DNA of 52,368 nucleotides from Candidatus Omnitrophota bacterium (lineage in GTDB: Bacteria > Omnitrophota > Gorgyraeia > Zapsychrales > Zapsychraceae). The stretch covers positions 1 through 52,368 of the forward strand of contig JAKQAH010000165.1 in assembly GCA_029568545.1 (NCBI GenBank), written 5' to 3'. Of this stretch, positions 1 to 52,368 are shown in pieces. The notes beneath the pieces were generated by a model. That model saw only the letters and a list, made by a program, of their open reading frames with translations, was not told where the DNA came from and did not search any database. The first letter of the stretch is position 1; the number at the start of each line of letters is the position of its first letter. The position numbers and the translations under genes are program-made.

Positions 1-380
1 CCGCAGAAAACGAGATCAAGCAAGAAGCGCAAAAGCTTAACAGCAAGACCGAGGATTTGATCGGATGCCTGCATTTAAATGAGGCGATTGAACAGGTCTT
101 AGAGCTTGTCCGTCGGGTCAATCGTTATCTTGAGAGCCAAGCCCCGTGGAAAGTTTTTAAAGAGGATCAGTCTCGGGCGGGCACCATCCTTTACACGGCG
201 ACGGAAGCCTTACGGATCAGCGCCGTTCATCTTTTGCCCGTGATGCCTTCAAAGACCCAGATCGTTTTAGATGTTCTCGGCGCTGCGGGGTCGGGCCCGG
301 AATGGGGAAGACTCAAAGCGGGAACAAAATTAAAAAATCACGACGCTCTTTTTCCGAGGCTGGAATTGCCCAAGAAATAG
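1..380 (+). CDS. metG: methionine--tRNA ligase, C-terminal fragment (5' end outside window)
   Basis: Frame 3 is open from the window edge to TAG at 378-380. The tail (NRYLESQAPWKVFKED...ALRISAVHLLPVMP) matches the anticodon-binding helical domain pattern of MetRS. Confidence 0.75.
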   Translation, partial: AENEIKQEAQKLNSKTEDLIGCLHLNEAIEQVLELVRRVNRYLESQAPWKVFKEDQSRAGTILYTATEALRISAVHLLPVMPSKTQIVLDVLGAAGSGPEWGRLKAGTKLKNHDALFPRLELPKK

Positions 381-393
381 CCTTGAGGTGCGC

Positions 394-1431
394 ATGCCCA
401 TACCAACTATCCGCTGGGTCAACGGGAATGTCAGGATCATTGACCAGACAAAACTTCCCGGCAAACTGCAATATATCACCTGCCGCAATGTCAATAGTCT
501 CTGGAAAGCCATCAAGAATTTAAATGTGCGCGGCGCTCCGGCCTTGGGTGTAGCGGCGGCTTTCGGCGTTCTTTTGGGATGTAAATCCTACAAAGGAACG
601 AATCGGGAACTTTTCGTCAAGCATGTGCGAAAAGTTTGCGATCATATCGGAACTTCCCGCCCGACGGCAGTAAACCTGTTCAATGCGCTGGATCGGATGC
701 GTGAGGTCCTTCTGCGTCATGCAACGTGCGCTGTTCCCAAGATAAAGAAGGCCCTCTGGCGCGAGGCGTTCGCGATTTATGAAAACGACCGCAGGGTTTG
801 CCGGAAGATGGGCGATCATGGCGCGTCGTTGATCAGGACAAATAGCCGCATCATGACGATCTGTAACGCGGGCGCTTTGGCTACAGCGGATTACGGCACG
901 GCTTTGGGTGTTTTGTATAGCGCCAAGCGCAAGAAAAAGAAGTTTAAAGTATTTGCCTGCGAAACGCGGCCGTTATTGCAGGGGGCAAGGCTGACGGCGT
1001 GGGAACTTTTGCGCGCGAAGATCGATACAACCCTCATTTGCGATCATATGGCCGCTAGCGTGATGCATCAAGGAAAAATTGACGCTGTTTTTGCGGGGGC
1101 GGACCGGATCGCCGCTAACGGAGATACGGCCAACAAGATTGGGACGTATAATCTGGCGGTTTTAGCCAAGCATCACGGCATCCCGTTTTATATCGTCGCG
1201 CCGCGCTCGACGTTTGATATGAGCATTCGCACCGGCGCGCAAATTCCCATTGAAGAGCGCAAGCCGGAAGAAGTGACCCATTGGGGAGGCCGGGCGACGG
1301 CACCTAAAAATGTGAAGGTTTATAATCCGGCCTTTGATGTGACGGACCACCGCCTGATCACGGCCATTGTCACTGAAAAAGGCATTATCCGTCCGCCGTT
1401 CGGGAAGAATATCAGGAAGAGATTTTCATAA
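394..1431 (+). CDS. mtnA: S-methyl-5-thioribose-1-phosphate isomerase (eIF-2B alpha/beta/delta-like family)
   Basis: ATG at 394 lies 5 nt after GAGG; the ORF track starts at GTG 388. Motifs VRGAPALGVAAAFGV and ANGDTANKIGTYNLAVLA are typical of MtnA. Confidence 0.85.
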   Translation: MPIPTIRWVNGNVRIIDQTKLPGKLQYITCRNVNSLWKAIKNLNVRGAPALGVAAAFGVLLGCKSYKGTNRELFVKHVRKVCDHIGTSRPTAVNLFNALDRMREVLLRHATCAVPKIKKALWREAFAIYENDRRVCRKMGDHGASLIRTNSRIMTICNAGALATADYGTALGVLYSAKRKKKKFKVFACETRPLLQGARLTAWELLRAKIDTTLICDHMAASVMHQGKIDAVFAGADRIAANGDTANKIGTYNLAVLAKHHGIPFYIVAPRSTFDMSIRTGAQIPIEERKPEEVTHWGGRATAPKNVKVYNPAFDVTDHRLITAIVTEKGIIRPPFGKNIRKRFS

Positions 1432-1432
1432 C

Positions 1433-2356
1433 ATGTCCGCGCGTCCTGTTAAAATGATCCTTTCTGATCTGGGCGAGTTCGGCCTGATCGGTTTCATCGA
1501 CCGGAAAATCGGGAAATGTTCCCGGGCGCTCAAAGGGATCGGCGACGATACGGCCGTGATCCCTTTATCGTCCAGGAAATATCTGCTTTTTACGACGGAC
1601 ATGCTGCGGGAAGGGATCCATTTTACGCGGAAGATGCCTGCGCAGGGCATCGGCCACAAAGCGCTGGCCTGTAATATCAGCGATATTGCGGCCATGGGCG
1701 GGATCCCCCAATATGCCGTTGTTTCCCTGGGCGCGCCCGGCACTTGTCCGCAGCGGTTTATATCGGGAATATACGACGGGATACGGCAAACAGCGAAAAA
1801 GTTTGGCGTCGAGATTGTTGGCGGAGATACGATTAAATGCAAAGAAATCATTATCAATGTTGCCTTGACCGGGGAAGTGGGGAAGAAGCACGTTATTTAC
1901 CGAAGCGGCGCCCGTTGCGGCGATCACATTTTTGTGACGGGTCCATTGGGGAATTCTCTCTCAAGCGGATGGCATTTGAATTTTGTGCCGCGCGTCAAGG
2001 AAGCGCAATATCTGGTCAAAAAGTTCAGGCCGACGGCCATGATCGATATTTCCGATGGGTTGGCAGCCGATCTCGGGCATATTTTATCCGAAAGCCGTGT
2101 AGGCGCGGTAATCGAGGAGGATTTGATCCCGAGGCGCAAAGGGGCCAGCCTCAAACAGGCATTGCATGACGGGGAAGATTTTGAATTGCTTTTTACCCTG
2201 CCGGCCGCAAAGGCAAAAGCATTTGAAAGCTGCGGCGGAAAGAATTTCAAGTCCTATCGGATCGGCCAGGTCGTTGATGACGAATTCGGCCTCCAGCTGC
2301 GGACGGAAGAATCCGGTCTGAAGACGGTCAAGGGTAAAGGGTATACGCATTTCTAG
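1433..2356 (+). CDS. thiL: thiamine-monophosphate kinase
   Basis: ATG at 1433 follows the mtnA stop directly; the ORF-track start at 1367 overlaps mtnA. Motifs GIGDDTAV, LACNISDIAAMGG and IDISDGLAADL match the AIR-synthase-related ThiL family. Confidence 0.9.
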   Translation: MSARPVKMILSDLGEFGLIGFIDRKIGKCSRALKGIGDDTAVIPLSSRKYLLFTTDMLREGIHFTRKMPAQGIGHKALACNISDIAAMGGIPQYAVVSLGAPGTCPQRFISGIYDGIRQTAKKFGVEIVGGDTIKCKEIIINVALTGEVGKKHVIYRSGARCGDHIFVTGPLGNSLSSGWHLNFVPRVKEAQYLVKKFRPTAMIDISDGLAADLGHILSESRVGAVIEEDLIPRRKGASLKQALHDGEDFELLFTLPAAKAKAFESCGGKNFKSYRIGQVVDDEFGLQLRTEESGLKTVKGKGYTHF

Positions 2357-2358
2357 CG

Positions 2359-2850
2359 ATGACTATCATGGAAACACGGCATATTCTATCTAAAGGCGCC
2401 GATGAGACCCAGGCTTTCGGGAAGCATCTGGCAAGACATCTTAAAGGCGGAGATATCCTTTGTTTCTTCGGCGATCTGGGAAGCGGAAAAACGACCCTCA
2501 TCAAAGGGATCGCGGAAGGTCTGAAGATCGATCAGAAGAACGTGAGCAGTCCGACGTTCGTTCTTATGAATATTTATGAAGGCCGCCTGGCGCTGTTCCA
2601 TTTTGATCTTTACCGGCTCGAGCATATTCGGGAGATCGATACGATTGGGTATGATGAATTTCTTTACGGCAACGGCGTTTCTGTGATCGAATGGGCCGAC
2701 CGGCTCGGGGCATCTTTACCCGAAGAATATTTGAAGATTGAGCTGGAACATAAGACATTGAACGAGCGGGCGATCCTATTAACAGCGATCGGCCGACGGT
2801 ACCAAGATCTGGTGGGAAAAATAGCTGCTGTGCGGGGCAAAATATCATGA
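2359..2850 (+). CDS. tsaE: tRNA threonylcarbamoyladenosine biosynthesis ATPase TsaE
   Basis: P-loop GDLGSGKTTL, then SPTFVLMNIY and HFDLYRL, the hallmark YjeE/TsaE motifs. Length is 163 aa. Confidence 0.9.
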   Translation: MTIMETRHILSKGADETQAFGKHLARHLKGGDILCFFGDLGSGKTTLIKGIAEGLKIDQKNVSSPTFVLMNIYEGRLALFHFDLYRLEHIREIDTIGYDEFLYGNGVSVIEWADRLGASLPEEYLKIELEHKTLNERAILLTAIGRRYQDLVGKIAAVRGKIS

Positions 2851-3545
2851 TGAATTTATTATCGATGGATACGTCAACGAAACGGCTCAGCCTCGCGGTT
2901 TCCAGGGATGAAGATGTTATTAAATTCCGCAATATGGAATTAAAGCGCCCGCTTTCTTCGTCGATCATGCCCGGTATCAAGAAAATATTAAGCGATGCCC
3001 GAATGCCGTTGGAGAAAGTCGACGGATTTGCCATCGGATTGGGCCCCGGATCGTTCACGAGCTTGCGCGTGGGGTTGTCAACGGTCAAGGGGCTGGCGTT
3101 TGCTTTGCGCAAGCCTGTTGTGGGCATTCCCAGCCTGGATATTCTGGCCATGAATGTTCCGGAAAATCATGCGCAGATCTGCGCTCTCTGCGATGCGAAA
3201 CGCCATCTGGCGTATGCCTGCGTCTTTGATAAACGCGAGGGGATTTTAAGAAAAAAGACCGGCTATTTGTTGGCCAGCGTTCAAGATGTTCTGAAAAAGA
3301 TCAAAGGGGATGTCCTTTTTGTCGGGGATGGTATCGAGATGTTCAGGAGCGATATTCTTCAGGTTAAAGATATCAGGCCGAAGTTTGCGGACCCGGAATA
3401 TGCCTTTCCGTCGGCGCGGGCCCTGGCGTTCTTGGCGCTCATGCGGTTTCGTGAGGGAAAATGCGATCACATTGATCGGCTGATCCCGCTGTATCTATAT
3501 CCCGATCATTGTCAGATCAAATCAACGGAGGGATGCCCGGCTTAA
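2847..3545 (+). CDS. tsaB: tRNA threonylcarbamoyladenosine biosynthesis protein TsaB
   Basis: Overlaps tsaE by 4 nt (ATGA). LSMDTST...LAV and GLGPGSFTSLRVG are typical of YeaZ/TsaB. Confidence 0.85.
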   Translation: MMNLLSMDTSTKRLSLAVSRDEDVIKFRNMELKRPLSSSIMPGIKKILSDARMPLEKVDGFAIGLGPGSFTSLRVGLSTVKGLAFALRKPVVGIPSLDILAMNVPENHAQICALCDAKRHLAYACVFDKREGILRKKTGYLLASVQDVLKKIKGDVLFVGDGIEMFRSDILQVKDIRPKFADPEYAFPSARALAFLALMRFREGKCDHIDRLIPLYLYPDHCQIKSTEGCPA

Positions 3546-3554
3546 GGAGCCGCC

Positions 3555-4751
3555 TTGCAAATAATGAAAAAAACCGATTATTTAACATATTGTGAGATCG
3601 ATCTGGAGGCCGTCCGGCATAATGCCCGTCAAATTGCTAAGCTGGTCCAAAAGAACCGCTTTTTTCTTTCCACGCGTTTGGATGCCGAGAAAAAGCTCAA
3701 AGGATTGGAATCGATCCTGGCCGTTATCAAAGCGGATGCTTATGGGCATGGCGTCGAGGACATTGCAAGGCTTCTGGACCGGGAAGGCGTCGGGCTGTTT
3801 GGCATTTCCAATGTTGATGAAGGCATAACTTTACGGAAACTGGGAGTCAAAAAGCCCATTCTTTTGCTTGAAAGCGCCCTGCCCGTCTGCGCGGGCAAGA
3901 TTGTTGATTATGACCTGACGTCGGGCGTGTGCACTTTGGAATTGGCGCGGGCCCTGGATCAAGAAGCGAAAAAGCGCGGTCGGAAAGCCGATGTCCATAT
4001 CAAAATCGATACGGGTATGGGGCGCTTGGGGGTTTGGCACACCGAAGCGTTCGATTTTATCAAGAAAGTCAGCCGGTTACGCCGTTTGCGGATCATGGGG
4101 ATTTTTACTCATTTCCCAGCGGCAGATACGGAACGCGGATTTACAAGAAAGCAAATCGTCTCGCTCTATGACCTAGTTAAAAAACTGGACCGGGCGGGAT
4201 TGATCATTCCCTTCATCCATGCCGCCAACAGCATGGGATTAGCGGGGTATAAAACGCATATTCTGAATCTTGCCCGGCCGGGATTGATGCTTTACGGGCT
4301 TTATCCGGATCCAAGGCTCAAGAAAGATTTTCTCCTGAAGCCCGCCATGAGCGTGCGCTCCCATGTGATCTTTTTAAAAAGGATCCCCAAAGGCCGAAGT
4401 GTCAGTTACGGACGGACATTCTTTACGAAACGGGATATGCTTATCGCGACGGTCCCGATCGGCTACAGCGACGGGTATTTTCGCGCCTTCTCGAACCGCG
4501 CGGCTGTTGTGATCAACGGGGCGCGTTGCCCTGTGATCGGGCGCGTTACGATGGATCAGATCATGGTTGACGTAACGCCTGTGCCGGGAGTCAAGCTCGG
4601 AACATCTGTAACAGTATTAGGGCGGCAAAAAAGACAAACCGTCTCAGCCGAGGATTTGGCGCGATGGGCCGGAACGATCAATTATGAGATTGTTTGCAGT
4701 CTCGGCAGCCGGCTGCCGCGGATCATTAAAAAAGGGAATGAACGGACATGA
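3555..4751 (+). CDS. alr: alanine racemase
   Basis: PLP-lysine motif AVIKADAYGHG. C-terminal YGR...GYSDGY and TINYEIVCSLG motifs. TTG start lies 5 nt after AAGGAG. Confidence 0.9.
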   Translation: MQIMKKTDYLTYCEIDLEAVRHNARQIAKLVQKNRFFLSTRLDAEKKLKGLESILAVIKADAYGHGVEDIARLLDREGVGLFGISNVDEGITLRKLGVKKPILLLESALPVCAGKIVDYDLTSGVCTLELARALDQEAKKRGRKADVHIKIDTGMGRLGVWHTEAFDFIKKVSRLRRLRIMGIFTHFPAADTERGFTRKQIVSLYDLVKKLDRAGLIIPFIHAANSMGLAGYKTHILNLARPGLMLYGLYPDPRLKKDFLLKPAMSVRSHVIFLKRIPKGRSVSYGRTFFTKRDMLIATVPIGYSDGYFRAFSNRAAVVINGARCPVIGRVTMDQIMVDVTPVPGVKLGTSVTVLGRQKRQTVSAEDLARWAGTINYEIVCSLGSRLPRIIKKGNERT

Positions 4752-5170
4752 CAAAAAAGAAAAAAAAGATACTGGTGGTTGATGACAGTCCGGTGATGCA
4801 GAAGTTGACGCAGAAGAAGCTCATGAATGACGGCTTTCTTGTGTTTGCGGCATACGACGGAAAAGAATGTTTAAACGAAGTGAAAAAGAGGTTGCCGGAC
4901 CTGATCCTTATGGACGTGATCCTCCCAGATAGTAACGGCAAAGAAATTGTGCGCAAACTAAAAGAGGACCCGGAGACGGCCGACATTCCCATTGTCTTCA
5001 CGACCAATACGCTGAGCCTGGAAGTTGACGACGGCAACCAGGTTTTTGAGATCAATCACGTCAAATACCGCGCGTTTGCCAAGCCGCTGCATTACCGCAA
5101 GCTTCTGAGCACGATTCATAAGGAGATCAACCGCAGTATTCACGGAGGCGAGTTGCCGCCGGGAAATTGA
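4748..5170 (+). CDS. stand-alone response-regulator receiver domain protein (CheY-like)
   Basis: ILVVDDS, phospho-acceptor context DLILMDVILPD, and conserved T and K (FTTNT, FAKP). No output domain. Overlaps alr by ATGA. Confidence 0.85.
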   Translation: MTKKKKKILVVDDSPVMQKLTQKKLMNDGFLVFAAYDGKECLNEVKKRLPDLILMDVILPDSNGKEIVRKLKEDPETADIPIVFTTNTLSLEVDDGNQVFEINHVKYRAFAKPLHYRKLLSTIHKEINRSIHGGELPPGN

Positions 5171-5190
5171 AGAAAAAAGAGCAAAAAAAA

Positions 5191-5351
5191 CAGCGCCCTA
5201 TTTATTAAGAACTTTCGTCATTCTGAGGAGCGACTCATGGAAAACTTTTTGCGACGAAGAATCTTAACTCATCATTAAGATCCTTCGCCGCTAAATGTTT
5301 TAAGCAAATCGCTCCTCAGGATGACAATGCGCTTTAATAAGTAGGGCGCTG
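5191..5351. repeat. 161-nt three-tier imperfect palindrome between convergent genes (probable bidirectional terminator or REP-like element)
   Basis: Outer arms 5191-5208/5334-5351 pair over 18 bp with 1 G-U. Middle arms 5217-5233/5309-5325 pair over 17 bp with 1 G-U. Inner arms 5251-5267/5275-5291 pair at 15 of 17 positions around a 7-nt loop. The element is flanked by A8 (5183-5190) and T6 (5354-5359). Confidence 0.7.
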
Positions 5352-5357
5352 CCTTTT

Positions 5358-6473
5358 TTAGTTGGAAAAATCCGTTTCGATAATGACCAGCGCGATAAGC
5401 GTGAACAGAAGGGGCGTGGCCCAGGCGGAAAGCAGAGGAGGGAACAAGCCGCCTTTGCCGAACGCCAAAGAGACGGCATTCGCGACATAATAAAGAAACC
5501 CGAGGATCAGGGCCAGCCCGATGGCCAGAAACGCGCTCCCCTTACGGCTGCGGATCATCAAGGCAAAAGGAAGGCCGAGCAAGACAATAACAAAATTCCC
5601 GAATGGATAAGCGATCTTTTGGTGGAGGTCGACCCGCATATTATTGAGGGCTTTGGCGGCTCCGCTTTTGGAAAAGCGCTCAATATAACTCTTCAGCTGC
5701 CGGATGTTCATGGCCGTGACGTTCAGCCGCTGGTTGAGGAAGTCATTGGGGCTTTCCTTGATATCCATCAGTTTTTCTTTATAGACTTTGATCATAAGCG
5801 GCGTGTTGATATCGGTCTCGCTGAATGTCGTGATCTGGCACTGGTAGAATTTCCAGGCGATCCCCGTCCAGACGCCCTTAAGGGCCACGATTTTCTGCCT
5901 TATGTTCTGCTGTTCGTCGTGCTCAATGATGGTCACTCCCAGGATTTCGTTTGTTTCGGCATCGAAAGTGTCGATGAAGTAAAGCCGGTTCTTGAGCCCG
6001 TAAAATGTCAAGTTTTTGATCTTTTCCTGTTTTTTGCGCAGTCGGTCTACGAGCAAAACCATGTTTTCGTTGCGGATTTGTTCGGTGATCTCGGTGGCCC
6101 GGGGAACAAGGCGCTCGTTGACCCAGAACACAAGAATCGAGATGATCAGGCCGAACATGATGGCCGGTTTTGTGATCTGCCAGAAACTTAGCCCGCTGGC
6201 GCGCATGGCGATGACTTCGTTGTTGGTATTGAGATGGCTGAAGGTAAAGAGTACCGCGATCAGGCACGCAACCGATGAGATTGGCTGGCTCAGGATGATC
6301 GGGAAATAGGACATGTAGTATTGGACCAGGATATCGAGGGGGACTTTACGATCAATGAACTCGTCGAGCTGGCTGGTGATATCGATCAGGACGTACAAAA
6401 AAGAGAACGTCAGGATCGTGAAGATGAAGATCGTGACGACGGATCGAGTGATATAGCGGTCTAGAATTCGCAT
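5358..6473 (-). CDS. lptG: LPS export ABC transporter permease LptG (YjgP/YjgQ family)
   Basis: N-terminus ILDRYI, six predicted TM segments around a central periplasmic domain. Second of two tandem overlapping YjgP/YjgQ genes. Confidence 0.8.
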   Translation of the reverse strand: MRILDRYITRSVVTIFIFTILTFSFLYVLIDITSQLDEFIDRKVPLDILVQYYMSYFPIILSQPISSVACLIAVLFTFSHLNTNNEVIAMRASGLSFWQITKPAIMFGLIISILVFWVNERLVPRATEITEQIRNENMVLLVDRLRKKQEKIKNLTFYGLKNRLYFIDTFDAETNEILGVTIIEHDEQQNIRQKIVALKGVWTGIAWKFYQCQITTFSETDINTPLMIKVYKEKLMDIKESPNDFLNQRLNVTAMNIRQLKSYIERFSKSGAAKALNNMRVDLHQKIAYPFGNFVIVLLGLPFALMIRSRKGSAFLAIGLALILGFLYYVANAVSLAFGKGGLFPPLLSAWATPLLFTLIALVIIETDFSN

Positions 6474-7546
6474 TTGTAGTTAAGGATTGCCGCGCCGATG
6501 ATGGCGATGGTGTTGGGGACCCACATGATCAGTCCGGGCGGAGCGATGCCCTTTTTGCTGAGAGCTTCGCATCCTAAAGAAACCAGGTAGTAAAAGGCGA
6601 AACAAAGAATTGCCAGGACGATGTTAGCGGATTTTTCGCGCCGGTTAGTGATAACAGCCAAGGGAAAACCGATCAGAATGAAAAGCAACGGTGAAAATGA
6701 CCACGTAATTTTGCGGAAATACTCGGTTTCGAGATGGGTCGTATCGATGAGAAGCGGCTGCAACTTGGCGATCTCGGCCTTCAATTCTTTCAATGTCATG
6801 CTTTGCGGCTTTTTCTCGATCTCTTTGTTTTCCTTGGAGAGATCGAGGGTCATGAAATAGTCCTTAAAATTCAATTTGTAGAAATTTTCCGGATTTTCCA
6901 AGCTAGGTTCGTCCGATGTTCCGTCCATGAGCTTGAGCTTGATCTGGTTCCCGCCGGGAACTGGGGTGAACTCGCCCCGCCGCGCGATGATCGTTCTTGT
7001 CGGCCTGTCCGGCTGCGGTTGATAAATGGTGATGTTGAACATCTGATTGTTTTCGATCTTATGGATGAAAATGATCTGGTCCTGGAAGGCGTGGATGAAC
7101 ATGCCGGCCTCCAGCAACGCTGTTGGGTTTTCTGCGCCAAGATTTTTGAGCGCGCGCCGCTGCGCATGATGCGCGTAAGGGATGACCCGCTCATTCAAGA
7201 CGATCAGAATGAGGCTGGCAATGATGCCTAGGATGATGAGAGGGTTCAAGAGGCGGGCCAAATGGACGCCGCTGGCGCGCAGAGCGATGATCTCGTTGTC
7301 GGCTGAAAAACGGCTGAAGGCAAAGATAACGCTGATGAGGCAGGCGATGGGGATCGTGTATCCCAGGAAAACAGGGATCATCAACAGAAAAGCCCTGCCC
7401 ACGGTCACAATGTTCACGCCTTTATTAATGACCAGGTTGGTCAGCTGGATCAGGTTTCCCAAGAGAAAGACGCAGGTCAGGACGAGCAGCGCCATGAAGA
7501 AGGGGATGATGCATTCTTTCAATATATAGGATCGGATGATGCGCAT
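6461..7546 (-). CDS. lptF: LPS export ABC transporter permease LptF (YjgP/YjgQ family)
   Basis: Same architecture as lptG and overlaps it by 13 nt. It is the upstream member of the pair. Confidence 0.8.
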   Translation of the reverse strand: MRIIRSYILKECIIPFFMALLVLTCVFLLGNLIQLTNLVINKGVNIVTVGRAFLLMIPVFLGYTIPIACLISVIFAFSRFSADNEIIALRASGVHLARLLNPLIILGIIASLILIVLNERVIPYAHHAQRRALKNLGAENPTALLEAGMFIHAFQDQIIFIHKIENNQMFNITIYQPQPDRPTRTIIARRGEFTPVPGGNQIKLKLMDGTSDEPSLENPENFYKLNFKDYFMTLDLSKENKEIEKKPQSMTLKELKAEIAKLQPLLIDTTHLETEYFRKITWSFSPLLFILIGFPLAVITNRREKSANIVLAILCFAFYYLVSLGCEALSKKGIAPPGLIMWVPNTIAIIGAAILNYKCEF

Positions 7547-7561
7547 GGACCGAAAGTGATC

Positions 7562-8287
7562 TTATCCCGTAATAGCTAGTGTTAATATCCCGATGGTTCC
7601 CGCCCCGGACTCTTTCAATGTGTCTGCGGCTTCCGACGCTGTCGCGCCTGTTGTTAGCAGATCGTCGATGATCAGGATATTTTTGCCTCGGAGTTCAGCA
7701 GAACGCTTTATTCTAAAAGCCTTGCGGATGTTTGTCCAGCGTTCTTTTTCGCTTAAGAGAGTTTGATGCTCGGTATTTCGGGCCCGGACAAGATGCGCGC
7801 AAGACAAGCCGATTCGGTATCTTCCGGAAATTTCTTCGGCCAGCAAATAGGATTGATTATAGCCGCGCTCTCTTAACCGGCTCGAAAATAATGGAATAGG
7901 GACGATAAGGTCGAATTGCTTTATATCGAAACGGTAACGGCCGATAAAATCGATCATTAATCGGGCTAAGGGTTTGCGCAAGTAAGTCCTTTGACGATAT
8001 TTAAAAGCGCAGATCAGTTCTCTCAAAGGAGAGCGGTAGAGACAGGCGGCCCAGGCAAAATCGAAGCGAAAATCCGTCTGGGTGCACTCCCGGCATCGGG
8101 CCTGTTCCGGATCCGGGAGATGACGCGAACATTTGGGGCAAAAAGGAGGAATATTATGGACGATCGTATCCCGGCAATATGGGCACAGCGCTTCATAGGG
8201 GGAATAGTGAAGGAGCCGATTCTTGCAAACAGGGCAATGCGGGGGGTAGACCAAATCGACGAAACCGGTCAAAAGGTCTTTCAACAC
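7562..8287 (-). CDS. comF: ComF family protein (phosphoribosyltransferase domain)
   Basis: N-terminal CxxC zinc-finger pairs (CPVCKN, CPYCRD, CPKCSR, CRECTQ). C-terminal PRTase motif ILIIDDLLTTGATA. Confidence 0.8.
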   Translation of the reverse strand: MLKDLLTGFVDLVYPPHCPVCKNRLLHYSPYEALCPYCRDTIVHNIPPFCPKCSRHLPDPEQARCRECTQTDFRFDFAWAACLYRSPLRELICAFKYRQRTYLRKPLARLMIDFIGRYRFDIKQFDLIVPIPLFSSRLRERGYNQSYLLAEEISGRYRIGLSCAHLVRARNTEHQTLLSEKERWTNIRKAFRIKRSAELRGKNILIIDDLLTTGATASEAADTLKESGAGTIGILTLAITG

Positions 8288-8336
8288 GCCGGTATGGTAA
8301 CATTTCCCTTATAGTTTGTCCAACGCAAAATTTGAG

Positions 8337-8365
8337 TTGAACGGCTAGATGCCTGACAGTATAAT
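8337..8365 (+). promoter_or_regulatory. sigma70-like promoter upstream of pyrE
   Basis: TTGAAC (8337-8342), exact 17-nt spacer, TATAAT (8360-8365), about 38 nt upstream of the pyrE ATG. Confidence 0.5.
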
Positions 8366-8403
8366 AGCACACAATAAAAATGCGCTTTGCCTGAGCACGA
8401 CAA

Positions 8404-8994
8404 ATGAAATCATTGAAAAGAGGGGCTATGGAAAGAACAGACATACAGCGGGAGCGTGAAGAGCTCCGGCAATTGATTATCAAGAACGCCTATTTCCGGG
8501 AAAAGATCGTTCTCTCGTCGGGAAAAGAAAGCGATTATTACATTGATGCCCGGCTGGTAACGTTGAGTGCGCGCGGTGCGTACCTTTGCGCCCGGATGAT
8601 CCTCGACAAGGTTGGCGCTGACAAGATCGCCGCGATTGGCGGTCCCACTTTAGGGGCGGACCCCATGCTCGGGGCCATCGGCGTTGTCAGCCTTCAATCG
8701 GGAAAACCAATCGATACGTTCATTATCCGCAAAGCCCCGAAACCTCATGGCAAACAGCAGCAAATCGAAGGCCCCGCGCTGAAAAAAGGAGATTGCGTGG
8801 TCCTGATCGATGATGTGGCCACGACCGGAAAAGCCTTCGTGCAGTCGCTCGATGTTTTAGCGGCTTTGGGAATTCGCGCCGAGAAGGCGATCTGCATCGT
8901 GGATCGCAACGAGGGCGCGCGCGAAGCTGTCGCGGCAAAAGGATGCAAGCTGGTTTCGATCTTCGATATATCAGAAATACATTGTGAAGAGTAA
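8404..8994 (+). CDS. pyrE: orotate phosphoribosyltransferase
   Basis: SGKESDYYIDARL and the PRPP-binding motif VVLIDDVATTGKA. Length is 196 aa. Confidence 0.9.
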   Translation: MKSLKRGAMERTDIQREREELRQLIIKNAYFREKIVLSSGKESDYYIDARLVTLSARGAYLCARMILDKVGADKIAAIGGPTLGADPMLGAIGVVSLQSGKPIDTFIIRKAPKPHGKQQQIEGPALKKGDCVVLIDDVATTGKAFVQSLDVLAALGIRAEKAICIVDRNEGAREAVAAKGCKLVSIFDISEIHCEE

Positions 8995-9085
8995 ATAGTT
9001 AATGGTCAATAGGGTCTTCCGGCGTTTTTCAACGGATTAAACAAATATTACCATTAACTATTAACGATTTACCATTTACTGATCC

Positions 9086-9664
9086 ATGAAAAAACTCATT
9101 CTCGCATCGGCTTCTCTCCAAAGGCAAAAACTCCTAAAAGATCTGGGGGTCCAATTTGCCGTTAAGGTCAGCCAGGCTCAAGAAGCCCAAAAGATCCGGT
9201 CGACGTGCTCGGCGCTGGTCAAGCATAATGCTCTTCTCAAGGCCCAAGATGTAGCGGCCCGTTTGAAGAGCGGGGTGGTGGTTGGCGCCGATACGGTTGT
9301 TTACGACGGCCATAAGAATCTGATCGGCAAGCCTCGCAATCTTCAAGACGCGAAAAAAATGCTCCATGCGCTTTTTTCCAAACCGCATTGGGTTTATACT
9401 GGTGTTGCGGTCATCGATGCGGCAACCGGCAAGCGAGCTGTTGATTATGAGAAAACCAAGGTTTTCATGCTCCCTTTGACGGACGAGGAGATTGACCGTT
9501 ATCACCGGAAGGTTTCTCCCCTGGATAAAGCCGGCGGTTTTGACATCGAAGGCGGCGGAAGCGTTTTTATCCATCGGATCGAGGGATGCTACACCAATGT
9601 TATCGGTCTTCCGATCGCCAAACTTGCGATGATGTTAAGAAGGTTCGGGGTTTCGATATTATGA
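9086..9664 (+). CDS. maf: Maf-like nucleoside triphosphate pyrophosphatase
   Basis: LILASASLQRQKLL, VVGADTVV, DKAGGFDIEG and NVIGLP are canonical Maf motifs. Confidence 0.9.
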   Translation: MKKLILASASLQRQKLLKDLGVQFAVKVSQAQEAQKIRSTCSALVKHNALLKAQDVAARLKSGVVVGADTVVYDGHKNLIGKPRNLQDAKKMLHALFSKPHWVYTGVAVIDAATGKRAVDYEKTKVFMLPLTDEEIDRYHRKVSPLDKAGGFDIEGGGSVFIHRIEGCYTNVIGLPIAKLAMMLRRFGVSIL

Positions 9665-10437
9665 AGAGACAATATTGGTTGGTTTTTATTCTTTGGACCG
9701 CAATGCTTTTGCAGGGCTGCACGACGGAATACAATCTTGCGACGCGCCGGGAGGAGTCTCTGTTTTACGGCACCGAGAAGGAAGTTAAGATCGGGGAAGC
9801 CATTGCGCCGAAGATCGAGGAGGAATATGCCATTCTTTCCGATATTGATGTTAATGAACGTGTCGAGACTATTCTCGCCCGCATCGCAGCTGTTTGTGAT
9901 CGCAAAGACCTAGTTTATTTCATCAAGGTTTTGGACGACGATCCCATCAACGCCGTTAGCCTTCCCGGCGGCTATGTTTATGTGTTCCGGGGCCTTATTG
10001 AGAAAGTAGGCAGCGATGACGAATTGGCCGGGGTCATTGCCCACGAGGTGGGCCACATTACCGCGCGCCACGGCGTCAAGCGCATGCAGGCTGCGTATGC
10101 CGCGATGGTTCTGCAGGTGGCGTCTATCCCGGCTGGCGGGCGTGTTGCCAGCGGCGTCAATCTCGCGATCAATTCGATGTTCATGGAATATTCCCAGGAA
10201 GACGAGTTTGAAGCCGACCGCCTCGCCGTCAAATATTTAAAAAAAGCCGGGTATGATCCCCGGGCCATGGTGACATTCTTTGAGAAGCTTAAGGTCGAAA
10301 AAGATAAAGAGCCGCTGAGGCAGTATAGTTATTGGCGGACGCACCCATATCTTTCGCAAAGGATCGCCGTTGTGAATCAGGAGGTCAGCGGCAAGCTGGA
10401 GTTCCGGGATTATTTAAATCTTACGGTTAATAACTGA
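9661..10437 (+). CDS. M48 family zinc metalloprotease, putative lipoprotein
   Basis: ATG at 9661 overlaps the maf stop (ATGA). Lipobox LLQGC, LPGGYVYVFRGL and zinc motif HEVGHITARH with a downstream E. Confidence 0.85.
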   Translation: MKRQYWLVFILWTAMLLQGCTTEYNLATRREESLFYGTEKEVKIGEAIAPKIEEEYAILSDIDVNERVETILARIAAVCDRKDLVYFIKVLDDDPINAVSLPGGYVYVFRGLIEKVGSDDELAGVIAHEVGHITARHGVKRMQAAYAAMVLQVASIPAGGRVASGVNLAINSMFMEYSQEDEFEADRLAVKYLKKAGYDPRAMVTFFEKLKVEKDKEPLRQYSYWRTHPYLSQRIAVVNQEVSGKLEFRDYLNLTVNN

Positions 10438-10438
10438 T

Positions 10439-10882
10439 ATGCGCAAGCGAACGATAATTTTCGGTATCATTTTTATCTTTATCGTCGGGTTATCAGCTTA
10501 TTTCTTGCTGATTGACGGCAAAATAAAGGAAGTTTGTTTCTATGACCGCTGTTTTTTTGTCGAAGTTGCCGAGACGCCGGACGAACGGGCGAAAGGCTTA
10601 CAGTTCCGTACATCTCTGGGAGCCAACGAAGGCATGTTGTTTATTTTTTCGTCGCCCCAGAGGCAAAGTTTTTGGATGAAAGATACGTTGATTCCCCTCG
10701 ATATCATTTGGATGGACGTTACGAAGCGCATTGTCTTTCTGATTCCTCATATTCTGCCTTGCGCAACGGAAAAGTGTCCGGTCTATACGCCGGACGCAGA
10801 CGCAAAATATGTCTTGGAGGTCAATGCTGGCGTTGCGGTGGAAATGGGGCTCAGCGTCGGGGATCAGGCCGTCTTTCGGTAG
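10439..10882 (+). CDS. DUF192 domain-containing protein
   Basis: N-terminal TM segment, then ERAKGLQFR...GMLFIF...FWMKDTLIPLDIIWMD, which matches the DUF192 pattern. Confidence 0.75.
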   Translation: MRKRTIIFGIIFIFIVGLSAYFLLIDGKIKEVCFYDRCFFVEVAETPDERAKGLQFRTSLGANEGMLFIFSSPQRQSFWMKDTLIPLDIIWMDVTKRIVFLIPHILPCATEKCPVYTPDADAKYVLEVNAGVAVEMGLSVGDQAVFR

Positions 10883-10887
10883 GTTTT

Positions 10888-12309
10888 TTATTTTTTCGGC
10901 CGATAAATGTGGGTGGCCAGGCCGAAGAAACTTTCCGCGCTTTCCATGAGCGTTTCCGAGAGCGTCGGGTGAGGATGGATGCAGGTTTTAAGGTCTTTTG
11001 CGGTTGCGCCCATTTCGATCGCCAAAACTCCCTCCGCGATCAATTCTCCGGCGCCAGGTCCAACAATACCAACTCCCAATATTTTTTCCGTATCAGGTTC
11101 AACGATCAGCTTTGTCATCCCATCCGTTTGTCCCAATGTCAACGCCCGTCCCGAGGCAACCCAGGGGAATTTTGCGACTTTAATATTGCGATCCTCGGCT
11201 TTCGCCTGAGTTTCCGTCAGCCCGCACCAAGCAAGTTCCGGGTCTGTAAAGACTACAGAAGGGATAGCCTTCGGTTCGAAAATGCTTTTGCGCCCGGCGA
11301 TCGATTCAGCCGCGACGAATGCTTCGTGCGAGGCCTTATGCGCGAGCATCGGGCTTCCGGTAACGTCGCCGACTGCGTAAAGGAACGGATCAGACGTCCG
11401 GCGATGGGCATCGACTTCGATAAATCCCTGCTTGGTGATCTTTACTTTTGTGTTTTCAAGGCCAAGATTGTCAGAATTGGGACGACGTCCGATGGCAACG
11501 AAAACTTTTTCATATTCCTTGGAGGAAGATTTTCCATTCTTATCTTCCAGAGTCACTTTCATTCCCGTGTTTGTTTCTTCAGCTTTAGTTATTTTTATCT
11601 CGACCGAGATCGACCCGAAAATGGTTTTCATCTTTTTTTCAGCGATTTGAACGAGGTCGCGGTCGGCGCCTGTCAGGATCTGCGGCAAGATCTCGATCAC
11701 ATCCACCGTACTTCCTAATCGCGCATAGGCGGTTCCCAGTTCAAGCCCGATGTATCCGCCACCGATCAGTAGCATAGTTTTCGGGATATCGATCAGTTTC
11801 AAGGCGCTGGTGGAATCCAGAATACGCGGGGAATCCGGCAGGGCAGGAAGTGAATTTACGCGGGAGCCCGTGGCGATGATCGCGTTGTCGAAAGAAATCG
11901 TTTGATGGGAACCATCTGGTCTTTTAATTGTAACGGTACGGGAAGCAAGGAATGTGGCTTTGCCTTGAATGAAATCTATTTTTCGCTGTTTGCAAAGCTG
12001 GCCTAATCCGTTGGTCAGCTTTGTCACGATGCTTTCTTTCCATCGGCGCAATTGATCAAGATCGATCTTCGGCTCGCCGAAATCGATACCGATCTTTTTG
12101 GCTTCGCGCGATTCCGAAATTAATCTTGCGGCATGAAGAAGGGCTTTCGAAGGAATGCATCCTTGATAGAGGCAAACTCCGCCGGGATTAGGAGCTGTGT
12201 CTACGATGGTGACTTGCAGGCCGAGGTCAGCAGCCCGGAACGCGGCCGGATATCCGCCCGGCCCGCCGCCGATGATGAGAAGCTGTGTGTGGTTTTGTTT
12301 GGGATTCAT
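10888..12309 (-). CDS. lpdA: dihydrolipoyl dehydrogenase
   Basis: FAD motif IIGGGPGGY, redox-active disulfide GGVCLYQGCIPSK, NAD motif GGGYIGLE and C-terminal HPHPTLSE. No E1/E2 genes are adjacent. Confidence 0.9.
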   Translation of the reverse strand: MNPKQNHTQLLIIGGGPGGYPAAFRAADLGLQVTIVDTAPNPGGVCLYQGCIPSKALLHAARLISESREAKKIGIDFGEPKIDLDQLRRWKESIVTKLTNGLGQLCKQRKIDFIQGKATFLASRTVTIKRPDGSHQTISFDNAIIATGSRVNSLPALPDSPRILDSTSALKLIDIPKTMLLIGGGYIGLELGTAYARLGSTVDVIEILPQILTGADRDLVQIAEKKMKTIFGSISVEIKITKAEETNTGMKVTLEDKNGKSSSKEYEKVFVAIGRRPNSDNLGLENTKVKITKQGFIEVDAHRRTSDPFLYAVGDVTGSPMLAHKASHEAFVAAESIAGRKSIFEPKAIPSVVFTDPELAWCGLTETQAKAEDRNIKVAKFPWVASGRALTLGQTDGMTKLIVEPDTEKILGVGIVGPGAGELIAEGVLAIEMGATAKDLKTCIHPHPTLSETLMESAESFFGLATHIYRPKK

Positions 12310-12382
12310 AAAAAGGATTTTTTAAGGCTGGCGATCCCCAGGCTCTGAGAAATCTAAGAGGCCCGGCACCAATAATATTAAA

Positions 12383-12466
12383 TGCCGGGAGAGAGGGTCG
12401 AACTCTCATAGGGTTGCCCCTACACGCCCCTGAAACGTGCGCGTCTACCAATTTCGCCATCCCGGC
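12383..12466 (-). tRNA. tRNA-Leu (anticodon CAG)
   Basis: The reverse complement folds as a class II tRNA. Acceptor GCCGGGA/TCCCGGC; anticodon arm CACGT-TTCAGGG-GCGTG. Long variable arm TAGGG-GCAA-CCCTA; T arm GAGAG-TTCGACC-CTCTC. CCA is not encoded. Confidence 0.85.
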
Positions 12467-12476
12467 AGTGAACTCA

Positions 12477-12505
12477 AGTATACCGAGAATGAGTTTTACT
12501 GTCAA
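12477..12505 (-). promoter_or_regulatory. sigma70-like promoter for tRNA-Leu
   Basis: On the minus strand: TTGACA, 17-nt spacer, TATACT. It ends about 10 nt upstream of the mature tRNA 5' end. Confidence 0.55.
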
Positions 12506-12552
12506 TTAATTTAGCTACGGGAATTTCGATTTATGCTATAATCTTTGCCGTT

Positions 12553-13011
12553 ATGGGCCAGACGATCGCAACTAATAAAAAAGCTTACCGAGACTATTTT
12601 TTCTCCGACCAATGGGAATGCGGCATTGAGCTCAAAGGGGGAGAGGTTAAGTCTATCCGCGCAGGAAATGTAAATTTTAAAGACGCTTACGCCCAGGTGG
12701 AAAAAGGAGAAGTCGTTCTCCATAATCTGCACATCGAGCCGTATAAACAGGCTAGCTATCTTAACGAGGAAGCTGACCGGCCGCGCAAACTTCTCCTGCA
12801 TAAAAGAGAGATCCGCAAGATCCTCAGCACGGTGATGCAGAAAAATGTAACGCTTGTTCCCACGAAAGTTTATTTCAATAACCGCGGCTTTGTTAAAGTT
12901 GAGATCGCGTTTGGAACCGGCAAGAAACGCTATGACAAGCGGGCAACGATCCAGAAAAGAGGCATTGAGCGCGACCTGAAGCGGGCCATTAAGAATCGAA
13001 AGAATGGATAA
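12553..13011 (+). CDS. smpB: SsrA-binding protein
   Basis: NKKAYRDYF...ELKGGEVKSIR...LLLHKREI is the canonical SmpB pattern. An extended -10 (TGCTATAAT) ends only about 10 nt before the ATG and there is no SD. Confidence 0.95.
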   Translation: MGQTIATNKKAYRDYFFSDQWECGIELKGGEVKSIRAGNVNFKDAYAQVEKGEVVLHNLHIEPYKQASYLNEEADRPRKLLLHKREIRKILSTVMQKNVTLVPTKVYFNNRGFVKVEIAFGTGKKRYDKRATIQKRGIERDLKRAIKNRKNG

Positions 13012-13118
13012 AGACGAACTCTATTTATTGTAGGAAGCTTATGAAAAGGCTATAGCAAAGAAGTATTGTTTTCATAGTTGTTGTAATTGTATCTTGATAA
13101 TTTGAAAGAAGAAGATAA

Positions 13119-13427
13119 ATGAAGAAGTTTACAAAAGGACAGCTAATATTTGTATTGATATACCCGATTATTAGTTTGATTTTGTTCTGTTGGTGGATTT
13201 TTTTAAACTTCAAAGCTGAAACCGATACTATTGCTCAGGAGTTTCTACGGTTGGCAGCTCCAGTAATGACGGTTATTTGTTATGTTCCATATTTGATGGG
13301 TTACTTTTTACGCGGATTATTTTCTTCTCATCTTCACTGGGCGGTGCAGTATTTTTTGGCGATTGTTTATAATTTTCTTTTAGGGTTTATTTTTGTCATT
13401 ACGTATAAGAAAATTCGTAATCGCTAA
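13119..13427 (+). CDS. hypothetical small membrane protein (3 predicted TM segments)
   Basis: 102-aa ORF inside a markedly AT-rich stretch, with hydrophobic segments and a purine-rich tract upstream. I recognise no family. Confidence 0.4.
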   Translation: MKKFTKGQLIFVLIYPIISLILFCWWIFLNFKAETDTIAQEFLRLAAPVMTVICYVPYLMGYFLRGLFSSHLHWAVQYFLAIVYNFLLGFIFVITYKKIRNR

Positions 13428-13541
13428 AACTTATGTTTAAAACTAAAACTCGAGATAAATCGAGACTGGCCTATTTATTGATTTGCCTGTTGGCCGAGCA
13501 TCATATATAATTACTCTACGACTTTTGCTCTTTTATAACTT

Positions 13542-13935
13542 GGGGGTGACATGGTATCGACTTAAGATGTTGTTGTATAAGGCGCATGCCGAGGACGCCT
13601 GGTAGGCCTCGTAAATCATCTGGGCACAAACAAATGCAAACGATAATATCCTTGCACAAGCCAACGAGATCGTTAACCCGATCTTCGAGGCACAAACAGT
13701 CTTAGCTTAAAACTTAAGCTGAGCCCTTTTGCAGGCCATGCCTGTAGGTTTGCAAAAGGTCCTTAACAGGCTAGCCGCAGCTCCTGCCTGAGGGATTGCG
13801 GCGAATTCATAAGGCTGGTTCCGTCAGATTTTGTTTGTCGAAGCGGGCGGGATGAGACTAAAAGACAAACTAAGCATGTAGGGCCTTATGCGGAACTCTT
13901 CAAGGACGGCGGTTCGATTCCGCCCACCTCCACCA
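13542..13935 (+). ncRNA. ssrA: tmRNA (transfer-messenger RNA)
   Basis: 5' GGGGGTGACATGGTATCGAC and 3' GGACGGCGGTTCGATTCCGCCCACCTCCACCA form the tRNA-Ala-like domain. Internal tag frame GCA AAC GAT AAT ... TTA GCT TAA at 13636-13710 has its stop inside the hairpin AGCTTAA-AAC-TTAAGCT. smpB lies 0.5 kb upstream. Confidence 0.9.
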
Positions 13936-14110
13936 AGATATGAGGACGAGCCCATGGGGGCGAGTCCGAATTTTGGTGGTATTTTGATTTCCATAATTTA
14001 GGAAAAACAAAATGCCACCAAGATGAAAAACGGGCCCATAGAACGAGCCCGAATTTAAGTGGTCATTTGGTTGCCATAAAATCGAATAACCAAGTTGCCA
14101 CGATATAGAC
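13930..14110 (+). repeat. three degenerate direct repeats of about 83-85 bp, each starting with a copy of the ssrA 3' terminus
   Basis: CCACCAAGAT occurs at 13930-13939 (tmRNA 3' end) and 14015-14024; a degenerate copy GCCACGATAT is at 14097-14106. Units 1 and 2 also share the blocks GNGCCCATNG...CGAGNCCGAATTT...GTGGT...CCATAA. Confidence 0.6.
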
Positions 14111-14114
14111 GAAT

Positions 14115-14163
14115 GGGACGAACCCAAATTTGAAAGATTTGGATTCGTCCCATTTTTATTTTT
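14115..14163 (+). terminator. rho-independent terminator
   Basis: GGGACGAA-C-CCAAAT / loop TTGAAAG / ATTTGG-A-TTCGTCCC, followed by ATTTTTATTTTT. Confidence 0.7.
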
Positions 14164-14234
14164 GGGTTAAATTAGGCCTATTTTAACTAAAAGAGTTCTT
14201 TCAAAACTGTCCCGGTTAGTCCTAGTTTGGCATA

Positions 14235-14263
14235 TTGACATAAGAAACTCTGTCGTATATATT
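14235..14263 (+). promoter_or_regulatory. sigma70-like promoter upstream of the 455-aa secreted-protein gene
   Basis: TTGACA (14235-14240), 17-nt spacer, TATATT (14258-14263). Confidence 0.45.
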
Positions 14264-14298
14264 TACTATAAAAGAAAGCGCTTTCAAGAATCGTTTCT

Positions 14299-15666
14299 AT
14301 GAAAAGTATATTAATTTCAACCGTTATTATTATATCTGCCACATTCGGGTATGTTGAGGCCCAAGCAGCGCTCAATTTAAGCGTTGCTCCAATGGGGGGC
14401 GGCAACAGCTTGCGGTTCGGACGCATTGTCGGAGATGAAGAAGCTAGCCAAGAAGTCCGTATCCGCATTACTTCGACCGATACTGAGCAATATCAGATTT
14501 ATCAGCGCATGATCGATCCGTTTACTAACGATCGTGGCGTGACATTCAGCCGCGATATTCTCATGGGCTATACGCTGTTAGGTTCGAATGCTTCGGGCAC
14601 GCTCTATGCGCAGGCTCTGGAGCCTATTGGGCCTGCCGATCAGCTTCTTTACAGTTCCTCGCCTAACGGCGACAGCGATAGCTTCACGGTTGCCTATATG
14701 GTCCGCGGCAATGCGGTCACGGACTCGGGCAATTTCCTTGGCCGGCTTCAATACACGGCCAGGCCTGTTGGCGGGGCGGGGCAGGACGATGTCATTCTTA
14801 ATGTCACTTTTGAGGTTTCGGATGACCTCAAAGTTGAGATCAAGGGATCTTCGACGGCAAATACGGTCCGATTGAGGCTCAACGGCGATCAGGAAAGCGC
14901 AGGACATGTGCAGCTCAGTTTCCGTGAGAATCCAGGGCGGACGATTCGTTTCGTTCAGGACGTTCAAGGGCTTCCTCAGAATGCCTCTATGAATGAGATC
15001 CCGTCTGGGATGATTCTATTCGCAACATCGGGCAGCGCCAGCGGCGAGATGTATCCCGGCACCCCGACGCCGTTATCCCGGAGGGCCGAGGAGATCTATA
15101 GTTCGCAGGCTGCCGAAGACACATTCTATGTCCATTTTTTCCTGGATGAGACCATCCTCGAGCGGCAAGAGACGGGTGTTTACGCTGGAAGACTGAATTA
15201 TGCCGTCGAGGCGGGAACAATCCAAGAGCAAACCGTCATTGATCTGGAACTGACGGTTGATCCTGTTTTTGCGCTAAGCGTTGATCTTCCGCCGGATGGT
15301 TTGAGTTTCGAGCGGATCCTTCCGGACAGTCAGCCGGAACTACGCGACGTGAATGTTGCGGTCCGGTCCAATTTGGGGAAGCCCTACATGGTCACCCAGA
15401 GCGTTATTTCGCCTTTGACCAATGCGTCTGGCGACCAAATCCCAGCGGAATATTTTACGGTGAAGGTCGTTTTGCTTGAGGGGGAATCCGGCAAGAGCGG
15501 ATTCGGCGATTTTCAGCCCGTGCCCATCGAAGACCATCCGGTCTTCAGCTCGGATGCCTCAGGGACGCCTAGCCGTTTCAAAGTTGTTTACCGCCTTCGG
15601 CCGTTCAAGGAAATGGCCCCGGGCAGCTATGCAACGGCTGTACGGTTTTCCCTCGGGGAGATATAA
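14299..15666 (+). CDS. secreted protein with three tandem pilin-like (Ig-like beta-sandwich) domains, hypothetical
   Basis: Signal peptide ending VEA|QA. Three modules of about 145 aa start LNLSVAP..LRFGRIV, LKVEIKG..VRLRLNG and FALSVDLPPDGLSFERIL. They end GNFLGRLQYTARP, GVYAGRLNYAVEA and GSYATAVRFSLGE. That terminal G-x-Y-x-G-x-L-x-Y strand resembles the last strand of SCPU/DUF4402-type fimbrial subunits. Confidence 0.5.
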   Translation: MKSILISTVIIISATFGYVEAQAALNLSVAPMGGGNSLRFGRIVGDEEASQEVRIRITSTDTEQYQIYQRMIDPFTNDRGVTFSRDILMGYTLLGSNASGTLYAQALEPIGPADQLLYSSSPNGDSDSFTVAYMVRGNAVTDSGNFLGRLQYTARPVGGAGQDDVILNVTFEVSDDLKVEIKGSSTANTVRLRLNGDQESAGHVQLSFRENPGRTIRFVQDVQGLPQNASMNEIPSGMILFATSGSASGEMYPGTPTPLSRRAEEIYSSQAAEDTFYVHFFLDETILERQETGVYAGRLNYAVEAGTIQEQTVIDLELTVDPVFALSVDLPPDGLSFERILPDSQPELRDVNVAVRSNLGKPYMVTQSVISPLTNASGDQIPAEYFTVKVVLLEGESGKSGFGDFQPVPIEDHPVFSSDASGTPSRFKVVYRLRPFKEMAPGSYATAVRFSLGEI

Positions 15667-15726
15667 GTACAGGCAGTTTTAGGAATATAATAGGAAAAGC
15701 ATGCATTAACGAAAAGGAGGAAGAAG

Positions 15727-16362
15727 ATGAAAAAACAATGGTTAATTGTTGCTGCGACAGTGGCCTATGCGCTGATCATGGTTTCAGCCGGGTTCGCGCA
15801 AACTGTGCCAACGGAAGTCAGCTTTCCGATCACGGCGTATCTGCCGGCAGCGACGGGAGTCTCGATCGTCGCGACCAGAGTGGATGCTGACACGGACGAA
15901 TTTCTGAATACCGTGACGGCATTCAACTTTGGCACGCTCAGTCCCGTTAACGGCGTTTATCTGTCGGATTATTACTTTGCCGTTGACGTAGGGGTAACCA
16001 ATGGGGCTGGATCGACGAACATCACGCTGACCTATGAGGAAGGCCTGCCGCTGATCGAGGGCAATTCCCTCGGCTATAAGACAACAGCGGCCTTCTTTAC
16101 GATTAAGGGAGGGCCAGATCCGGAGGATCAGGTTCAAGAACCCATTTCGACGAGTGTGGGGACCAAGTCTCTTTTGATCGATCTCGAGGATCCGGGTGTC
16201 GATATCACGCCGGACGACCTGGATGGAGGGTTTTTCAGGGCTTATATCGGTATTTATCCGGGAGGGGATACAAGTCTTCCAAATGGAAAACCGTTTACGG
16301 CGGCTGATCAGGGCGGAACCACCTATAACGGCACCTTGATCGTTTCGGCGACTGTGGCATGA
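15727..16362 (+). CDS. secreted pilin-like protein, hypothetical
   Basis: Strong RBS AAAGGAGG and signal peptide ending GFA|QT. Single beta-rich domain ending TTYNGTLIVSATVA, the same terminal-strand pattern as the upstream gene. Confidence 0.5.
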   Translation: MKKQWLIVAATVAYALIMVSAGFAQTVPTEVSFPITAYLPAATGVSIVATRVDADTDEFLNTVTAFNFGTLSPVNGVYLSDYYFAVDVGVTNGAGSTNITLTYEEGLPLIEGNSLGYKTTAAFFTIKGGPDPEDQVQEPISTSVGTKSLLIDLEDPGVDITPDDLDGGFFRAYIGIYPGGDTSLPNGKPFTAADQGGTTYNGTLIVSATVA

Positions 16363-17174
16363 GCAAACGCAAAAAAATTCTGGGTATAGTCGTTGCTGTT
16401 GGAGCGATTCTCTGCGCTTGTGTTCCTGCGTGGGCCCAAGTGCTTTTGGAAGAAGGCAAAATCAGGACCAACGTCACTCCCGGTGAGAACATCACCGGGA
16501 AAGTGACGGTCCACAATACTTCCGATGCTCCCGTGAGCATGAAAGTTTATTGGGAGGATTTTGCCTACAAATCTCCTTATGACGGCTCCAAGGAATTCTT
16601 GCCCAAGGGAACGACGGACCATTCGCTGGCTAGCTGGGTGAATGTTCCGGTCAGCGTTCTCGATTTGCCTCCTTTTTCCAAAAAAGATGTTGCCTACATG
16701 GCCAATGTTCCCGAGGATTTGGACCGGGGGCATTATGGCGTGCTATTTTTTGAGAAGGCGAACGAGTCCCAATCGCCGGAGATGGGGATGAATATCATTT
16801 CCCGCGCCGGATGTTTGTTTTTCATCGAGCCTAAAAACAAGATCAAGCGGATCCGTCTGGACAATTTCCGTTTTACGGGAAAAGAATTGGCGGTAGATCT
16901 TACCAATCAGGGGAATGTCATCATTATTCCCAACGGCACATTTTATGTGATCGACCAGGAAGGGATGGTCTACGACCGAGGGGAGATCAAAAAGGTCTAT
17001 CTGCCGCCTGATAAGACGGCAGATTATATACTGACGTTCAATGCGGACATGGATCCCGGAACGTACACTCTTGTTATGACCCTGGATCTGGATGATAACG
17101 ACGTTGCCGTTAGGGAGATCGATTTCAGGAAAAGTTATCCGTCTGATTATACTGTTTTAACCGTAAGAGAATAA
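16359..17174 (+). CDS. periplasmic chaperone-like two-domain beta-sandwich protein, hypothetical
   Basis: Overlaps the upstream gene by ATGA. Signal peptide ends AWA|QV. GENITGKVTVHNTSDAPVSMKVYWEDF...HYGVLFFE resembles the first Ig-like domain of PapD-like/DUF916-type proteins. Confidence 0.4.
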   Translation: MSKRKKILGIVVAVGAILCACVPAWAQVLLEEGKIRTNVTPGENITGKVTVHNTSDAPVSMKVYWEDFAYKSPYDGSKEFLPKGTTDHSLASWVNVPVSVLDLPPFSKKDVAYMANVPEDLDRGHYGVLFFEKANESQSPEMGMNIISRAGCLFFIEPKNKIKRIRLDNFRFTGKELAVDLTNQGNVIIIPNGTFYVIDQEGMVYDRGEIKKVYLPPDKTADYILTFNADMDPGTYTLVMTLDLDDNDVAVREIDFRKSYPSDYTVLTVRE

Positions 17175-17220
17175 TCTGTGCCCAGAGTATTTCATTCTAT
17201 CGTGGAGAGTATAGCCTACG

Positions 17221-20073
17221 TTGAACAAGTGTATCCTCATATCCTTGGCCATTCTTCTTGTCGCAGGGGTTTTTCCCGCGTCCGCCGAGCCGGACTATCC
17301 TAATATTTACAAGTTTTACATGGAGCTTGGAAAATTCGCCATTCAGCAAGGCGATTATCAGGAGGCGTATGCCAATTTCCAGCATGCCCTTGCGGTAGCG
17401 CCGCGCGAAAGAGAGCCGGTTTTTTTCATCAATTTGATCAAGCGCATGCAGGACCAGCGCATCGAGCCGGAGCCGGATACGCAAATTACCGCCCCATCAG
17501 GCAAAAGCCGGGCTCAGATCATCGAAGAGTCACTTGATGCGTTTGAGCCTCTGCCAACAAAACATAAAATTCCCATGCCGGCTCCTGTCACGCGATTTTC
17601 TGATAGGATCACTGCCGAATGCCAATCCATAGAAGAAAAGAAGCCCCCTTCTGTCAAAACGGGTCCCGTTCGCCGGCAGACTTTTGAGCCGGAAGAAACG
17701 CTGATGAGCCCGGGGAAAGAAACGGTTTTTCTGGATGAAGCGCTTTGGAACACCCAGCCCGGCACGCTTATCCGCATCGAGATGAGGTCCTCTGTTCAAT
17801 TGGAGGGCCGGAACATCGAGCGTTATTTGATCATTACTCCAGGCGTGTTTGAGGTTGAGCGTATCGATGGCCACCGTTTGAAAATCATCGGGAAAAAACG
17901 CGGTTCGAGTTTTCTTCATGTGTGGGACGAAAAGGGCCGCTGGACATTCAATATCGAGGTGATTATCCCCATGCCTTCCGCGTCTCTGCGTCTGCGCGAG
18001 GCCTTCGACGAGCTTCAAGCCGATCCGTTTAAGGTCACCTACGCGGCCGACTGGGGATCGTATTACCGGGGCCCGACGTTCGCGGATGCCGAGCGGGAAA
18101 GCCTGAAGTTTCTTCAACGGGTCATGATGGAAGGCGAGACGCCATATGGCGATCTGGACAGTCATGTTGTTTTTAACAAATTTCAGGAATCAACAGAGGT
18201 TACGGGTTATGGGATCGGCCTGACGGACGGGAAAATCGGCGATTTCAAAGATTTCAGTATTCGCGGATTTGACTTGAGAAAAACTTTTTCTCCGCTTTCG
18301 ATGCCCGGACAATATGTGCGCGGAGTATTGTTTGAGGCGATGGCTTTTGACCAGAACTTGGCCTACTCGTATATCCACGGGAGGGACCGCCAGATTTACA
18401 GCTACCTATCGGCCGATGTTTTGGACAGCAAGGAATCGTTTATTGAAGGAGCGCGGGCTACACTGTTCCCGAAAGAAGAGAACCAGTATTCGCTTAACTA
18501 TGCGCGCGGTTACGGTGATGCGCGCGAAGCTTTCCTCAAGGACCAGGTCATGTCATTTGAGGCGCAGCGCAGGATCAAGGATGTGCTCCTGTCGGGGGAG
18601 GTTGGCTATGACGAGGAGGCGACGGCGGTCACATCGCAGATGCTTTACAATAAAGAAGATCACCGGGTCACGGTCAGTTTCCGGGATATCGATGAGGACT
18701 ACACGACGATTGCGAGCTACCCGTCCCGGCGCGGCGAAGTTGGCGGCTCAATTCTCTGGAACTGGAAGCTGGGAGATGTTGATATCGATACTTACTTGGA
18801 CCTGTACCGCGAGCGGCTTCAGCCCAATCCTGACGCAACGGGAACGATGAACGTCGATTTTAACAGCCGGGTCGATGTTCCGCTATCGGCGAGCGACCAA
18901 GTGAGCGCGTCCGTTTATTACAATGATACGTCAGGGGAGCTTTCCCCACGCAATAGCGTCCGTGTCAACACGCGCTATACCAAGCGGTTTCCGTTCTTTA
19001 GCGGGCGGGATTTCACGGCTTTTATCGGAGCGACCCAACAGCGCAGCCGGTTCGCCCGGGCGACTTCCTCTGACAGCGACAGATATTCGTTGATGACGGG
19101 GATATCTGTTCCTTTGGGGGCGCGACTGAATTATTATGCGAATTATGAATTTTCCTGGCTCTATGATCATGAGATCGGCGATCTGACCGGGCCCAATGTG
19201 CTTAACACGGGCTTAAATTATTCGCGGCAGCTCGTAGACGGATGGTCCATGTACACGGGATTTAATTACCGTGATGAAGAGAATACGGGCGGGACCAATA
19301 GTTTCCTTGCCGGTGAGGATAGTATCACCGGAAGCATCGGCACGAGCTTCCGGCCGAGTGAGGACTTTGAGCTTTTTATTGACGGAAGGGCCCGCAATAT
19401 CTGGGGGCAAGAAGAGGACCGCGCCTCGTTTAACGAATATGACGTCAACGTCGGGGTTCGCACATCATGGGAAACGCCGTTCCGCTGGAACCCGAAAGGC
19501 ACGGTCAAGGGCATTGTGTATAAAGACTTGAACGGGAACCAAAGGCAGGATGAAGAAGAAACTGGCATTCCGGATGTCCGTGTCCAGGTGGGGGAAAAAG
19601 CTGCTATAACGAATGCCTTGGGGATTTACCGCGCAACGGTCAGGGGCAAAGCTGCCGAAGTGACGCTGGACATGAGCACTATTCCGGATGGTTTTGTTTT
19701 TTCCACGCCCGTCATGGAGACGGTCACGATCATTCCGCATAAAACGCATCGCGTGGACTTCGGGCTGACGACGCAATCAGGCATTTACGGGATCGTCTTT
19801 TATGACCAGAATGGAGATGGCAAGCCGGACGATGGAGATGAATTTATCTCCAAAGCGCGCGTTGTTCTCGATGGGGAAAAAACAGCGTTCAGCGATTTTG
19901 AGGGCGCGTATTTCTTTGAGAATGTTCTTCCGGGAGAGCACGAGATCGCCATTGAAATGAATTCCTTGCCAATCACATATTTGCCTAAGGTTAAGCTGAA
20001 GAACACGATTATCACGTCGGAAGGCTCAACCTACGTGTTCCATATTCCGCTGGATAAAACCAAGAAAGAGTAA
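17221..20073 (+). CDS. large outer-membrane protein: TPR-like N-terminus, secretin-N/pilus-N-like domain, predicted beta-barrel, two SdrD-B-like C-terminal domains
   Basis: TTG start with signal peptide ending ASA|EP. SVQLEGRNIERYLIITPGVFEVERIDGHRLKIIGKKRGSSFLHVWDEKGR matches the T2SS/T3SS pilus-N (CpaC-N) pattern. About 550 aa follow with alternating Y/F/G-rich amphipathic strands. Then two repeats GIVYKDLNGNQRQDEEE..G and GIVFYDQNGDGKPDDGD..GAYFFENVLPGEHEI (SdrD B-like). Confidence 0.55.
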   Translation: MNKCILISLAILLVAGVFPASAEPDYPNIYKFYMELGKFAIQQGDYQEAYANFQHALAVAPREREPVFFINLIKRMQDQRIEPEPDTQITAPSGKSRAQIIEESLDAFEPLPTKHKIPMPAPVTRFSDRITAECQSIEEKKPPSVKTGPVRRQTFEPEETLMSPGKETVFLDEALWNTQPGTLIRIEMRSSVQLEGRNIERYLIITPGVFEVERIDGHRLKIIGKKRGSSFLHVWDEKGRWTFNIEVIIPMPSASLRLREAFDELQADPFKVTYAADWGSYYRGPTFADAERESLKFLQRVMMEGETPYGDLDSHVVFNKFQESTEVTGYGIGLTDGKIGDFKDFSIRGFDLRKTFSPLSMPGQYVRGVLFEAMAFDQNLAYSYIHGRDRQIYSYLSADVLDSKESFIEGARATLFPKEENQYSLNYARGYGDAREAFLKDQVMSFEAQRRIKDVLLSGEVGYDEEATAVTSQMLYNKEDHRVTVSFRDIDEDYTTIASYPSRRGEVGGSILWNWKLGDVDIDTYLDLYRERLQPNPDATGTMNVDFNSRVDVPLSASDQVSASVYYNDTSGELSPRNSVRVNTRYTKRFPFFSGRDFTAFIGATQQRSRFARATSSDSDRYSLMTGISVPLGARLNYYANYEFSWLYDHEIGDLTGPNVLNTGLNYSRQLVDGWSMYTGFNYRDEENTGGTNSFLAGEDSITGSIGTSFRPSEDFELFIDGRARNIWGQEEDRASFNEYDVNVGVRTSWETPFRWNPKGTVKGIVYKDLNGNQRQDEEETGIPDVRVQVGEKAAITNALGIYRATVRGKAAEVTLDMSTIPDGFVFSTPVMETVTIIPHKTHRVDFGLTTQSGIYGIVFYDQNGDGKPDDGDEFISKARVVLDGEKTAFSDFEGAYFFENVLPGEHEIAIEMNSLPITYLPKVKLKNTIITSEGSTYVFHIPLDKTKKE

Positions 20074-20085
20074 GTGGCAAGGGAG

Positions 20086-20343
20086 CTACCGGATAACAGT
20101 TGTCTGCACCAGGAAGGCCCGATTATCGGCGGTGTACATGACAGTTTCCGTGGTCTGCCACTGGGCCGTTTCGGCCGGCATTTGCTCCGCTTGCCGGACA
20201 GGTGCTGACGGGATGTCCGTCATTTGAACCGAAGCCGGCATGGTGACCGTGATCTTGTAGGCTTTGGTCATGCTCCTGGCCGCTAGGGCGGGAGTAGCGC
20301 AGAATACCAAGAGTAGTGCTAGGGTAAGAAATCGTTTAGCCAT
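20086..20343 (-). CDS. small secreted protein, hypothetical
   Basis: 85 aa with signal peptide ending ALA|AR and RBS GAGGA upstream. Convergent with the outer-membrane protein gene, only 12 nt away. Confidence 0.5.
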   Translation of the reverse strand: MAKRFLTLALLLVFCATPALAARSMTKAYKITVTMPASVQMTDIPSAPVRQAEQMPAETAQWQTTETVMYTADNRAFLVQTTVIR

Positions 20344-20361
20344 ATTATCCTCATCTTTCGG

Positions 20362-20393
20362 AAATAAAAAAATCCTCCCGAAAGAGAGGATCC
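20362..20393 (-). terminator. intrinsic terminator in the leader about 20 nt upstream of the 85-aa ORF
   Basis: Minus strand ATCCTCTC-TTTC-GGGAGGAT, followed by TTTTTTTATTT. Confidence 0.65.
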
Positions 20394-20448
20394 ATGGCGG
20401 CGCGTAACCGTAAAATGAAATACGTCGCTCTTATTCGCGCATCAACAA

Positions 20449-20534
20449 GCAACGGCAGCTGACGGCCATATTCCGGCGTTCCGGAACACAGGCTCTAAAG
20501 CTTTGTGTCCTGCCCTTTCGGGAAGTTTACCTTT
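20449..20534 (-). promoter_or_regulatory. candidate c-di-GMP-I (GEMM-I)-like riboswitch aptamer
   Basis: Minus-strand RNA reads AAAGGUAAAC-UUCCC-GAAA-GGGCA-GGACACAAAGC-UUUAGAGCC... The GEMM-I core as I recall it is GGCAAAC..stem-GAAA-stem..GGGACGCAAAGCC. An 11-bp hairpin CCUGUGUUCCGG-AACG-CCGGAAUAUGG follows, then CAGCUGCCG. I ran no covariance-model scan. Confidence 0.35.
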
Positions 20535-20572
20535 ATTCTTCTTAAAGAACGATTTTCTTTCTCCCTTGGGAA

Positions 20573-20597
20573 AGTATAACATACAAAGGGGTGTCAA
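20573..20597 (-). promoter_or_regulatory. possible extended -10 promoter for the leader
   Basis: Minus strand TGTTATACT (TGnTATACT). A TTGACA lies upstream, but with only a 13-nt spacer. Confidence 0.3.
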
Positions 20598-20675
20598 ACA
20601 AATTTCAACCCTTCCCGGTCTTTCCCTTTCATAAATACAATGCCCTGCCTGGAAGCTTTTATTGCCCAGGTCCCA

Positions 20676-22670
20676 TCAGGGACGTTTTTTTTGCTCTATA
20701 TCTTCGATCATTTTCTCAAGGGCGGTATTTTTTCTGTCTCCAAACCTGGCTGCATGGTATTGGCCGATGAAAGATTCGATTTTTCCTATCGTCTCGGAAG
20801 GGATTTTCGGTTGTGTTTTTAAGCGGTCGACGACTTCTCGGTCTGTTTCGGATGGTTTTCGGGCTTCCCGGAAAGCATTCTTAAGATATTGCTCATAACG
20901 CTGATAGATAAGTCGGACAGGATCTTTCTTGGCGCTTGTCGGCAATGCTTGTTTCTTTGCTGTGACAAGCAAGCGGTGGATTCCCGCGAATATTTTCTTC
21001 GCATTGATCAAGAGCATGATCATGATCAAGACATACAACATGTCCGTTTTTAATTTGTTTTTATCCAGGTTTTCCAGATAGACGCTCAAGCGCAAGATGC
21101 TCAGCCAGATATTTTCGGCGATCTTCGAGAGGTCGATGCGGATCGTTCGGATTGTTTCCCGGCGCTCGCCGGCGGGTGTGGGATCCATGACCTTCCATCG
21201 CTTGCGCGATAATCCGGATTTCGGGTCGATGTCCGTCAGAAGAACCTCGACCCAGGCGTGGGCATCATAGACGCGGGCCAGGAAGATGTTTTTTCTTGCA
21301 TGGATCTTCTCATTAACAAGAAATCCCGCTGCGACGCGGGCGGGAATATCCTGGGAGCGCAGCAACAGGGCCAAAGCGGTGGCGAAATAGGTGCAATAAG
21401 CGGGGCGTTTTTCCAGGATCATCTGGATGAGGCCTTCATGATCCGCTCTAAAGTCAACATCCAGCGAATATTGGAAATGATTGAGGAAATATTGATTAAG
21501 CCGGTCAGCTTTCTCGGAATCGTCTGAGGCGGATTCAACGATAGAAGAGGATATTTCGTGTAAAACGCTGGCGATATCGGCAGGAAGGGAGATGCATTTT
21601 TTAAGTTGGCTTGAAGATAATTCGACGGAGGCGTTTTCAGGAATAAGGGCAAATTCCACGATGCGGGTCCGCTGGTCGTCTTCGGCATAAATAATGCCGT
21701 AATCGCTTTTTGTCAGGGGCATTTTACTTTTTGCCGCCGCAAGACCGTAAGGGGAAGGAACGATATTTTCAAAAGAAACGAACATAGCCATTTCTGCCGT
21801 CTGAGCTTTGTTCATGAACTTATCGGGGAACGGGAATTTGGCAATTTCTTCCTCTTCGCTCCAGGCCCCCTGATCAAAATCCTCAAAGACCTGGGTCTTT
21901 AAATATGTTCCCTGATCGGAAGGCAGCTTGATTTCCAGGACGGGCCTTTTGTCCCGGGCGCTTGAGCCGGGCGGGACAAGTTTCATGAACCGGTTGATGC
22001 TCAAGAAATGGGTATAACTCCGGGGCATGACATAATCGCCTATCAGGCGCATGAACACCTCATCCATAATCACGATGGACCGGGATATCCCGTAAAACAA
22101 TCCTGTTGTCAGCCCGACGATCAAGATGGAAAAGAAGATAAAATCGCGATAATGACGGGATCTGTGTTTAGGCTCCGGGGGCCTGTTCATGGTTTGAAGG
22201 ATCACGACAGCGACGGCAATCACGCAGAATGCGCAAAAAGCGAAGAGCATCGAATCCGTGAACGGAACATTGCTGGAAACAGCGACGGTCAGCCAAGCCA
22301 GGAAAAAAAGGTGATGGGCGTTTTTCATTGAAAAAGGCTTCAGCCAGATGATCGCGCTGGCAAAGATAGCCCCGGATTGCAGAGCGGCCGTGAAGGTCGG
22401 AAAAGGGGAAACCGCGTCTTCCGGCGGCGGATAGATATTGCGCCACAGCAGGCCGGCGATGAAAGAAACAATGATAATGGCGGACAGAGGAATGCGCCCA
22501 AAGAAAGCGAATTGCCGGTCGCTGGTTTTTACGCGCATGAGAAGAGAAAAAACGATGATCGCGCCTATTGCATAAGGGAGAACGGTTTCATTTTGGCATT
22601 GGCTATAGACTGTCCAGGAGGAAAAAAGCAAAAGGAAGATGTTCAGATACGTTTTGATCATTGGACGCAA
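20676..22670 (-). CDS. transglutaminase-like membrane protein (multi-TM N-terminus, TGase core, DUF4129-like C-terminus)
   Basis: N-terminal hydrophobic helices. Core RPAYCTYFATALALLLRSQDIPARVAAGF...YDAHAWVEVLL carries the Cys/His/Asp context. An additional TM segment and a YHAARFG tail follow. Confidence 0.8.
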   Translation of the reverse strand: MRPMIKTYLNIFLLLFSSWTVYSQCQNETVLPYAIGAIIVFSLLMRVKTSDRQFAFFGRIPLSAIIIVSFIAGLLWRNIYPPPEDAVSPFPTFTAALQSGAIFASAIIWLKPFSMKNAHHLFFLAWLTVAVSSNVPFTDSMLFAFCAFCVIAVAVVILQTMNRPPEPKHRSRHYRDFIFFSILIVGLTTGLFYGISRSIVIMDEVFMRLIGDYVMPRSYTHFLSINRFMKLVPPGSSARDKRPVLEIKLPSDQGTYLKTQVFEDFDQGAWSEEEEIAKFPFPDKFMNKAQTAEMAMFVSFENIVPSPYGLAAAKSKMPLTKSDYGIIYAEDDQRTRIVEFALIPENASVELSSSQLKKCISLPADIASVLHEISSSIVESASDDSEKADRLNQYFLNHFQYSLDVDFRADHEGLIQMILEKRPAYCTYFATALALLLRSQDIPARVAAGFLVNEKIHARKNIFLARVYDAHAWVEVLLTDIDPKSGLSRKRWKVMDPTPAGERRETIRTIRIDLSKIAENIWLSILRLSVYLENLDKNKLKTDMLYVLIMIMLLINAKKIFAGIHRLLVTAKKQALPTSAKKDPVRLIYQRYEQYLKNAFREARKPSETDREVVDRLKTQPKIPSETIGKIESFIGQYHAARFGDRKNTALEKMIEDIEQKKRP

Positions 22671-23902
22671 GCCGCTTCCTTGGTTTTAAGAATAGAAATT
22701 TCTTGGCCGGTTTGCGGCCATGTCGTCGGCCGGTCCCGGATAATAATAACGCGGACCTTGAGCCCGGATTCTCTTAACTGTTGAATGAAGTGCGCGCGCG
22801 GTTGATCCCAATCTTTAAGGAAAACAACGAGGGCGGACAGCTCTCGGGAGAACCGTTTCAGCAGGGCCAAAGCATCGGTAAAATCGACCTTCGCATCGCC
22901 TTCCGGAGCGGAAAGGAAGTCCAGCAGATGGTCGAAGGATTCCAGCCCCCGGCCGGACTGCATGTGCTGATGGTGAGGATCGCTCAAAAATAGGTCCACG
23001 ATATAGTTATTGGCGCAGAGCATGTCCGCGATGCCGGCGCACAGAGAAATGCGGCTTTCGAAGCACGTGTGCTTCTCGAAACGCTTCAATTCCGTATCGA
23101 CAAATAAACCGATCCGCACAAAATACTCTTCGACGTATTCCTTGACGATCAACCGTCCCGTTCTGGCGGACGATGCCCAATGCACGTCACGCATCCGGTC
23201 GCCGTGGCGGTATTCGCGCGTGCTCGCAAATTCATTGGAATCTCCGATCTTGGAACTTAAAGAAATGCCCCCGGGCTGGAATTGCTTGACCGTATCGATC
23301 TGAAAATCTGTTTGCCGTGTAAATTTCGGATAGACGACAAGGCGTTCCTTTCTGCCTAAGCGCTTTCGGGAACGCATGATCCCCGAGGGAAAACTGCTTC
23401 CGGCGATCAGGCGGGAGAGTTCAAAAGTTCCCCGCCGGGGTGTGCGCAGAACAAGCGTGAGGGTAGTTTGTTCTCCTGGATCCAGCCAACTGATCGTGTT
23501 GTTGAATTCCGGATGGTTGACAGCGGAATATAAACCGTAAGGCAGGGCGGACTCAAAGACCGAAAGATTGCGGACGATTCTCCGGCCGGTATTCTTGACG
23601 ATGACCGGATAAATGCAATGGCCGCCGGCTTTAACGGCGGATGGTAAAATGCGCCGAGCTTCGATATGCGGCCGGAAAAAGAGCGACAGAAAATAGGAAA
23701 CCATTAACAAGGCGAGGATAAAGCTGGGAAGGAAATAGGCGGAGATATGGGTGCCGACCGAAGCGATCGCCATGCCCGCAAGAATGATCAGAAAAATAAT
23801 ATTTCCCCAGGCAGTGAGCCGGGATTGGCAATACGCCAAGAACCATTTGACCTGCTGATGGTCCTCAGCCGGCAGAAGAAAGGACCATTCAACTCTGGGC
23901 AT
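22658..23902 (-). CDS. DUF58 domain-containing protein
   Basis: Two N-terminal TM segments. Signature REYRHGDRMRDVHWASSARTGRLIVKEY. Overlaps both neighbouring genes. Confidence 0.85.
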   Translation of the reverse strand: MPRVEWSFLLPAEDHQQVKWFLAYCQSRLTAWGNIIFLIILAGMAIASVGTHISAYFLPSFILALLMVSYFLSLFFRPHIEARRILPSAVKAGGHCIYPVIVKNTGRRIVRNLSVFESALPYGLYSAVNHPEFNNTISWLDPGEQTTLTLVLRTPRRGTFELSRLIAGSSFPSGIMRSRKRLGRKERLVVYPKFTRQTDFQIDTVKQFQPGGISLSSKIGDSNEFASTREYRHGDRMRDVHWASSARTGRLIVKEYVEEYFVRIGLFVDTELKRFEKHTCFESRISLCAGIADMLCANNYIVDLFLSDPHHQHMQSGRGLESFDHLLDFLSAPEGDAKVDFTDALALLKRFSRELSALVVFLKDWDQPRAHFIQQLRESGLKVRVIIIRDRPTTWPQTGQEISILKTKEAACVQ

Positions 23903-24873
23903 TAGCGGGGAACTCTCTCGCGCTCAAGGATCTCTTGGATGATATGTGATGATGACAAGCCGCTATACTGGGCTTTCGTGTTTAAGATCATTCGGTGCGA
24001 CATAACCGGAATGGCAAGTTTCTTGATATCTTCCGGGATGACATAATCACGGCCCTCTAAAATGGCCAAGGCGCGGGCGATGCGCGCATAGAGAAGCGTC
24101 CCGCGCGTCGAAACGCCGAGGCGGACATGCGGATGATTGCGTGTTGCCATGACGATCTGCAGGAGATACTCGCTAATGGACGGCTCTATTTTTACATGAT
24201 CCACGCTTTCTCTCAAAGTATTCAATTCGTCCAGGGAAGCCACGGTCTTGATCGTGTCCACGGGGTCCTGGCTTGAACGGTTGATGGCCAAGGACTGCTC
24301 GATTTGTAAGGGCGGGTAGCCCAGATCGATCTGCATCATAAATCGGTCCAGTTGGGCTTCGGGTAAGGGATAGGTGCCGTGATATTCCACGGGATTCTGG
24401 GTCGCTAAGACGATGAACGGTTTGGGCAGCGGATGCGTTTCTCCGTCGATGGTCACGTGCTCTTCGCTCATGGCTTCCAGGAGCGCGGATTGGGTCCGCG
24501 CGGAAGCCCGGTTGATCTCATCAGCCAGAAGGATATTGGAGAACACGGGGCCGCTTTTAAAAGTGAATTTCCCCAGCGATTGCTGGTAAACGTTGATGCC
24601 TGTGATATCTGTCGGCAAAAGGTCCGGGGTGAACTGGATGCGGGAAAATTTTCCATCGATGGATTTGGCTAAGCTCCGCGCGAGGGTTGTTTTTCCGACG
24701 CCGGGGATGTCTTCAATGAGGATATGCCCTCCGGCCACCAGGGCCAAGACCAAAAGCTCGATCCTGTCTTCTTTCCCTTGAATGACTCGACTGAGATTCG
24801 CGATGATCGCCCGCATCTGGGCGTTGGCGGGCGAAAGGGGTAAGTTCATAGCTGGAAATCCTTTTTCTGTCAT
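23902..24873 (-). CDS. MoxR-family AAA+ ATPase
   Basis: Walker A GVGKTTLARSLA and Walker B ILLADEINRA. ATQNPVEYHGTYPLPEAQLDRF is diagnostic for MoxR. Confidence 0.9.
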   Translation of the reverse strand: MTEKGFPAMNLPLSPANAQMRAIIANLSRVIQGKEDRIELLVLALVAGGHILIEDIPGVGKTTLARSLAKSIDGKFSRIQFTPDLLPTDITGINVYQQSLGKFTFKSGPVFSNILLADEINRASARTQSALLEAMSEEHVTIDGETHPLPKPFIVLATQNPVEYHGTYPLPEAQLDRFMMQIDLGYPPLQIEQSLAINRSSQDPVDTIKTVASLDELNTLRESVDHVKIEPSISEYLLQIVMATRNHPHVRLGVSTRGTLLYARIARALAILEGRDYVIPEDIKKLAIPVMSHRMILNTKAQYSGLSSSHIIQEILERERVPR

Positions 24874-24961
24874 GACGTGTTCACCGTATCATAATTGTTT
24901 TTTAAAGTAAACAGAAAAATCGCAAAACCGACGAATATCGGGGTTGGGACGGACATATTCA

Positions 24962-24990
24962 TTGAAATAGCATTCATATCCATATATAAT
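24962..24990 (+). promoter_or_regulatory. sigma70-like promoter upstream of the membrane-protein/kinase pair
   Basis: TTGAAA (24962-24967), 17-nt spacer, TATAAT (24985-24990). Confidence 0.5.
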
Positions 24991-25037
24991 ACAAAAGATT
25001 TAGGAATAAAGGAAACTTTTGAAACCCGAGGGAGAAA

Positions 25038-25322
25038 ATGTTTAGTGTCATCCAGGAAGACGAGTTGATCACGTTAATTGTCGCCTGTTTCGTGTTTCTT
25101 TTTATTTTATTGAAACGGGAGGATCTCAAGGGCATCCCCTACGGCGGGATCCTGATTCTTTCTTACATCCTGCTGTTCTTAGGATGGACGGTTACGGTCC
25201 TGGAGGGATTTTTTCTTGAAAAGGCCATGAACGCCTTGGAGCATTTTTTTTATATGGCAAATATCGGGGTGTTAATGTTCTGGTGCTATAAATTCTTTTA
25301 CTCTCATAGGCAAAAAGAATGA
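25038..25322 (+). CDS. small integral membrane protein, hypothetical
   Basis: 94 aa with three hydrophobic segments. Overlaps the kinase gene by ATGA. Confidence 0.5.
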   Translation: MFSVIQEDELITLIVACFVFLFILLKREDLKGIPYGGILILSYILLFLGWTVTVLEGFFLEKAMNALEHFFYMANIGVLMFWCYKFFYSHRQKE

Positions 25323-26221
25323 ATCTTATCAGTTTTTTGGATGCGATCAGTTTGATCTTTGTTGTGCTTGCCATCCTCATGGTTCTTGCGAACCATAAAA
25401 AACATTCGTTTCCTTTCAGTCCTCTCCTGGGGTTTTTAGCCCTATTATTTTTTAACGCTATGAGCAATACACTCGAATGGTCCGGCGTCACAGCTCAATT
25501 TGATCAGTTTGAGGATTTTATTACGGTCGTTCAGCCGGTCATGTATTTTTTCTTCTTTCAATCTTTTCTGGATGTCAGGGCTAAAGACGATCTTAAGCTG
25601 GCCCTTCGGGAAAAAGAGGTTCTTCTCGGCGAAGTGCATCATCGCGTAAAGAACAACCTGCTCACGCTTTATTCGCTTGTCAACTTGCAACAGCTGGCGG
25701 TTAAGGACCAGGAAGAGATCAGCGAGGCTTTGCAGGATACCAAACAGCGGATCCAGGCGATGGGGAGGGCTCATCAAATGCTCTACAATTCCAAGAGCTT
25801 TGCCGAGATCGATTTTGCGGCCTATATCAAGGCTTTGGTCGAAGAAATGAAAGCGGCATATTCCGCAGAGAAAAAGAAGATTGATGTTTCCCTTGAGCTT
25901 GAGCCGGTAGAGCTTAATATGGAAACAGCCGTTCCCTGCGCCCTGATCATTAACGAGATCCTGGCCAATGCCTTTAAGCATGCCTTCCCGGACAGAAACA
26001 CCGGCAAGATCGTTGTTTCGCTGAAAACGGTGAGGAACGCTCTCGAATTGAAGATTAGCGACGACGGCGTCGGGATGCCGCCTGAACTTTTGTTTTCAAA
26101 ACAGAAAACGCTGGGATTGCGGCTGATCCATATGCTCAGTGAGCAACTCAACGGGAGCATCTCTTACAAAGGTGAGAATGGCTCCGTATTCACGATTGTT
26201 TTCAGGAATTTAATCATATAA
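25319..26221 (+). CDS. sensor histidine kinase, HisKA_2 type
   Basis: Membrane N-terminus, H-box EVHHRVKNNLLTL, and HATPase_c boxes NEILANAFKHAF, DDGVGMP and GLRLI. Confidence 0.85.
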   Translation: MNLISFLDAISLIFVVLAILMVLANHKKHSFPFSPLLGFLALLFFNAMSNTLEWSGVTAQFDQFEDFITVVQPVMYFFFFQSFLDVRAKDDLKLALREKEVLLGEVHHRVKNNLLTLYSLVNLQQLAVKDQEEISEALQDTKQRIQAMGRAHQMLYNSKSFAEIDFAAYIKALVEEMKAAYSAEKKKIDVSLELEPVELNMETAVPCALIINEILANAFKHAFPDRNTGKIVVSLKTVRNALELKISDDGVGMPPELLFSKQKTLGLRLIHMLSEQLNGSISYKGENGSVFTIVFRNLII

Positions 26222-26362
26222 GCAGGACCATTGCTGTATAAACGTCTATCCGTATTTTTCTGCTTCATCATCAATTTTATTTTTTAAGGATCATGCAATC
26301 TTGTGTTGTGTTCCAAGGGCAGGAGAGGCTTTGATTCGAAGCTCTGGTAGAAAAGAAAGAAG

Positions 26363-28093
26363 ATGAACGGCATTTTAAAGAAATCTCTCATCGCTCTCCT
26401 GGGCGCCTGCTCGCTCTCTTGCAGCCATCTTTTGCCTCCAACATCCCCATCTGTTCCGATGGAAGATCTTCATATCCACGAAGATGTTCTTTATCCCGCG
26501 TCGCCCTTTCAAGATGCTGTCAGCCGCGCATTCTCCGAAGATGAGCATTACATCAATATTCTCAACGTCGGGGATGAGGCGCTCCTCGCGAGGATCCACC
26601 TGATCCGCGCCGCGCAAAAAGCCGTTTATATCCAGACCTTTATTTGGGCCGATGATGAGACCGGGCGCTTGGTTATCAAGGAGCTAGTGGAGGCGGCCAA
26701 GCGCGGCGTCAAGGTCAAGATCTTGGTTGACTATCTGACGCTCGGCCGGAAACTTGACAATATTGCTTATCTGGCCACGGCCCATCCGAACATTGAATTC
26801 AAGATTTATAATCCGATTGCCCAGCAAATCCGCCCCTCGGCGCTAAATCTGATCAAGGGCTACGGCCTCGATTTTAAGAAAACGAACAGGCGGATGCATA
26901 ATAAGATTTTTGTGGTCGATGACAGGATCGGGATCACCGGCGGGCGGAACATTGAGAATGATTATTACGACCGCGGGAGCGCGAGAAATTTTAAGGACCG
27001 GGATGTTCTGGTGGCGGGGCCGGCCGTTAAGGTCATGACGGATTCTTTTATCGACTATTGGAATTTCAAGCTTTCGGTGGCGGCAGATGACATGGTGGAT
27101 CTCCATCGGCTGATCGAGGAGGAAACGAAACGCCAGGCGGGCCAGGAAAAAGATTTTCGTTTGGGGGGGATCTTCGATGATTTGGGAATTTGCGCCTCAG
27201 ATAACGCATGTGTCAGGAAAACATTGGTTAACGCGGGATTTTATGTGGCAGGAAAGGTGACCTTTGTTTACGACAAGCCCGGTAAAAGCGAACGCATCGG
27301 GAAATACAAAGTGACGGCGGTTAGCGATTCAGTCCTGAGCCTTTTAGAGGGAGCGGAAAACTCTGTGGTCATGCAGACGCCATATTTGATCGTCCAGCGC
27401 AAATGGTCCAGCGTCTTTCGGCGCATTCGCCGCGACCATCCGGGTATGGAAATCCTGGTCTCAAGCAACAGCCTGGCCGCTGCCGATCATGTGCATGCCT
27501 ATGCGTTTTCCTTCAAGAACAAGAAAAAATACGTCAAACATTTTAAATGGCGGATTTTTGAATTCAAACCGGCCCCGCGCGATGCGGATCGCATGATCAA
27601 ATTGATCCTGGCTGTCAAACGCGCGGCAACATATTATGCGTGTATTCATGCGAAGTCGTATATCTTCGATGATAAGATTGCGTGGATCGGCTCGTTCAAT
27701 CTCGATCCCCGGTCGAAGAACCTGAACACGGAAGTCGGGCTTGTGATTTATGATGAAAAAGTCGCCCAAGAGCTGAAAAAGGATATTCTGCGCGATATGG
27801 CGCCGCTCAACAGCTGGACGATCGGGAAACGCAAGGAGATCCCGGTCGTTTCCCGCGTCAGCGGATCGATCGACGACATTATGGAAGCGGTTCCCTTGAT
27901 CCATGTCTGGCCGTTTGATTATGCGTCAAGTTTTGAATTGAAAGAAGGCAAAGAAGAGGTCCCGTTCTATCACGAGGATTTTTACGATCATTACCGCGAT
28001 GTCGGAATCTTCCCGCAAATGAGGCTGAGCGCGGCTGAGATCAAAACGCGGCTGCTCAAATCGTTTTTCGGCGTCATGGAAGGATTGATGTGA
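26363..28093 (+). CDS. phospholipase D family lipoprotein (two HKD motifs)
   Basis: Lipobox LLGAC. HKD1 is MHNKIFVVDDRIGITGGRNIEND; HKD2 is IHAKSYIFDDKIAWIGSFNLDPRS. Confidence 0.85.
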   Translation: MNGILKKSLIALLGACSLSCSHLLPPTSPSVPMEDLHIHEDVLYPASPFQDAVSRAFSEDEHYINILNVGDEALLARIHLIRAAQKAVYIQTFIWADDETGRLVIKELVEAAKRGVKVKILVDYLTLGRKLDNIAYLATAHPNIEFKIYNPIAQQIRPSALNLIKGYGLDFKKTNRRMHNKIFVVDDRIGITGGRNIENDYYDRGSARNFKDRDVLVAGPAVKVMTDSFIDYWNFKLSVAADDMVDLHRLIEEETKRQAGQEKDFRLGGIFDDLGICASDNACVRKTLVNAGFYVAGKVTFVYDKPGKSERIGKYKVTAVSDSVLSLLEGAENSVVMQTPYLIVQRKWSSVFRRIRRDHPGMEILVSSNSLAAADHVHAYAFSFKNKKKYVKHFKWRIFEFKPAPRDADRMIKLILAVKRAATYYACIHAKSYIFDDKIAWIGSFNLDPRSKNLNTEVGLVIYDEKVAQELKKDILRDMAPLNSWTIGKRKEIPVVSRVSGSIDDIMEAVPLIHVWPFDYASSFELKEGKEEVPFYHEDFYDHYRDVGIFPQMRLSAAEIKTRLLKSFFGVMEGLM

Positions 28094-28100
28094 CCGTTTT

Positions 28101-28610
28101 ATGAAAGAGAAAACAGTTGTTGTGAATGACAAAATGCAACAGGGGTACCGATATCGTCTGGCCGAGCCCATGGGAAAGAATTTTGCCGAGGATTTTAGGC
28201 CTGAATTGACGCCCAAGGAAATGCTGGAACTCGGCGTTTTCGGCGGGAAGTACATGACGGATTGTCGCAAGGAATTTCCTGCGGACTGGTTTGCCAAAGC
28301 GAAATTATGCTCCCAGCGCCATGATCCTGCCTTGAATTGTTTCGGGGTCAATGCCAGTCAGCCGCTTTCCGTCTGGCGCAAAAAAGGATGGATTCATCCG
28401 GCGGATCCGCGCGGCTGGTTCCAATGGTACTGCCGCTATTATATGGGGCGGCGCCTGCCGGAGGAAGACCGGCGGCAGATTATACGCTGGAAGGCGATCC
28501 AGCGGCATATCTCTCAGATCAAAAAATATTGCCCTCAAGGTGATTTGAGTTGCCGTCCGCGGCAGCGCCAAGCAGTTCTGCATTGGGCTTATGACAGTAG
28601 AAAAATCTAA
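28101..28610 (+). CDS. conserved hypothetical protein
   Basis: 169-aa ORF, tightly packed with its neighbours and Trp/Arg-rich (GWIHPADPRGWFQWYCRYYMGRR). I cannot name the family. Confidence 0.5.
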   Translation: MKEKTVVVNDKMQQGYRYRLAEPMGKNFAEDFRPELTPKEMLELGVFGGKYMTDCRKEFPADWFAKAKLCSQRHDPALNCFGVNASQPLSVWRKKGWIHPADPRGWFQWYCRYYMGRRLPEEDRRQIIRWKAIQRHISQIKKYCPQGDLSCRPRQRQAVLHWAYDSRKI

Positions 28611-28643
28611 TCTATTGATGCTGGAGCCAGATAGGAGGCTTCT

Positions 28644-29573
28644 ATGGCCCAAAATTATATTTTGAAAGAAAAAATTAAAATGGGGATCAGCGCGTGCAAT
28701 TTCGGAGCGATGGTCCGTTACAATAATATCGGGTGGGACCGGGCCAGCTTGATCGGCCGCCAGAAATTCGATTATGTCTGGACGCCGGTTTGCCCGGAAG
28801 TGAACAGCGGCCTTGGAGTCCCTCGCGATCCTATGAAGCTGGTCAACGGCAACGGCGATGATTTTTGGGCCGGCAACGCCAGGATGAAAAATAAGAAAGG
28901 CCGCGATGTCGGCGACGATGTGCGTAAGGGATCGGCGGCCTCGTTAGAGATCCTCAAGCGCGTCAATATTGACGCGTTTGTTTTTATGGACGGCAGCCCG
29001 TCCTGCGGGGTCTATCGGACCACGCTCAAGAATAACAGGCTCGGCAAGCCGCCAGGCGTTTTCGGCTCGCTATTGTTGAAGGAAGATCTGTTCCTGATTC
29101 CCGCTCTTGATCTGGAAAGCCCGTGGAAATGGTGGGATTGGAGCCGGCGGCTGCATGCGTTCGTCTGGCTCAAGCGAAAAGAAATCAAAACCAAGAAAGA
29201 GCTCTACGACATTTGGCATGCGCTTAAATTTATCTGCCAGGAAGCCGATGTTCCCTGCGCCAATGCAATCGGCCAAAGGCTCGCCGGTGCGCCTAAGAAA
29301 ATCGACGGCGATTTCATCGCGAAGTGGAAATCGGATGTCCTTCAATTGATCCGCCGCCCGTCGACCTTAAAGCGCATCCAGGCAGTCATGGTCAAGCATT
29401 ACGCGCATTACAGGAAACATTTCAGTCGTGACGGTTCGGGCATTCAAGCTCCCGACGCTTCTCGGAGCAAGCAGATCTTCGTCGAAGAATTGGGGAAGAT
29501 GGAGCGCAAGGCGGCCCAGGAAGGCTATCATTTTGCCGGCCGGCCGATTGTATACAAGCCGGGAAGGAGTTAA
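28644..29573 (+). CDS. DUF523/DUF1722 domain protein (YbgA-like)
   Basis: N-terminal GISACNFGAMVRYNN resembles the DUF523 SaCLlG..vRYdG motif. The helical C-terminal half is consistent with DUF1722. Confidence 0.5.
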   Translation: MAQNYILKEKIKMGISACNFGAMVRYNNIGWDRASLIGRQKFDYVWTPVCPEVNSGLGVPRDPMKLVNGNGDDFWAGNARMKNKKGRDVGDDVRKGSAASLEILKRVNIDAFVFMDGSPSCGVYRTTLKNNRLGKPPGVFGSLLLKEDLFLIPALDLESPWKWWDWSRRLHAFVWLKRKEIKTKKELYDIWHALKFICQEADVPCANAIGQRLAGAPKKIDGDFIAKWKSDVLQLIRRPSTLKRIQAVMVKHYAHYRKHFSRDGSGIQAPDASRSKQIFVEELGKMERKAAQEGYHFAGRPIVYKPGRS

Positions 29574-29954
29574 CTCTTTTTAAAGAAAAAGTTTTGTACA
29601 AAAGAATTATTGCCAGAGCAACAGAATTGATCGATCCATGGATAGTCAAAAGCAACGCGGTTTATAATGCTAAAAGCGAGGAACGGATTTATAATAAAAT
29701 GATTTTTATTTGTCGTGCGGATCAGGCGGTCAAATATTTGCGCGATGTTTCGCTCAATGAATTCCTGCTTTTACGCCATGGCAGATAAAATCCGCCAGAG
29801 CGGTCTTGGTGAGATGTTCATTCGAAAATGGAGGTATTGTTTTTTTATTACACGGGGACTTTTAACGCGCGCAACATCAGGATTGCCCAAGCGGTTTTCA
29901 GCCGTTACAATAATCTGGAGTTCATGTCGTCTTAAAATGCTGTCTCTCTTGAGT

Positions 29955-30770
29955 ATGAAAAATAAAATACTTACTGCCCTGTTCATCGTGTGCTTTTCCC
30001 TGTCGCTTGCATTCGCCGCTGAGTTGTCTAAATTGGAAAATATCCAGAAGGTTATCAGCGGGGATACGTTCCAGCTGAAAAGCGGGAAAAAAGTCCGGTT
30101 GATCGGCGTTGACGCGCCGGAAATCGAAGCTAATAAGAAAGCCAAAGAAGAGGCGGAACGGACGGGGCAGGATGTTGATGCGATCGTCCGAAGGGGGAAA
30201 GAGGCGCAAGAATGGGTCAAAACCCGTTTAGAGGGGAAAAATATTTTTTTGAAATACGATAAGAAAAAAAAAGACAGCGATGGCACGGATTTGGTTTATG
30301 CTTATCTTTATGATGTCTCGACTTTTTATGGGGGGATTGTTTATGCCCAATTGTTTGAAGACTTGCAATTCGAGTGGTGGCAGGTGCCGCAGCGGGGAAA
30401 ATTTCTTTTCATCAACGCGACGCTTGTGCGGGCGGGCTATGGTTTGCCGGTCGCGGACCCGCCCAATGTAGAATACGCGAGTTTATTTGAGCGCGCCTAT
30501 CAAGAAGCGAAAGAAAATTACGAAGGGCTTTGGAGTGCCGATTATTTTTCAGTGCCGTGCGCAAAAGAGGGAGAGAAGATTGGGGATTGCCCCGGCTGCG
30601 TTGTTAAATGTTGCAAAGGCTTGGAGCCGATGTTTGCTCTTAGCGTCGCCGATGAATGCCAGGAGTTCCCGCTTCCGGGATCGGGAGGCTATTGCAGCAA
30701 TTGCGGCAATAATATTTGCGAATCTCAGCATTTAGAAGACAATTGCAACTGCCCAAAGGATTGCGACTGA
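29955..30770 (+). CDS. secreted thermonuclease (SNase)-like protein with Cys-rich C-terminal extension
   Basis: ATG at 29955 gives a signal peptide ending AFA|AE. ISGDTFQLKSGKKVRLIGVDAPE and NATLVRAGYG are SNase motifs. The last ~70 aa contain 13 Cys. Confidence 0.75.
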   Translation: MKNKILTALFIVCFSLSLAFAAELSKLENIQKVISGDTFQLKSGKKVRLIGVDAPEIEANKKAKEEAERTGQDVDAIVRRGKEAQEWVKTRLEGKNIFLKYDKKKKDSDGTDLVYAYLYDVSTFYGGIVYAQLFEDLQFEWWQVPQRGKFLFINATLVRAGYGLPVADPPNVEYASLFERAYQEAKENYEGLWSADYFSVPCAKEGEKIGDCPGCVVKCCKGLEPMFALSVADECQEFPLPGSGGYCSNCGNNICESQHLEDNCNCPKDCD

Positions 30771-30860
30771 AACGAAGTTCTGTCATTGCTTTTTCTTCCA
30801 ACTTGCTCTAGAATACACCCTTTAATTCTTTGTTTTCGCCCATTCTTAGAAAACCGGTTT

Positions 30861-31817
30861 ATGAGAATACTGTATAACAAGATCTTTCTGGAACACGATA
30901 CGGGAATGCATCCGGAGAACCGCAAGCGTCTCATAGCCTGCGGTGATCTTCCGGAAGCCATGATCGAGAACGGTGAAGATCATCTGGGTCTGGTTCACGC
31001 CCAAGAATATATCGAAACCATAAAAAAGCTCTGTAAGACTGGCGGCCATATCGATGCGGATACGATTGTGTCGAGGCGCAGTTACGAAGCGGCTGTTTAT
31101 GCGGTCGGGGCAACTTTGATGGCGGCGCGGCAAAATGATTTTGCCTTGGTCCGCCCTCCGGGGCATCATGCCCATCCGTCGCGCGCGAGCGGTTTTTGCG
31201 TGTTCAATAATGTTGCAATCGCAGCCCGGAAGCTGGCTCAGGAAGGAAAAAAAGTCCTGATCTTTGACTTTGACGGTCACCTGGGGGACGGAACGGAAAA
31301 ATTCTTCTACGAATCAAACGATGTCTTTTATTGGTCGCTGCATCAGTATCCGGCTTTCCCGGGATGGGGCAATGAGGACGAGATCGGTTCAGGAAAAGGC
31401 AAGGGTTTTACGATCAATGTGCCTTTGCCTCCGGGAAGCGGGGATGATCTTTTTTGGAAGGCCATGGAGATGACTTTGCCGGTCGTTCATCAGTTTGCGC
31501 CCGATGTCGTGGCTGTTTCGGCCGGATTTGATGCGCATCACGCCGATCTTCTTCTTGATTTGCGCCTGAGCACGACAACGTTTTACCGAATCGGAAAAAT
31601 GCTCCGCGAAGAATTTAAGGATGTTTTCGCCACGCTGGAAGGCGGCTATAATATCGATTACCTGCCGCTGTGCATCAAAAATTTTATAAACGGATTCAAT
31701 AACGAGCCGATCCACTCCGAGGACTCTTCGACAGACTCGACGATCCAGGTAACGCATGAATTTGAGATGCGGATGAGCGGCCTGATGAAGAACCTTGCAC
31801 CATACTGGAAGATATAA
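30861..31817 (+). CDS. histone deacetylase-family (class II/AcuC-like) deacetylase
   Basis: ATG at 30861. Motifs RPPGHHA, FDFDGHLGDGT and LEGGYN. Confidence 0.85.
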   Translation: MRILYNKIFLEHDTGMHPENRKRLIACGDLPEAMIENGEDHLGLVHAQEYIETIKKLCKTGGHIDADTIVSRRSYEAAVYAVGATLMAARQNDFALVRPPGHHAHPSRASGFCVFNNVAIAARKLAQEGKKVLIFDFDGHLGDGTEKFFYESNDVFYWSLHQYPAFPGWGNEDEIGSGKGKGFTINVPLPPGSGDDLFWKAMEMTLPVVHQFAPDVVAVSAGFDAHHADLLLDLRLSTTTFYRIGKMLREEFKDVFATLEGGYNIDYLPLCIKNFINGFNNEPIHSEDSSTDSTIQVTHEFEMRMSGLMKNLAPYWKI

Positions 31818-31820
31818 CCC

Positions 31821-34484
31821 ATGAAAAATCTCGATCCTCTTTTTAATCCCCAGACCATTGCGGTCATCGGGGCTTCAAGCAACAAAGAAAGCGTCGGGTA
31901 CGGCGTCATGCATAATCTTATCGGCCAAGGATATGAGGGGGTCGTTTACCCGATCAATCCTGTCCGGAAAAGCGTCCAAGGCGTTAAGGCCTATCCCTCG
32001 ATCGTGCAGGCGCCCGAAAAGATCGATCTTGCGATCATCGTTACGCCCGCTGCCACCGTTCCCGGGATCGTGGAAGAATGCGGGCAAGCGGGAGTCAAAA
32101 GCCTTGTGATCATCTCTTCCGGATTCAAAGAAGCCGGCAAGGATGGAGTGAAAATGTACGCCCAGCTGCAAAAAACGATCAGGAAATTCCATATGAGCGT
32201 GCTGGGCCCGAACTGTCTTGGGTTTTTGCGCCCGTCGCTGAATTTGAACGCGAGTTTTTCTCCCCAAAACGGTCTGAAAGGCAATATTGCTTTTATTTCC
32301 CAGAGTGGAGCTCTTGGGACTGCCATTATCGATTGGGCCCGCAAGCAGCATGTTGGCTTTAGCTATTTTGTTTCGGTCGGGTCCATGATCGATGTTGATT
32401 ACGCGGACCTGATCGATTATTTCGGACAAGATCCTTATACATCGAGTATTCTGATCTACATGGAATCGATCGCGAGCGCGCGGCGGTTCTTAAGCGCGGC
32501 CCGGGCGTTTGCCCGCACCAAACCGATCATTGTTCTGAAAGCCGGAAGGAGCTCCGAAGGGTCCAAAGCGGCCCTTTCCCATACGGGAAGCTTGACGGGA
32601 GATGACGCTGTTTTCGACGCGGCCTTTAAGCGGGCGGGCGTGGTCCGGGTCGGGACGATCGGGGAGCTTTTCGATTGCGCCCAGACATTATCGATGCAGC
32701 GCAAGGCAAAAGGCAACAGACTGGCCATCGTCACGAATGCCGGCGGCCCAGGCGTTATTGCGACCGATCATCTGATCGAAAAAGGCGGGACTCTGGCTGA
32801 ATTATCACCTGATACGATGGAGAATCTGAATAAATTCATGCCGCCGACCTGGAGCCGGTCCAATCCCGTTGATGTTCTGGGAGACGCTGATGAAAAGCGC
32901 TATCGCACGGCTGTGGAATTCTGTTTACGGGATCCGGGGGTCGATGGGGTTTTGGCCATTTTAACGCCCCAAACCGTAACAAACCCCTCGGCCATTGCCC
33001 GAATGATCACCGAGCTGTCCAAAGCGCATCAAAAAATGATCTTGACAGCTTGGATGGGGGAAATTCAAGTCGAGGAAGGGCGCGACATTTTGAAAAAAGC
33101 GAATGTGCCGGTTTATGCTATTCCCGAAAATGCCGTGCGGAGCTTTTTGAACATATACCAGTATTCGCGCAATCTGGAGCTCTTGTACGAAACGCCGGCG
33201 ACAATTCCCCATGCCTTCAAGCCCGAGACTCACAAGAACCGGGAGATCATCGACCGGATCCTGGATCAAGGCCGGTTTACGCTCACGGAACGTGAAGCCT
33301 GCCAGCTTTTGGCCAATTATCAGATTCCGGTCATCAAAGATGCGTTAGCGAAAAGCCCCGAAGAGGCCGCCGCATTGTCTGCTCAAATCGGCTTTCCGGT
33401 TGTCATGAAAATCTCTTCGCCGGATATTCTGCATAAGACGGATGTTGGCGGGGTTAGACTGAATATTCGCACCCCGGAACGGGCCAAAGAGACTTATGAA
33501 GAGATTATCAAGTCGGCCGCGAGTTTTTCCCCGCAAGCTAAGATCGAGGGCGTGACGATCCAAGAGATGATTTCGAAAAAGTATGAAGTCCTGATCGGAT
33601 CCAAGAGGGATCCGATATTCGGGCCCGTGATCGTTTTTGGCATGGGAGGTACGGCTGTTGAAATTTTTAAGGATACAAATGTCGGCCTTCCTCCTTTGAA
33701 CATGGCCTTGGCCCAAAGGCTGATCGAAGATACAAAAATTTATAAGTTGCTGAAAGGATACCGGAACATCGCCGGGATGGACATGAAGGCGCTTCAATTC
33801 CTTCTTAATAAATTCGCGTATCTGCTTATGGATTTTCCCGATATCAAAGAAATCGACATGAATCCGATCGCGATTGATGAGCACGGGAGCGTTGTTCTGG
33901 ACGCAAAGGTTGTTTTGGATCCTGAGGTGAGGAAGAAGCATAAACGGCCGTATGAGCACATGGTGATCTCGCCGTATCCGGAAGAGTATATCAAGAAAGA
34001 GAATTTAAAGAACGGCCAACCGGTCATTTTACGTCCTATCCGCCCCGAAGATGAGCCGCTGGAAGCCGAAATGTTCACGAACTTTTCGAAAGAGACCCAG
34101 CGTTTCCGCTTTTTCACCCTCATCAAGGATATTACCCACGAGCTGCTGATCCGCTATACGCAAATCGATTATGACCGCGAGATCGCGATCATTGCTGAGC
34201 TGACCGAGGGCCAGAGAAAGAAAATGGCGGGCGTGGTGAGGCTGATCGCGGATGCTTACAACCAGACCGCGGAATTCGCCATTGTTGTCGCTGATCCTTG
34301 GCACAATTTAGGCTTGGGGAACATGCTCACCGATTATATTCTCCAGATCGCGCGCGAGAAAGAGATCAAAAAAGTGTATGCGAACGTCCTTCCGGACAAT
34401 CACATCATGGAGCATATCTTCAAGAAGCGCGGGTTCAAGTTCACCTTCCAGCAGGATGTTTGCTACGCTGAATTAAAACTTTAG
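31821..34484 (+). CDS. Pat-type protein lysine acetyltransferase (ADP-forming acyl-CoA synthetase-like domains fused to C-terminal GNAT)
   Basis: CoA-binding N-terminus (IAVIGAS...GY), succinyl-CoA-synthetase-like and ATP-grasp parts. C-terminal GNAT (RFRFF...VADPWHNLGLGNML...). 887 aa, as in Pat/YfiQ. Confidence 0.8.
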   Translation: MKNLDPLFNPQTIAVIGASSNKESVGYGVMHNLIGQGYEGVVYPINPVRKSVQGVKAYPSIVQAPEKIDLAIIVTPAATVPGIVEECGQAGVKSLVIISSGFKEAGKDGVKMYAQLQKTIRKFHMSVLGPNCLGFLRPSLNLNASFSPQNGLKGNIAFISQSGALGTAIIDWARKQHVGFSYFVSVGSMIDVDYADLIDYFGQDPYTSSILIYMESIASARRFLSAARAFARTKPIIVLKAGRSSEGSKAALSHTGSLTGDDAVFDAAFKRAGVVRVGTIGELFDCAQTLSMQRKAKGNRLAIVTNAGGPGVIATDHLIEKGGTLAELSPDTMENLNKFMPPTWSRSNPVDVLGDADEKRYRTAVEFCLRDPGVDGVLAILTPQTVTNPSAIARMITELSKAHQKMILTAWMGEIQVEEGRDILKKANVPVYAIPENAVRSFLNIYQYSRNLELLYETPATIPHAFKPETHKNREIIDRILDQGRFTLTEREACQLLANYQIPVIKDALAKSPEEAAALSAQIGFPVVMKISSPDILHKTDVGGVRLNIRTPERAKETYEEIIKSAASFSPQAKIEGVTIQEMISKKYEVLIGSKRDPIFGPVIVFGMGGTAVEIFKDTNVGLPPLNMALAQRLIEDTKIYKLLKGYRNIAGMDMKALQFLLNKFAYLLMDFPDIKEIDMNPIAIDEHGSVVLDAKVVLDPEVRKKHKRPYEHMVISPYPEEYIKKENLKNGQPVILRPIRPEDEPLEAEMFTNFSKETQRFRFFTLIKDITHELLIRYTQIDYDREIAIIAELTEGQRKKMAGVVRLIADAYNQTAEFAIVVADPWHNLGLGNMLTDYILQIAREKEIKKVYANVLPDNHIMEHIFKKRGFKFTFQQDVCYAELKL

Positions 34485-34501
34485 CGTGAATGTTTTCTTT
34501 A

Positions 34502-34530
34502 TTGCTAAAGCAGATGTTATTGGTTAGAAT
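34502..34530 (+). promoter_or_regulatory. sigma70-like promoter for the small KE-rich protein gene
   Basis: TTGCTA, 17-nt spacer, TAGAAT. Confidence 0.45.
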
Positions 34531-34566
34531 ATATTTTCAATACACTTTTTTAGGAAAGGAGAACAG

Positions 34567-34890
34567 ATGAAAAAGACATTGATGTTGGTTTTAGCGGCTC
34601 TGGTGGTTCTTTTCACGGCGCCATCATTTGCTCAGCAAGGCAGCAAAGGCGCGAGCGCGCAGGCTTATGAGCATGCCAGTGATGAGGCGGTTTTCAACAG
34701 GGTCGGCGATTGGTTCGCGACGATCGGAAAATCCGAAGAAGAAAAAGCGGCTATCAAAGCCCAAAGAAGGGCCGAGCGCGAGGCCAAGCGCATTGAGAAA
34801 GAAGCTAAGAAAAAAGCGCAGCAAGCTGAAGAAGAGATGGAGAAGCAGAAAAAAAATATCAACGAAAAAATGAAAGGGCTCGGGAAGTAA
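34567..34890 (+). CDS. small secreted Lys/Glu-rich protein, hypothetical
   Basis: RBS AAAGGAG and signal peptide ending SFA|QQ. Charged helical tail. Flanked by its own promoter and terminator. Confidence 0.6.
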   Translation: MKKTLMLVLAALVVLFTAPSFAQQGSKGASAQAYEHASDEAVFNRVGDWFATIGKSEEEKAAIKAQRRAEREAKRIEKEAKKKAQQAEEEMEKQKKNINEKMKGLGK

Positions 34891-34913
34891 GGCCAAACCC
34901 GATCTCGCATTCA

Positions 34914-34949
34914 AGGACAGCCGGAGAGATTCCCGGCTGTCCTTTTTTA
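34914..34949 (+). terminator. rho-independent terminator
   Basis: AGGACAGCCGG / loop AGAGATTC / CCGGCTGTCCT, followed by TTTTT. Confidence 0.8.
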
Positions 34950-35029
34950 TTGATTGCATTTTAAAAAAGGCATGTTAAAATAAGCCGTAAATAAACTTAT
35001 TAGAATGTCTCGGATCATGAAAGTGCCCC

Positions 35030-36505
35030 ATGTCGAGAATTTTTCCTAATGATTCCGCACGTAACGACAAAGGTCCGGAGTTGAAGAGCTCCGACCTTGC
35101 CTTTCTCCAATCCGACAAAGCTGAAGAAGATTTCCGCAAGCTTTACCGGTTCAGCCAGACGCTGATCAACACGATCCCCTATGGTATCGGCGTTGTCGAC
35201 GAGCATGGGAACATCTTGTATTTAAGCGATCGATTGGCATCGATGTTCAAGGAAAAGGCGATTGGAAAGAAATGCTGGGATTTGTATCGCGATAATAAGG
35301 AACAGTGCGCTTATTGCCCGTTGCGAAAAAACATTGAAGTCGGTGAGACGCGGACCATAGAATCTTCGGGTGTTTTCGGAGGGCGGATCTTCCAGATCAC
35401 GCATACAGGGATGATCTTTGATGGGAAAAAGGCCGTCCTTGAAGTCTATCACGATATTACTGAGCAGAAAAAGAACCAAGAGATCATCGGGGCTCTCGCG
35501 AGGAATTTGAGGGCCGAAAAGCGCAAACTGGAAAAAGTGTTAGGCATCGATCTGCGCATGCGCTCGATCCGCAAGCTCAACGACCTGGTTGACTTTATCG
35601 TGGAAAAATCCACGGAAATATTGGAGGCGGAAAAATGCTCTCTCATGCTTTTGGACCCCGATGCCAACGAATTGTCGATCCGCGGGGCCAAGGGCCTGGA
35701 CGACGAGATCATCAGACGATCGCGGGTCAAAGTCGGCACTTCCATCGCCGGCATGGTGGCTGAAGAAAATTGCCCGATCCTTGTCCGGGATATTGAGTCC
35801 AATGTCCGTTTTTCCCGGCAGAACCGCCCATCCTATCAAACCAAATCGTTTATGAGCGCCCCGATCAAGGTCCATAATAGGGTGATCGGCGTGGTCAATC
35901 TGGCCGACAAGCGATCGGACCAGGAACAGGTCTTCTCCGAGACGGACCTGAACATCCTCTGCACGATTGTCCATCTGGCTTCTGTCGCTATTGAGAACGC
36001 TGACTTTGTTCAGCAATTGACCCATCTTTCCATGACGGATCCCCTGACGGGCATCTACAATCATCGCTACTTTGTGGCCAGCCTCGACCGGGAAATCCAT
36101 CGGGCCAACCGCTATGGCAAGCCTCTGTGCCTGTTTATGATCGATGTCGATAATTTTAAGACCTATAACGATGCGTACGGACATCTTGAAGGGGACTATT
36201 TGCTTAAAACCGTTGCGGGTATTCTTAAATCCAATTTGCGTGTTGTGGATATTGTCTGCCGCTATGCCGGGGATGAATTTGTCGTTATTCTGCCGGAGAC
36301 AGACAGTGCAGAAGCGGTGACCGCCGCGGAAAAGATCAAAAAAGCTATAGAACATGCGATATTAAAGCAGAAAGTCACGATCAGTATTGGCATTGCCCAA
36401 TATGCCAGCCCCAACATGAACAAATATGACTTTATCCTTAAAGCGGATACGGCATTGTTCCAAGCCAAGAAACAGGGGAAGAACGCGATTCGCTCCTTCC
36501 GTTAA
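35030..36505 (+). CDS. PAS-GAF-GGDEF diguanylate cyclase
   Basis: PAS-like N-terminus, GAF region (LEAEKCSLMLLD...VNLADK). GGDEF domain with active-site RYAGDEFVVILP and an upstream RxxD-like inhibitory-site context. Confidence 0.85.
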   Translation: MSRIFPNDSARNDKGPELKSSDLAFLQSDKAEEDFRKLYRFSQTLINTIPYGIGVVDEHGNILYLSDRLASMFKEKAIGKKCWDLYRDNKEQCAYCPLRKNIEVGETRTIESSGVFGGRIFQITHTGMIFDGKKAVLEVYHDITEQKKNQEIIGALARNLRAEKRKLEKVLGIDLRMRSIRKLNDLVDFIVEKSTEILEAEKCSLMLLDPDANELSIRGAKGLDDEIIRRSRVKVGTSIAGMVAEENCPILVRDIESNVRFSRQNRPSYQTKSFMSAPIKVHNRVIGVVNLADKRSDQEQVFSETDLNILCTIVHLASVAIENADFVQQLTHLSMTDPLTGIYNHRYFVASLDREIHRANRYGKPLCLFMIDVDNFKTYNDAYGHLEGDYLLKTVAGILKSNLRVVDIVCRYAGDEFVVILPETDSAEAVTAAEKIKKAIEHAILKQKVTISIGIAQYASPNMNKYDFILKADTALFQAKKQGKNAIRSFR

Positions 36506-36636
36506 AAAGCGGGCCTTATCTTCGGCCGGCGCCTCTTAAATTTTCTATTCTTTCATCTTATCAAAAAGGGATTGATGGTATACTATACAAAAGTTCGGAT
36601 TTTTATAATTGTCTGGTGACCTCGGGAGAAAATCTT

Positions 36637-37302
36637 ATGGAAAAGAGATTTTTGTCGCAAAAAAAGTTTTGGCTGATCCATGTGATGGCCGCTCTGTTCT
36701 TGGCGGGCTGCGCGACCAAACAGCTTAAGCTGACCGAAACAGGGTTCCTGAGCAGCTATGCCGATTTGCAGGCGGACAAGGGATCGAAGGGGATGTATGT
36801 TTTCATTAACCCCGATGTGCAAATTGCGGAAAATTACGATAAGATCGTGATCGCTCCGGTGCAATTTGAGTTGGACCCTACCGTCAAGCAGCATGCCATG
36901 ACGGATGAGGACCAGAAAAAGTTGGCGGATTATTTTGTAGGGAAATTGAAAGAAAGATTGGCGAAGAATTACACGGTCACCGATCAGCCCGGGGAGGGCG
37001 CATTGCTGTTCCGGACCGCGATCACGGACGTCTTGCCGAATAAGGTCTATCTTAATCTCCATTGGTCGACGACGCTTCTGGGGGGTGGGATCGGTGGAGC
37101 CGCTTTAGAAGCAGAGCTGGTGGATTCCATAACGGGAGATCGGATCATTTCTTTTGTGGACGCCAGAAAGGGACGAAAGCTCAACTACACCAAGGGCCTG
37201 ACCAAGTGGGGGCATACGCAGGAGGTTTTGGGGATATGGGCCGACCTCATGGTGGAGAATTTGGACCGTCTCAAAGAAAAAGACCGGGAGGGATCTCTGT
37301 AG
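36637..37302 (+). CDS. DUF3313-like lipoprotein
   Basis: ATG at 36637 lies 7 nt after GGGAGA. Lipobox LFLAGC. TGFLSSYADLQ is reminiscent of DUF3313. Confidence 0.55.
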   Translation: MEKRFLSQKKFWLIHVMAALFLAGCATKQLKLTETGFLSSYADLQADKGSKGMYVFINPDVQIAENYDKIVIAPVQFELDPTVKQHAMTDEDQKKLADYFVGKLKERLAKNYTVTDQPGEGALLFRTAITDVLPNKVYLNLHWSTTLLGGGIGGAALEAELVDSITGDRIISFVDARKGRKLNYTKGLTKWGHTQEVLGIWADLMVENLDRLKEKDREGSL

Positions 37303-37303
37303 T

Positions 37304-38116
37304 ATGCGTATTGTGGAAGATCATGCGGAAGAGCTCCAAGATCCGTCGCTGCACGCATTGAACAGGCCCAGCAAAGCTAAAAAGGAACTGCCGGCCTTGG
37401 TGGCTGTTTCCAAAAAAGTCGGGAAAGCGATCGTTGATTTTAAAATGATCAGCGAAGGCGATAAGATCGCCGTCGCGGTTTCCGGAGGAAAAGACAGCTT
37501 GTCGCTGATGCATGTCTTGCGCCATCGCCAAAGGGTCAGCCCCGTCAATTTCGATTTCACGGCGGTCCATATTGATTTCGGGTTTGAGGGCTTTAATCCG
37601 GAGGTTCTCGGCGACTATTTCAAAAAACACAGATTCCCTTATTTCATTGAAAAAGCCGATGTGTTCAAAGGGAAGCGCGATCAGGATATCGACTGTTTCT
37701 GGTGTTCGTGGAACCGCCGCAAGGCGCTTTTCCAATTAGCCGACCGCGAAGGATTCACCAAGGTGGCGTTTGGGCATCACCTTGATGATATCGCCGAGAC
37801 GATCGTTCTGAACCAGTTTTACCGCGGCGAGATCGGGGCCATGAAGCCGAAACAGGAACTATTCGATGGCAAGATCGTGATTATCCGACCGCTGGCCTAC
37901 GTTCGCGAGCGCGAGATGGAATATCTGGCCAAAAAACTGAACATTGCCTCGGTTGGCCAGCCTAAATGCGCCAAGGGCGATAGGTCTCATCGCATGAAGA
38001 TCAGGAAAATGCTCAGGGCGTTTGAGGAAAACAATCCCATGGTTGTCACAAACATTTTCCGCAGCCTCCAGAAGGTTCGATCCGATTATCTGATCGATGA
38101 TCCTACGCAGCCGTGA
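37304..38116 (+). CDS. ttcA: PP-loop ATPase, tRNA 2-thiocytidine synthetase TtcA-like
   Basis: PP-loop VAVSGGKDSLSL. Cys motifs CFWCSWNRR and PKCAKG. Confidence 0.75.
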   Translation: MRIVEDHAEELQDPSLHALNRPSKAKKELPALVAVSKKVGKAIVDFKMISEGDKIAVAVSGGKDSLSLMHVLRHRQRVSPVNFDFTAVHIDFGFEGFNPEVLGDYFKKHRFPYFIEKADVFKGKRDQDIDCFWCSWNRRKALFQLADREGFTKVAFGHHLDDIAETIVLNQFYRGEIGAMKPKQELFDGKIVIIRPLAYVREREMEYLAKKLNIASVGQPKCAKGDRSHRMKIRKMLRAFEENNPMVVTNIFRSLQKVRSDYLIDDPTQP

Positions 38117-38184
38117 ATTCTTATAGGAATGCGGTTTTAAAAGGCGCGCTTGAGAGTACATTCAAATAATTATTTGATTTAAAG

Positions 38185-38213
38185 TTGACGCGCCAGGGGT
38201 ATCACTTTATAAT
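38185..38213 (+). promoter_or_regulatory. sigma70-like promoter for the Cys-rich repeat gene
   Basis: TTGACG, 17-nt spacer, TATAAT. Confidence 0.5.
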
Positions 38214-38259
38214 AATTTTTTAGATGGTATAAAATCCTGCAGCTCAATTATTTAAGAGA

Positions 38260-41200
38260 ATGAACCTGCCATTGAGAAAAAACCTTGTTTTAGTCTTAGC
38301 TATTCTGGTATCTTTTGCTTCTGGTTGTGACTTTTTCAAATCGAAACCAAAAGAGCAAGAGGCTCCTCTCCGGACTGAAAGGCTGATTGCCAAAGAAGCT
38401 GTCTCGCCTGCCCAATTGCCGGTCACCCAGGCCCAACGATATCTAAGCTATCAACCCAATTGCCGGGATCTTGGCCTTTTGGAAAAGAACGGATGCGGCC
38501 AGTGCAGCAAGATCCCCAACAGTGCCTGTTCGGTGGCTAGGCGCTCCCCCGAGGGATTCCAATGTTACGAATGTGTGACCAAGCGCGAAGAATGCCGCGA
38601 TATCGGAAAGCTTGACCGAAGGAGCTGCCAATTGTGCGAGGAGGTTTCCAGCGCCCAGTGCGCTCCATCCGGAAAAACCAAAGACGGTGAGGCCTGCTAT
38701 AAATGTGTCCAGCAGAAACCGCCGTGCGTGCGGCTGGGCCTTTTAGCCGAAGAGGATTGCGGTCCTTGCCAGAAGCACAAGAGCCTTCAATGCGTTCCGG
38801 CAACTATGACCGAAGATGGGACCCAATGCTATGAATGCGTTGACAAACCCGAAGAGTGCGAGGATTTGGGATATTTTTCGTCCAAAGATTGCCGCGAATG
38901 CGAACGGGATGCGACCAAAGACTGCAGTCTTGTGATCCGGACAAAAAGCGGGCGCAAATGTTATCAATGTATCGATAAGCCTCAAACATGTCAAGATATC
39001 GGCTTGATGGATCATAATGTTTGTTTGGGCTGCGCTGAAAACCCTCAAAAAGAATGCCTGAAAGCGGAAAAGAAAACTAATAAAGGAAAAGAATGTTATG
39101 AGTGCGTTGATAAGCCTAGGGCATGTGCGGACCTTGGTTTTATCGATTTTGAGGGATGCCAGAAATGCGCGAAAGAGCCGGGTAAAGAATGCCATAGCAT
39201 AGAAGCTCTCAAGGGAAGCCAGCAGTGTTTCCAATGTCTCGATAATCCGGAGCAGTGCAACGAGATCGGCTTGCTTGATGCAAAGAATTGCTACAGCTGC
39301 GATGCCGATCCGAAAAAGGAATGTGTTCCTGATAAGAAAACCAAGGAAGGGATGCAGTGTTTCGCCTGCCGCGAAAAACCGCAGGAATGCGCCGACATCA
39401 ATTATCTCGACGAATCTCAGTGTGCCGCCTGCACGGCTGATTCGAAAAAGGAATGTGCCCTGGCAAAGCAAACGAAAGAAGGTAAGCAGTGCTACAAATG
39501 CCAGGATAAGCCCGAAGAGTGCGTTGATCTGGGCCTCATTGACCAGACGGAATGCGAGGCTTGCGCGAAGGACCGCAAAAAAGAATGCGTTGCGGACCGG
39601 CAGACCAAAGAAGGCAAACAGTGCTTTAAGTGCCAGGACAAGCCCCAAAAATGCGAGGAATTGGATCTTTTGGACGAAACGCAATGCGCCGTCTGCACGG
39701 AAAATCCGAAAAAAGAATGCGCGGCTGATCAAAAGACCAAAGAAGGCAAACAATGCTTTAAGTGCCAGGACAAGCCCCAAGAGTGCGCTGATCTGAAACT
39801 GATCGATGAGCAAGAGTGCATAACCTGCGCATCGGATCCCAAAAAGCTTTGCCTCGAGGATAAAAAGACCAAAGAAGGCAAGCCGTGTTTCCGGTGCGAA
39901 GACAAGCCGGAGGAATGCGTTGATTTGCAATTAGTCGATGAGAAAGATTGCGAGGTCTGCGCGGCCGATTCCAAGAAGGAGTGTGTTGCTGATCGGCAGA
40001 CCAAAGAAGGCAAGCAATGCTTTAAGTGCCAGGATAAGCCCCAAGAATGCGCCGATATTAATCTCATTGATCAAAAGGATTGCGCCTCTTGCGCGGATGA
40101 TCCGAAAAAAGAATGCGTCGAGGGTCAAAAGACCAAGGAAGGCAAACAATGCTACCGCTGTCAGGAAAGGATCCAAACGTGCAGTGAATTGAACTTGATT
40201 AGCGAAGAAGACTGCGCGGTATGCAACGCCGATCCGGGAAAACAATGCATTGCCGACCAGAAAACGGAGCAGGGAAAGCAGTGCTACCGATGCCAGGATA
40301 AGCCTCAAGAGTGCGCACAGCTCAATCTGATCGATGAGCAGCAGTGTCCGGCCTGCACGGCTGATCCGGCGAAAGAGTGCGTGGCTGATCAAAAGACCGA
40401 AGAAGGCAAACAATGCTTTAAGTGCCAGGATAGACCGCAGCAATGCGCCGATTTAGGATTGATCAGCGCGCAGGGTTGCGAAGCCTGCACGGCTGATCCG
40501 AGGATGGAATGCCTAAAGGATCAGGAAACCAAAGAAGGCGAGCAATGTTACAAGTGCAGCGAGAAACCCCAGGAATGCGTCGACCTTAATCTTCTGGAAG
40601 AGTCAGAGTGCAATACATGCACGTCCGACCCGAAAAAACAATGCTCTGCCGATCAAAAAACAAAGCAAGGAAAACAGTGTTATCGTTGCGAAGACAAACC
40701 GCAACAATGCGCTGAATTGAACCTTATCGATGTGAGCGAGTGCGGCGCGTGCGCTTCTGATCCGTCCAAAGAATGCGTCGAGAGCCAAAAGACCAAAGAA
40801 GGCAAACCCTGCTATCGTTGTCAGATTAAGACCCAGAAGTGCAGCGAATTGAACCTGATCGACGAATCGCAATGTCCGCAATGCCTGGCCGATCCGAAAA
40901 AACAATGCGCGCCCGGGCAAAAAACCAACGAAGGGATGCAATGTTATCAGTGCCAGGATAAGCCGGAAGAGTGCGCCGATTTTATGCAGATCGAGGAAAT
41001 GGAATGCGCGGCGTGCACCGCTGATTCAAAAAAGGAATGCCTCCCCGGGCGAATGACAAAAGAAGGCAAACAATGCTATCAATGCCAAGACAAGCCGCAG
41101 GAATGCGCCGAATTGGATCTTTTTGACGAAAAAGACTGCGCGGCATGCGCGTCTGATCCGAAAAAACAGTGCGCGCCGGACCAGAAGACCAGAGAGGGCA

Positions 41201-41892
41201 AGCAATGCTATCGCTGCCAGGATAAACCGCAAGAATGTTCGGAGCTTGATCTTCTCGATCAGGCTCAGTGCGGCGCATGCGTATCCGATCCGAGGAAAAT
41301 CTGCGTTGAGGACCGCAAGACCAAAGAAGGCAAGCAATGCTTTAAGTGCCAGGATAAACCTCAGGAATGCTCAGAGCTGAATTTGATCGATCAGGCGCAG
41401 TGCGCGCCATGCGTCTCTGACCCGAGGAAGGAATGCATTGCCGATGAGCTGACCAAAGAAGGCAAACAATGCTATCAATGCGTGGATAAGCCTGAGCAAT
41501 GCAAGGATCTCGGACTGCTTGATGCCGAAGGCTGCCGCTTGTGCGACAGCGTTGCGGGAAAGAAATGCGTGGAAGGCAAGCGCACCAAAGAAGGGCGGCC
41601 CTGTTATAGCTGCCAAGAGAGGTCGCAAGCCTGTGGGCAGTTAGGGCTTTTGAACGCGCTGGAATGCGAATATAAGTGCACGGATTGCGTCGAGGCCCAG
41701 AAGGCAGCGAACGGCGAGCAATGTTTCAGCTGTAACTCCAAGCCCGGCGGCACGGAATGCTTGAACAACGATTATTACAGGGATTGCTCCTCTTGCAAAG
41801 AAGGTGAGATCTGCGAAGAGATGGGCGTTATCCTGTTTTATGAAACGCGCAAGACCTTGCCGTTAACGTGCTATACGTGTACGCCTAAATAA
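38260..41892 (+). CDS. giant cysteine-rich tandem-repeat putative lipoprotein (24 x 44-aa six-Cys modules)
   Basis: Signal peptide with SFASGC (Cys23). From Cys68 come 24 consecutive modules with spacing C-x10-C-x2-C-x7-C-x11-C-x2-C-x6. Consensus is about C[AS][DE]LNLID[EQ]x[EQ]CxxCxxDPKKECxxDQKTKEGKQC[FY][KR]CQDKPQE. A degenerate 25th module and a Cys-rich cap follow. Confidence 0.85.
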   Translation: MNLPLRKNLVLVLAILVSFASGCDFFKSKPKEQEAPLRTERLIAKEAVSPAQLPVTQAQRYLSYQPNCRDLGLLEKNGCGQCSKIPNSACSVARRSPEGFQCYECVTKREECRDIGKLDRRSCQLCEEVSSAQCAPSGKTKDGEACYKCVQQKPPCVRLGLLAEEDCGPCQKHKSLQCVPATMTEDGTQCYECVDKPEECEDLGYFSSKDCRECERDATKDCSLVIRTKSGRKCYQCIDKPQTCQDIGLMDHNVCLGCAENPQKECLKAEKKTNKGKECYECVDKPRACADLGFIDFEGCQKCAKEPGKECHSIEALKGSQQCFQCLDNPEQCNEIGLLDAKNCYSCDADPKKECVPDKKTKEGMQCFACREKPQECADINYLDESQCAACTADSKKECALAKQTKEGKQCYKCQDKPEECVDLGLIDQTECEACAKDRKKECVADRQTKEGKQCFKCQDKPQKCEELDLLDETQCAVCTENPKKECAADQKTKEGKQCFKCQDKPQECADLKLIDEQECITCASDPKKLCLEDKKTKEGKPCFRCEDKPEECVDLQLVDEKDCEVCAADSKKECVADRQTKEGKQCFKCQDKPQECADINLIDQKDCASCADDPKKECVEGQKTKEGKQCYRCQERIQTCSELNLISEEDCAVCNADPGKQCIADQKTEQGKQCYRCQDKPQECAQLNLIDEQQCPACTADPAKECVADQKTEEGKQCFKCQDRPQQCADLGLISAQGCEACTADPRMECLKDQETKEGEQCYKCSEKPQECVDLNLLEESECNTCTSDPKKQCSADQKTKQGKQCYRCEDKPQQCAELNLIDVSECGACASDPSKECVESQKTKEGKPCYRCQIKTQKCSELNLIDESQCPQCLADPKKQCAPGQKTNEGMQCYQCQDKPEECADFMQIEEMECAACTADSKKECLPGRMTKEGKQCYQCQDKPQECAELDLFDEKDCAACASDPKKQCAPDQKTREGKQCYRCQDKPQECSELDLLDQAQCGACVSDPRKICVEDRKTKEGKQCFKCQDKPQECSELNLIDQAQCAPCVSDPRKECIADELTKEGKQCYQCVDKPEQCKDLGLLDAEGCRLCDSVAGKKCVEGKRTKEGRPCYSCQERSQACGQLGLLNALECEYKCTDCVEAQKAANGEQCFSCNSKPGGTECLNNDYYRDCSSCKEGEICEEMGVILFYETRKTLPLTCYTCTPK
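38461..41631 (+). repeat. 132-bp in-frame tandem repeat array (24 units) inside the Cys-rich gene
   Basis: The first TGC of unit 1 is at 38461 and the first codon of unit 25 at 41632. Near-identical 47-nt stretches GCTGATCAAAAGACC(A/G)AAGAAGGCAAACAATGCTTTAAGTGCCAGGA lie at 39724 and 40384, which is 5 x 132 nt apart. Confidence 0.9.
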
Positions 41893-41926
41893 TGAGCGAA
41901 CGTTCGCTATAGTCTTAGATAATAAG

Positions 41927-41957
41927 CGGCCATCAAATGATGGCCGTTTATTTTTTT
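41927..41957 (+). terminator. rho-independent terminator
   Basis: CGGCCATC / loop AAAT / GATGGCCG, followed by TTTATTTTTTT. Confidence 0.8.
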
Positions 41958-42078
41958 AGAGAAAATGTTCAGGAGCAGGATTGAATATTCTCGGTTTTTC
42001 CTTGTGAGGAGATTTTTTGAGGGTAAAATAAGGCTATAGGAAGAATTTATTGAACAAAGGGGCGGCGCTTTGGAGTTT

Positions 42079-42687
42079 ATGAATTCTTTAGGGGTGTTGA
42101 TGGGCGGGGCCTGGGGCTCGGGCGTCAATCTTTACATGACAACAGCCGGCCTCGGGATCGCTCACCGCATGGGTTGGCTCACGCTTCCCGGGAGTATGGA
42201 AACCCTGGCCAATCCTCTGGTTATCGGGATAGCCATCCTCCTGTATGCGGTTGAATTTGTTGCCGACAAGATTCCCTTCGTTGATTCCGCCTGGGATACG
42301 GTCCATACGTTTATCCGCCCAGTGGGGGGGATGGCTTTAGGCTACATGGCCATGGCAGATGTTGGTCCCGCGATACAGTATCCCGTCGCGATCTTGACAG
42401 GATCCATTGCCTTGGATTCCCACTTGACCAAAGCGACGGCGCGAGCGGCCATTAATACTTCTCCGGAGCCGTTCAGCAATTCGGTTGCAAGCGTCACGGA
42501 AGATGCGAGTGTCTTTGGTGTAATGTATTTGATCATCAAGCATCCGATCATTGCCGCAATCCTTGTTATTTTGTTCGTCCTGTTCTCGATATGGTTTTTG
42601 AAGACCATGTTCCGCTTCATTAAAAAGATTTTCGGTAAAAGCGGCGCAAAGCCGCCGGAAACTCAACAGCAAGCAGTTAACTCGTAA
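42079..42687 (+). CDS. DUF4126 domain-containing membrane protein
   Basis: GVNLYMTTAGLG...AVEFVADKIPFVDSAWDTVHTFIRP fits the DUF4126 pattern. ATG at 42079; the ORF track starts at TTG 42070. Confidence 0.75.
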   Translation: MNSLGVLMGGAWGSGVNLYMTTAGLGIAHRMGWLTLPGSMETLANPLVIGIAILLYAVEFVADKIPFVDSAWDTVHTFIRPVGGMALGYMAMADVGPAIQYPVAILTGSIALDSHLTKATARAAINTSPEPFSNSVASVTEDASVFGVMYLIIKHPIIAAILVILFVLFSIWFLKTMFRFIKKIFGKSGAKPPETQQQAVNS

Positions 42688-42700
42688 AAAGGAGGAAAAA

Positions 42701-42868
42701 ATGCAAGGAATTTTAGGTCTTATTGTTCTGGTGTTGGACATTCTTGCGATTGTGGATTGCGTCAAAAGCGCCAAATCGGGTGGGCAAAAAGCACTTTGGA
42801 TTATCCTCATCCTCGTTCTTCCCATTCTCGGTTTGATCCTTTATTATCTCATCGGCAAGAAGAAATAG
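42701..42868 (+). CDS. small membrane protein, PLD-nuclease-N-terminal (PLDc_N)-like
   Basis: Absent from the ORF track (55 aa). RBS AAAGGAGG lies 6 nt upstream. MQGILGLIVLVLDILAIVDCVKSAKSGGQKALWIILILVLPILGLILYYLIGKKK has two TM segments and the W..ilvlP.lG...Y pattern. Confidence 0.65.
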   Translation: MQGILGLIVLVLDILAIVDCVKSAKSGGQKALWIILILVLPILGLILYYLIGKKK

Positions 42869-42891
42869 TTTCGGCGTAAAAGCGGTTGGCA

Positions 42892-42925
42892 GGGGGCAGA
42901 TTCTTTGGAATTTGCCCCCTTTTTA
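42892..42925 (+). terminator. rho-independent terminator
   Basis: GGGGGCAGATTC / loop TTTG / GAATTTGCCCCC, followed by TTTTTA. Confidence 0.8.
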
Positions 42926-43106
42926 TTCCTAAAGATTCACAAGTAAACCGTTTGTATTGATCGGATCTTATTGAAGAGGCCTCGCCATAAATCAAAAGCT
43001 GGCCGATTTTTCTGTTTTACTTCCCAAGGAATAAATAGTAAGATGCTTGCTGTGTTTTGACGGTTGAAGAACTCAATTCCCGCATGATTAGGGCTTTAAA
43101 AACGAA

Positions 43107-45677
43107 ATGTATAGCACAGGCATTACAGGTTTAGATGAGATCCTTTCCGGGCTGAAATTAGGCGATAACGTCGTCTGGCAAGTCAATACAGTCGAGAACT
43201 ACATCGATTTTGTCCGGCCGTTCGTCAAAAAAGCGCTGGAGGAAAAAAGACGGATGGTCTACATCCGCTTTGCCGACCATCCTCCGATCGTTGAGCCCCA
43301 TAAAGATATTATTGTTTATCAGTTGGATGCCTCCGCCGGATTTGAATCGTTCTCGGTCGAGCTGAATTCGATCATCAGCAAAGAGGGGGAAGGCGTTTTT
43401 TATGTGATCGACTGCCTTTCCTACCTGCTTTCGGAATGGTCCAATGACCTGATGATCGGGAATTTCTTCAAGATCACCTGCCCGTATCTTTATCAGCTGG
43501 ATACGATCACGTATTTCGGCCTGTTGCGCAACCGCCATTCGTTCAAGACCATTGCGCGCATCCGCGATACGACGCAATTGCTCATCGATGTTTATCATTA
43601 CGAAGATAACTATTATGTCCATCCGCTGAAGGTATGGCAGCGTTACTCCCCGACGATGTTCCTGCCGCACATCAAGAAGGGCGACCGCTTCGAGCCGATC
43701 ACCAACAGCGCCGATGCGTCCAATCTTTTCTCCCATACTTTCATGGAGGGGGCGAAAAGCATCCGGCGGAACCTTGATTTCTGGGACCAGCTGTTTTTGA
43801 AGGCCGCTTCGGTAATGGGGCAGGAAGGCGCCGAGCAAGAAAAAGCGCAAATGATGGATCAGCTGTGCCGGATTACGATCGCGCGCGACGAAAAGCTTTT
43901 AGACCTGGCCAAGCGGCATTTTACGCTCAAAGATCTTTTGGATATCAAGGCCAGGATGATCGGAACCGGGTTTATCGGCGGTAAATCGGTCGGCATGTTG
44001 ATCGCGCGCAATATCCTCGCGAAGGATGAATCGCTTAAGAGCAGGGATTTTGAGCCTCACGATTCTTTTTACATCGGGTCCGATGTTTTTTACACTTACA
44101 TCGTTGAGAACGGATGGTGGCAGGCGCGCATGAAGCAGAGGACCAAAGAATCTTATTTTTCGGCTTCCAAGGAGCTCAAAGAGAAATTGCTTCATGGGGT
44201 TTTCCCTGAAGAGATTGCGGAACAGTTTAAGGACCTGATCGAGTATTTCGGGCAGTCTCCGATCATTGTCCGGTCCAGCAGCCTGCTTGAGGACAGTTAC
44301 GGCAACGCCTTTGCCGGAAAGTATGAAAGCGTTTTTCTCGCCAATCAGGGGACGCCAGAACAGCGGTATAAGGAATTTATCAAGGCGGTGCGCCTGATCT
44401 ATGCGTCGACAATGAACGAAGACGCTCTGGTTTACCGTTTGCAGCGCGGGCTTGACCAGATGGATGAGCAGATGGCCCTGTTGGTCCAGCGGGTTTCGGG
44501 GGCCTATCATGAAGATTATTTCTTTCCCGACGCTGCCGGCGTGGGGCTTTCGTATAATACCTTCGTCTGGAAAGACGGCTTGGACCCGAAGGCTGGTGTT
44601 CTGCGCATCGTTGTCGGGCTCGGCACCAGGGCCGTGGACCGCGTCGAAGGCGACTATGCGCGCATTGTGGCCCTGGATGATCCTCTGGTCAAGCCGCATG
44701 CGAGTTCCAAAGATGCGCAAAGGTTTTCCCAGCATAAGCTCGACGTGATCAATGTCAGGCAGAATTGTTTCCAGTCTGTTTTCATCAGGGATCTTTTGCG
44801 GGAAAAAATCCAGCTGAATCTGGGGCTGATCGCATCAAAAGATTATGAGACCATAGAACGGCTCAGGAGCCGGGGGATCGAAGAAGACGTGTGGATCATG
44901 ACGTTTGACCGTCTTTTTTCGGAAAGCGATTTCGGATCGACGGTCCAGAAAATCCTCAAGACCTTGGAAACGGCGTATGGATATCCGGTTGATATAGAAT
45001 TTACCGTTCATTTTAAAGCGGATAATGAATTCCAATTTAACCTGCTGCAATGCCGGCCGTTAAAGACCAAGGGATGGGGGAAGAGGGTCAAGATTCCCGC
45101 CAAGATCGATAAGGGGAAAATGGTTTTTGAGTCTTTCGGCAATTTTCTCGGCGGGAACATCTCGCAGACCATCAACAGGATCATTTATGTCGATCCCCAG
45201 GCGTACGCGGAGCTGATGACGCAGTCGCAGAAGTACGATATCGCCCGCATTATCGGAGAGCTGAATCATCTGGCCGGGAGCAGGGAGCGGCTTGCCGTGA
45301 TGCTTTTGGGCCCGGGGCGGTGGGGAACATCGACCCCTTCGCTGGGCGTTCCGGTTTCTTTCGCGGAGATCAGCAATATCGCGGTCTTAGGCGAGATCGC
45401 TTTTGAGACCAGCAATGCCGTTCCGGAATTATCCTTTGGCACCCACTTCTTCCAGGACCTTGTTGAGACGGATATTTTGTATTTGGCGCTGTTCCCGGAC
45501 TATGAAAAAGTTTATTTAAACCGGCCATTTTTCATGTCCCAGCTGAATCTGTTAAGCGCGCTTGTTCCCGACCACAAAAAATATGAGCATGTCATAAAAG
45601 TTTTGGACATGGGCGAGCGGAAACTCACGGTTTCTTCCGATATTATTTCTCAAAGGATCCTTTGCTATTTTTCATGA
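43107..45677 (+). CDS. PEP/pyruvate-binding (PPDK_N ATP-grasp) domain protein with N-terminal P-loop-less KaiC/RecA-like domain
   Basis: The N-terminus GITGLDEILSGLKLGDNVVWQV resembles KaiC/RadA-like GIpGLDe.lgGGl.G but has no GxxGxGKT. The central part has IGGKSVGM and IVRSSSLLEDSYGNAFAGKYESV, typical of PPDK_N. Confidence 0.7.
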   Translation: MYSTGITGLDEILSGLKLGDNVVWQVNTVENYIDFVRPFVKKALEEKRRMVYIRFADHPPIVEPHKDIIVYQLDASAGFESFSVELNSIISKEGEGVFYVIDCLSYLLSEWSNDLMIGNFFKITCPYLYQLDTITYFGLLRNRHSFKTIARIRDTTQLLIDVYHYEDNYYVHPLKVWQRYSPTMFLPHIKKGDRFEPITNSADASNLFSHTFMEGAKSIRRNLDFWDQLFLKAASVMGQEGAEQEKAQMMDQLCRITIARDEKLLDLAKRHFTLKDLLDIKARMIGTGFIGGKSVGMLIARNILAKDESLKSRDFEPHDSFYIGSDVFYTYIVENGWWQARMKQRTKESYFSASKELKEKLLHGVFPEEIAEQFKDLIEYFGQSPIIVRSSSLLEDSYGNAFAGKYESVFLANQGTPEQRYKEFIKAVRLIYASTMNEDALVYRLQRGLDQMDEQMALLVQRVSGAYHEDYFFPDAAGVGLSYNTFVWKDGLDPKAGVLRIVVGLGTRAVDRVEGDYARIVALDDPLVKPHASSKDAQRFSQHKLDVINVRQNCFQSVFIRDLLREKIQLNLGLIASKDYETIERLRSRGIEEDVWIMTFDRLFSESDFGSTVQKILKTLETAYGYPVDIEFTVHFKADNEFQFNLLQCRPLKTKGWGKRVKIPAKIDKGKMVFESFGNFLGGNISQTINRIIYVDPQAYAELMTQSQKYDIARIIGELNHLAGSRERLAVMLLGPGRWGTSTPSLGVPVSFAEISNIAVLGEIAFETSNAVPELSFGTHFFQDLVETDILYLALFPDYEKVYLNRPFFMSQLNLLSALVPDHKKYEHVIKVLDMGERKLTVSSDIISQRILCYFS

Positions 45678-45833
45678 GACGCTAGGGATCGGCCGGAAAA
45701 TAAATCAAAAAAATAAGGATTTTTTAAAGACGGTTGATAGAATAATACCCGGGTCGAAGGCTGGATCCGGAAATTCTTCCCAATACGATTCTTGCCTCTG
45801 CCCTCCAAATCAAACTGCTACCGGGAGTTCAAT

Positions 45834-46748
45834 GTGAAAAAAGACGCTTTCGATATCGCTCAAATCCCTGGGGTCAAATTCTTCAAGCGCGGGAAGGTCC
45901 GGGAAATCTATTGTTATCAGGACAAGTTCCTCATGATCGCTTCGGATAGGATATCCTCGTTTGACGTGGTTTTGCCGACGGCCATTCCTTTTAAGGGCGA
46001 GATCCTGACGCAAATATCCGCGTTCTGGTTCGCGTTCATCAAAGACATCATCGATAATCATTTGATCACGGCGGATGTCGACCAATTTCCGGCGGAGCTC
46101 TCGAAATGCAGGGAGGCGCTTCGCGGGCGGACCATGCTGGTTAAGAAAGCAACGCCGGTTCCGGTGGAGTGTGTGGTCCGGGGCTATCTGTCCGGTTCCG
46201 GGTGGGCCGAATATCAAAAAACCCAAACAGTCTGCGGTATCAAATTGCCGGCCGGATTGCGCGAATCCGACAAATTGAAAGAGCCTATTTTCACGCCCGC
46301 GACCAAAGAGGAAACCGGGCATGATATCAATGTCAGCCAGGAATATATCGAAAAAGAGATCGGGAAAAAGCTGGCCACCCGGCTGAAAGAAATAACGATC
46401 GCGATCTACAAAAAGACCAGCGCCTATGCCGAGTCCAAAGGGATCATCATTGCCGATACGAAGTTTGAATTCGGCACTTTGGAGGACGGGACCCTGATCA
46501 TTATTGATGAGGCCCTTACTCCCGATTCGTCGCGGTTTTGGCCGAAAGACGGATATAAGCCCGGGCAGTCCCAGGCGAGTTTCGATAAGCAATATGTCCG
46601 CGACTATCTGCTCACCTTGGATTGGGACAAGACCTATCCGGGGCCGGAACTTCCGCAAGAAATTGTCGAAAAAACATACCAAAAATATTCGCAGGCTTAT
46701 GAAATGCTGACCGGTAAAAAATTCCGGAATTCTTCCGAAAAGGCTTGA
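45834..46748 (+). CDS. purC: phosphoribosylaminoimidazole-succinocarboxamide synthase
   Basis: GTG at 45834 lies 6 nt after GGGAG; the ORF track starts at TTG 45792. Motifs GKVREIY, SDRISSFD, VRGYLSGSGW, IIADTKFEFG and DEALTPDSSRFW. Confidence 0.9.
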   Translation: MKKDAFDIAQIPGVKFFKRGKVREIYCYQDKFLMIASDRISSFDVVLPTAIPFKGEILTQISAFWFAFIKDIIDNHLITADVDQFPAELSKCREALRGRTMLVKKATPVPVECVVRGYLSGSGWAEYQKTQTVCGIKLPAGLRESDKLKEPIFTPATKEETGHDINVSQEYIEKEIGKKLATRLKEITIAIYKKTSAYAESKGIIIADTKFEFGTLEDGTLIIIDEALTPDSSRFWPKDGYKPGQSQASFDKQYVRDYLLTLDWDKTYPGPELPQEIVEKTYQKYSQAYEMLTGKKFRNSSEKA

Positions 46749-46801
46749 TCCCTCAACGGTTTGGGCCGTCATCAAATGTGTTTTCCGCCATAAATTTTGG
46801 C

Positions 46802-46830
46802 TTGTTCGGATTTTCTTTTTGTTGTAGAAT
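46802..46830 (+). promoter_or_regulatory. sigma70-like promoter between purC and the UPF0371 gene
   Basis: TTGTTC, 17-nt spacer, TAGAAT. Confidence 0.35.
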
Positions 46831-46870
46831 ACCACCCTATGATTGGCGCCAACTTATTAATGATTGATGC

Positions 46871-46902
46871 AAAGGTAACCCGGACGGGTTACCTTTTTTT
46901 TT
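46871..46902 (+). terminator. rho-independent terminator 14 nt upstream of the UPF0371 start codon
   Basis: AAAGGTAACCC / loop GGAC / GGGTTACCTTT, followed by a run of nine T. Confidence 0.8.
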
Positions 46903-46916
46903 GAAAAGGAAGACGC

Positions 46917-48485
46917 ATGGAAACATCGACTGAAGCGCAAGATCAAACGGCCCGGAGCATCAAAAGGATTGGGTTTGATAATGCCAAATATCTCCAAGAG
47001 CAGACGGAGGCGATCCTCAAAAGGGTCAATCAATTCGGCAATAAGCTGTATCTGGAATTCGGCGGCAAGCTTCTTTTTGATTACCATGCTGCGCGCGTTT
47101 TGCCCGGCTTCGATCCGAATGTGAAAATGAAGCTGCTCCAGCAGCTTAAGGACCAGGCGGACATCATCCTCTGCATTTATGCCGGCGATATCGAGCGCCG
47201 GAAGATTCGGGCGGATTTCGGCATCACGTACGATGTGGACGCGATGAAGCTGATCGATGATTTGGAAGAATGGGGCCTGAAGGTCACGGCGGTCGTCATT
47301 ACAAGGTTCGAAAATCAGCCATCGGCGGTCATCTTCAAGAACAAGCTCGAACGCCAAGGCATTACGGTCTATACTCATCGTTACACGAAAGGATATCCGA
47401 CGGATATCGATCTGATTGTCAGCGACGAAGGCTACGGCGCCAATGATTACATTAAGACCAAGAAACCGCTGGTGATCGTCACCGGCCCCGGGCCGGGCAG
47501 CGGAAAGCTGGCCACCTGCCTTTCCCAGCTCTATCACGATCATCTTCAAAACAAACAATCTGGCTATTCAAAATTTGAGACCTTCCCGATCTGGAATTTG
47601 CCCCTGAAGCATCCTGTCAATATCGCCTACGAATCGGCGACGGCGGATATCCGCGATTTTAATATGATCGATTCGTTCCATTTGGAAGCTTACGGCGAAA
47701 CGGCGGTAAACTACAACCGCGACCTCGAAGTGTTTCCCGTCCTGCGGCGGATCTTGGAGAAGATCACGGGAAAGAAATCTATTTATCAGTCGCCGACGGA
47801 TATGGGGGTCAATTGCGCCGGGTTTGGCATCGTTGACGATGATGTCGTGCGCGAGGCGTCCAAGCAAGAAGCGATCCGGCGGTATTTTCGGTATGCTTGC
47901 GAATATGCCATGGGAGTGACGGACAAAGAAACTGTCCAACGGGCTGAATTGATCATGGAGGAGCTTGGAGTCAGGCCGGAAGACCGCAAAGTTGTCGGCC
48001 CGGCGCGCCAAGCGGCCGTCGACGCCGAGCAAAAAGGCAAGGGCAACAAAGGGATGTTCTGCGGCGCCGCCATCGAGCTGAGCGACGGGCGGATCATCAC
48101 AGGCAAGAATTCCCCCTTGATGCACGCGGTCTCAAGCCTCATTTTGAATGTGATCAAAGACCTCTCCCGGATCCCCGACAATATCCATTTGCTGTCGCCG
48201 ATCACGATCGAATCCGTATCGAGATTCAAAAAAGATATCCTGGACCAGAAAACACCCAGCCTGAACTTAGAAGAGGTCCTGATCAGCCTCGCGATCAGCG
48301 CCACGACGAATTCGGCGGCGCAATTAGCCTTGGAAAAGCTCAATGAACTCAGAGGCTGCGAGCTCCATTTGACGCATATTCCCACTCCCGGAGATGAAGC
48401 CGGGTTGCGCCATTTGGGCGTGAACCTGACAAGCGATGCGAATTTCTCAACGCATGGATTCTACGAAAGCTGCAAAGACCGCTGA
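46917..48485 (+). CDS. UPF0371/DUF1846 family protein
   Basis: GFDNAKYLQEQTEAILKRV...KLYLEFGGKLLFDYHAARVLPGFDPN is the characteristic N-terminus of DUF1846. Length is 522 aa. Confidence 0.8.
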   Translation: METSTEAQDQTARSIKRIGFDNAKYLQEQTEAILKRVNQFGNKLYLEFGGKLLFDYHAARVLPGFDPNVKMKLLQQLKDQADIILCIYAGDIERRKIRADFGITYDVDAMKLIDDLEEWGLKVTAVVITRFENQPSAVIFKNKLERQGITVYTHRYTKGYPTDIDLIVSDEGYGANDYIKTKKPLVIVTGPGPGSGKLATCLSQLYHDHLQNKQSGYSKFETFPIWNLPLKHPVNIAYESATADIRDFNMIDSFHLEAYGETAVNYNRDLEVFPVLRRILEKITGKKSIYQSPTDMGVNCAGFGIVDDDVVREASKQEAIRRYFRYACEYAMGVTDKETVQRAELIMEELGVRPEDRKVVGPARQAAVDAEQKGKGNKGMFCGAAIELSDGRIITGKNSPLMHAVSSLILNVIKDLSRIPDNIHLLSPITIESVSRFKKDILDQKTPSLNLEEVLISLAISATTNSAAQLALEKLNELRGCELHLTHIPTPGDEAGLRHLGVNLTSDANFSTHGFYESCKDR

Positions 48486-48541
48486 AACAAAACAAATTCA
48501 ACGCATAACCGCGGCAGCGACTAACAACGAAAGAGAGAAGT

Positions 48542-51500
48542 ATGCCTAGACGCAAAGATATCAAGAAGGTCCTCATTATCGGTTCCGGCCCCATCATTAT
48601 CGGGCAGGCGTGCGAATTTGATTATTCCGGCACGCAGGCCTGCAAGGCTTTAAGGGAGGAAGGGTTTGAGGTCGTTTTGGTCAATTCCAATCCGGCGACG
48701 ATTATGACGGACCCCGGGATGGCAGATAAAACATATATCGAGCCCCTGACGGTCGAAAGCCTGGCCGAGATCATCCAAAAAGAGCGCCCCGACGGGATTC
48801 TCCCGAACTTGGGCGGGCAGACGGGACTGAACCTGACGTCCGCTTTGCATAAGGAAGGGGTTCTGAAGAAATACGGCGTCCAAATTATCGGCGTGAAGGC
48901 TGACGCGATCGAGCGCGGGGAAGACCGCATCATTTTTAAAGAGACCATGAACAAGCTGGGCATCCCCATGCCCAAATCCGAACCCACCTATTCTGTCGAG
49001 GAGGCCGAAAAGATCGCCGAGAAACTCGGATATCCGGTTGTGCTGCGTCCGGCCTATACGATGGGCGGGACGGGCGGCGGCATCGTTTACAATGTCGAAG
49101 AATTGCGAACGGTCGTCACGCGGGGATTAGCCGCGAGCCTGATCCATCAGGTGCTCGTCGAAGAATCGGTGTACGGCTGGGAAGAGTTGGAGCTTGAGGT
49201 TGTCCGGGATGAGAAGGACCGCAAGATCACGGTCTGTTTTATCGAGAATATCGATGCCATGGGGGTGCATACGGGCGATAGTTTCTGCGCGGCCCCGATG
49301 CTGACCGTTCCCGAAAGTTTGCAGAAACGCATGCAGGATTACAGCTACAAGATCGTTGATGCCATAGGGGTCGTCGGCGGCACCAATATCCAGTTCGCCC
49401 ATAATTTGAAAGATGACCGGTTGGTCGTTATCGAGATCAATCCGAGAACGTCGCGGTCATCGGCTCTGGCCTCGAAAGCCACCGGATTCCCGATCGCCCG
49501 GATTTCGACCAAGCTCGCGGCCGGATTGAACATGGAAGAACTTCCTTACTGGCGCAAAGGGACCCTGGATCAATACGAGCCATGGGGCGATTACGTTGTG
49601 ATTAAATTCGCCCGATGGGCATTTGAAAAATTCCCCCAAGCCAAAGATGTTCTGGGAACGCAGATGAAAGCGGTGGGCGAAGTCATGAGCATTGCCAAGA
49701 CCTTCAAAGAGTCGTTTCAGAAAGCCATCCGTTCGCTCGAGACAAAACGGTACGGGCTGGGCGGCGCCAAGAATTTCAAGGCGCTTTCCTTGGATGAGCT
49801 CAAGCTGAAGATCGCTATGCCGTCGAGCGAGCGCATTTTTCTGGTCTATGAATGCCTGCGCAAAGGGATGAGTGTGGAGGAGCTTTATCGGACGACGTTC
49901 ATCGGGCGGTGGTTCCTCGGGCAGATGAAGGAAATGGTTGAGTTCGAGGAAGAATTGATCAGAACGAAGTGGGGAAAACTTTCCGATCAGCAGCTCAAGG
50001 CTGCCAAGGAAATGGGGTTCTCTGACCGTTATTTGGCCGGTCTTTTTAATGTCGCTGAGAAAGAAATCCGAAAGAGAAGAATTGCGGCCGGGATAACGGC
50101 CCGCTACCAAGCTGTTCCTGTCAGCGGCGTTGACAATGCGGCTTACTATTATTCAACGTACAAAGACATCAAAGACGAAGTTCCCGTTTCCCCCAAGAAG
50201 AAGATCATGATTTTAGGAGGCGGGCCCAACCGGATCGGCCAGGGGATCGAGTTTGATTACGCGTGCGTGCATGCGGCGTTTGCCCTGCGCGATGCGGGCT
50301 ATGAATCGATCATGGTCAATTGCAATCCCGAGACGGTTTCGACGGATTATGATACGTCGAATAAGCTTTACTTTGAGCCGCTCACCGTTGAAGATGTTCT
50401 GAATATTTACGAGAAGGAAAAGCCTGTCGGGGTTGTCGTTCAGTTTGGTGGGCAAACGCCGCTCAATATTGCCCAGGAGCTGAAGGAGAATGGGGTTCCG
50501 ATCCTGGGAACCACGCCCGAGAGCATTCATTTCGCGGAAGACAGGGAGCGTTTCCGCCAAAAAATGATCGATCTGAACATCCTCCAGCCGGAAAGCGGGA
50601 CGGCAAAGTCGCTGGAAGAGGCTTTAAAGATCGCGAAACAGATCGGGTATCCGCTCATGGTCCGCCCGTCGTATGTTCTCGGCGGCAGGGGCATGGAAGT
50701 TATTTATGATGAGAAGGCTTTGAGAAAATATGCGTTAGAGGCGATCCAGGTCAGCCCCGAGCATCCGATGCTGATCGATCGGTTCTTGGAAAATGCGGTT
50801 GAAACCGAAGTCGACGCGCTGGCCGATGGTACAGATGCGTACATCGCTTCTGTGATGGAGCATATCGAATTAGCCGGCGTTCATTCCGGCGATTCCGCCT
50901 GCTCCATTCCCAGCCGGACGATCAAGCCCGAACACATGAAAACGATCGAAAAATATTCCCAAGCGATCGCTAAAGAATTGAAAGTCGTCGGGCTGATCAA
51001 TATCCAGTTTGCGATATGCGACGATAAGGTGTATATCTTGGAAGCCAACCCGCGCGCGTCGAGGACGGTGCCGATCGTTTCCAAGGTCGCGGGAATTTCT
51101 TTGGCGCGTCTTGCCATGCAGATCATGCTGGGCAAGAAATTGAGGGATTTGCCGGAATTGCACGCTAAAAAGATCCCTTATTTCGGCGTGAAAGAAGCGG
51201 TCTTTCCGTTCAATATGTTCCCTGAGGTGGATCCGATCCTCGGGCCTGAAATGAGGGCGACGGGCGAAGTCATGGGCCTCGCTGAAACTTTTGGGCTGGC
51301 CTTCTATAAAGCCCAGGAATCGGCGGGATACAGGCTCCCTCTTAAAGGCAACGTTCTTTTGACGGTTGCCAAGAAAGACCGGGGCCATCTGCTGCCCATT
51401 GCCCAGAAGATCGCGACGCTGGAATTCCATATTCTGGCGACGGAAGGAACGCACCAATTTCTGAAGGACAATGGGATTAAAAGCTCCCAGATCAAGAAGC

Positions 51501-51778
51501 TGCATGAAGGAAGGCCCAATATCTCGGATGCCATTAAGAATAACGAGCTGAGCCTGATTATCAATACGCCCGTCGGCAAAGAAAGCAAATACGACGATAG
51601 CTATATCCGGATGATGGCGATCCAAAGGAAGGTCCCTTATGTGACATCAATCGCGGCCGCGGAAGCGACCATTGACGGCATCTGCGAGATGACAAAAAAC
51701 AAGATGCAGCCCAAGGCCTTGCAGGAGTATCATGCGGCGCTTCAAAATGAGAAGCTGATTTTAAGCGAAACCGTTTAA
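48542..51778 (+). CDS. carB: carbamoyl-phosphate synthase large subunit
   Basis: Duplicated ATP-grasp halves (IGSGPIIIGQACEFDYSG and LGGGPNRIGQGIEFDY). Oligomerisation and MGS-like C-terminal domains. 1078 aa. No carA is adjacent. Confidence 0.95.
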   Translation: MPRRKDIKKVLIIGSGPIIIGQACEFDYSGTQACKALREEGFEVVLVNSNPATIMTDPGMADKTYIEPLTVESLAEIIQKERPDGILPNLGGQTGLNLTSALHKEGVLKKYGVQIIGVKADAIERGEDRIIFKETMNKLGIPMPKSEPTYSVEEAEKIAEKLGYPVVLRPAYTMGGTGGGIVYNVEELRTVVTRGLAASLIHQVLVEESVYGWEELELEVVRDEKDRKITVCFIENIDAMGVHTGDSFCAAPMLTVPESLQKRMQDYSYKIVDAIGVVGGTNIQFAHNLKDDRLVVIEINPRTSRSSALASKATGFPIARISTKLAAGLNMEELPYWRKGTLDQYEPWGDYVVIKFARWAFEKFPQAKDVLGTQMKAVGEVMSIAKTFKESFQKAIRSLETKRYGLGGAKNFKALSLDELKLKIAMPSSERIFLVYECLRKGMSVEELYRTTFIGRWFLGQMKEMVEFEEELIRTKWGKLSDQQLKAAKEMGFSDRYLAGLFNVAEKEIRKRRIAAGITARYQAVPVSGVDNAAYYYSTYKDIKDEVPVSPKKKIMILGGGPNRIGQGIEFDYACVHAAFALRDAGYESIMVNCNPETVSTDYDTSNKLYFEPLTVEDVLNIYEKEKPVGVVVQFGGQTPLNIAQELKENGVPILGTTPESIHFAEDRERFRQKMIDLNILQPESGTAKSLEEALKIAKQIGYPLMVRPSYVLGGRGMEVIYDEKALRKYALEAIQVSPEHPMLIDRFLENAVETEVDALADGTDAYIASVMEHIELAGVHSGDSACSIPSRTIKPEHMKTIEKYSQAIAKELKVVGLINIQFAICDDKVYILEANPRASRTVPIVSKVAGISLARLAMQIMLGKKLRDLPELHAKKIPYFGVKEAVFPFNMFPEVDPILGPEMRATGEVMGLAETFGLAFYKAQESAGYRLPLKGNVLLTVAKKDRGHLLPIAQKIATLEFHILATEGTHQFLKDNGIKSSQIKKLHEGRPNISDAIKNNELSLIINTPVGKESKYDDSYIRMMAIQRKVPYVTSIAAAEATIDGICEMTKNKMQPKALQEYHAALQNEKLILSETV

Positions 51779-51805
51779 TCGTAAAAATATCATCGGAGAG
51801 CAGCC

Positions 51806-52368
51806 ATGAGCGGAATTTTCGGGGTAGTATCAAAAAAAGAATGCGCGCGGACCCTGTTTTACGGAGTTGATTACCATTCGCATTTGGGGACGGAATACGG
51901 CGGGATGGCGGTCTTGGGCGATAAATTCACCCGGCAGATCCATAATATCAGCCAGAGCCAGTTTAAGTCGAAGTTTTACGAAGATTATCATCAGATGAAA
52001 GGCAATAAAGGGATTGGCGCCATCAGCGATTTCGATGAGCAGCCCATGTACCTGAATTCCAAATTCGGCCCGTTTTGCATTGTCACCGCAGGGTTGATCG
52101 AAAATGCCCAGAAGCTGCAGAATCTTCTTTTTGAAAAAGGCATTTCTTTCAGCGAGGTCAGCCACGGGGGGATTAACACAACGGAATTGATTGCCAAGCT
52201 GATCAGCCTCGGCCATAATATTGTCGACGGCATCGAGAAGATGTTCGACCTGATTGAAGGCTCCTGCTCGCTTTTGATCCTCAATAAAGACGGCGTTTAT
52301 GCGGCCCGGGATCGGTGGGGATATACGCCTTTGGTAGTCGGCGAAAAAGACGGAGAATGGGTTATTGC
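51806..52368 (+). CDS. class II (Ntn) glutamine amidotransferase, amidophosphoribosyltransferase-like, 5' fragment (runs off window), N-terminal Ser instead of Cys
   Basis: Absent from the ORF track because no stop occurs before the window end. RBS GGAGAG lies 5 nt upstream. My translation reads MSGIFGVVSKKEC...GIGAISDFDEQPMYL...SHGGINTTELIAKLI...GSCSLLILNKDGVYAARDRWGYTPLVVG, which follows the PurF GATase layout. Confidence 0.6.
   Translation, partial: MSGIFGVVSKKECARTLFYGVDYHSHLGTEYGGMAVLGDKFTRQIHNISQSQFKSKFYEDYHQMKGNKGIGAISDFDEQPMYLNSKFGPFCIVTAGLIENAQKLQNLLFEKGISFSEVSHGGINTTELIAKLISLGHNIVDGIEKMFDLIEGSCSLLILNKDGVYAARDRWGYTPLVVGEKDGEWVI

Follow-up and report, generated by a model that had tools for sequence, protein, structure and literature searches.

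A conserved Omnitrophota gene cassette resembling a divergent chaperone-usher system, with a companion mini-protein gene behind a c-di-GMP riboswitch

Introduction

Most known chaperone-usher pili come from Proteobacteria, with a few further phyla also represented. For the Omnitrophota, which are ultra-small and possibly host-dependent, published surveys consider type IV pili, Tad pili and giant adhesins as means of attachment. The window analysed here, a stretch of 52,368 nucleotides of DNA from a Candidatus Omnitrophota bacterium (contig JAKQAH010000165.1), carries a row of genes for secreted proteins in which an initial annotation, made from the sequence alone, recognized the logic of such pili, namely two subunits, a chaperone-like protein and an outer-membrane pore. 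The question raised by this locus is whether these genes assemble a surface fibre, and how the c-di-GMP riboswitch beside them relates to that function. We conclude that the locus probably encodes a five-part divergent chaperone-usher-type system which builds a surface fibre or coat in diderm Omnitrophota, a reading to which we assign a probability of roughly 0.6. The proposed chaperone-usher logic is supported by the fold of the third protein, by synteny, and by the fourth protein not being assignable to an unrelated porin family. The cassette is not among the attachment tools discussed in the surveys, and was not described in the literature retrieved by searches combining Omnitrophota with usher, PapD or pili.

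Results

Layout and conservation of the locus

Four co-directional open reading frames occupy positions 14299 to 20073 of the plus strand: g1 (14299-15666, 455 aa), g2 (15727-16362, 211 aa), g3 (16359-17174, 271 aa) and g4 (17221-20073, 950 aa, with a TTG start). As annotated, all four specify signal peptides, which as read from the sequence are of the n-h-c type with A-x-A at the end, and in the AlphaFold models of g3 and g4 the signal-peptide region is helical at residues 3-19 and 2-17, respectively. The translational coupling of g2 and g3 was likewise borne out, the two genes overlapping by ATGA. A sigma-70-like promoter candidate for g1-g4 (14235-14263, plus strand, TTGACA-17-TATATT), located 36 nt 5′ of the g1 ATG by a consensus scan, agrees with the consensus at 11 of 12 positions, albeit as a pattern match only. 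A fifth gene, g5 (20086-20343, minus strand, 85 aa), converges on g4; the range covered by the initial annotation, which extends to 20343, takes in this open reading frame, while its text is silent on it.

The same gene order is kept in related Omnitrophota loci, where g1 was found in 68, g2 in 70, g3 in all and g4 in 70 of 74 loci, so that the four genes are co-conserved in order. The members missing from this set coincide with contig ends. The cassette is widespread within Omnitrophota and not accessory. The ssrA gene (13542-13935) does lie 364 nt upstream of g1, as had been pointed out, but it is no sign of an accessory island: just 1 of 60 related loci has a tmRNA gene near the cassette and the flanking genes are not conserved across them, and for these reasons the idea of an ssrA island was dropped. 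The ssrA neighbourhood is incidental.

Two secreted proteins with pilin-like termini

The internal triplication of g1 proved to be real, as comparison of its three modules of approximately 145 aa with shuffled sequences gave z-scores of 16.7 (module 1 versus 3), 6.4 (1 versus 2) and 3.4 (2 versus 3). Across 61 homologues the mature N-terminus of g1 reads 'AAxLSVxPxxGxNSLRFGR' and opens directly with the first strand of the module. A conserved extra strand follows module 1 (VILNVTFEV) and module 2 (TVIDLELTV), and module 3 ends 3-4 residues past its G-x-Y strand with no extra strand. In 68 homologues mature g2 begins with 'tFtVSAtVPxATGvsI', a strand followed by a P-x-A-T-G hinge, and closes with 'PFTNADxxGTYTGTLTVSATVx', the protein stopping right past this strand. 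Both g1 and g2 consequently stop 1-4 residues beyond a conserved G-x-Y strand, and the C-terminal strand motifs to which the initial annotation had drawn attention are present and conserved in 61-68 homologues.

No matches of g1 to Pfam or to PDB sequences were obtained, whether it was searched singly or as a family profile, and g2 had no Pfam or PDB match either, with SCPU (PF05229) found at E≤5 in 0 of 49 g2 homologues. More broadly, Pfam and NCBIfam searches with every family member of the cassette returned no pilin (Fimbrial, SCPU), chaperone or usher family, with WxLIP, fn3_5 and CPR_Pam_pilin_C remaining below cut-off, while searches of g1-g4 against PDB sequences, singly and as family profiles, recovered TPR and SdrD_B domains alone. 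Comparisons of g2 with g1 and of g3 with g1 by hhalign aligned the signal peptides alone. An initial hhalign match of g2 to SCPU pilins at 60.8% fell to 0.8% once signal peptides had been trimmed, and it was rejected as evidence of homology because the signal peptides accounted for it. The likeness of g2 to SCPU pilins is confined to the motifs at both termini: those of the SCPU/Csu pilins that were fetched read 'STFTVSATIENGC...AGTYTDTVTVTLTY' and resemble the ends of g2. The N-terminal strand is the donor strand in archaic pilins (PMC10104325). Since module 3 of g1 opens with 'FxVSxTxP' as well, the N-terminal strand of this motif that g2 has in common with g5 may simply be the usual first strand of a module and not one that is donated.

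A further, faint resemblance of g1 is to the NCBIfam family CPR_Pam_pilin_C (NF058581), which was matched below cut-off by 9 of 45 g1 homologues (E 5e-4 to approximately 0.1), the matches falling where modules 1 and 2 end; the best displayed scores were 19.2 and 18.1 bits as compared to a curated cut-off of 55 bits. On their sequence features, g2 is a candidate polymerising (shaft) subunit and g1 a candidate tip or adaptor subunit.

A two-domain chaperone-like protein

The resemblance of g3 to PapD-like or DUF916 (WxLIP) proteins was confirmed at the level of fold. Its AlphaFold2 model (pLDDT 93, pTM 0.81) comprises two beta-sandwich domains, the PapD-type two-Ig-domain arrangement of the chaperone-usher pathway, and ends in a beta strand with no C-terminal membrane helix. 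In a Foldseek search against the PDB the best three matches were WxLIP chains (E 2e-11), followed by CfaA (3e-9) and by YadV, FimC, PapD, Caf1M, SafB and CsuC (1e-8 to 1e-6), with more than 30 pilus-chaperone chains matched in all; TM-scores were 0.41-0.51 by query length and 0.46-0.63 by target length, the latter being about 0.53-0.63 for the pilus chaperones named. Sequence comparison is far less telling. PapD_N and PapD_C (PF00345/PF02753) were absent for g3 itself and among the 25 listed of 31 families found at E≤1 with 35 homologues, a profile search of the g3 family against the PDB gave EcpB alone (E 0.39), and hhalign against chaperones gave 6.7-9.8%, a weak and collinear match that reached 9.8% for the E. 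coli chaperones. That weak alignment sets the near-invariant K34 of the g3 family on R8 of the chaperone, and sets 'IISRAGCLFFIEP' on FimC 'IISRIKLFYRP', with 'IISR' on 'IISR' two residues before K112; the invariant R149 is thereby placed at or near the FimC K112 region. In PapD, R8 and K112 are the conserved basic pair by which the chaperone cleft anchors the C-terminus of a subunit. Some g3 homologues carry the name 'P pilus assembly chaperone PapD' in JGI annotations.

As WxLIP chains head the structural matches, it could be argued that the locus specifies a surface complex of the WxL/WxLIP type, in which g3 keeps g1 and g2 attached to the cell surface and g4 serves as an export or anchoring pore, with no polymerisation involved. 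WxLIP_PGBD (E 0.04) and WxLIP_HBD (E 0.26) are indeed matched by g3 in the right order, albeit below the Pfam cut-off, and weakly by 14 and 6 of its 35 homologues, respectively, while WxLIP_PGBD is also touched weakly by three g1 homologues. WxLIP proteins, however, possess a C-terminal membrane-helix anchor and are found in monoderm bacteria (PMC10599100), whereas g3 ends in a strand. Tryptophan is absent from g1 and from mature g2, which leaves no WxL motif in either, WxL loci contain nothing equivalent to the usher-like outer-membrane protein, and the stop of both g1 and g2 just past the G-x-Y strand is a hallmark of pilins. We consider a WxL-type complex improbable.

An outer-membrane protein that is usher-like in structure

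The AlphaFold2 model of g4 (pLDDT 83) contains three helices (residues 27-77), a disordered segment (84-165), a beta domain (167-248), approximately 26 strands (271-751) and two beta-sandwich domains (759-950). The strands, as read from the DSSP string only, are connected on the periplasmic side by turns of 2-6 residues and on the outer side by loops of 4-16 residues, and no plug domain is inserted between them. Most of the domains assigned by the initial annotation were recovered: Pfam identified SdrD_B in two stretches (43.6 bits, cut-off 29.7), corresponding to the C-terminal beta-sandwiches, and T2SS-T3SS_pil_N (PF13629) at residues 184-247 (27.2 bits, cut-off 23), and the barrel is modelled; the TPR-like N-terminus stayed below the Pfam cut-off, but its helices are present in the model. 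A periplasmic domain at the N-terminus, followed by a barrel and by a pair of beta-sandwiches at the C-terminus, is the layout of an usher.

Whether g4 is an usher of the FimD/PapC type, which had been denied, depends on the level of comparison. By sequence the denial holds, as g4 has no Usher (PF00577), PapC_N or PapC_C match in Pfam, hhalign against five E. coli and five archaic ushers gave 0.2-1.6% with nothing significant, and a search of the g4-family profile against 1.84 billion representatives revealed no bridge to ushers among the 150 matches listed; more than 100 of these were near full-length relatives, the match counts being swamped by SdrD_B and TPR repeats. By structure it does not hold, since the best 13 Foldseek matches in the PDB are all FimD/PapC, comprising 12 full-length chains (E 1e-19 to 3e-14) and then the PapC pore (4e-10). 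The full-length alignments span 765-846 columns, nearly the whole usher, with TM-scores that are low at 0.25-0.42, and large barrels match one another generically in such searches. In summary, g4 is usher-like by structure and not an usher by sequence.

A different role for g4 could be that of an uptake or export channel, either a TonB-receptor-like protein with an N-terminal plug or a 26-strand protein resembling LptD or MtrB, for which g1-g3 would bind substrate at the surface or in the periplasm, the locus then serving transport and not fibre assembly. TonB-dependent receptors and MtrB are the class that follows the ushers in the Foldseek ranking (E approximately 1e-9 to 1e-7), and g4 has an N-terminal beta domain immediately before its barrel and no plug between its strands. 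Against this, no Plug or TonB_dep_Rec match was found in g4 by Pfam, full-length ushers rank 5-10 orders of magnitude ahead of other classes with near whole-length alignments, a pair of periplasmic beta-sandwiches at the C-terminus is characteristic of ushers, and a channel would explain neither the partner with a PapD fold nor why g1 and g2 end as pilins do. A confident assignment of g4 to an unrelated porin family, an outcome which would have spoken against the chaperone-usher reading, did not arise, and a channel function has in our view little chance of being the correct explanation.

A riboswitch that precedes a convergent mini-protein gene

The c-di-GMP riboswitch-like leader that had been reported next to the operon is a genuine aptamer, but it lies on the minus strand, at 20451-20541, beyond the range given in that annotation, and leads g5 and not the operon. 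It matches the full-length c-di-GMP-I (GEMM-I) model of Rfam (RF01051) with 65.1 bits as compared to a gathering score of 35. Of 62 related loci that could be evaluated, 57 have an aptamer at the same position and on the same strand, and one further locus has a c-di-GMP-I-GGC variant; the Rfam threshold was passed in 7 of 9 related loci tested, and 58 loci match a custom model built from these aptamers. The riboswitch drives the convergent g5, and g5 in turn belongs to the conserved module.

Downstream of the aptamer, a terminator scan identified the expression platform of g5 at 20363-20393 (minus strand), a terminator-like hairpin followed by U7. This hairpin is complementary to the P2 hairpin of the aptamer and to the Shine-Dalgarno region of g5. 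The duplex of P2 and terminator has a predicted energy of -27.5 kcal/mol (z -4.4); folding of the riboswitch gave an unconstrained minimum free energy of -69.7, corresponding to the antiterminated form, and -60.4 when the terminator was imposed on the fold. In 22 of 40 loci P2 is complementary, at z≤-3, to a repressive hairpin further downstream, and two platform types with the same logic occur, one with a terminator and the other with a hairpin that sequesters the Shine-Dalgarno sequence. The predicted RNA folds, from which the direction of switching is read, suggest that the platform is an OFF switch by which c-di-GMP represses g5. A PAS-GAF-GGDEF cyclase is encoded in the same window.

Approximately 50 loci contain a g5-like open reading frame after the riboswitch, with a common plan of signal peptide, '[ST]x[FY]K[VIL]SVTIP', a variable linker and a terminal 'RNNxxVxhxThVVx', the mature protein measuring approximately 55-60 residues. 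Its N-terminal motif agrees position by position with that of g2, and mature g5 aligned in register with mature g2 by hhalign at 35% (E 4e-4), as compared to 0.2-1.6% for controls. In the NCBI annotation g5 is called as a gene, named only 'hypothetical'. From its sequence, g5 is a candidate donor-strand-only subunit that may act as a cap or an anchor.

It may alternatively be that the riboswitch unit acts mainly as an RNA, through riboswitch-controlled antisense transcription into the 3′ end of g4 that would tune expression of the operon by transcriptional interference, with the g5 peptide being secondary. The two genes are convergent and separated by 13 nt in the window and by -28 to +25 nt in most loci, and only 19 of 56 loci showed, in a crude scan, a terminator on the minus strand inside the final 400 nt of g4; conserved terminators followed no consistent pattern either in the g4-g5 interval or past the riboswitch. 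That g5 has kept its frame open, its signal peptide and two conserved motifs across approximately 50 divergent loci nevertheless indicates selection on the g5 protein, and we regard a mainly RNA-based function as quite unlikely. Action as an RNA and action of the g5 protein are not mutually exclusive.

Discussion

The chaperone-usher-type reading draws on gene order and its conservation, on the modelled folds of g3 and g4, on the link between riboswitch and g5 and on shared motifs; from these we infer how g1, g2 and g5 fold, that donor strands are exchanged, which subunits form the tip and the cap, and in which direction the switch works. In the mechanism that we propose, g1 and g2 would be exported by Sec and, as they stop right past the G-x-Y-x-G-x-h-x-h strand, would each present an incomplete beta-sandwich in need of an outside strand. 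Soluble periplasmic g3 would hold these subunits and deliver them to g4, which is presumed to reside in the outer membrane with its N-domain and its two C-terminal beta-sandwiches in the periplasm. At g4, the N-terminal strand of an incoming g2 may displace the chaperone strand, the growing chain being threaded outward. With two modules that complete themselves, a third that is open and no additional strand at its N-terminus, g1 would be placed at the tip, and g5, which has a g2-like strand and no body to accept a further one, could end the chain as a cap or as an anchor to g4. Given an OFF-switch platform, high c-di-GMP would remove the g5 cap and thereby favour fibre growth.

A bolder proposal, which we advance tentatively and consider rather doubtful, is that the cassette encodes a deep-branching donor-strand-exchange pilus of a third form, in addition to the chaperone-usher pili of Proteobacteria and the Pam pili of the CPR. 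This pilus would be widespread in the Omnitrophota, and its length or attachment would be set by a c-di-GMP-repressed g5 which, having no more than a donor strand and a short tail, would cap the chain at a plug-less 26-strand usher. If so, a second messenger would act directly on polymer termination by means of a riboswitch. Our literature searches found no control of pilus termination by a riboswitch-gated subunit, nor any description of such a cassette paired with a mini-protein under c-di-GMP riboswitch control.

The cassette is a candidate for host or surface attachment in Omnitrophota. A chaperone-usher system recognizable only at the level of fold, in an uncultured nanobacterial phylum, would widen the reach of this pathway and would be the second independent example, after Pam pili, of divergence in donor-strand assembly, while a plug-less usher and a riboswitch-gated mini-subunit raise testable questions about the gating of the pore and about what brings fibre growth to an end.

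Among known systems, the archaic (sigma-type) pili, such as Csu of Acinetobacter baumannii, CupE of Pseudomonas aeruginosa and others with SCPU-domain pilins, share the operon logic of subunits, two-Ig chaperone and usher. Their pilins stop past an '(A)GxYxDTh-x-V-T-h' strand, as is the case here, and start with a 'TFxVSATh' strand, the donor strand in CupE1 and CsuA/B, to which the start found here is similar. The archaic tip adhesin consists of several Ig-like folds with the last domain open, which is reminiscent of the arrangement proposed for g1, and production of archaic pili is linked to c-di-GMP, which recalls the riboswitch. The cassette differs from them in giving no Pfam SCPU, PapD or Usher match and no significant profile-profile match, in lacking the conserved disulfide of SCPU, in a g4 of approximately 26 strands with no inserted plug and with TPR-like helices, a PF13629 N-domain and SdrD_B C-domains, in encoding the multi-domain subunit first and not last, and in its additional, putative mini-subunit under riboswitch control. 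To the classical Fim and Pap systems it is related by the fold matches of g3 with FimC, PapD and Caf1M, by full-length FimD/PapC being the best PDB match of g4 and by the coupling of subunit and chaperone genes common to both, although the sequence families are not shared and the TM-scores of g3 and g4 are modest. The classical usher is a 24-strand barrel with a plug between strands 6 and 7, in contrast to the plug-less barrel of approximately 26 strands modelled for g4, and the FimI/PapH terminator is a full-size pilin, in contrast to the approximately 55-60 residues of g5.

The Pam pili of the CPR are recently found, deep-branching donor-strand-exchange pili with PapD/FimC-fold chaperones and multi-domain pilins, in which the strand linking two domains is donated and is accepted by a truncated Ig domain at the C-terminus (bioRxiv 10.64898/2026.03.03.709456). 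Their likeness to g1 consists of the CPR_Pam_pilin_C matches at module ends, none of which comes near the 55-bit cut-off. In Pam systems the chaperone is anchored in the membrane, and an outer-membrane component is absent since the hosts are monoderm, whereas the present cassette combines a soluble chaperone with an usher-like barrel. The WxLIP proteins (DUF916-DUF3324) of Firmicutes provide the best structural match of g3 and weak Pfam matches to both domains in order, and differ in that g3 has no membrane helix, no WxL partners and a diderm context with an outer-membrane pore. Finally, as with c-di-GMP-I riboswitches upstream of pilus and adhesin genes, the component under control is here too predicted to be a secreted part of a surface structure; unlike in those cases, the riboswitch governs only the small accessory g5, which lies tail-to-tail with the operon, and its platform suggests repression by c-di-GMP.

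Locus organization and conservation

Four co-directional genes, g1 (14299-15666, 455 aa), g2 (15727-16362, 211 aa), g3 (16359-17174, 271 aa) and g4 (17221-20073, 950 aa, with a TTG start), lie on the plus strand, and each opens with a typical signal peptide, evident from the sequence and, for g3 and g4, as helices in the models; in these points, as in the ATGA overlap that joins g2 and g3, the initial annotation was borne out. A promoter-like TTGACA-17-TATATT site was found by pattern matching at 14235-14263. Tail-to-tail with g4 on the minus strand lies g5 (20086-20343), an 85-aa ORF with a signal peptide, preceded by a c-di-GMP-I aptamer (20451-20541, minus strand; 65.1 bits in Rfam, gathering score 35). 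The riboswitch, formerly taken for a leader of g1-g4, thus precedes g5 and stands outside the four-gene operon.

A pattern-based scan, with one genome for each GTDB species, yielded 74 loci, in which BLAST of the window proteins against the locus ORFs matched g1, g2, g3 and g4 in 68, 70, 74 and 70 cases, respectively. Order and strand are kept in nearly all, the best g2 match lying elsewhere in a few, and where a gene is missing it falls at a contig end; the co-conservation that had been proposed as a check was therefore found in nearly all of the 74 loci. No conservation of the flanking genes was observed among the related loci, and as a tmRNA gene lies near the cassette in only 1 of 60 loci, the adjacency to ssrA (13542-13935), once read as the sign of an accessory locus, is incidental. 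Named sources of g3 and g4 homologues are all Candidatus Omnitrophota or Omnitrophica, or hydrothermal vent metagenome. Most of the 74 loci carry an Omnitrophota label, the others including about 20 uncultured Planctomycetales, one 'uncultured bacterium' only, one Candidatus Elulimicrobium and one short contig labelled Methanosarcinales, and we suspect binning or labelling problems behind these other labels. In public records the proteins are named hypothetical or 'pilus assembly protein N-terminal domain-containing', while a few g3 homologue rows carry the JGI name 'P pilus assembly chaperone PapD'.

Directly upstream of g1 in 11 related loci (e.g. L060:3993-5657) lies a conserved ORF of about 550 aa, on the same strand at a median distance of 88 nt, with a trypsin/DegP-like serine-protease motif as judged by eye; since DegP removes misfolded pilins in Pap systems, this ORF may by analogy encode a lineage-specific sixth partner. 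In a close relative, an Rfam group II intron domain match (L002:165-236; 42.5 bits, gathering score 40) is located just 5' of g1. The tag encoded by the window tmRNA, ANDNILAQANEIVNPIFEAQTVLA, is unusually long at 24 residues (32 residues in the related locus L004), and a weak Rfam 'tmRNA_permuted' match lies at 13908-13963. Directly 3' of ssrA, approximately 2.5 tandem copies of a unit of about 84 nt occupy 13930-14154, the first two starting with CCACCAAGAT, the CCA end of the tmRNA together with four further bases, and the series closing with a strong hairpin (14112-14154) and a T-run; integration at ssrA could have left these repeats behind, or they could form a structured trailer of the tmRNA. 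Elsewhere in the window, a 1210-aa ORF (38260-41892, plus strand) is without a Pfam family at E<=1e-5.

The chaperone-like protein and the pore

The AlphaFold2 model of g3, based on an alignment of 35 homologues (pLDDT 93, pTM 0.81), has two all-beta domains and a C-terminus that is a strand, and is without a membrane helix. Foldseek against the PDB placed first the WxL-interacting protein (WxLIP) of Enterococcus faecium (E 2e-11), followed by CfaA (E 3e-9) and by YadV, FimC, PapD, Caf1M, DraB, SafB and CsuC (E 1e-8 to 1e-6), the matches from YadV to CsuC having TM-scores by target of about 0.53-0.63; this upholds the earlier suggestion of a PapD-like or DUF916-type protein, and from the model g3 is read as a soluble periplasmic protein of PapD/WxLIP fold. 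At the sequence level, Pfam gave sub-threshold WxLIP_PGBD and WxLIP_HBD alone, in the correct order, the best PDB match of the family profile was the chaperone EcpB (E 0.39), and hhalign against six E. coli chaperones reached 9.8% over 119 collinear columns, a weak alignment in which the near-invariant K34 is aligned to R8 and IISRAGCLFFIEP to FimC 'IISRIKLFYRP', one register off. That g3 is homologous to pilus chaperones is plausible, though unproven. The WxLIP matches would also suit a non-polymeric, WxL-like surface complex; WxL loci, however, differ from the g1-g4 system in the membrane anchor of their WxLIP, in their WxL partners and in their monoderm host.

For g4, an alignment of 51 homologues gave a model (pLDDT 83, exceeding 90 across most of the barrel; pTM 0.58) comprising three helices (residues 27-77), a disordered stretch (84-165), a beta domain (167-248; Pfam T2SS-T3SS_pil_N), the anticipated barrel, of about 26 strands (271-751), and two beta-sandwich domains (759-950; SdrD_B). 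In the DSSP string of the model the strand connections alternate, short ones of 2-6 residues being followed by ones of 4-16 residues, a pattern that, in the model, corresponds to a transmembrane barrel whose ends are both periplasmic; no inserted domain was found between the barrel strands, and a plug seems to be absent from the model. The first 13 Foldseek places in the PDB were all FimD and PapC, with 12 full-length chains at E 1e-19 to 3e-14 over 765-846 aligned columns and the PapC pore alone at E 4e-10; TM-scores were low (0.25-0.42), which a multi-domain model with a pTM of 0.58 would lead one to expect. TonB-dependent receptors and MtrB came next (E 1e-9 to 1e-7), matches with which a transport channel with binding proteins would be consistent, behind the ushers in every case. 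Pfam Usher did not match g4, and hhalign gave 0.2% and 1.6% against five E. coli and five archaic ushers, respectively. The view that g4 is not a FimD/PapC-type usher consequently stands for the sequence family but not for the layout: g4 has an usher layout, yet lies outside the usher sequence family.

Candidate subunits and a proposed assembly mechanism

The internal triplication reported for g1 proved significant (z 16.7, 6.4 and 3.4). In pairwise and family alignments, the G-x-[FY]-x-G-x-x-x-[FY] strand of modules 1 and 2 leads via a short loop into one more conserved strand (VILNVTFEV and TVIDLELTV, respectively), and module 3 ends 3-4 residues past its G-x-Y strand; mature g1 opens directly with 'AAxLSVxPxxGxNSLRFGR' (61 homologues). 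Mature g2 begins 'tFtVSAtVPxATGvsI' and ends 'PFTNADxxGTYTGTLTVSATVx' (68 homologues), and a similar terminal pattern is present at both ends of the SCPU pilins of five archaic chaperone-usher operons, taken from plasmids ('STFTVSATIENGC...FGTIDFG...AGTYTDTVTVTLTY'). In CupE1, an N-terminal 13-residue strand is the donor strand and a short G-A-G hinge leads to the core, and the tip adhesin has two Ig-like folds, the C-terminal one open (PMC10104325). On this analogy, g1 would form the tip and g2 would be the subunit that polymerises. This likeness to archaic pilins is without statistical support, as neither g1 nor g2 had an above-threshold Pfam, NCBIfam or PDB match; for g1, g2 and g5, we infer the fold. 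A candidate g2-SCPU homology, at first 60.8% by hhalign, fell to 0.8% after signal-peptide trimming and was rejected. The sole recurrent weak match of the subunits, NCBIfam CPR_Pam_pilin_C (9 of 45 g1 homologues, far below cut-off), sits at the ends of g1 modules 1 and 2.

BLAST recovered the g5 ORF in only 6 loci, owing to its divergence. Its design is constant: the signal peptide is followed by '[ST]x[FY]K[VIL]SVTIP' and then by a variable linker, and the protein closes with 'RNNxxVxhxThVVx', the stretch from motif to end having a median length of 54 residues. The N-terminal motifs of g5 and g2 agree per position (F/Y, V/I/L, S, V/A, T, I/V, P), hhalign aligned the mature proteins in register at 35% (E 4e-4), where controls gave 0.2-1.6%, and g1 module 3 opens with a motif of the same type, 'FALSVDLP'.

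Read as a whole, the locus would encode a divergent chaperone-usher-type assembly system, to which we assign a probability of about 0.6. In such a system g3 would hold g1 and g2, g4 would take them over from g3, the N-terminal strand of g2 would complete the previous subunit, and g1 would be at the fibre tip. As a donor-type strand without a body, g5 might end the chain or tie it to g4, although we consider this specific model of g5 as a cap rather doubtful.

The riboswitch of g5

In 7 of 9 related loci Rfam detected the aptamer at the equivalent position and on the same strand, and a covariance model made from eight aptamer copies detected it in 58 loci, in each case on the minus strand and a few hundred bases past g4. 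The aptamer is present in 57 of the 62 loci having at least 700 nt after g4. One of the five remaining loci carries the c-di-GMP-I-GGC variant RF03167 at the equivalent position (L051:5458-5558; 61.5 bits), and a g5-like ORF is present in two of the five, the variant-bearing one included. Locus L009 has two riboswitch copies 3' of g4 (4184-4297 and 5468-5580), with a g5-like ORF behind the nearer copy.

Between the aptamer and the g5 start, the window contains a hairpin followed by U7 (20393-20363), which is complementary to the aptamer P2 hairpin (-27.5 kcal/mol, z -4.4) and whose 5' arm also pairs with the g5 Shine-Dalgarno region. The unconstrained fold of the transcript to the U-tract forms the P2-to-terminator duplex (-69.7 kcal/mol, as compared to -60.4 kcal/mol with the terminator enforced), and complementarity between P2 and a repressive hairpin was found at z<=-3 in 22 of 40 loci. 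The platform is a terminator in some loci and a hairpin sequestering the Shine-Dalgarno sequence and start codon in others; because in both types the repressive hairpin pairs with P2 through its 5' arm, we infer an OFF switch, whereby ligand would lock the aptamer, the repressive hairpin would form and g5 would not be made. High c-di-GMP would then turn g5 off and let fibres grow, a step in keeping with the part that c-di-GMP generally plays in attachment. A PAS-GAF-GGDEF diguanylate cyclase is encoded 15 kb from the riboswitch (35030-36505, plus strand; GGDEF E 1e-44), so that c-di-GMP is produced by this genome.

In most loci the convergent g4 and g5 have a spacing of -28 to +25 nt; examples in which their 3' ends overlap by 3-28 nt or are separated by 1-25 nt are the window (20073/20086), L023, L010, L028, L018, L066 and L048. 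As no consistent terminator was found between them across related loci, the two transcripts probably overlap. The convergence and the lack of a consistent terminator would accord with a riboswitch unit acting mainly as antisense RNA, while the constant protein design of g5 points to selection on its product. A plus-strand hairpin with T8 (20670-20691) could stop transcripts that read through from g1-g4, in which case the operon's 3' tail would be antisense to g5 and its riboswitch. An operon encoding a MoxR AAA ATPase, a DUF58 protein and a TgpA-like transglutaminase (20676-24873, minus strand) has its end immediately upstream of the promoter region of the g5 riboswitch.

Comparison with known systems

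Full-text literature searches found no description of the cassette in Omnitrophota, and it likewise goes unmentioned in phylum-wide surveys of Omnitrophota genomes, which do mention type IV pili, Tad pili and giant proteins. Pam pili of the Candidate Phyla Radiation differ from the g1-g4 system in that their chaperones are membrane-anchored and an outer-membrane part is lacking. Ushers have a plug, whereas g4, to judge from its model, is seemingly without one, and g1-g4 fail every sequence-based test of membership in chaperone-usher systems. The closest parallel in mode of action is with the archaic chaperone-usher pili, as the g1-g5 system would work alike and motifs are common to both.

Follow-up and report, generated by a model that had tools for sequence, protein, structure and literature searches.

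The window analysed here is a 52,368-nucleotide stretch of an Omnitrophota contig, and on its forward strand it bears a gene for a Cys-rich predicted lipoprotein with the following features:

38185-38213, forward strand: sigma-70-like promoter match, TTGACG-17-TATAAT (consensus scan, 11/12), 47 nt 5′ of the start codon
38260-41892, forward strand: complete coding sequence of 1210 aa plus stop with 157 Cys, the longest open reading frame of the region
38260-38328, forward strand: predicted signal peptide with lipobox, aa 1-23 (ending VSFASG/C23; PS51257-type pattern)
38329-38460, forward strand: Cys-free, charged, Pro-rich tether, aa 24-67 (from an alignment of family N-termini)
38461-41631, forward strand: array of 24 modules of 44 aa each (45 aa in module 5), C-x10-C-x2-C-x7-C-x11-C-x2-C-x6
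41632-41757, forward strand: degenerate 25th module, aa 1125-1166, C-x10-C-x3-C-x2-C-x11-C-x2-C
41758-41889, forward strand: C-terminal cap, aa 1167-1210, a divergent six-Cys module, C-x8-C-x2-C-x5-C-x18-C-x2-C
41921-41952, forward strand: intrinsic-terminator-like hairpin, 29 nt past the stop codon, with a 14-bp stem (6 G-C pairs), a loop of 4 nt and a T run behind it

The promoter and terminator posited in an earlier note on this DNA are thus present as consensus matches, and the promoter in particular is a prediction from such a match alone, which is no proof of function. A gene for a PP-loop ATPase lies upstream and a DUF4126 gene downstream, both syntenic in relatives and neither showing a functional link to the lipoprotein gene; the short paralogue P0016 is located behind an NHL-repeat gene instead. 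LptF/LptG are encoded in the window, which shows a diderm envelope, and no Dsb or VKOR gene occurs among the window reading frames scanned.

The reading frame at 38260-41892 is a real, conserved gene. Tandem repeats can be mis-joined by short-read assemblers, and such an array might be suspected of being an assembly artefact or a noncoding repeat that is open by chance, but the frame remains open for 3.6 kb with all 144 module Cys codons in register, the same architecture is kept in three other species, and the module units are too divergent for collapse. Moreover, an independent contig from activated sludge, spanning window positions 41207-43661 at 99.6% identity, confirms the 3′ end of the gene. 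The chance of an artefact is therefore negligible, and this explanation is effectively refuted already. Long open reading frames also cross the array on the opposite strand or in other frames, for example one of 395 aa at 38743-39930 on the reverse strand, and these are treated as by-products because they translate into low-complexity mirror images of the repeat. The protein itself is 13.0% Cys and rich in K (11.7%), E (10.8%), Q (9.0%) and D (7.9%), contains just 3 His and lacks Trp. The mature form has a pI of 4.9, a net charge of −46 and an even number of Cys (156) after the presumably lipidated Cys23.

The N-terminus, MNLPLRKNLVLVLAILVSFASGC, matches the PROSITE PS51257-type lipobox pattern, as Cys23 falls within positions 15-35 and the K/R required among the first 7 is supplied by R6 and K7; this bears out at the level of sequence the lipobox-like SFASGC of the earlier note. 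Seven other family members (L001, P0016, P0021, P0025, P0027, P0028 and P0032) match the same pattern; the L002 orthologue does not, having FIRC in place of the lipobox. The signal peptide is of the Sec type (RK, with twin-arginine absent), and the tether that follows ends in a conserved AQxYLxYQPx motif directly before module 1.

From Cys68 to residue 1124, the module spacing repeats 24 times with a sole exception in module 5 (x12), and the consensus reads CxDLxLxDxxxCxxCxxDPxKECxxDxKTKEGKQCYxCQDKPQE. The protein contains 52 CxxC motifs, with 19 residues separating the two pairs of a module, and T29 and G32, both in the hairpin tip, are the positions best conserved besides Cys (94% each). The 132-nt period was recovered by TRF and by a second repeat finder, with 17 in-register copies reported. 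The degenerate 25th module is conserved in every lipoprotein-type relative having a C-terminus. The cap, which carries the hydrophobic stretch GVILFYE and ends the protein with CYTCTPK, is conserved in L001-L003, P0007, P0010, P0016, P0018 and P0019, and is divergent yet alignable in P0004. The anatomy described previously (24 six-Cys modules, a degenerate 25th and a Cys-rich cap) holds apart from the spacing of module 5, and the hand count of 144 Cys in the array, 12 in the tail and 1 in the lipobox was exact. An origin of the 44-aa module as a doubled 22-aa CxxC-x7-C half unit was considered and rejected, as 272 of 1000 shuffles reached the observed profile score.

No family in Pfam or NCBIfam was matched by the whole protein, one module, three modules, the cap or the N-terminus (Pfam, E up to 1 for the whole protein and up to 10 for fragments; NCBIfam, E≤1 for the whole protein and up to 10 for one module, three modules and the cap). 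The opinion of the earlier note that the module is neither EGF-like, nor the Myxococcus Cys-rich repeat, nor a DnaJ zinc finger is upheld: there is no Pfam EGF match for the whole protein or for one or three modules, and the spacing differs; NCBIfam gives no match, TIGR02232 and TIGR04201 being presumed within the release searched; and the protein has zero CxxCxGxG motifs and no Pfam match. CxxCH haem-binding motifs of the kind expected of multihaem c-type cytochromes are likewise absent from the 1210 residues. A sequence search of the PDB with the whole protein returned no match, and Foldseek-type searches of the PDB (one- and three-module AF2 models) and BFVD (three-module model), which are insensitive for 44-residue domains, gave a best E of ~2 and TM <0.5. 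The checks by AlphaFold and Foldseek that had been proposed for one to three modules thus yield a predicted helix and hairpin with no fold match. In the literature, no description was found of the module repeat or of Cys-rich lipoproteins in Omnitrophota, and key surveys of the phylum do not mention the module family.

A search with a module profile had also been proposed earlier, and profile A1 retrieved only 34 proteins at E≤1e-3 from 1.84 billion representatives. All taxonomically placeable members are Omnitrophota. The family is defined here by C-x(8-12)-C-x(2-4)-C-x(5-7)-C-x(5-14)-C-x2-C, a match to profile A1 and an exported protein, a definition that includes the window protein, with its 25 matches to the profile. 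The sequences are best read as a new domain family whose general kind is already known. Orthologues occur in three other Omnitrophota MAGs with 24, 25 and at least 8 modules, the last on a partial contig, at 64-67% identity and without loss of any module Cys. The full-length orthologues are L001 of 1205 aa and L002 of 1254 aa with 25 modules, and partial ones are L003 and L005. Between one and the same lipobox and cap, family members carry from 2 modules (P0016) to 25 (L002). Relatives hold single modules between poly-Pro linkers or two modules between Cys-free acidic linkers, and in giant relatives the modules lie N-terminal to Peptidase_S8, these being secreted subtilases of other Omnitrophota.

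The central units had been described as nearly identical in DNA, with a copy number probably variable by recombination and prone to assembly error. A 47-48-nt stretch with one mismatch is indeed present at an offset of 660, but whole modules are just 40-76% identical in nucleotide sequence and exact repeats reach 40 nt at most. Three species whose proteins are ~65% identical have 24, 24 and 25 copies. Modules 1-7 and 24 are one-to-one orthologous across species, with edge modules 76% identical at the same position versus 36% at other positions, and the central modules retain a weak but significant positional signal between species. Central modules are 58.0% identical within the window versus 58.3% between species; modules of this one genome thus resemble each other no more than they resemble those of other species, and concerted evolution is absent. 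Because the modules are divergent, their counts stable and their positions orthologous, both the proposed copy-number variability and the proneness to assembly error are unlikely here. The same evidence weighs against a reading, close to the inference of the earlier note, as a size-variable surface lipoprotein, in which fast recombination of repeat number would vary the surface coat in the manner of the Mycoplasma Vlp-type proteins. Such a protein would also pair a lipobox with a long region of charged tandem repeats, and the near-identical 48-nt stretch, the 24 versus 25 copies between species and the contig-end fragments P0004, P0008 and L005 (low-coverage assemblies break within such arrays) could be taken in its favour. 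Vlp/Vsp repeats are, however, short, unstructured, Cys-free, near-identical in DNA and rapid to change in copy number, whereas those of the window protein are predicted to be structured and are divergent and stable in number. With edge modules orthologous and central ones not homogenised within the genome, this explanation is very improbable.

AF2 models each module as a helix (residues 9-15) and a β-hairpin (21-28/34-40) at a pLDDT of 91-93 (one module, 91.2; three modules, 92.8), with junction residues >90 and a pTM of 0.62. For multi-module modelling, non-overlapping alignment blocks (A3) were used and sliding 4-module windows (A2) were dropped, as MAFFT put the overlaps out of register. 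In these models C5xxC6 lies in the continuous β-strand (34-40) and C2xxC3 in the helix (9-15), and neither pair occupies a knuckle turn. Single-Cys loss is found in 0 of 186 complete modules in the family; the sole loss is of C2 and C4 together (P0011, P0013, P0017 and P0034), probably as one evolutionary event. In relatives, 2, 3 or 4 residues separate C2 from C3, the spacing of C5xxC6 is fixed, and no Cys-to-His swap occurs among the 186 modules. Because the CxxC pairs are placed in strand and helix, C2 and C4 are lost jointly and the C2-C3 spacing varies, three disulfides per module are favoured over zinc knuckles; the lack of Cys-to-His swaps and the even Cys number of the mature protein speak for disulfides as well. 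The co-loss suggests that C2 pairs with C4; pairings of C1 with C6 and of C3 with C5 would be guesses. The confident one-module model and the isolated modules between linkers in relatives suggest that the modules are autonomous domains.

The module profile matches only the RING domains of MDM2 in the PDB, marginally (E 5e-4), with which it shares the spacing C-x2-C-x7-C-x11-C-x2-C; in MDM2, the two CxxC pairs of this pattern bind zinc, and a hairpin separates the pairs there and in zinc ribbons as it is predicted to do in the module. Cys spacing alone does not account for the match, since the native score of 24.8 bits stands about 4 SD above Cys-preserving shuffles (7.7 ± 4.2). Membership of the RING family zf-C3HC4_3 is nevertheless rejected: PF13920 scores 10.8 bits (E 0.46), far under the cut-off of 27, covers just 13 residues, and the His ligands that belong to the eight of the RING cross-brace are absent. 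Exported thiols might remain reduced in Omnitrophota, many of which live anaerobically. On this basis each module could bind Zn, or Fe in the manner of rubredoxin, in a Cys4 site made up of C2, C3, C5 and C6, with C1 and C4 paired or free, and the ~24-26 tethered metal centres could serve in buffering, storage or, with Fe, electron transfer. The 52 CxxC motifs and the 19-residue gap are compatible with zinc ribbons and rubredoxins. The predicted placement of the CxxC pairs outside knuckles argues against such sites, as does the loss of C2 with C4 and not with another proposed ligand, which misfits the MDM2 ligand set. C2-C3 spacings of 3 or 4 are common in relatives, Cys and His do not interchange, the second zinc site of MDM2 is missing, no other RING was matched, the predicted secondary structure differs, and the window protein would be exported and not cytosolic. 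Nor could a cofactor be loaded before export, because the signal peptide is of the Sec type with no twin-arginine. The metal-binding alternative of the earlier note is thus less likely than a disulfide-bonded stalk; a metal-thiolate array is unlikely overall, and the specific form in which every module is a Cys4 centre in place of a disulfide knot, giving an exported tethered chain of ~24-26 closely spaced Zn or Fe thiolate sites, is more doubtful still. Were it true, an uncultured nanobacterium would carry on its surface a haem-free store of metal or, if the metal is iron, an electron conduit resembling rubredoxin. Metal binding by the modules would make the finding considerably more unusual.

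On balance, the protein is probably a stalk, anchored by a lipid and stabilised by disulfides, that displays a cap with a hydrophobic hairpin, and the extracytoplasmic disulfide stalk proposed earlier is the best reading of the predicted secondary structure, the Cys co-loss and the variation in spacing. After Sec export and cleavage by signal peptidase II, a lipid on Cys23 would hold the protein to the membrane. Its body would be a chain of 24 autonomous 44-residue mini-domains, in each of which three internal disulfides would lock a short helix packed on a β-hairpin. One degenerate module comes next and, at the terminus, a divergent module with a longer hairpin of hydrophobic character. AF2 confidence stays high across the module junctions, which suggests that the array is a fairly stiff beaded rod. 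The likely job is structural, that of a chemically robust spacer or stalk fixing how far the cap stands from the membrane, and the conserved Lys-rich tip of the hairpin, K-T-K-E-G-K, would be displayed 24 times over along with it. Module counts of 2 to 25 between the same lipobox and cap are consistent with this role, as is the conservation of T29 and G32 at the tip, and a generic stalk also fits the giant subtilases, whose long N-terminal region is made of modules of this family. The stalk of the window protein could serve cell-surface adhesion or envelope spacing in a diderm Omnitrophota bacterium.

Omnitrophota are usually grouped near the PVC lineages, which use Cys-rich envelope proteins, typified by OmcB and the lipoprotein OmcA of Chlamydiae. 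A Cys-rich, lipobox-bearing protein in a diderm of this affinity could act as an envelope cross-linker, its intermolecular disulfides rigidifying the envelope of a very small cell. However, neither the whole protein nor its fragments match the chlamydial OMP families of Pfam or any other family, and OmcA/OmcB, which work by cross-linking between molecules, are not regular module arrays. In the window protein each module has a strictly even set of six Cys that is complete in itself, the isolated modules of relatives indicate pairing within the module, and the same modules precede secreted proteases. Cross-linking in this manner is improbable.

Bacteria of the Omnitrophota, uncultured and for the most part ultra-small, are thought to rely on other cells, and their surface proteins are largely unannotated. 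The compact and confidently predicted six-Cys domain, having no described relative, offers a new family for their annotation, one that appears to be used in two ways, as a putative lipid-anchored stalk of 24 modules and as the stalk of giant secreted subtilases. The lipoprotein is a candidate cell-surface spacer or adhesin for models of host contact, and its modules are a potentially useful, very stable scaffold.

The EGF-like and cbEGF arrays of fibrillin and Notch, in which six-Cys, three-disulfide modules of ~40-45 residues are strung head to tail into long extracellular rods, resemble the window array in module length, Cys number and arrangement. EGF modules, in contrast, lack both the CxxC pairs and the helix and have C-x-C between the fourth and fifth Cys, and the present module, predicted as a helix and one hairpin, has no Ca-binding consensus. 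The predicted fold and the co-loss also suggest a likeness to the CS-αβ proteins (defensins, scorpion toxins), in which a helix with two close Cys is stapled to a β-hairpin, although these differ in the order of elements, bear a CxxxC helix and CxC strand where CxxC and C...CxxC occur here, and were not matched by Foldseek. A further parallel is the TraA type of Myxococcus (TIGR04201), an exported surface protein that has a sorting tag for lipid anchoring and tandem Cys-rich repeats, presumed to be disulfide-bonded and proposed to form a rigid stalk from the lipid anchor to a distal functional domain (PMC3325183). The window protein differs from TraA in its Cys pattern and in its 24 repeats versus about 5-9, is anchored by an N-terminal lipobox and not a C-terminal MYXO-CTERM, and ends distally in a small hydrophobic-hairpin cap where TraA has a PA14 lectin domain.

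The array gene and the parts of its product are arranged as follows:

38185-38213: promoter-like site TTGACG-17-TATAAT (11/12 matches)
38260-41892, forward strand: array gene, one long ORF of 1210 aa
aa 1125-1166 of the product: degenerate module, following the 24 modules
aa 1167-1210 of the product: six-Cys cap, following the degenerate module
41921-41952: terminator hairpin with a 14-bp stem

The 24 repeats begin at Cys68 with Cys-to-Cys spacings of 10, 2, 7, 11, 2 and 6 residues, an arrangement described in the earlier note and borne out here save for an x12 spacing in module 5, the sole departure. The 132-nt period was recovered by both TRF and a repeat finder, and a recount of the translated ORF reproduced exactly the tally of 144 Cys in the array, 12 in the tail and 1 in the lipobox, giving 157 in total (13.0% of residues). 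The N-terminus, MNLPLRKNLVLVLAILVSFASG followed by the lipobox Cys, passes a PS51257-type lipobox rule, and the predicted mature protein is of ~133 kDa with a pI of 4.9 and a net charge of -46; the window protein has three His and no Trp. Other ORFs lie within the array (38743-39930 and 39931-40443 on the reverse strand, 39275-39796 on the forward strand), the longest of 395 aa, and were rejected as genes since their translations are repetitive and of low complexity; they look like by-products of a periodic coding sequence.

Neither Pfam nor NCBIfam matched the whole protein, a single module, a three-module stretch, the cap or the N-terminus, and phmmer with the window protein against PDB sequences likewise returned nothing. 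A word-indexed search of 5.8 billion proteins gave only three matches, each of them giant, rich in Cys and with Peptidase_S8 at its C-terminus. The A1 profile, built from the window's 24 modules and run against 1.84 billion representatives, retrieved only 34 proteins at E ≤ 1e-3, of which 16 reach E ≤ 1e-10. The two named matches are each annotated "hypothetical protein [Candidatus Omnitrophica bacterium]", and the contig encoding a 2438-aa match of the subtilase type (P0011, below) also carries SHMT, the named relatives of which are nearly all from Omnitrophota (75-80% identity). Neither cysteine nor disulfide is mentioned in the key Omnitrophota papers. Taken together, the lack of Pfam, NCBIfam or PDB matches, the few profile matches, their taxonomy and the silence of this literature identify the six-Cys module, as judged from sequence, as a new, rare and previously undescribed domain family that is so far restricted to this phylum. 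One of the profile matches, P0031 (892 aa), is a proline-rich, extensin-like protein of eukaryotic appearance with repeated CKxGDIYSELRxFDTSDCQLCEDDCQAEC units that align to profile positions 3-29 only (E 3e-5), and is probably unrelated or convergent.

The family comprises two architectures. In the lipoprotein type, the lipobox is followed by a Cys-free tether with ...YLxYQPx at its end and then by N canonical modules; next come a degenerate module and the cap, which fits CLxxDYxxDCxxCxEGExCEExG(V/L)ILF(Y/F)E...CYxC, and N ranges from 2 (P0016, 364 aa) to 25 (in the L002 orthologue described below); eight members, the window protein and seven others, pass the lipobox rule, and the L002 orthologue has FIRC. 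The subtilase type begins with a plain signal peptide and 20-40 six-Cys modules that are heterogeneous and fit C-x(8-12)-C-x(2-4)-C-x(5-7)-C-x(5-14)-C-x2-C; a cap-like module leads on to a hydrophobic beta segment and a Lys-rich linker, after which come Peptidase_S8 and a C-terminal domain. Its genes occupy a conserved locus, NrdR...MORN-[gene]-YceI. Single modules in relatives are bordered on either side by poly-Pro or Cys-free linkers, which establishes the C1 to C6 register adopted in the earlier note as the true domain boundary. Giant subtilase-type proteins of Omnitrophota, whose modules belong to the same superfamily, are 1.3-2.4 kaa long and contain as many as 231 Cys (P0001-P0003, P0006, P0011, P0022, P0030 and P0036; loci L004 10001-15673 and L007 8001-15317). 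In another Omnitrophota MAG, P0004 and P0008 (NCBI MCA9399872.1 and MCA9399512.1) alternate the canonical module 1:1 with a second six-Cys type, C-x12-C-x3-C-x6-C-x16-C-x2-C; both arrays end at contig edges, indicating that such genes do fragment in low-coverage assemblies.

Orthologues of the window protein occur in three Candidatus Omnitrophota MAGs (L001, L002 and L003), with 64-67% identity and all module Cys retained:

L001 orthologue: 1205 aa, 157 Cys, 24 modules
L002 orthologue: 1254 aa, 165 Cys, 25 modules
L003 orthologue: partial

These bear on the earlier suggestion that the central modules are nearly identical in DNA and the array therefore probably variable in copy number through recombination and prone to assembly error. 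A near-identical stretch at an offset of 660 nt is indeed present (48 nt with one mismatch), but any two modules are 40-76% identical in nucleotides, with no exact repeat longer than 40 nt. Modules 1-7 and 24 correspond one-to-one as orthologues across species, with 76% identity at the same position versus 36% at other positions, and the positional signal of the central modules is weak but significant (61.8% vs 58.3%, permutation p = 0.003). Module identity inside the window genome, at 58.0%, is not above the between-species level, so there is no concerted evolution, and with positional orthology this marks the array as old and stable, making assembly error and rapid copy-number change unlikely. 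An independent assembly, the activated-sludge contig L005, matches window positions 41207-43661 at 99.6% nucleotide identity and runs from the last five modules through the cap and terminator to the next gene. The N-terminus of the L002 orthologue (L002 9968-10040) reads ...LVLFIRC-G, with Arg at -1 in place of a canonical lipobox, which could reflect a sequencing error, another start codon or genuine loss of lipidation; this orthologue also bears one additional Cys within a module.

With the window protein's own modules as the input alignment, AlphaFold2 reached a pLDDT of 91.2 on a single module and 92.8 on three (pTM 0.62). Each predicted module consists of a helix (residues 9-15) bearing C2 and C3 and a hairpin (21-28/34-40) bearing C4 and C5/C6, and the scores above 90 at the inter-module junctions suggest that neighbouring modules are held in fixed contact. 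Foldseek found no match in PDB or BFVD (E above ~2, TM <0.5), a search of low sensitivity for domains this small.

The Cys could in principle form disulfides or ligate metal, and three disulfides per module are favoured on four grounds. In the model, C5xxC6 lies inside a continuous strand and C2xxC3 inside a helix, with a knuckle turn in neither. Among 186 complete modules of the family, there are zero single-Cys losses and zero Cys-to-His swaps, and the sole loss is that of C2 and C4 jointly, in the same module of P0011, P0013, P0017 and P0034, implying a C2-C4 bond. Between C2 and C3, relatives have 2, 3 or 4 residues, which fits two half-cystines sharing one face of the helix but does not fit a zinc knuckle, and the signal peptide is of the Sec type, which precludes cofactor insertion before export. 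Against these stand marginal matches of the A1 profile to PDB chains, confined to MDM2 RING domains (e.g. 7ahy, 2hdp; E 5e-4, 23-25 bits), which share the identical C-x2-C-x7-C-x11-C-x2-C spacing, bind zinc through their two CxxC pairs and score ~4 SD over Cys-preserving shuffles. However, no other RING was matched among PDB chains, the Pfam RING score falls far under threshold, and the His ligands of the second RING site are absent from the window protein. The likeness to MDM2 is treated as convergence, but metal binding by the modules is kept as a less likely alternative. For the disulfide arrangement, strand parity in the model prompts a guess of C3-C5 and C1-C6 pairing.

The earlier interpretation is supported in part, with a stalk of six-Cys modules as a likely role for the array. 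A stiff, chemically robust stalk would keep cap and membrane a fixed distance apart. Consistent with this candidate role, the predicted lipid anchor and the cap stay the same from member to member, with 2 to 25 modules between them, and the module family also precedes secreted proteases; the junctions are predicted with high confidence, and the residues are on the whole very hydrophilic and acidic. Conservation is strong at the hairpin tip, K-T-K-E-G-K (T29 94%, G32 94%), which, repeated 24 times, may provide a multivalent binding surface. By analogy with EGF-sized modules, which span ~2.5-3 nm each, the full array would extend 60-80 nm. Such a length would exceed the depth of a periplasm and so point to exposure at the cell surface. 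Disulfide-rich repeat stalks on exported proteins are already known as a general class, of which the window protein is a candidate member. The closest functional analogue is TraA of Myxococcus, where Cys-rich tandem repeats unrelated in sequence to the window modules are proposed as a rigid stalk joining a lipid anchor to a PA14 head (PMC3325183).

Other features of the window are as follows:

5358-7546: LptF and LptG, which indicate a diderm envelope
13542-13935, forward strand: tmRNA gene (ARAGORN and Rfam, 187 bits)
20086-20343, reverse strand: 85-aa ORF with a signal peptide (MAKRFLTLALLLVFCATPALA...)
20451-20541, reverse strand: c-di-GMP-I riboswitch (Rfam RF01051, 65 bits)

Synteny with relatives is kept on both sides of the array gene. 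Upstream are the genes for a 950-aa pilus-N/SdrD_B protein, a GGDEF protein, DUF3313 and a PP-loop ATPase, and DUF4126 lies downstream; this synteny, together with the relatives themselves, assigns the window to Omnitrophota. No functional link emerged from the genes around the array gene; the short paralogue P0016, unlike the array gene, is sited behind an NHL-repeat gene. A segment of ~14.5 kb at about 20.6-35.1 kb is missing from the syntenic L001 and L002, where the GGDEF gene almost directly follows the 950-aa gene. This segment encodes MoxR-DUF58-transglutaminase, a HisKA_2 kinase, PLD-like, 2-thiouracil desulfurase-like, SNase-like and histone-deacetylase-like proteins, and an ADP-forming acyl-CoA ligase fused to GNAT. 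The gap that follows the 950-aa gene contains the riboswitch, directly upstream of the 85-aa ORF, and blastn alignments of L001 and L002 to the window extend to 20506 and 20585, respectively, reaching into the riboswitch interval as judged by alignment extent alone. The tmRNA encodes an unusually long tag peptide of 24 residues, ANDNILAQANEIVNPIFEAQTVLA.
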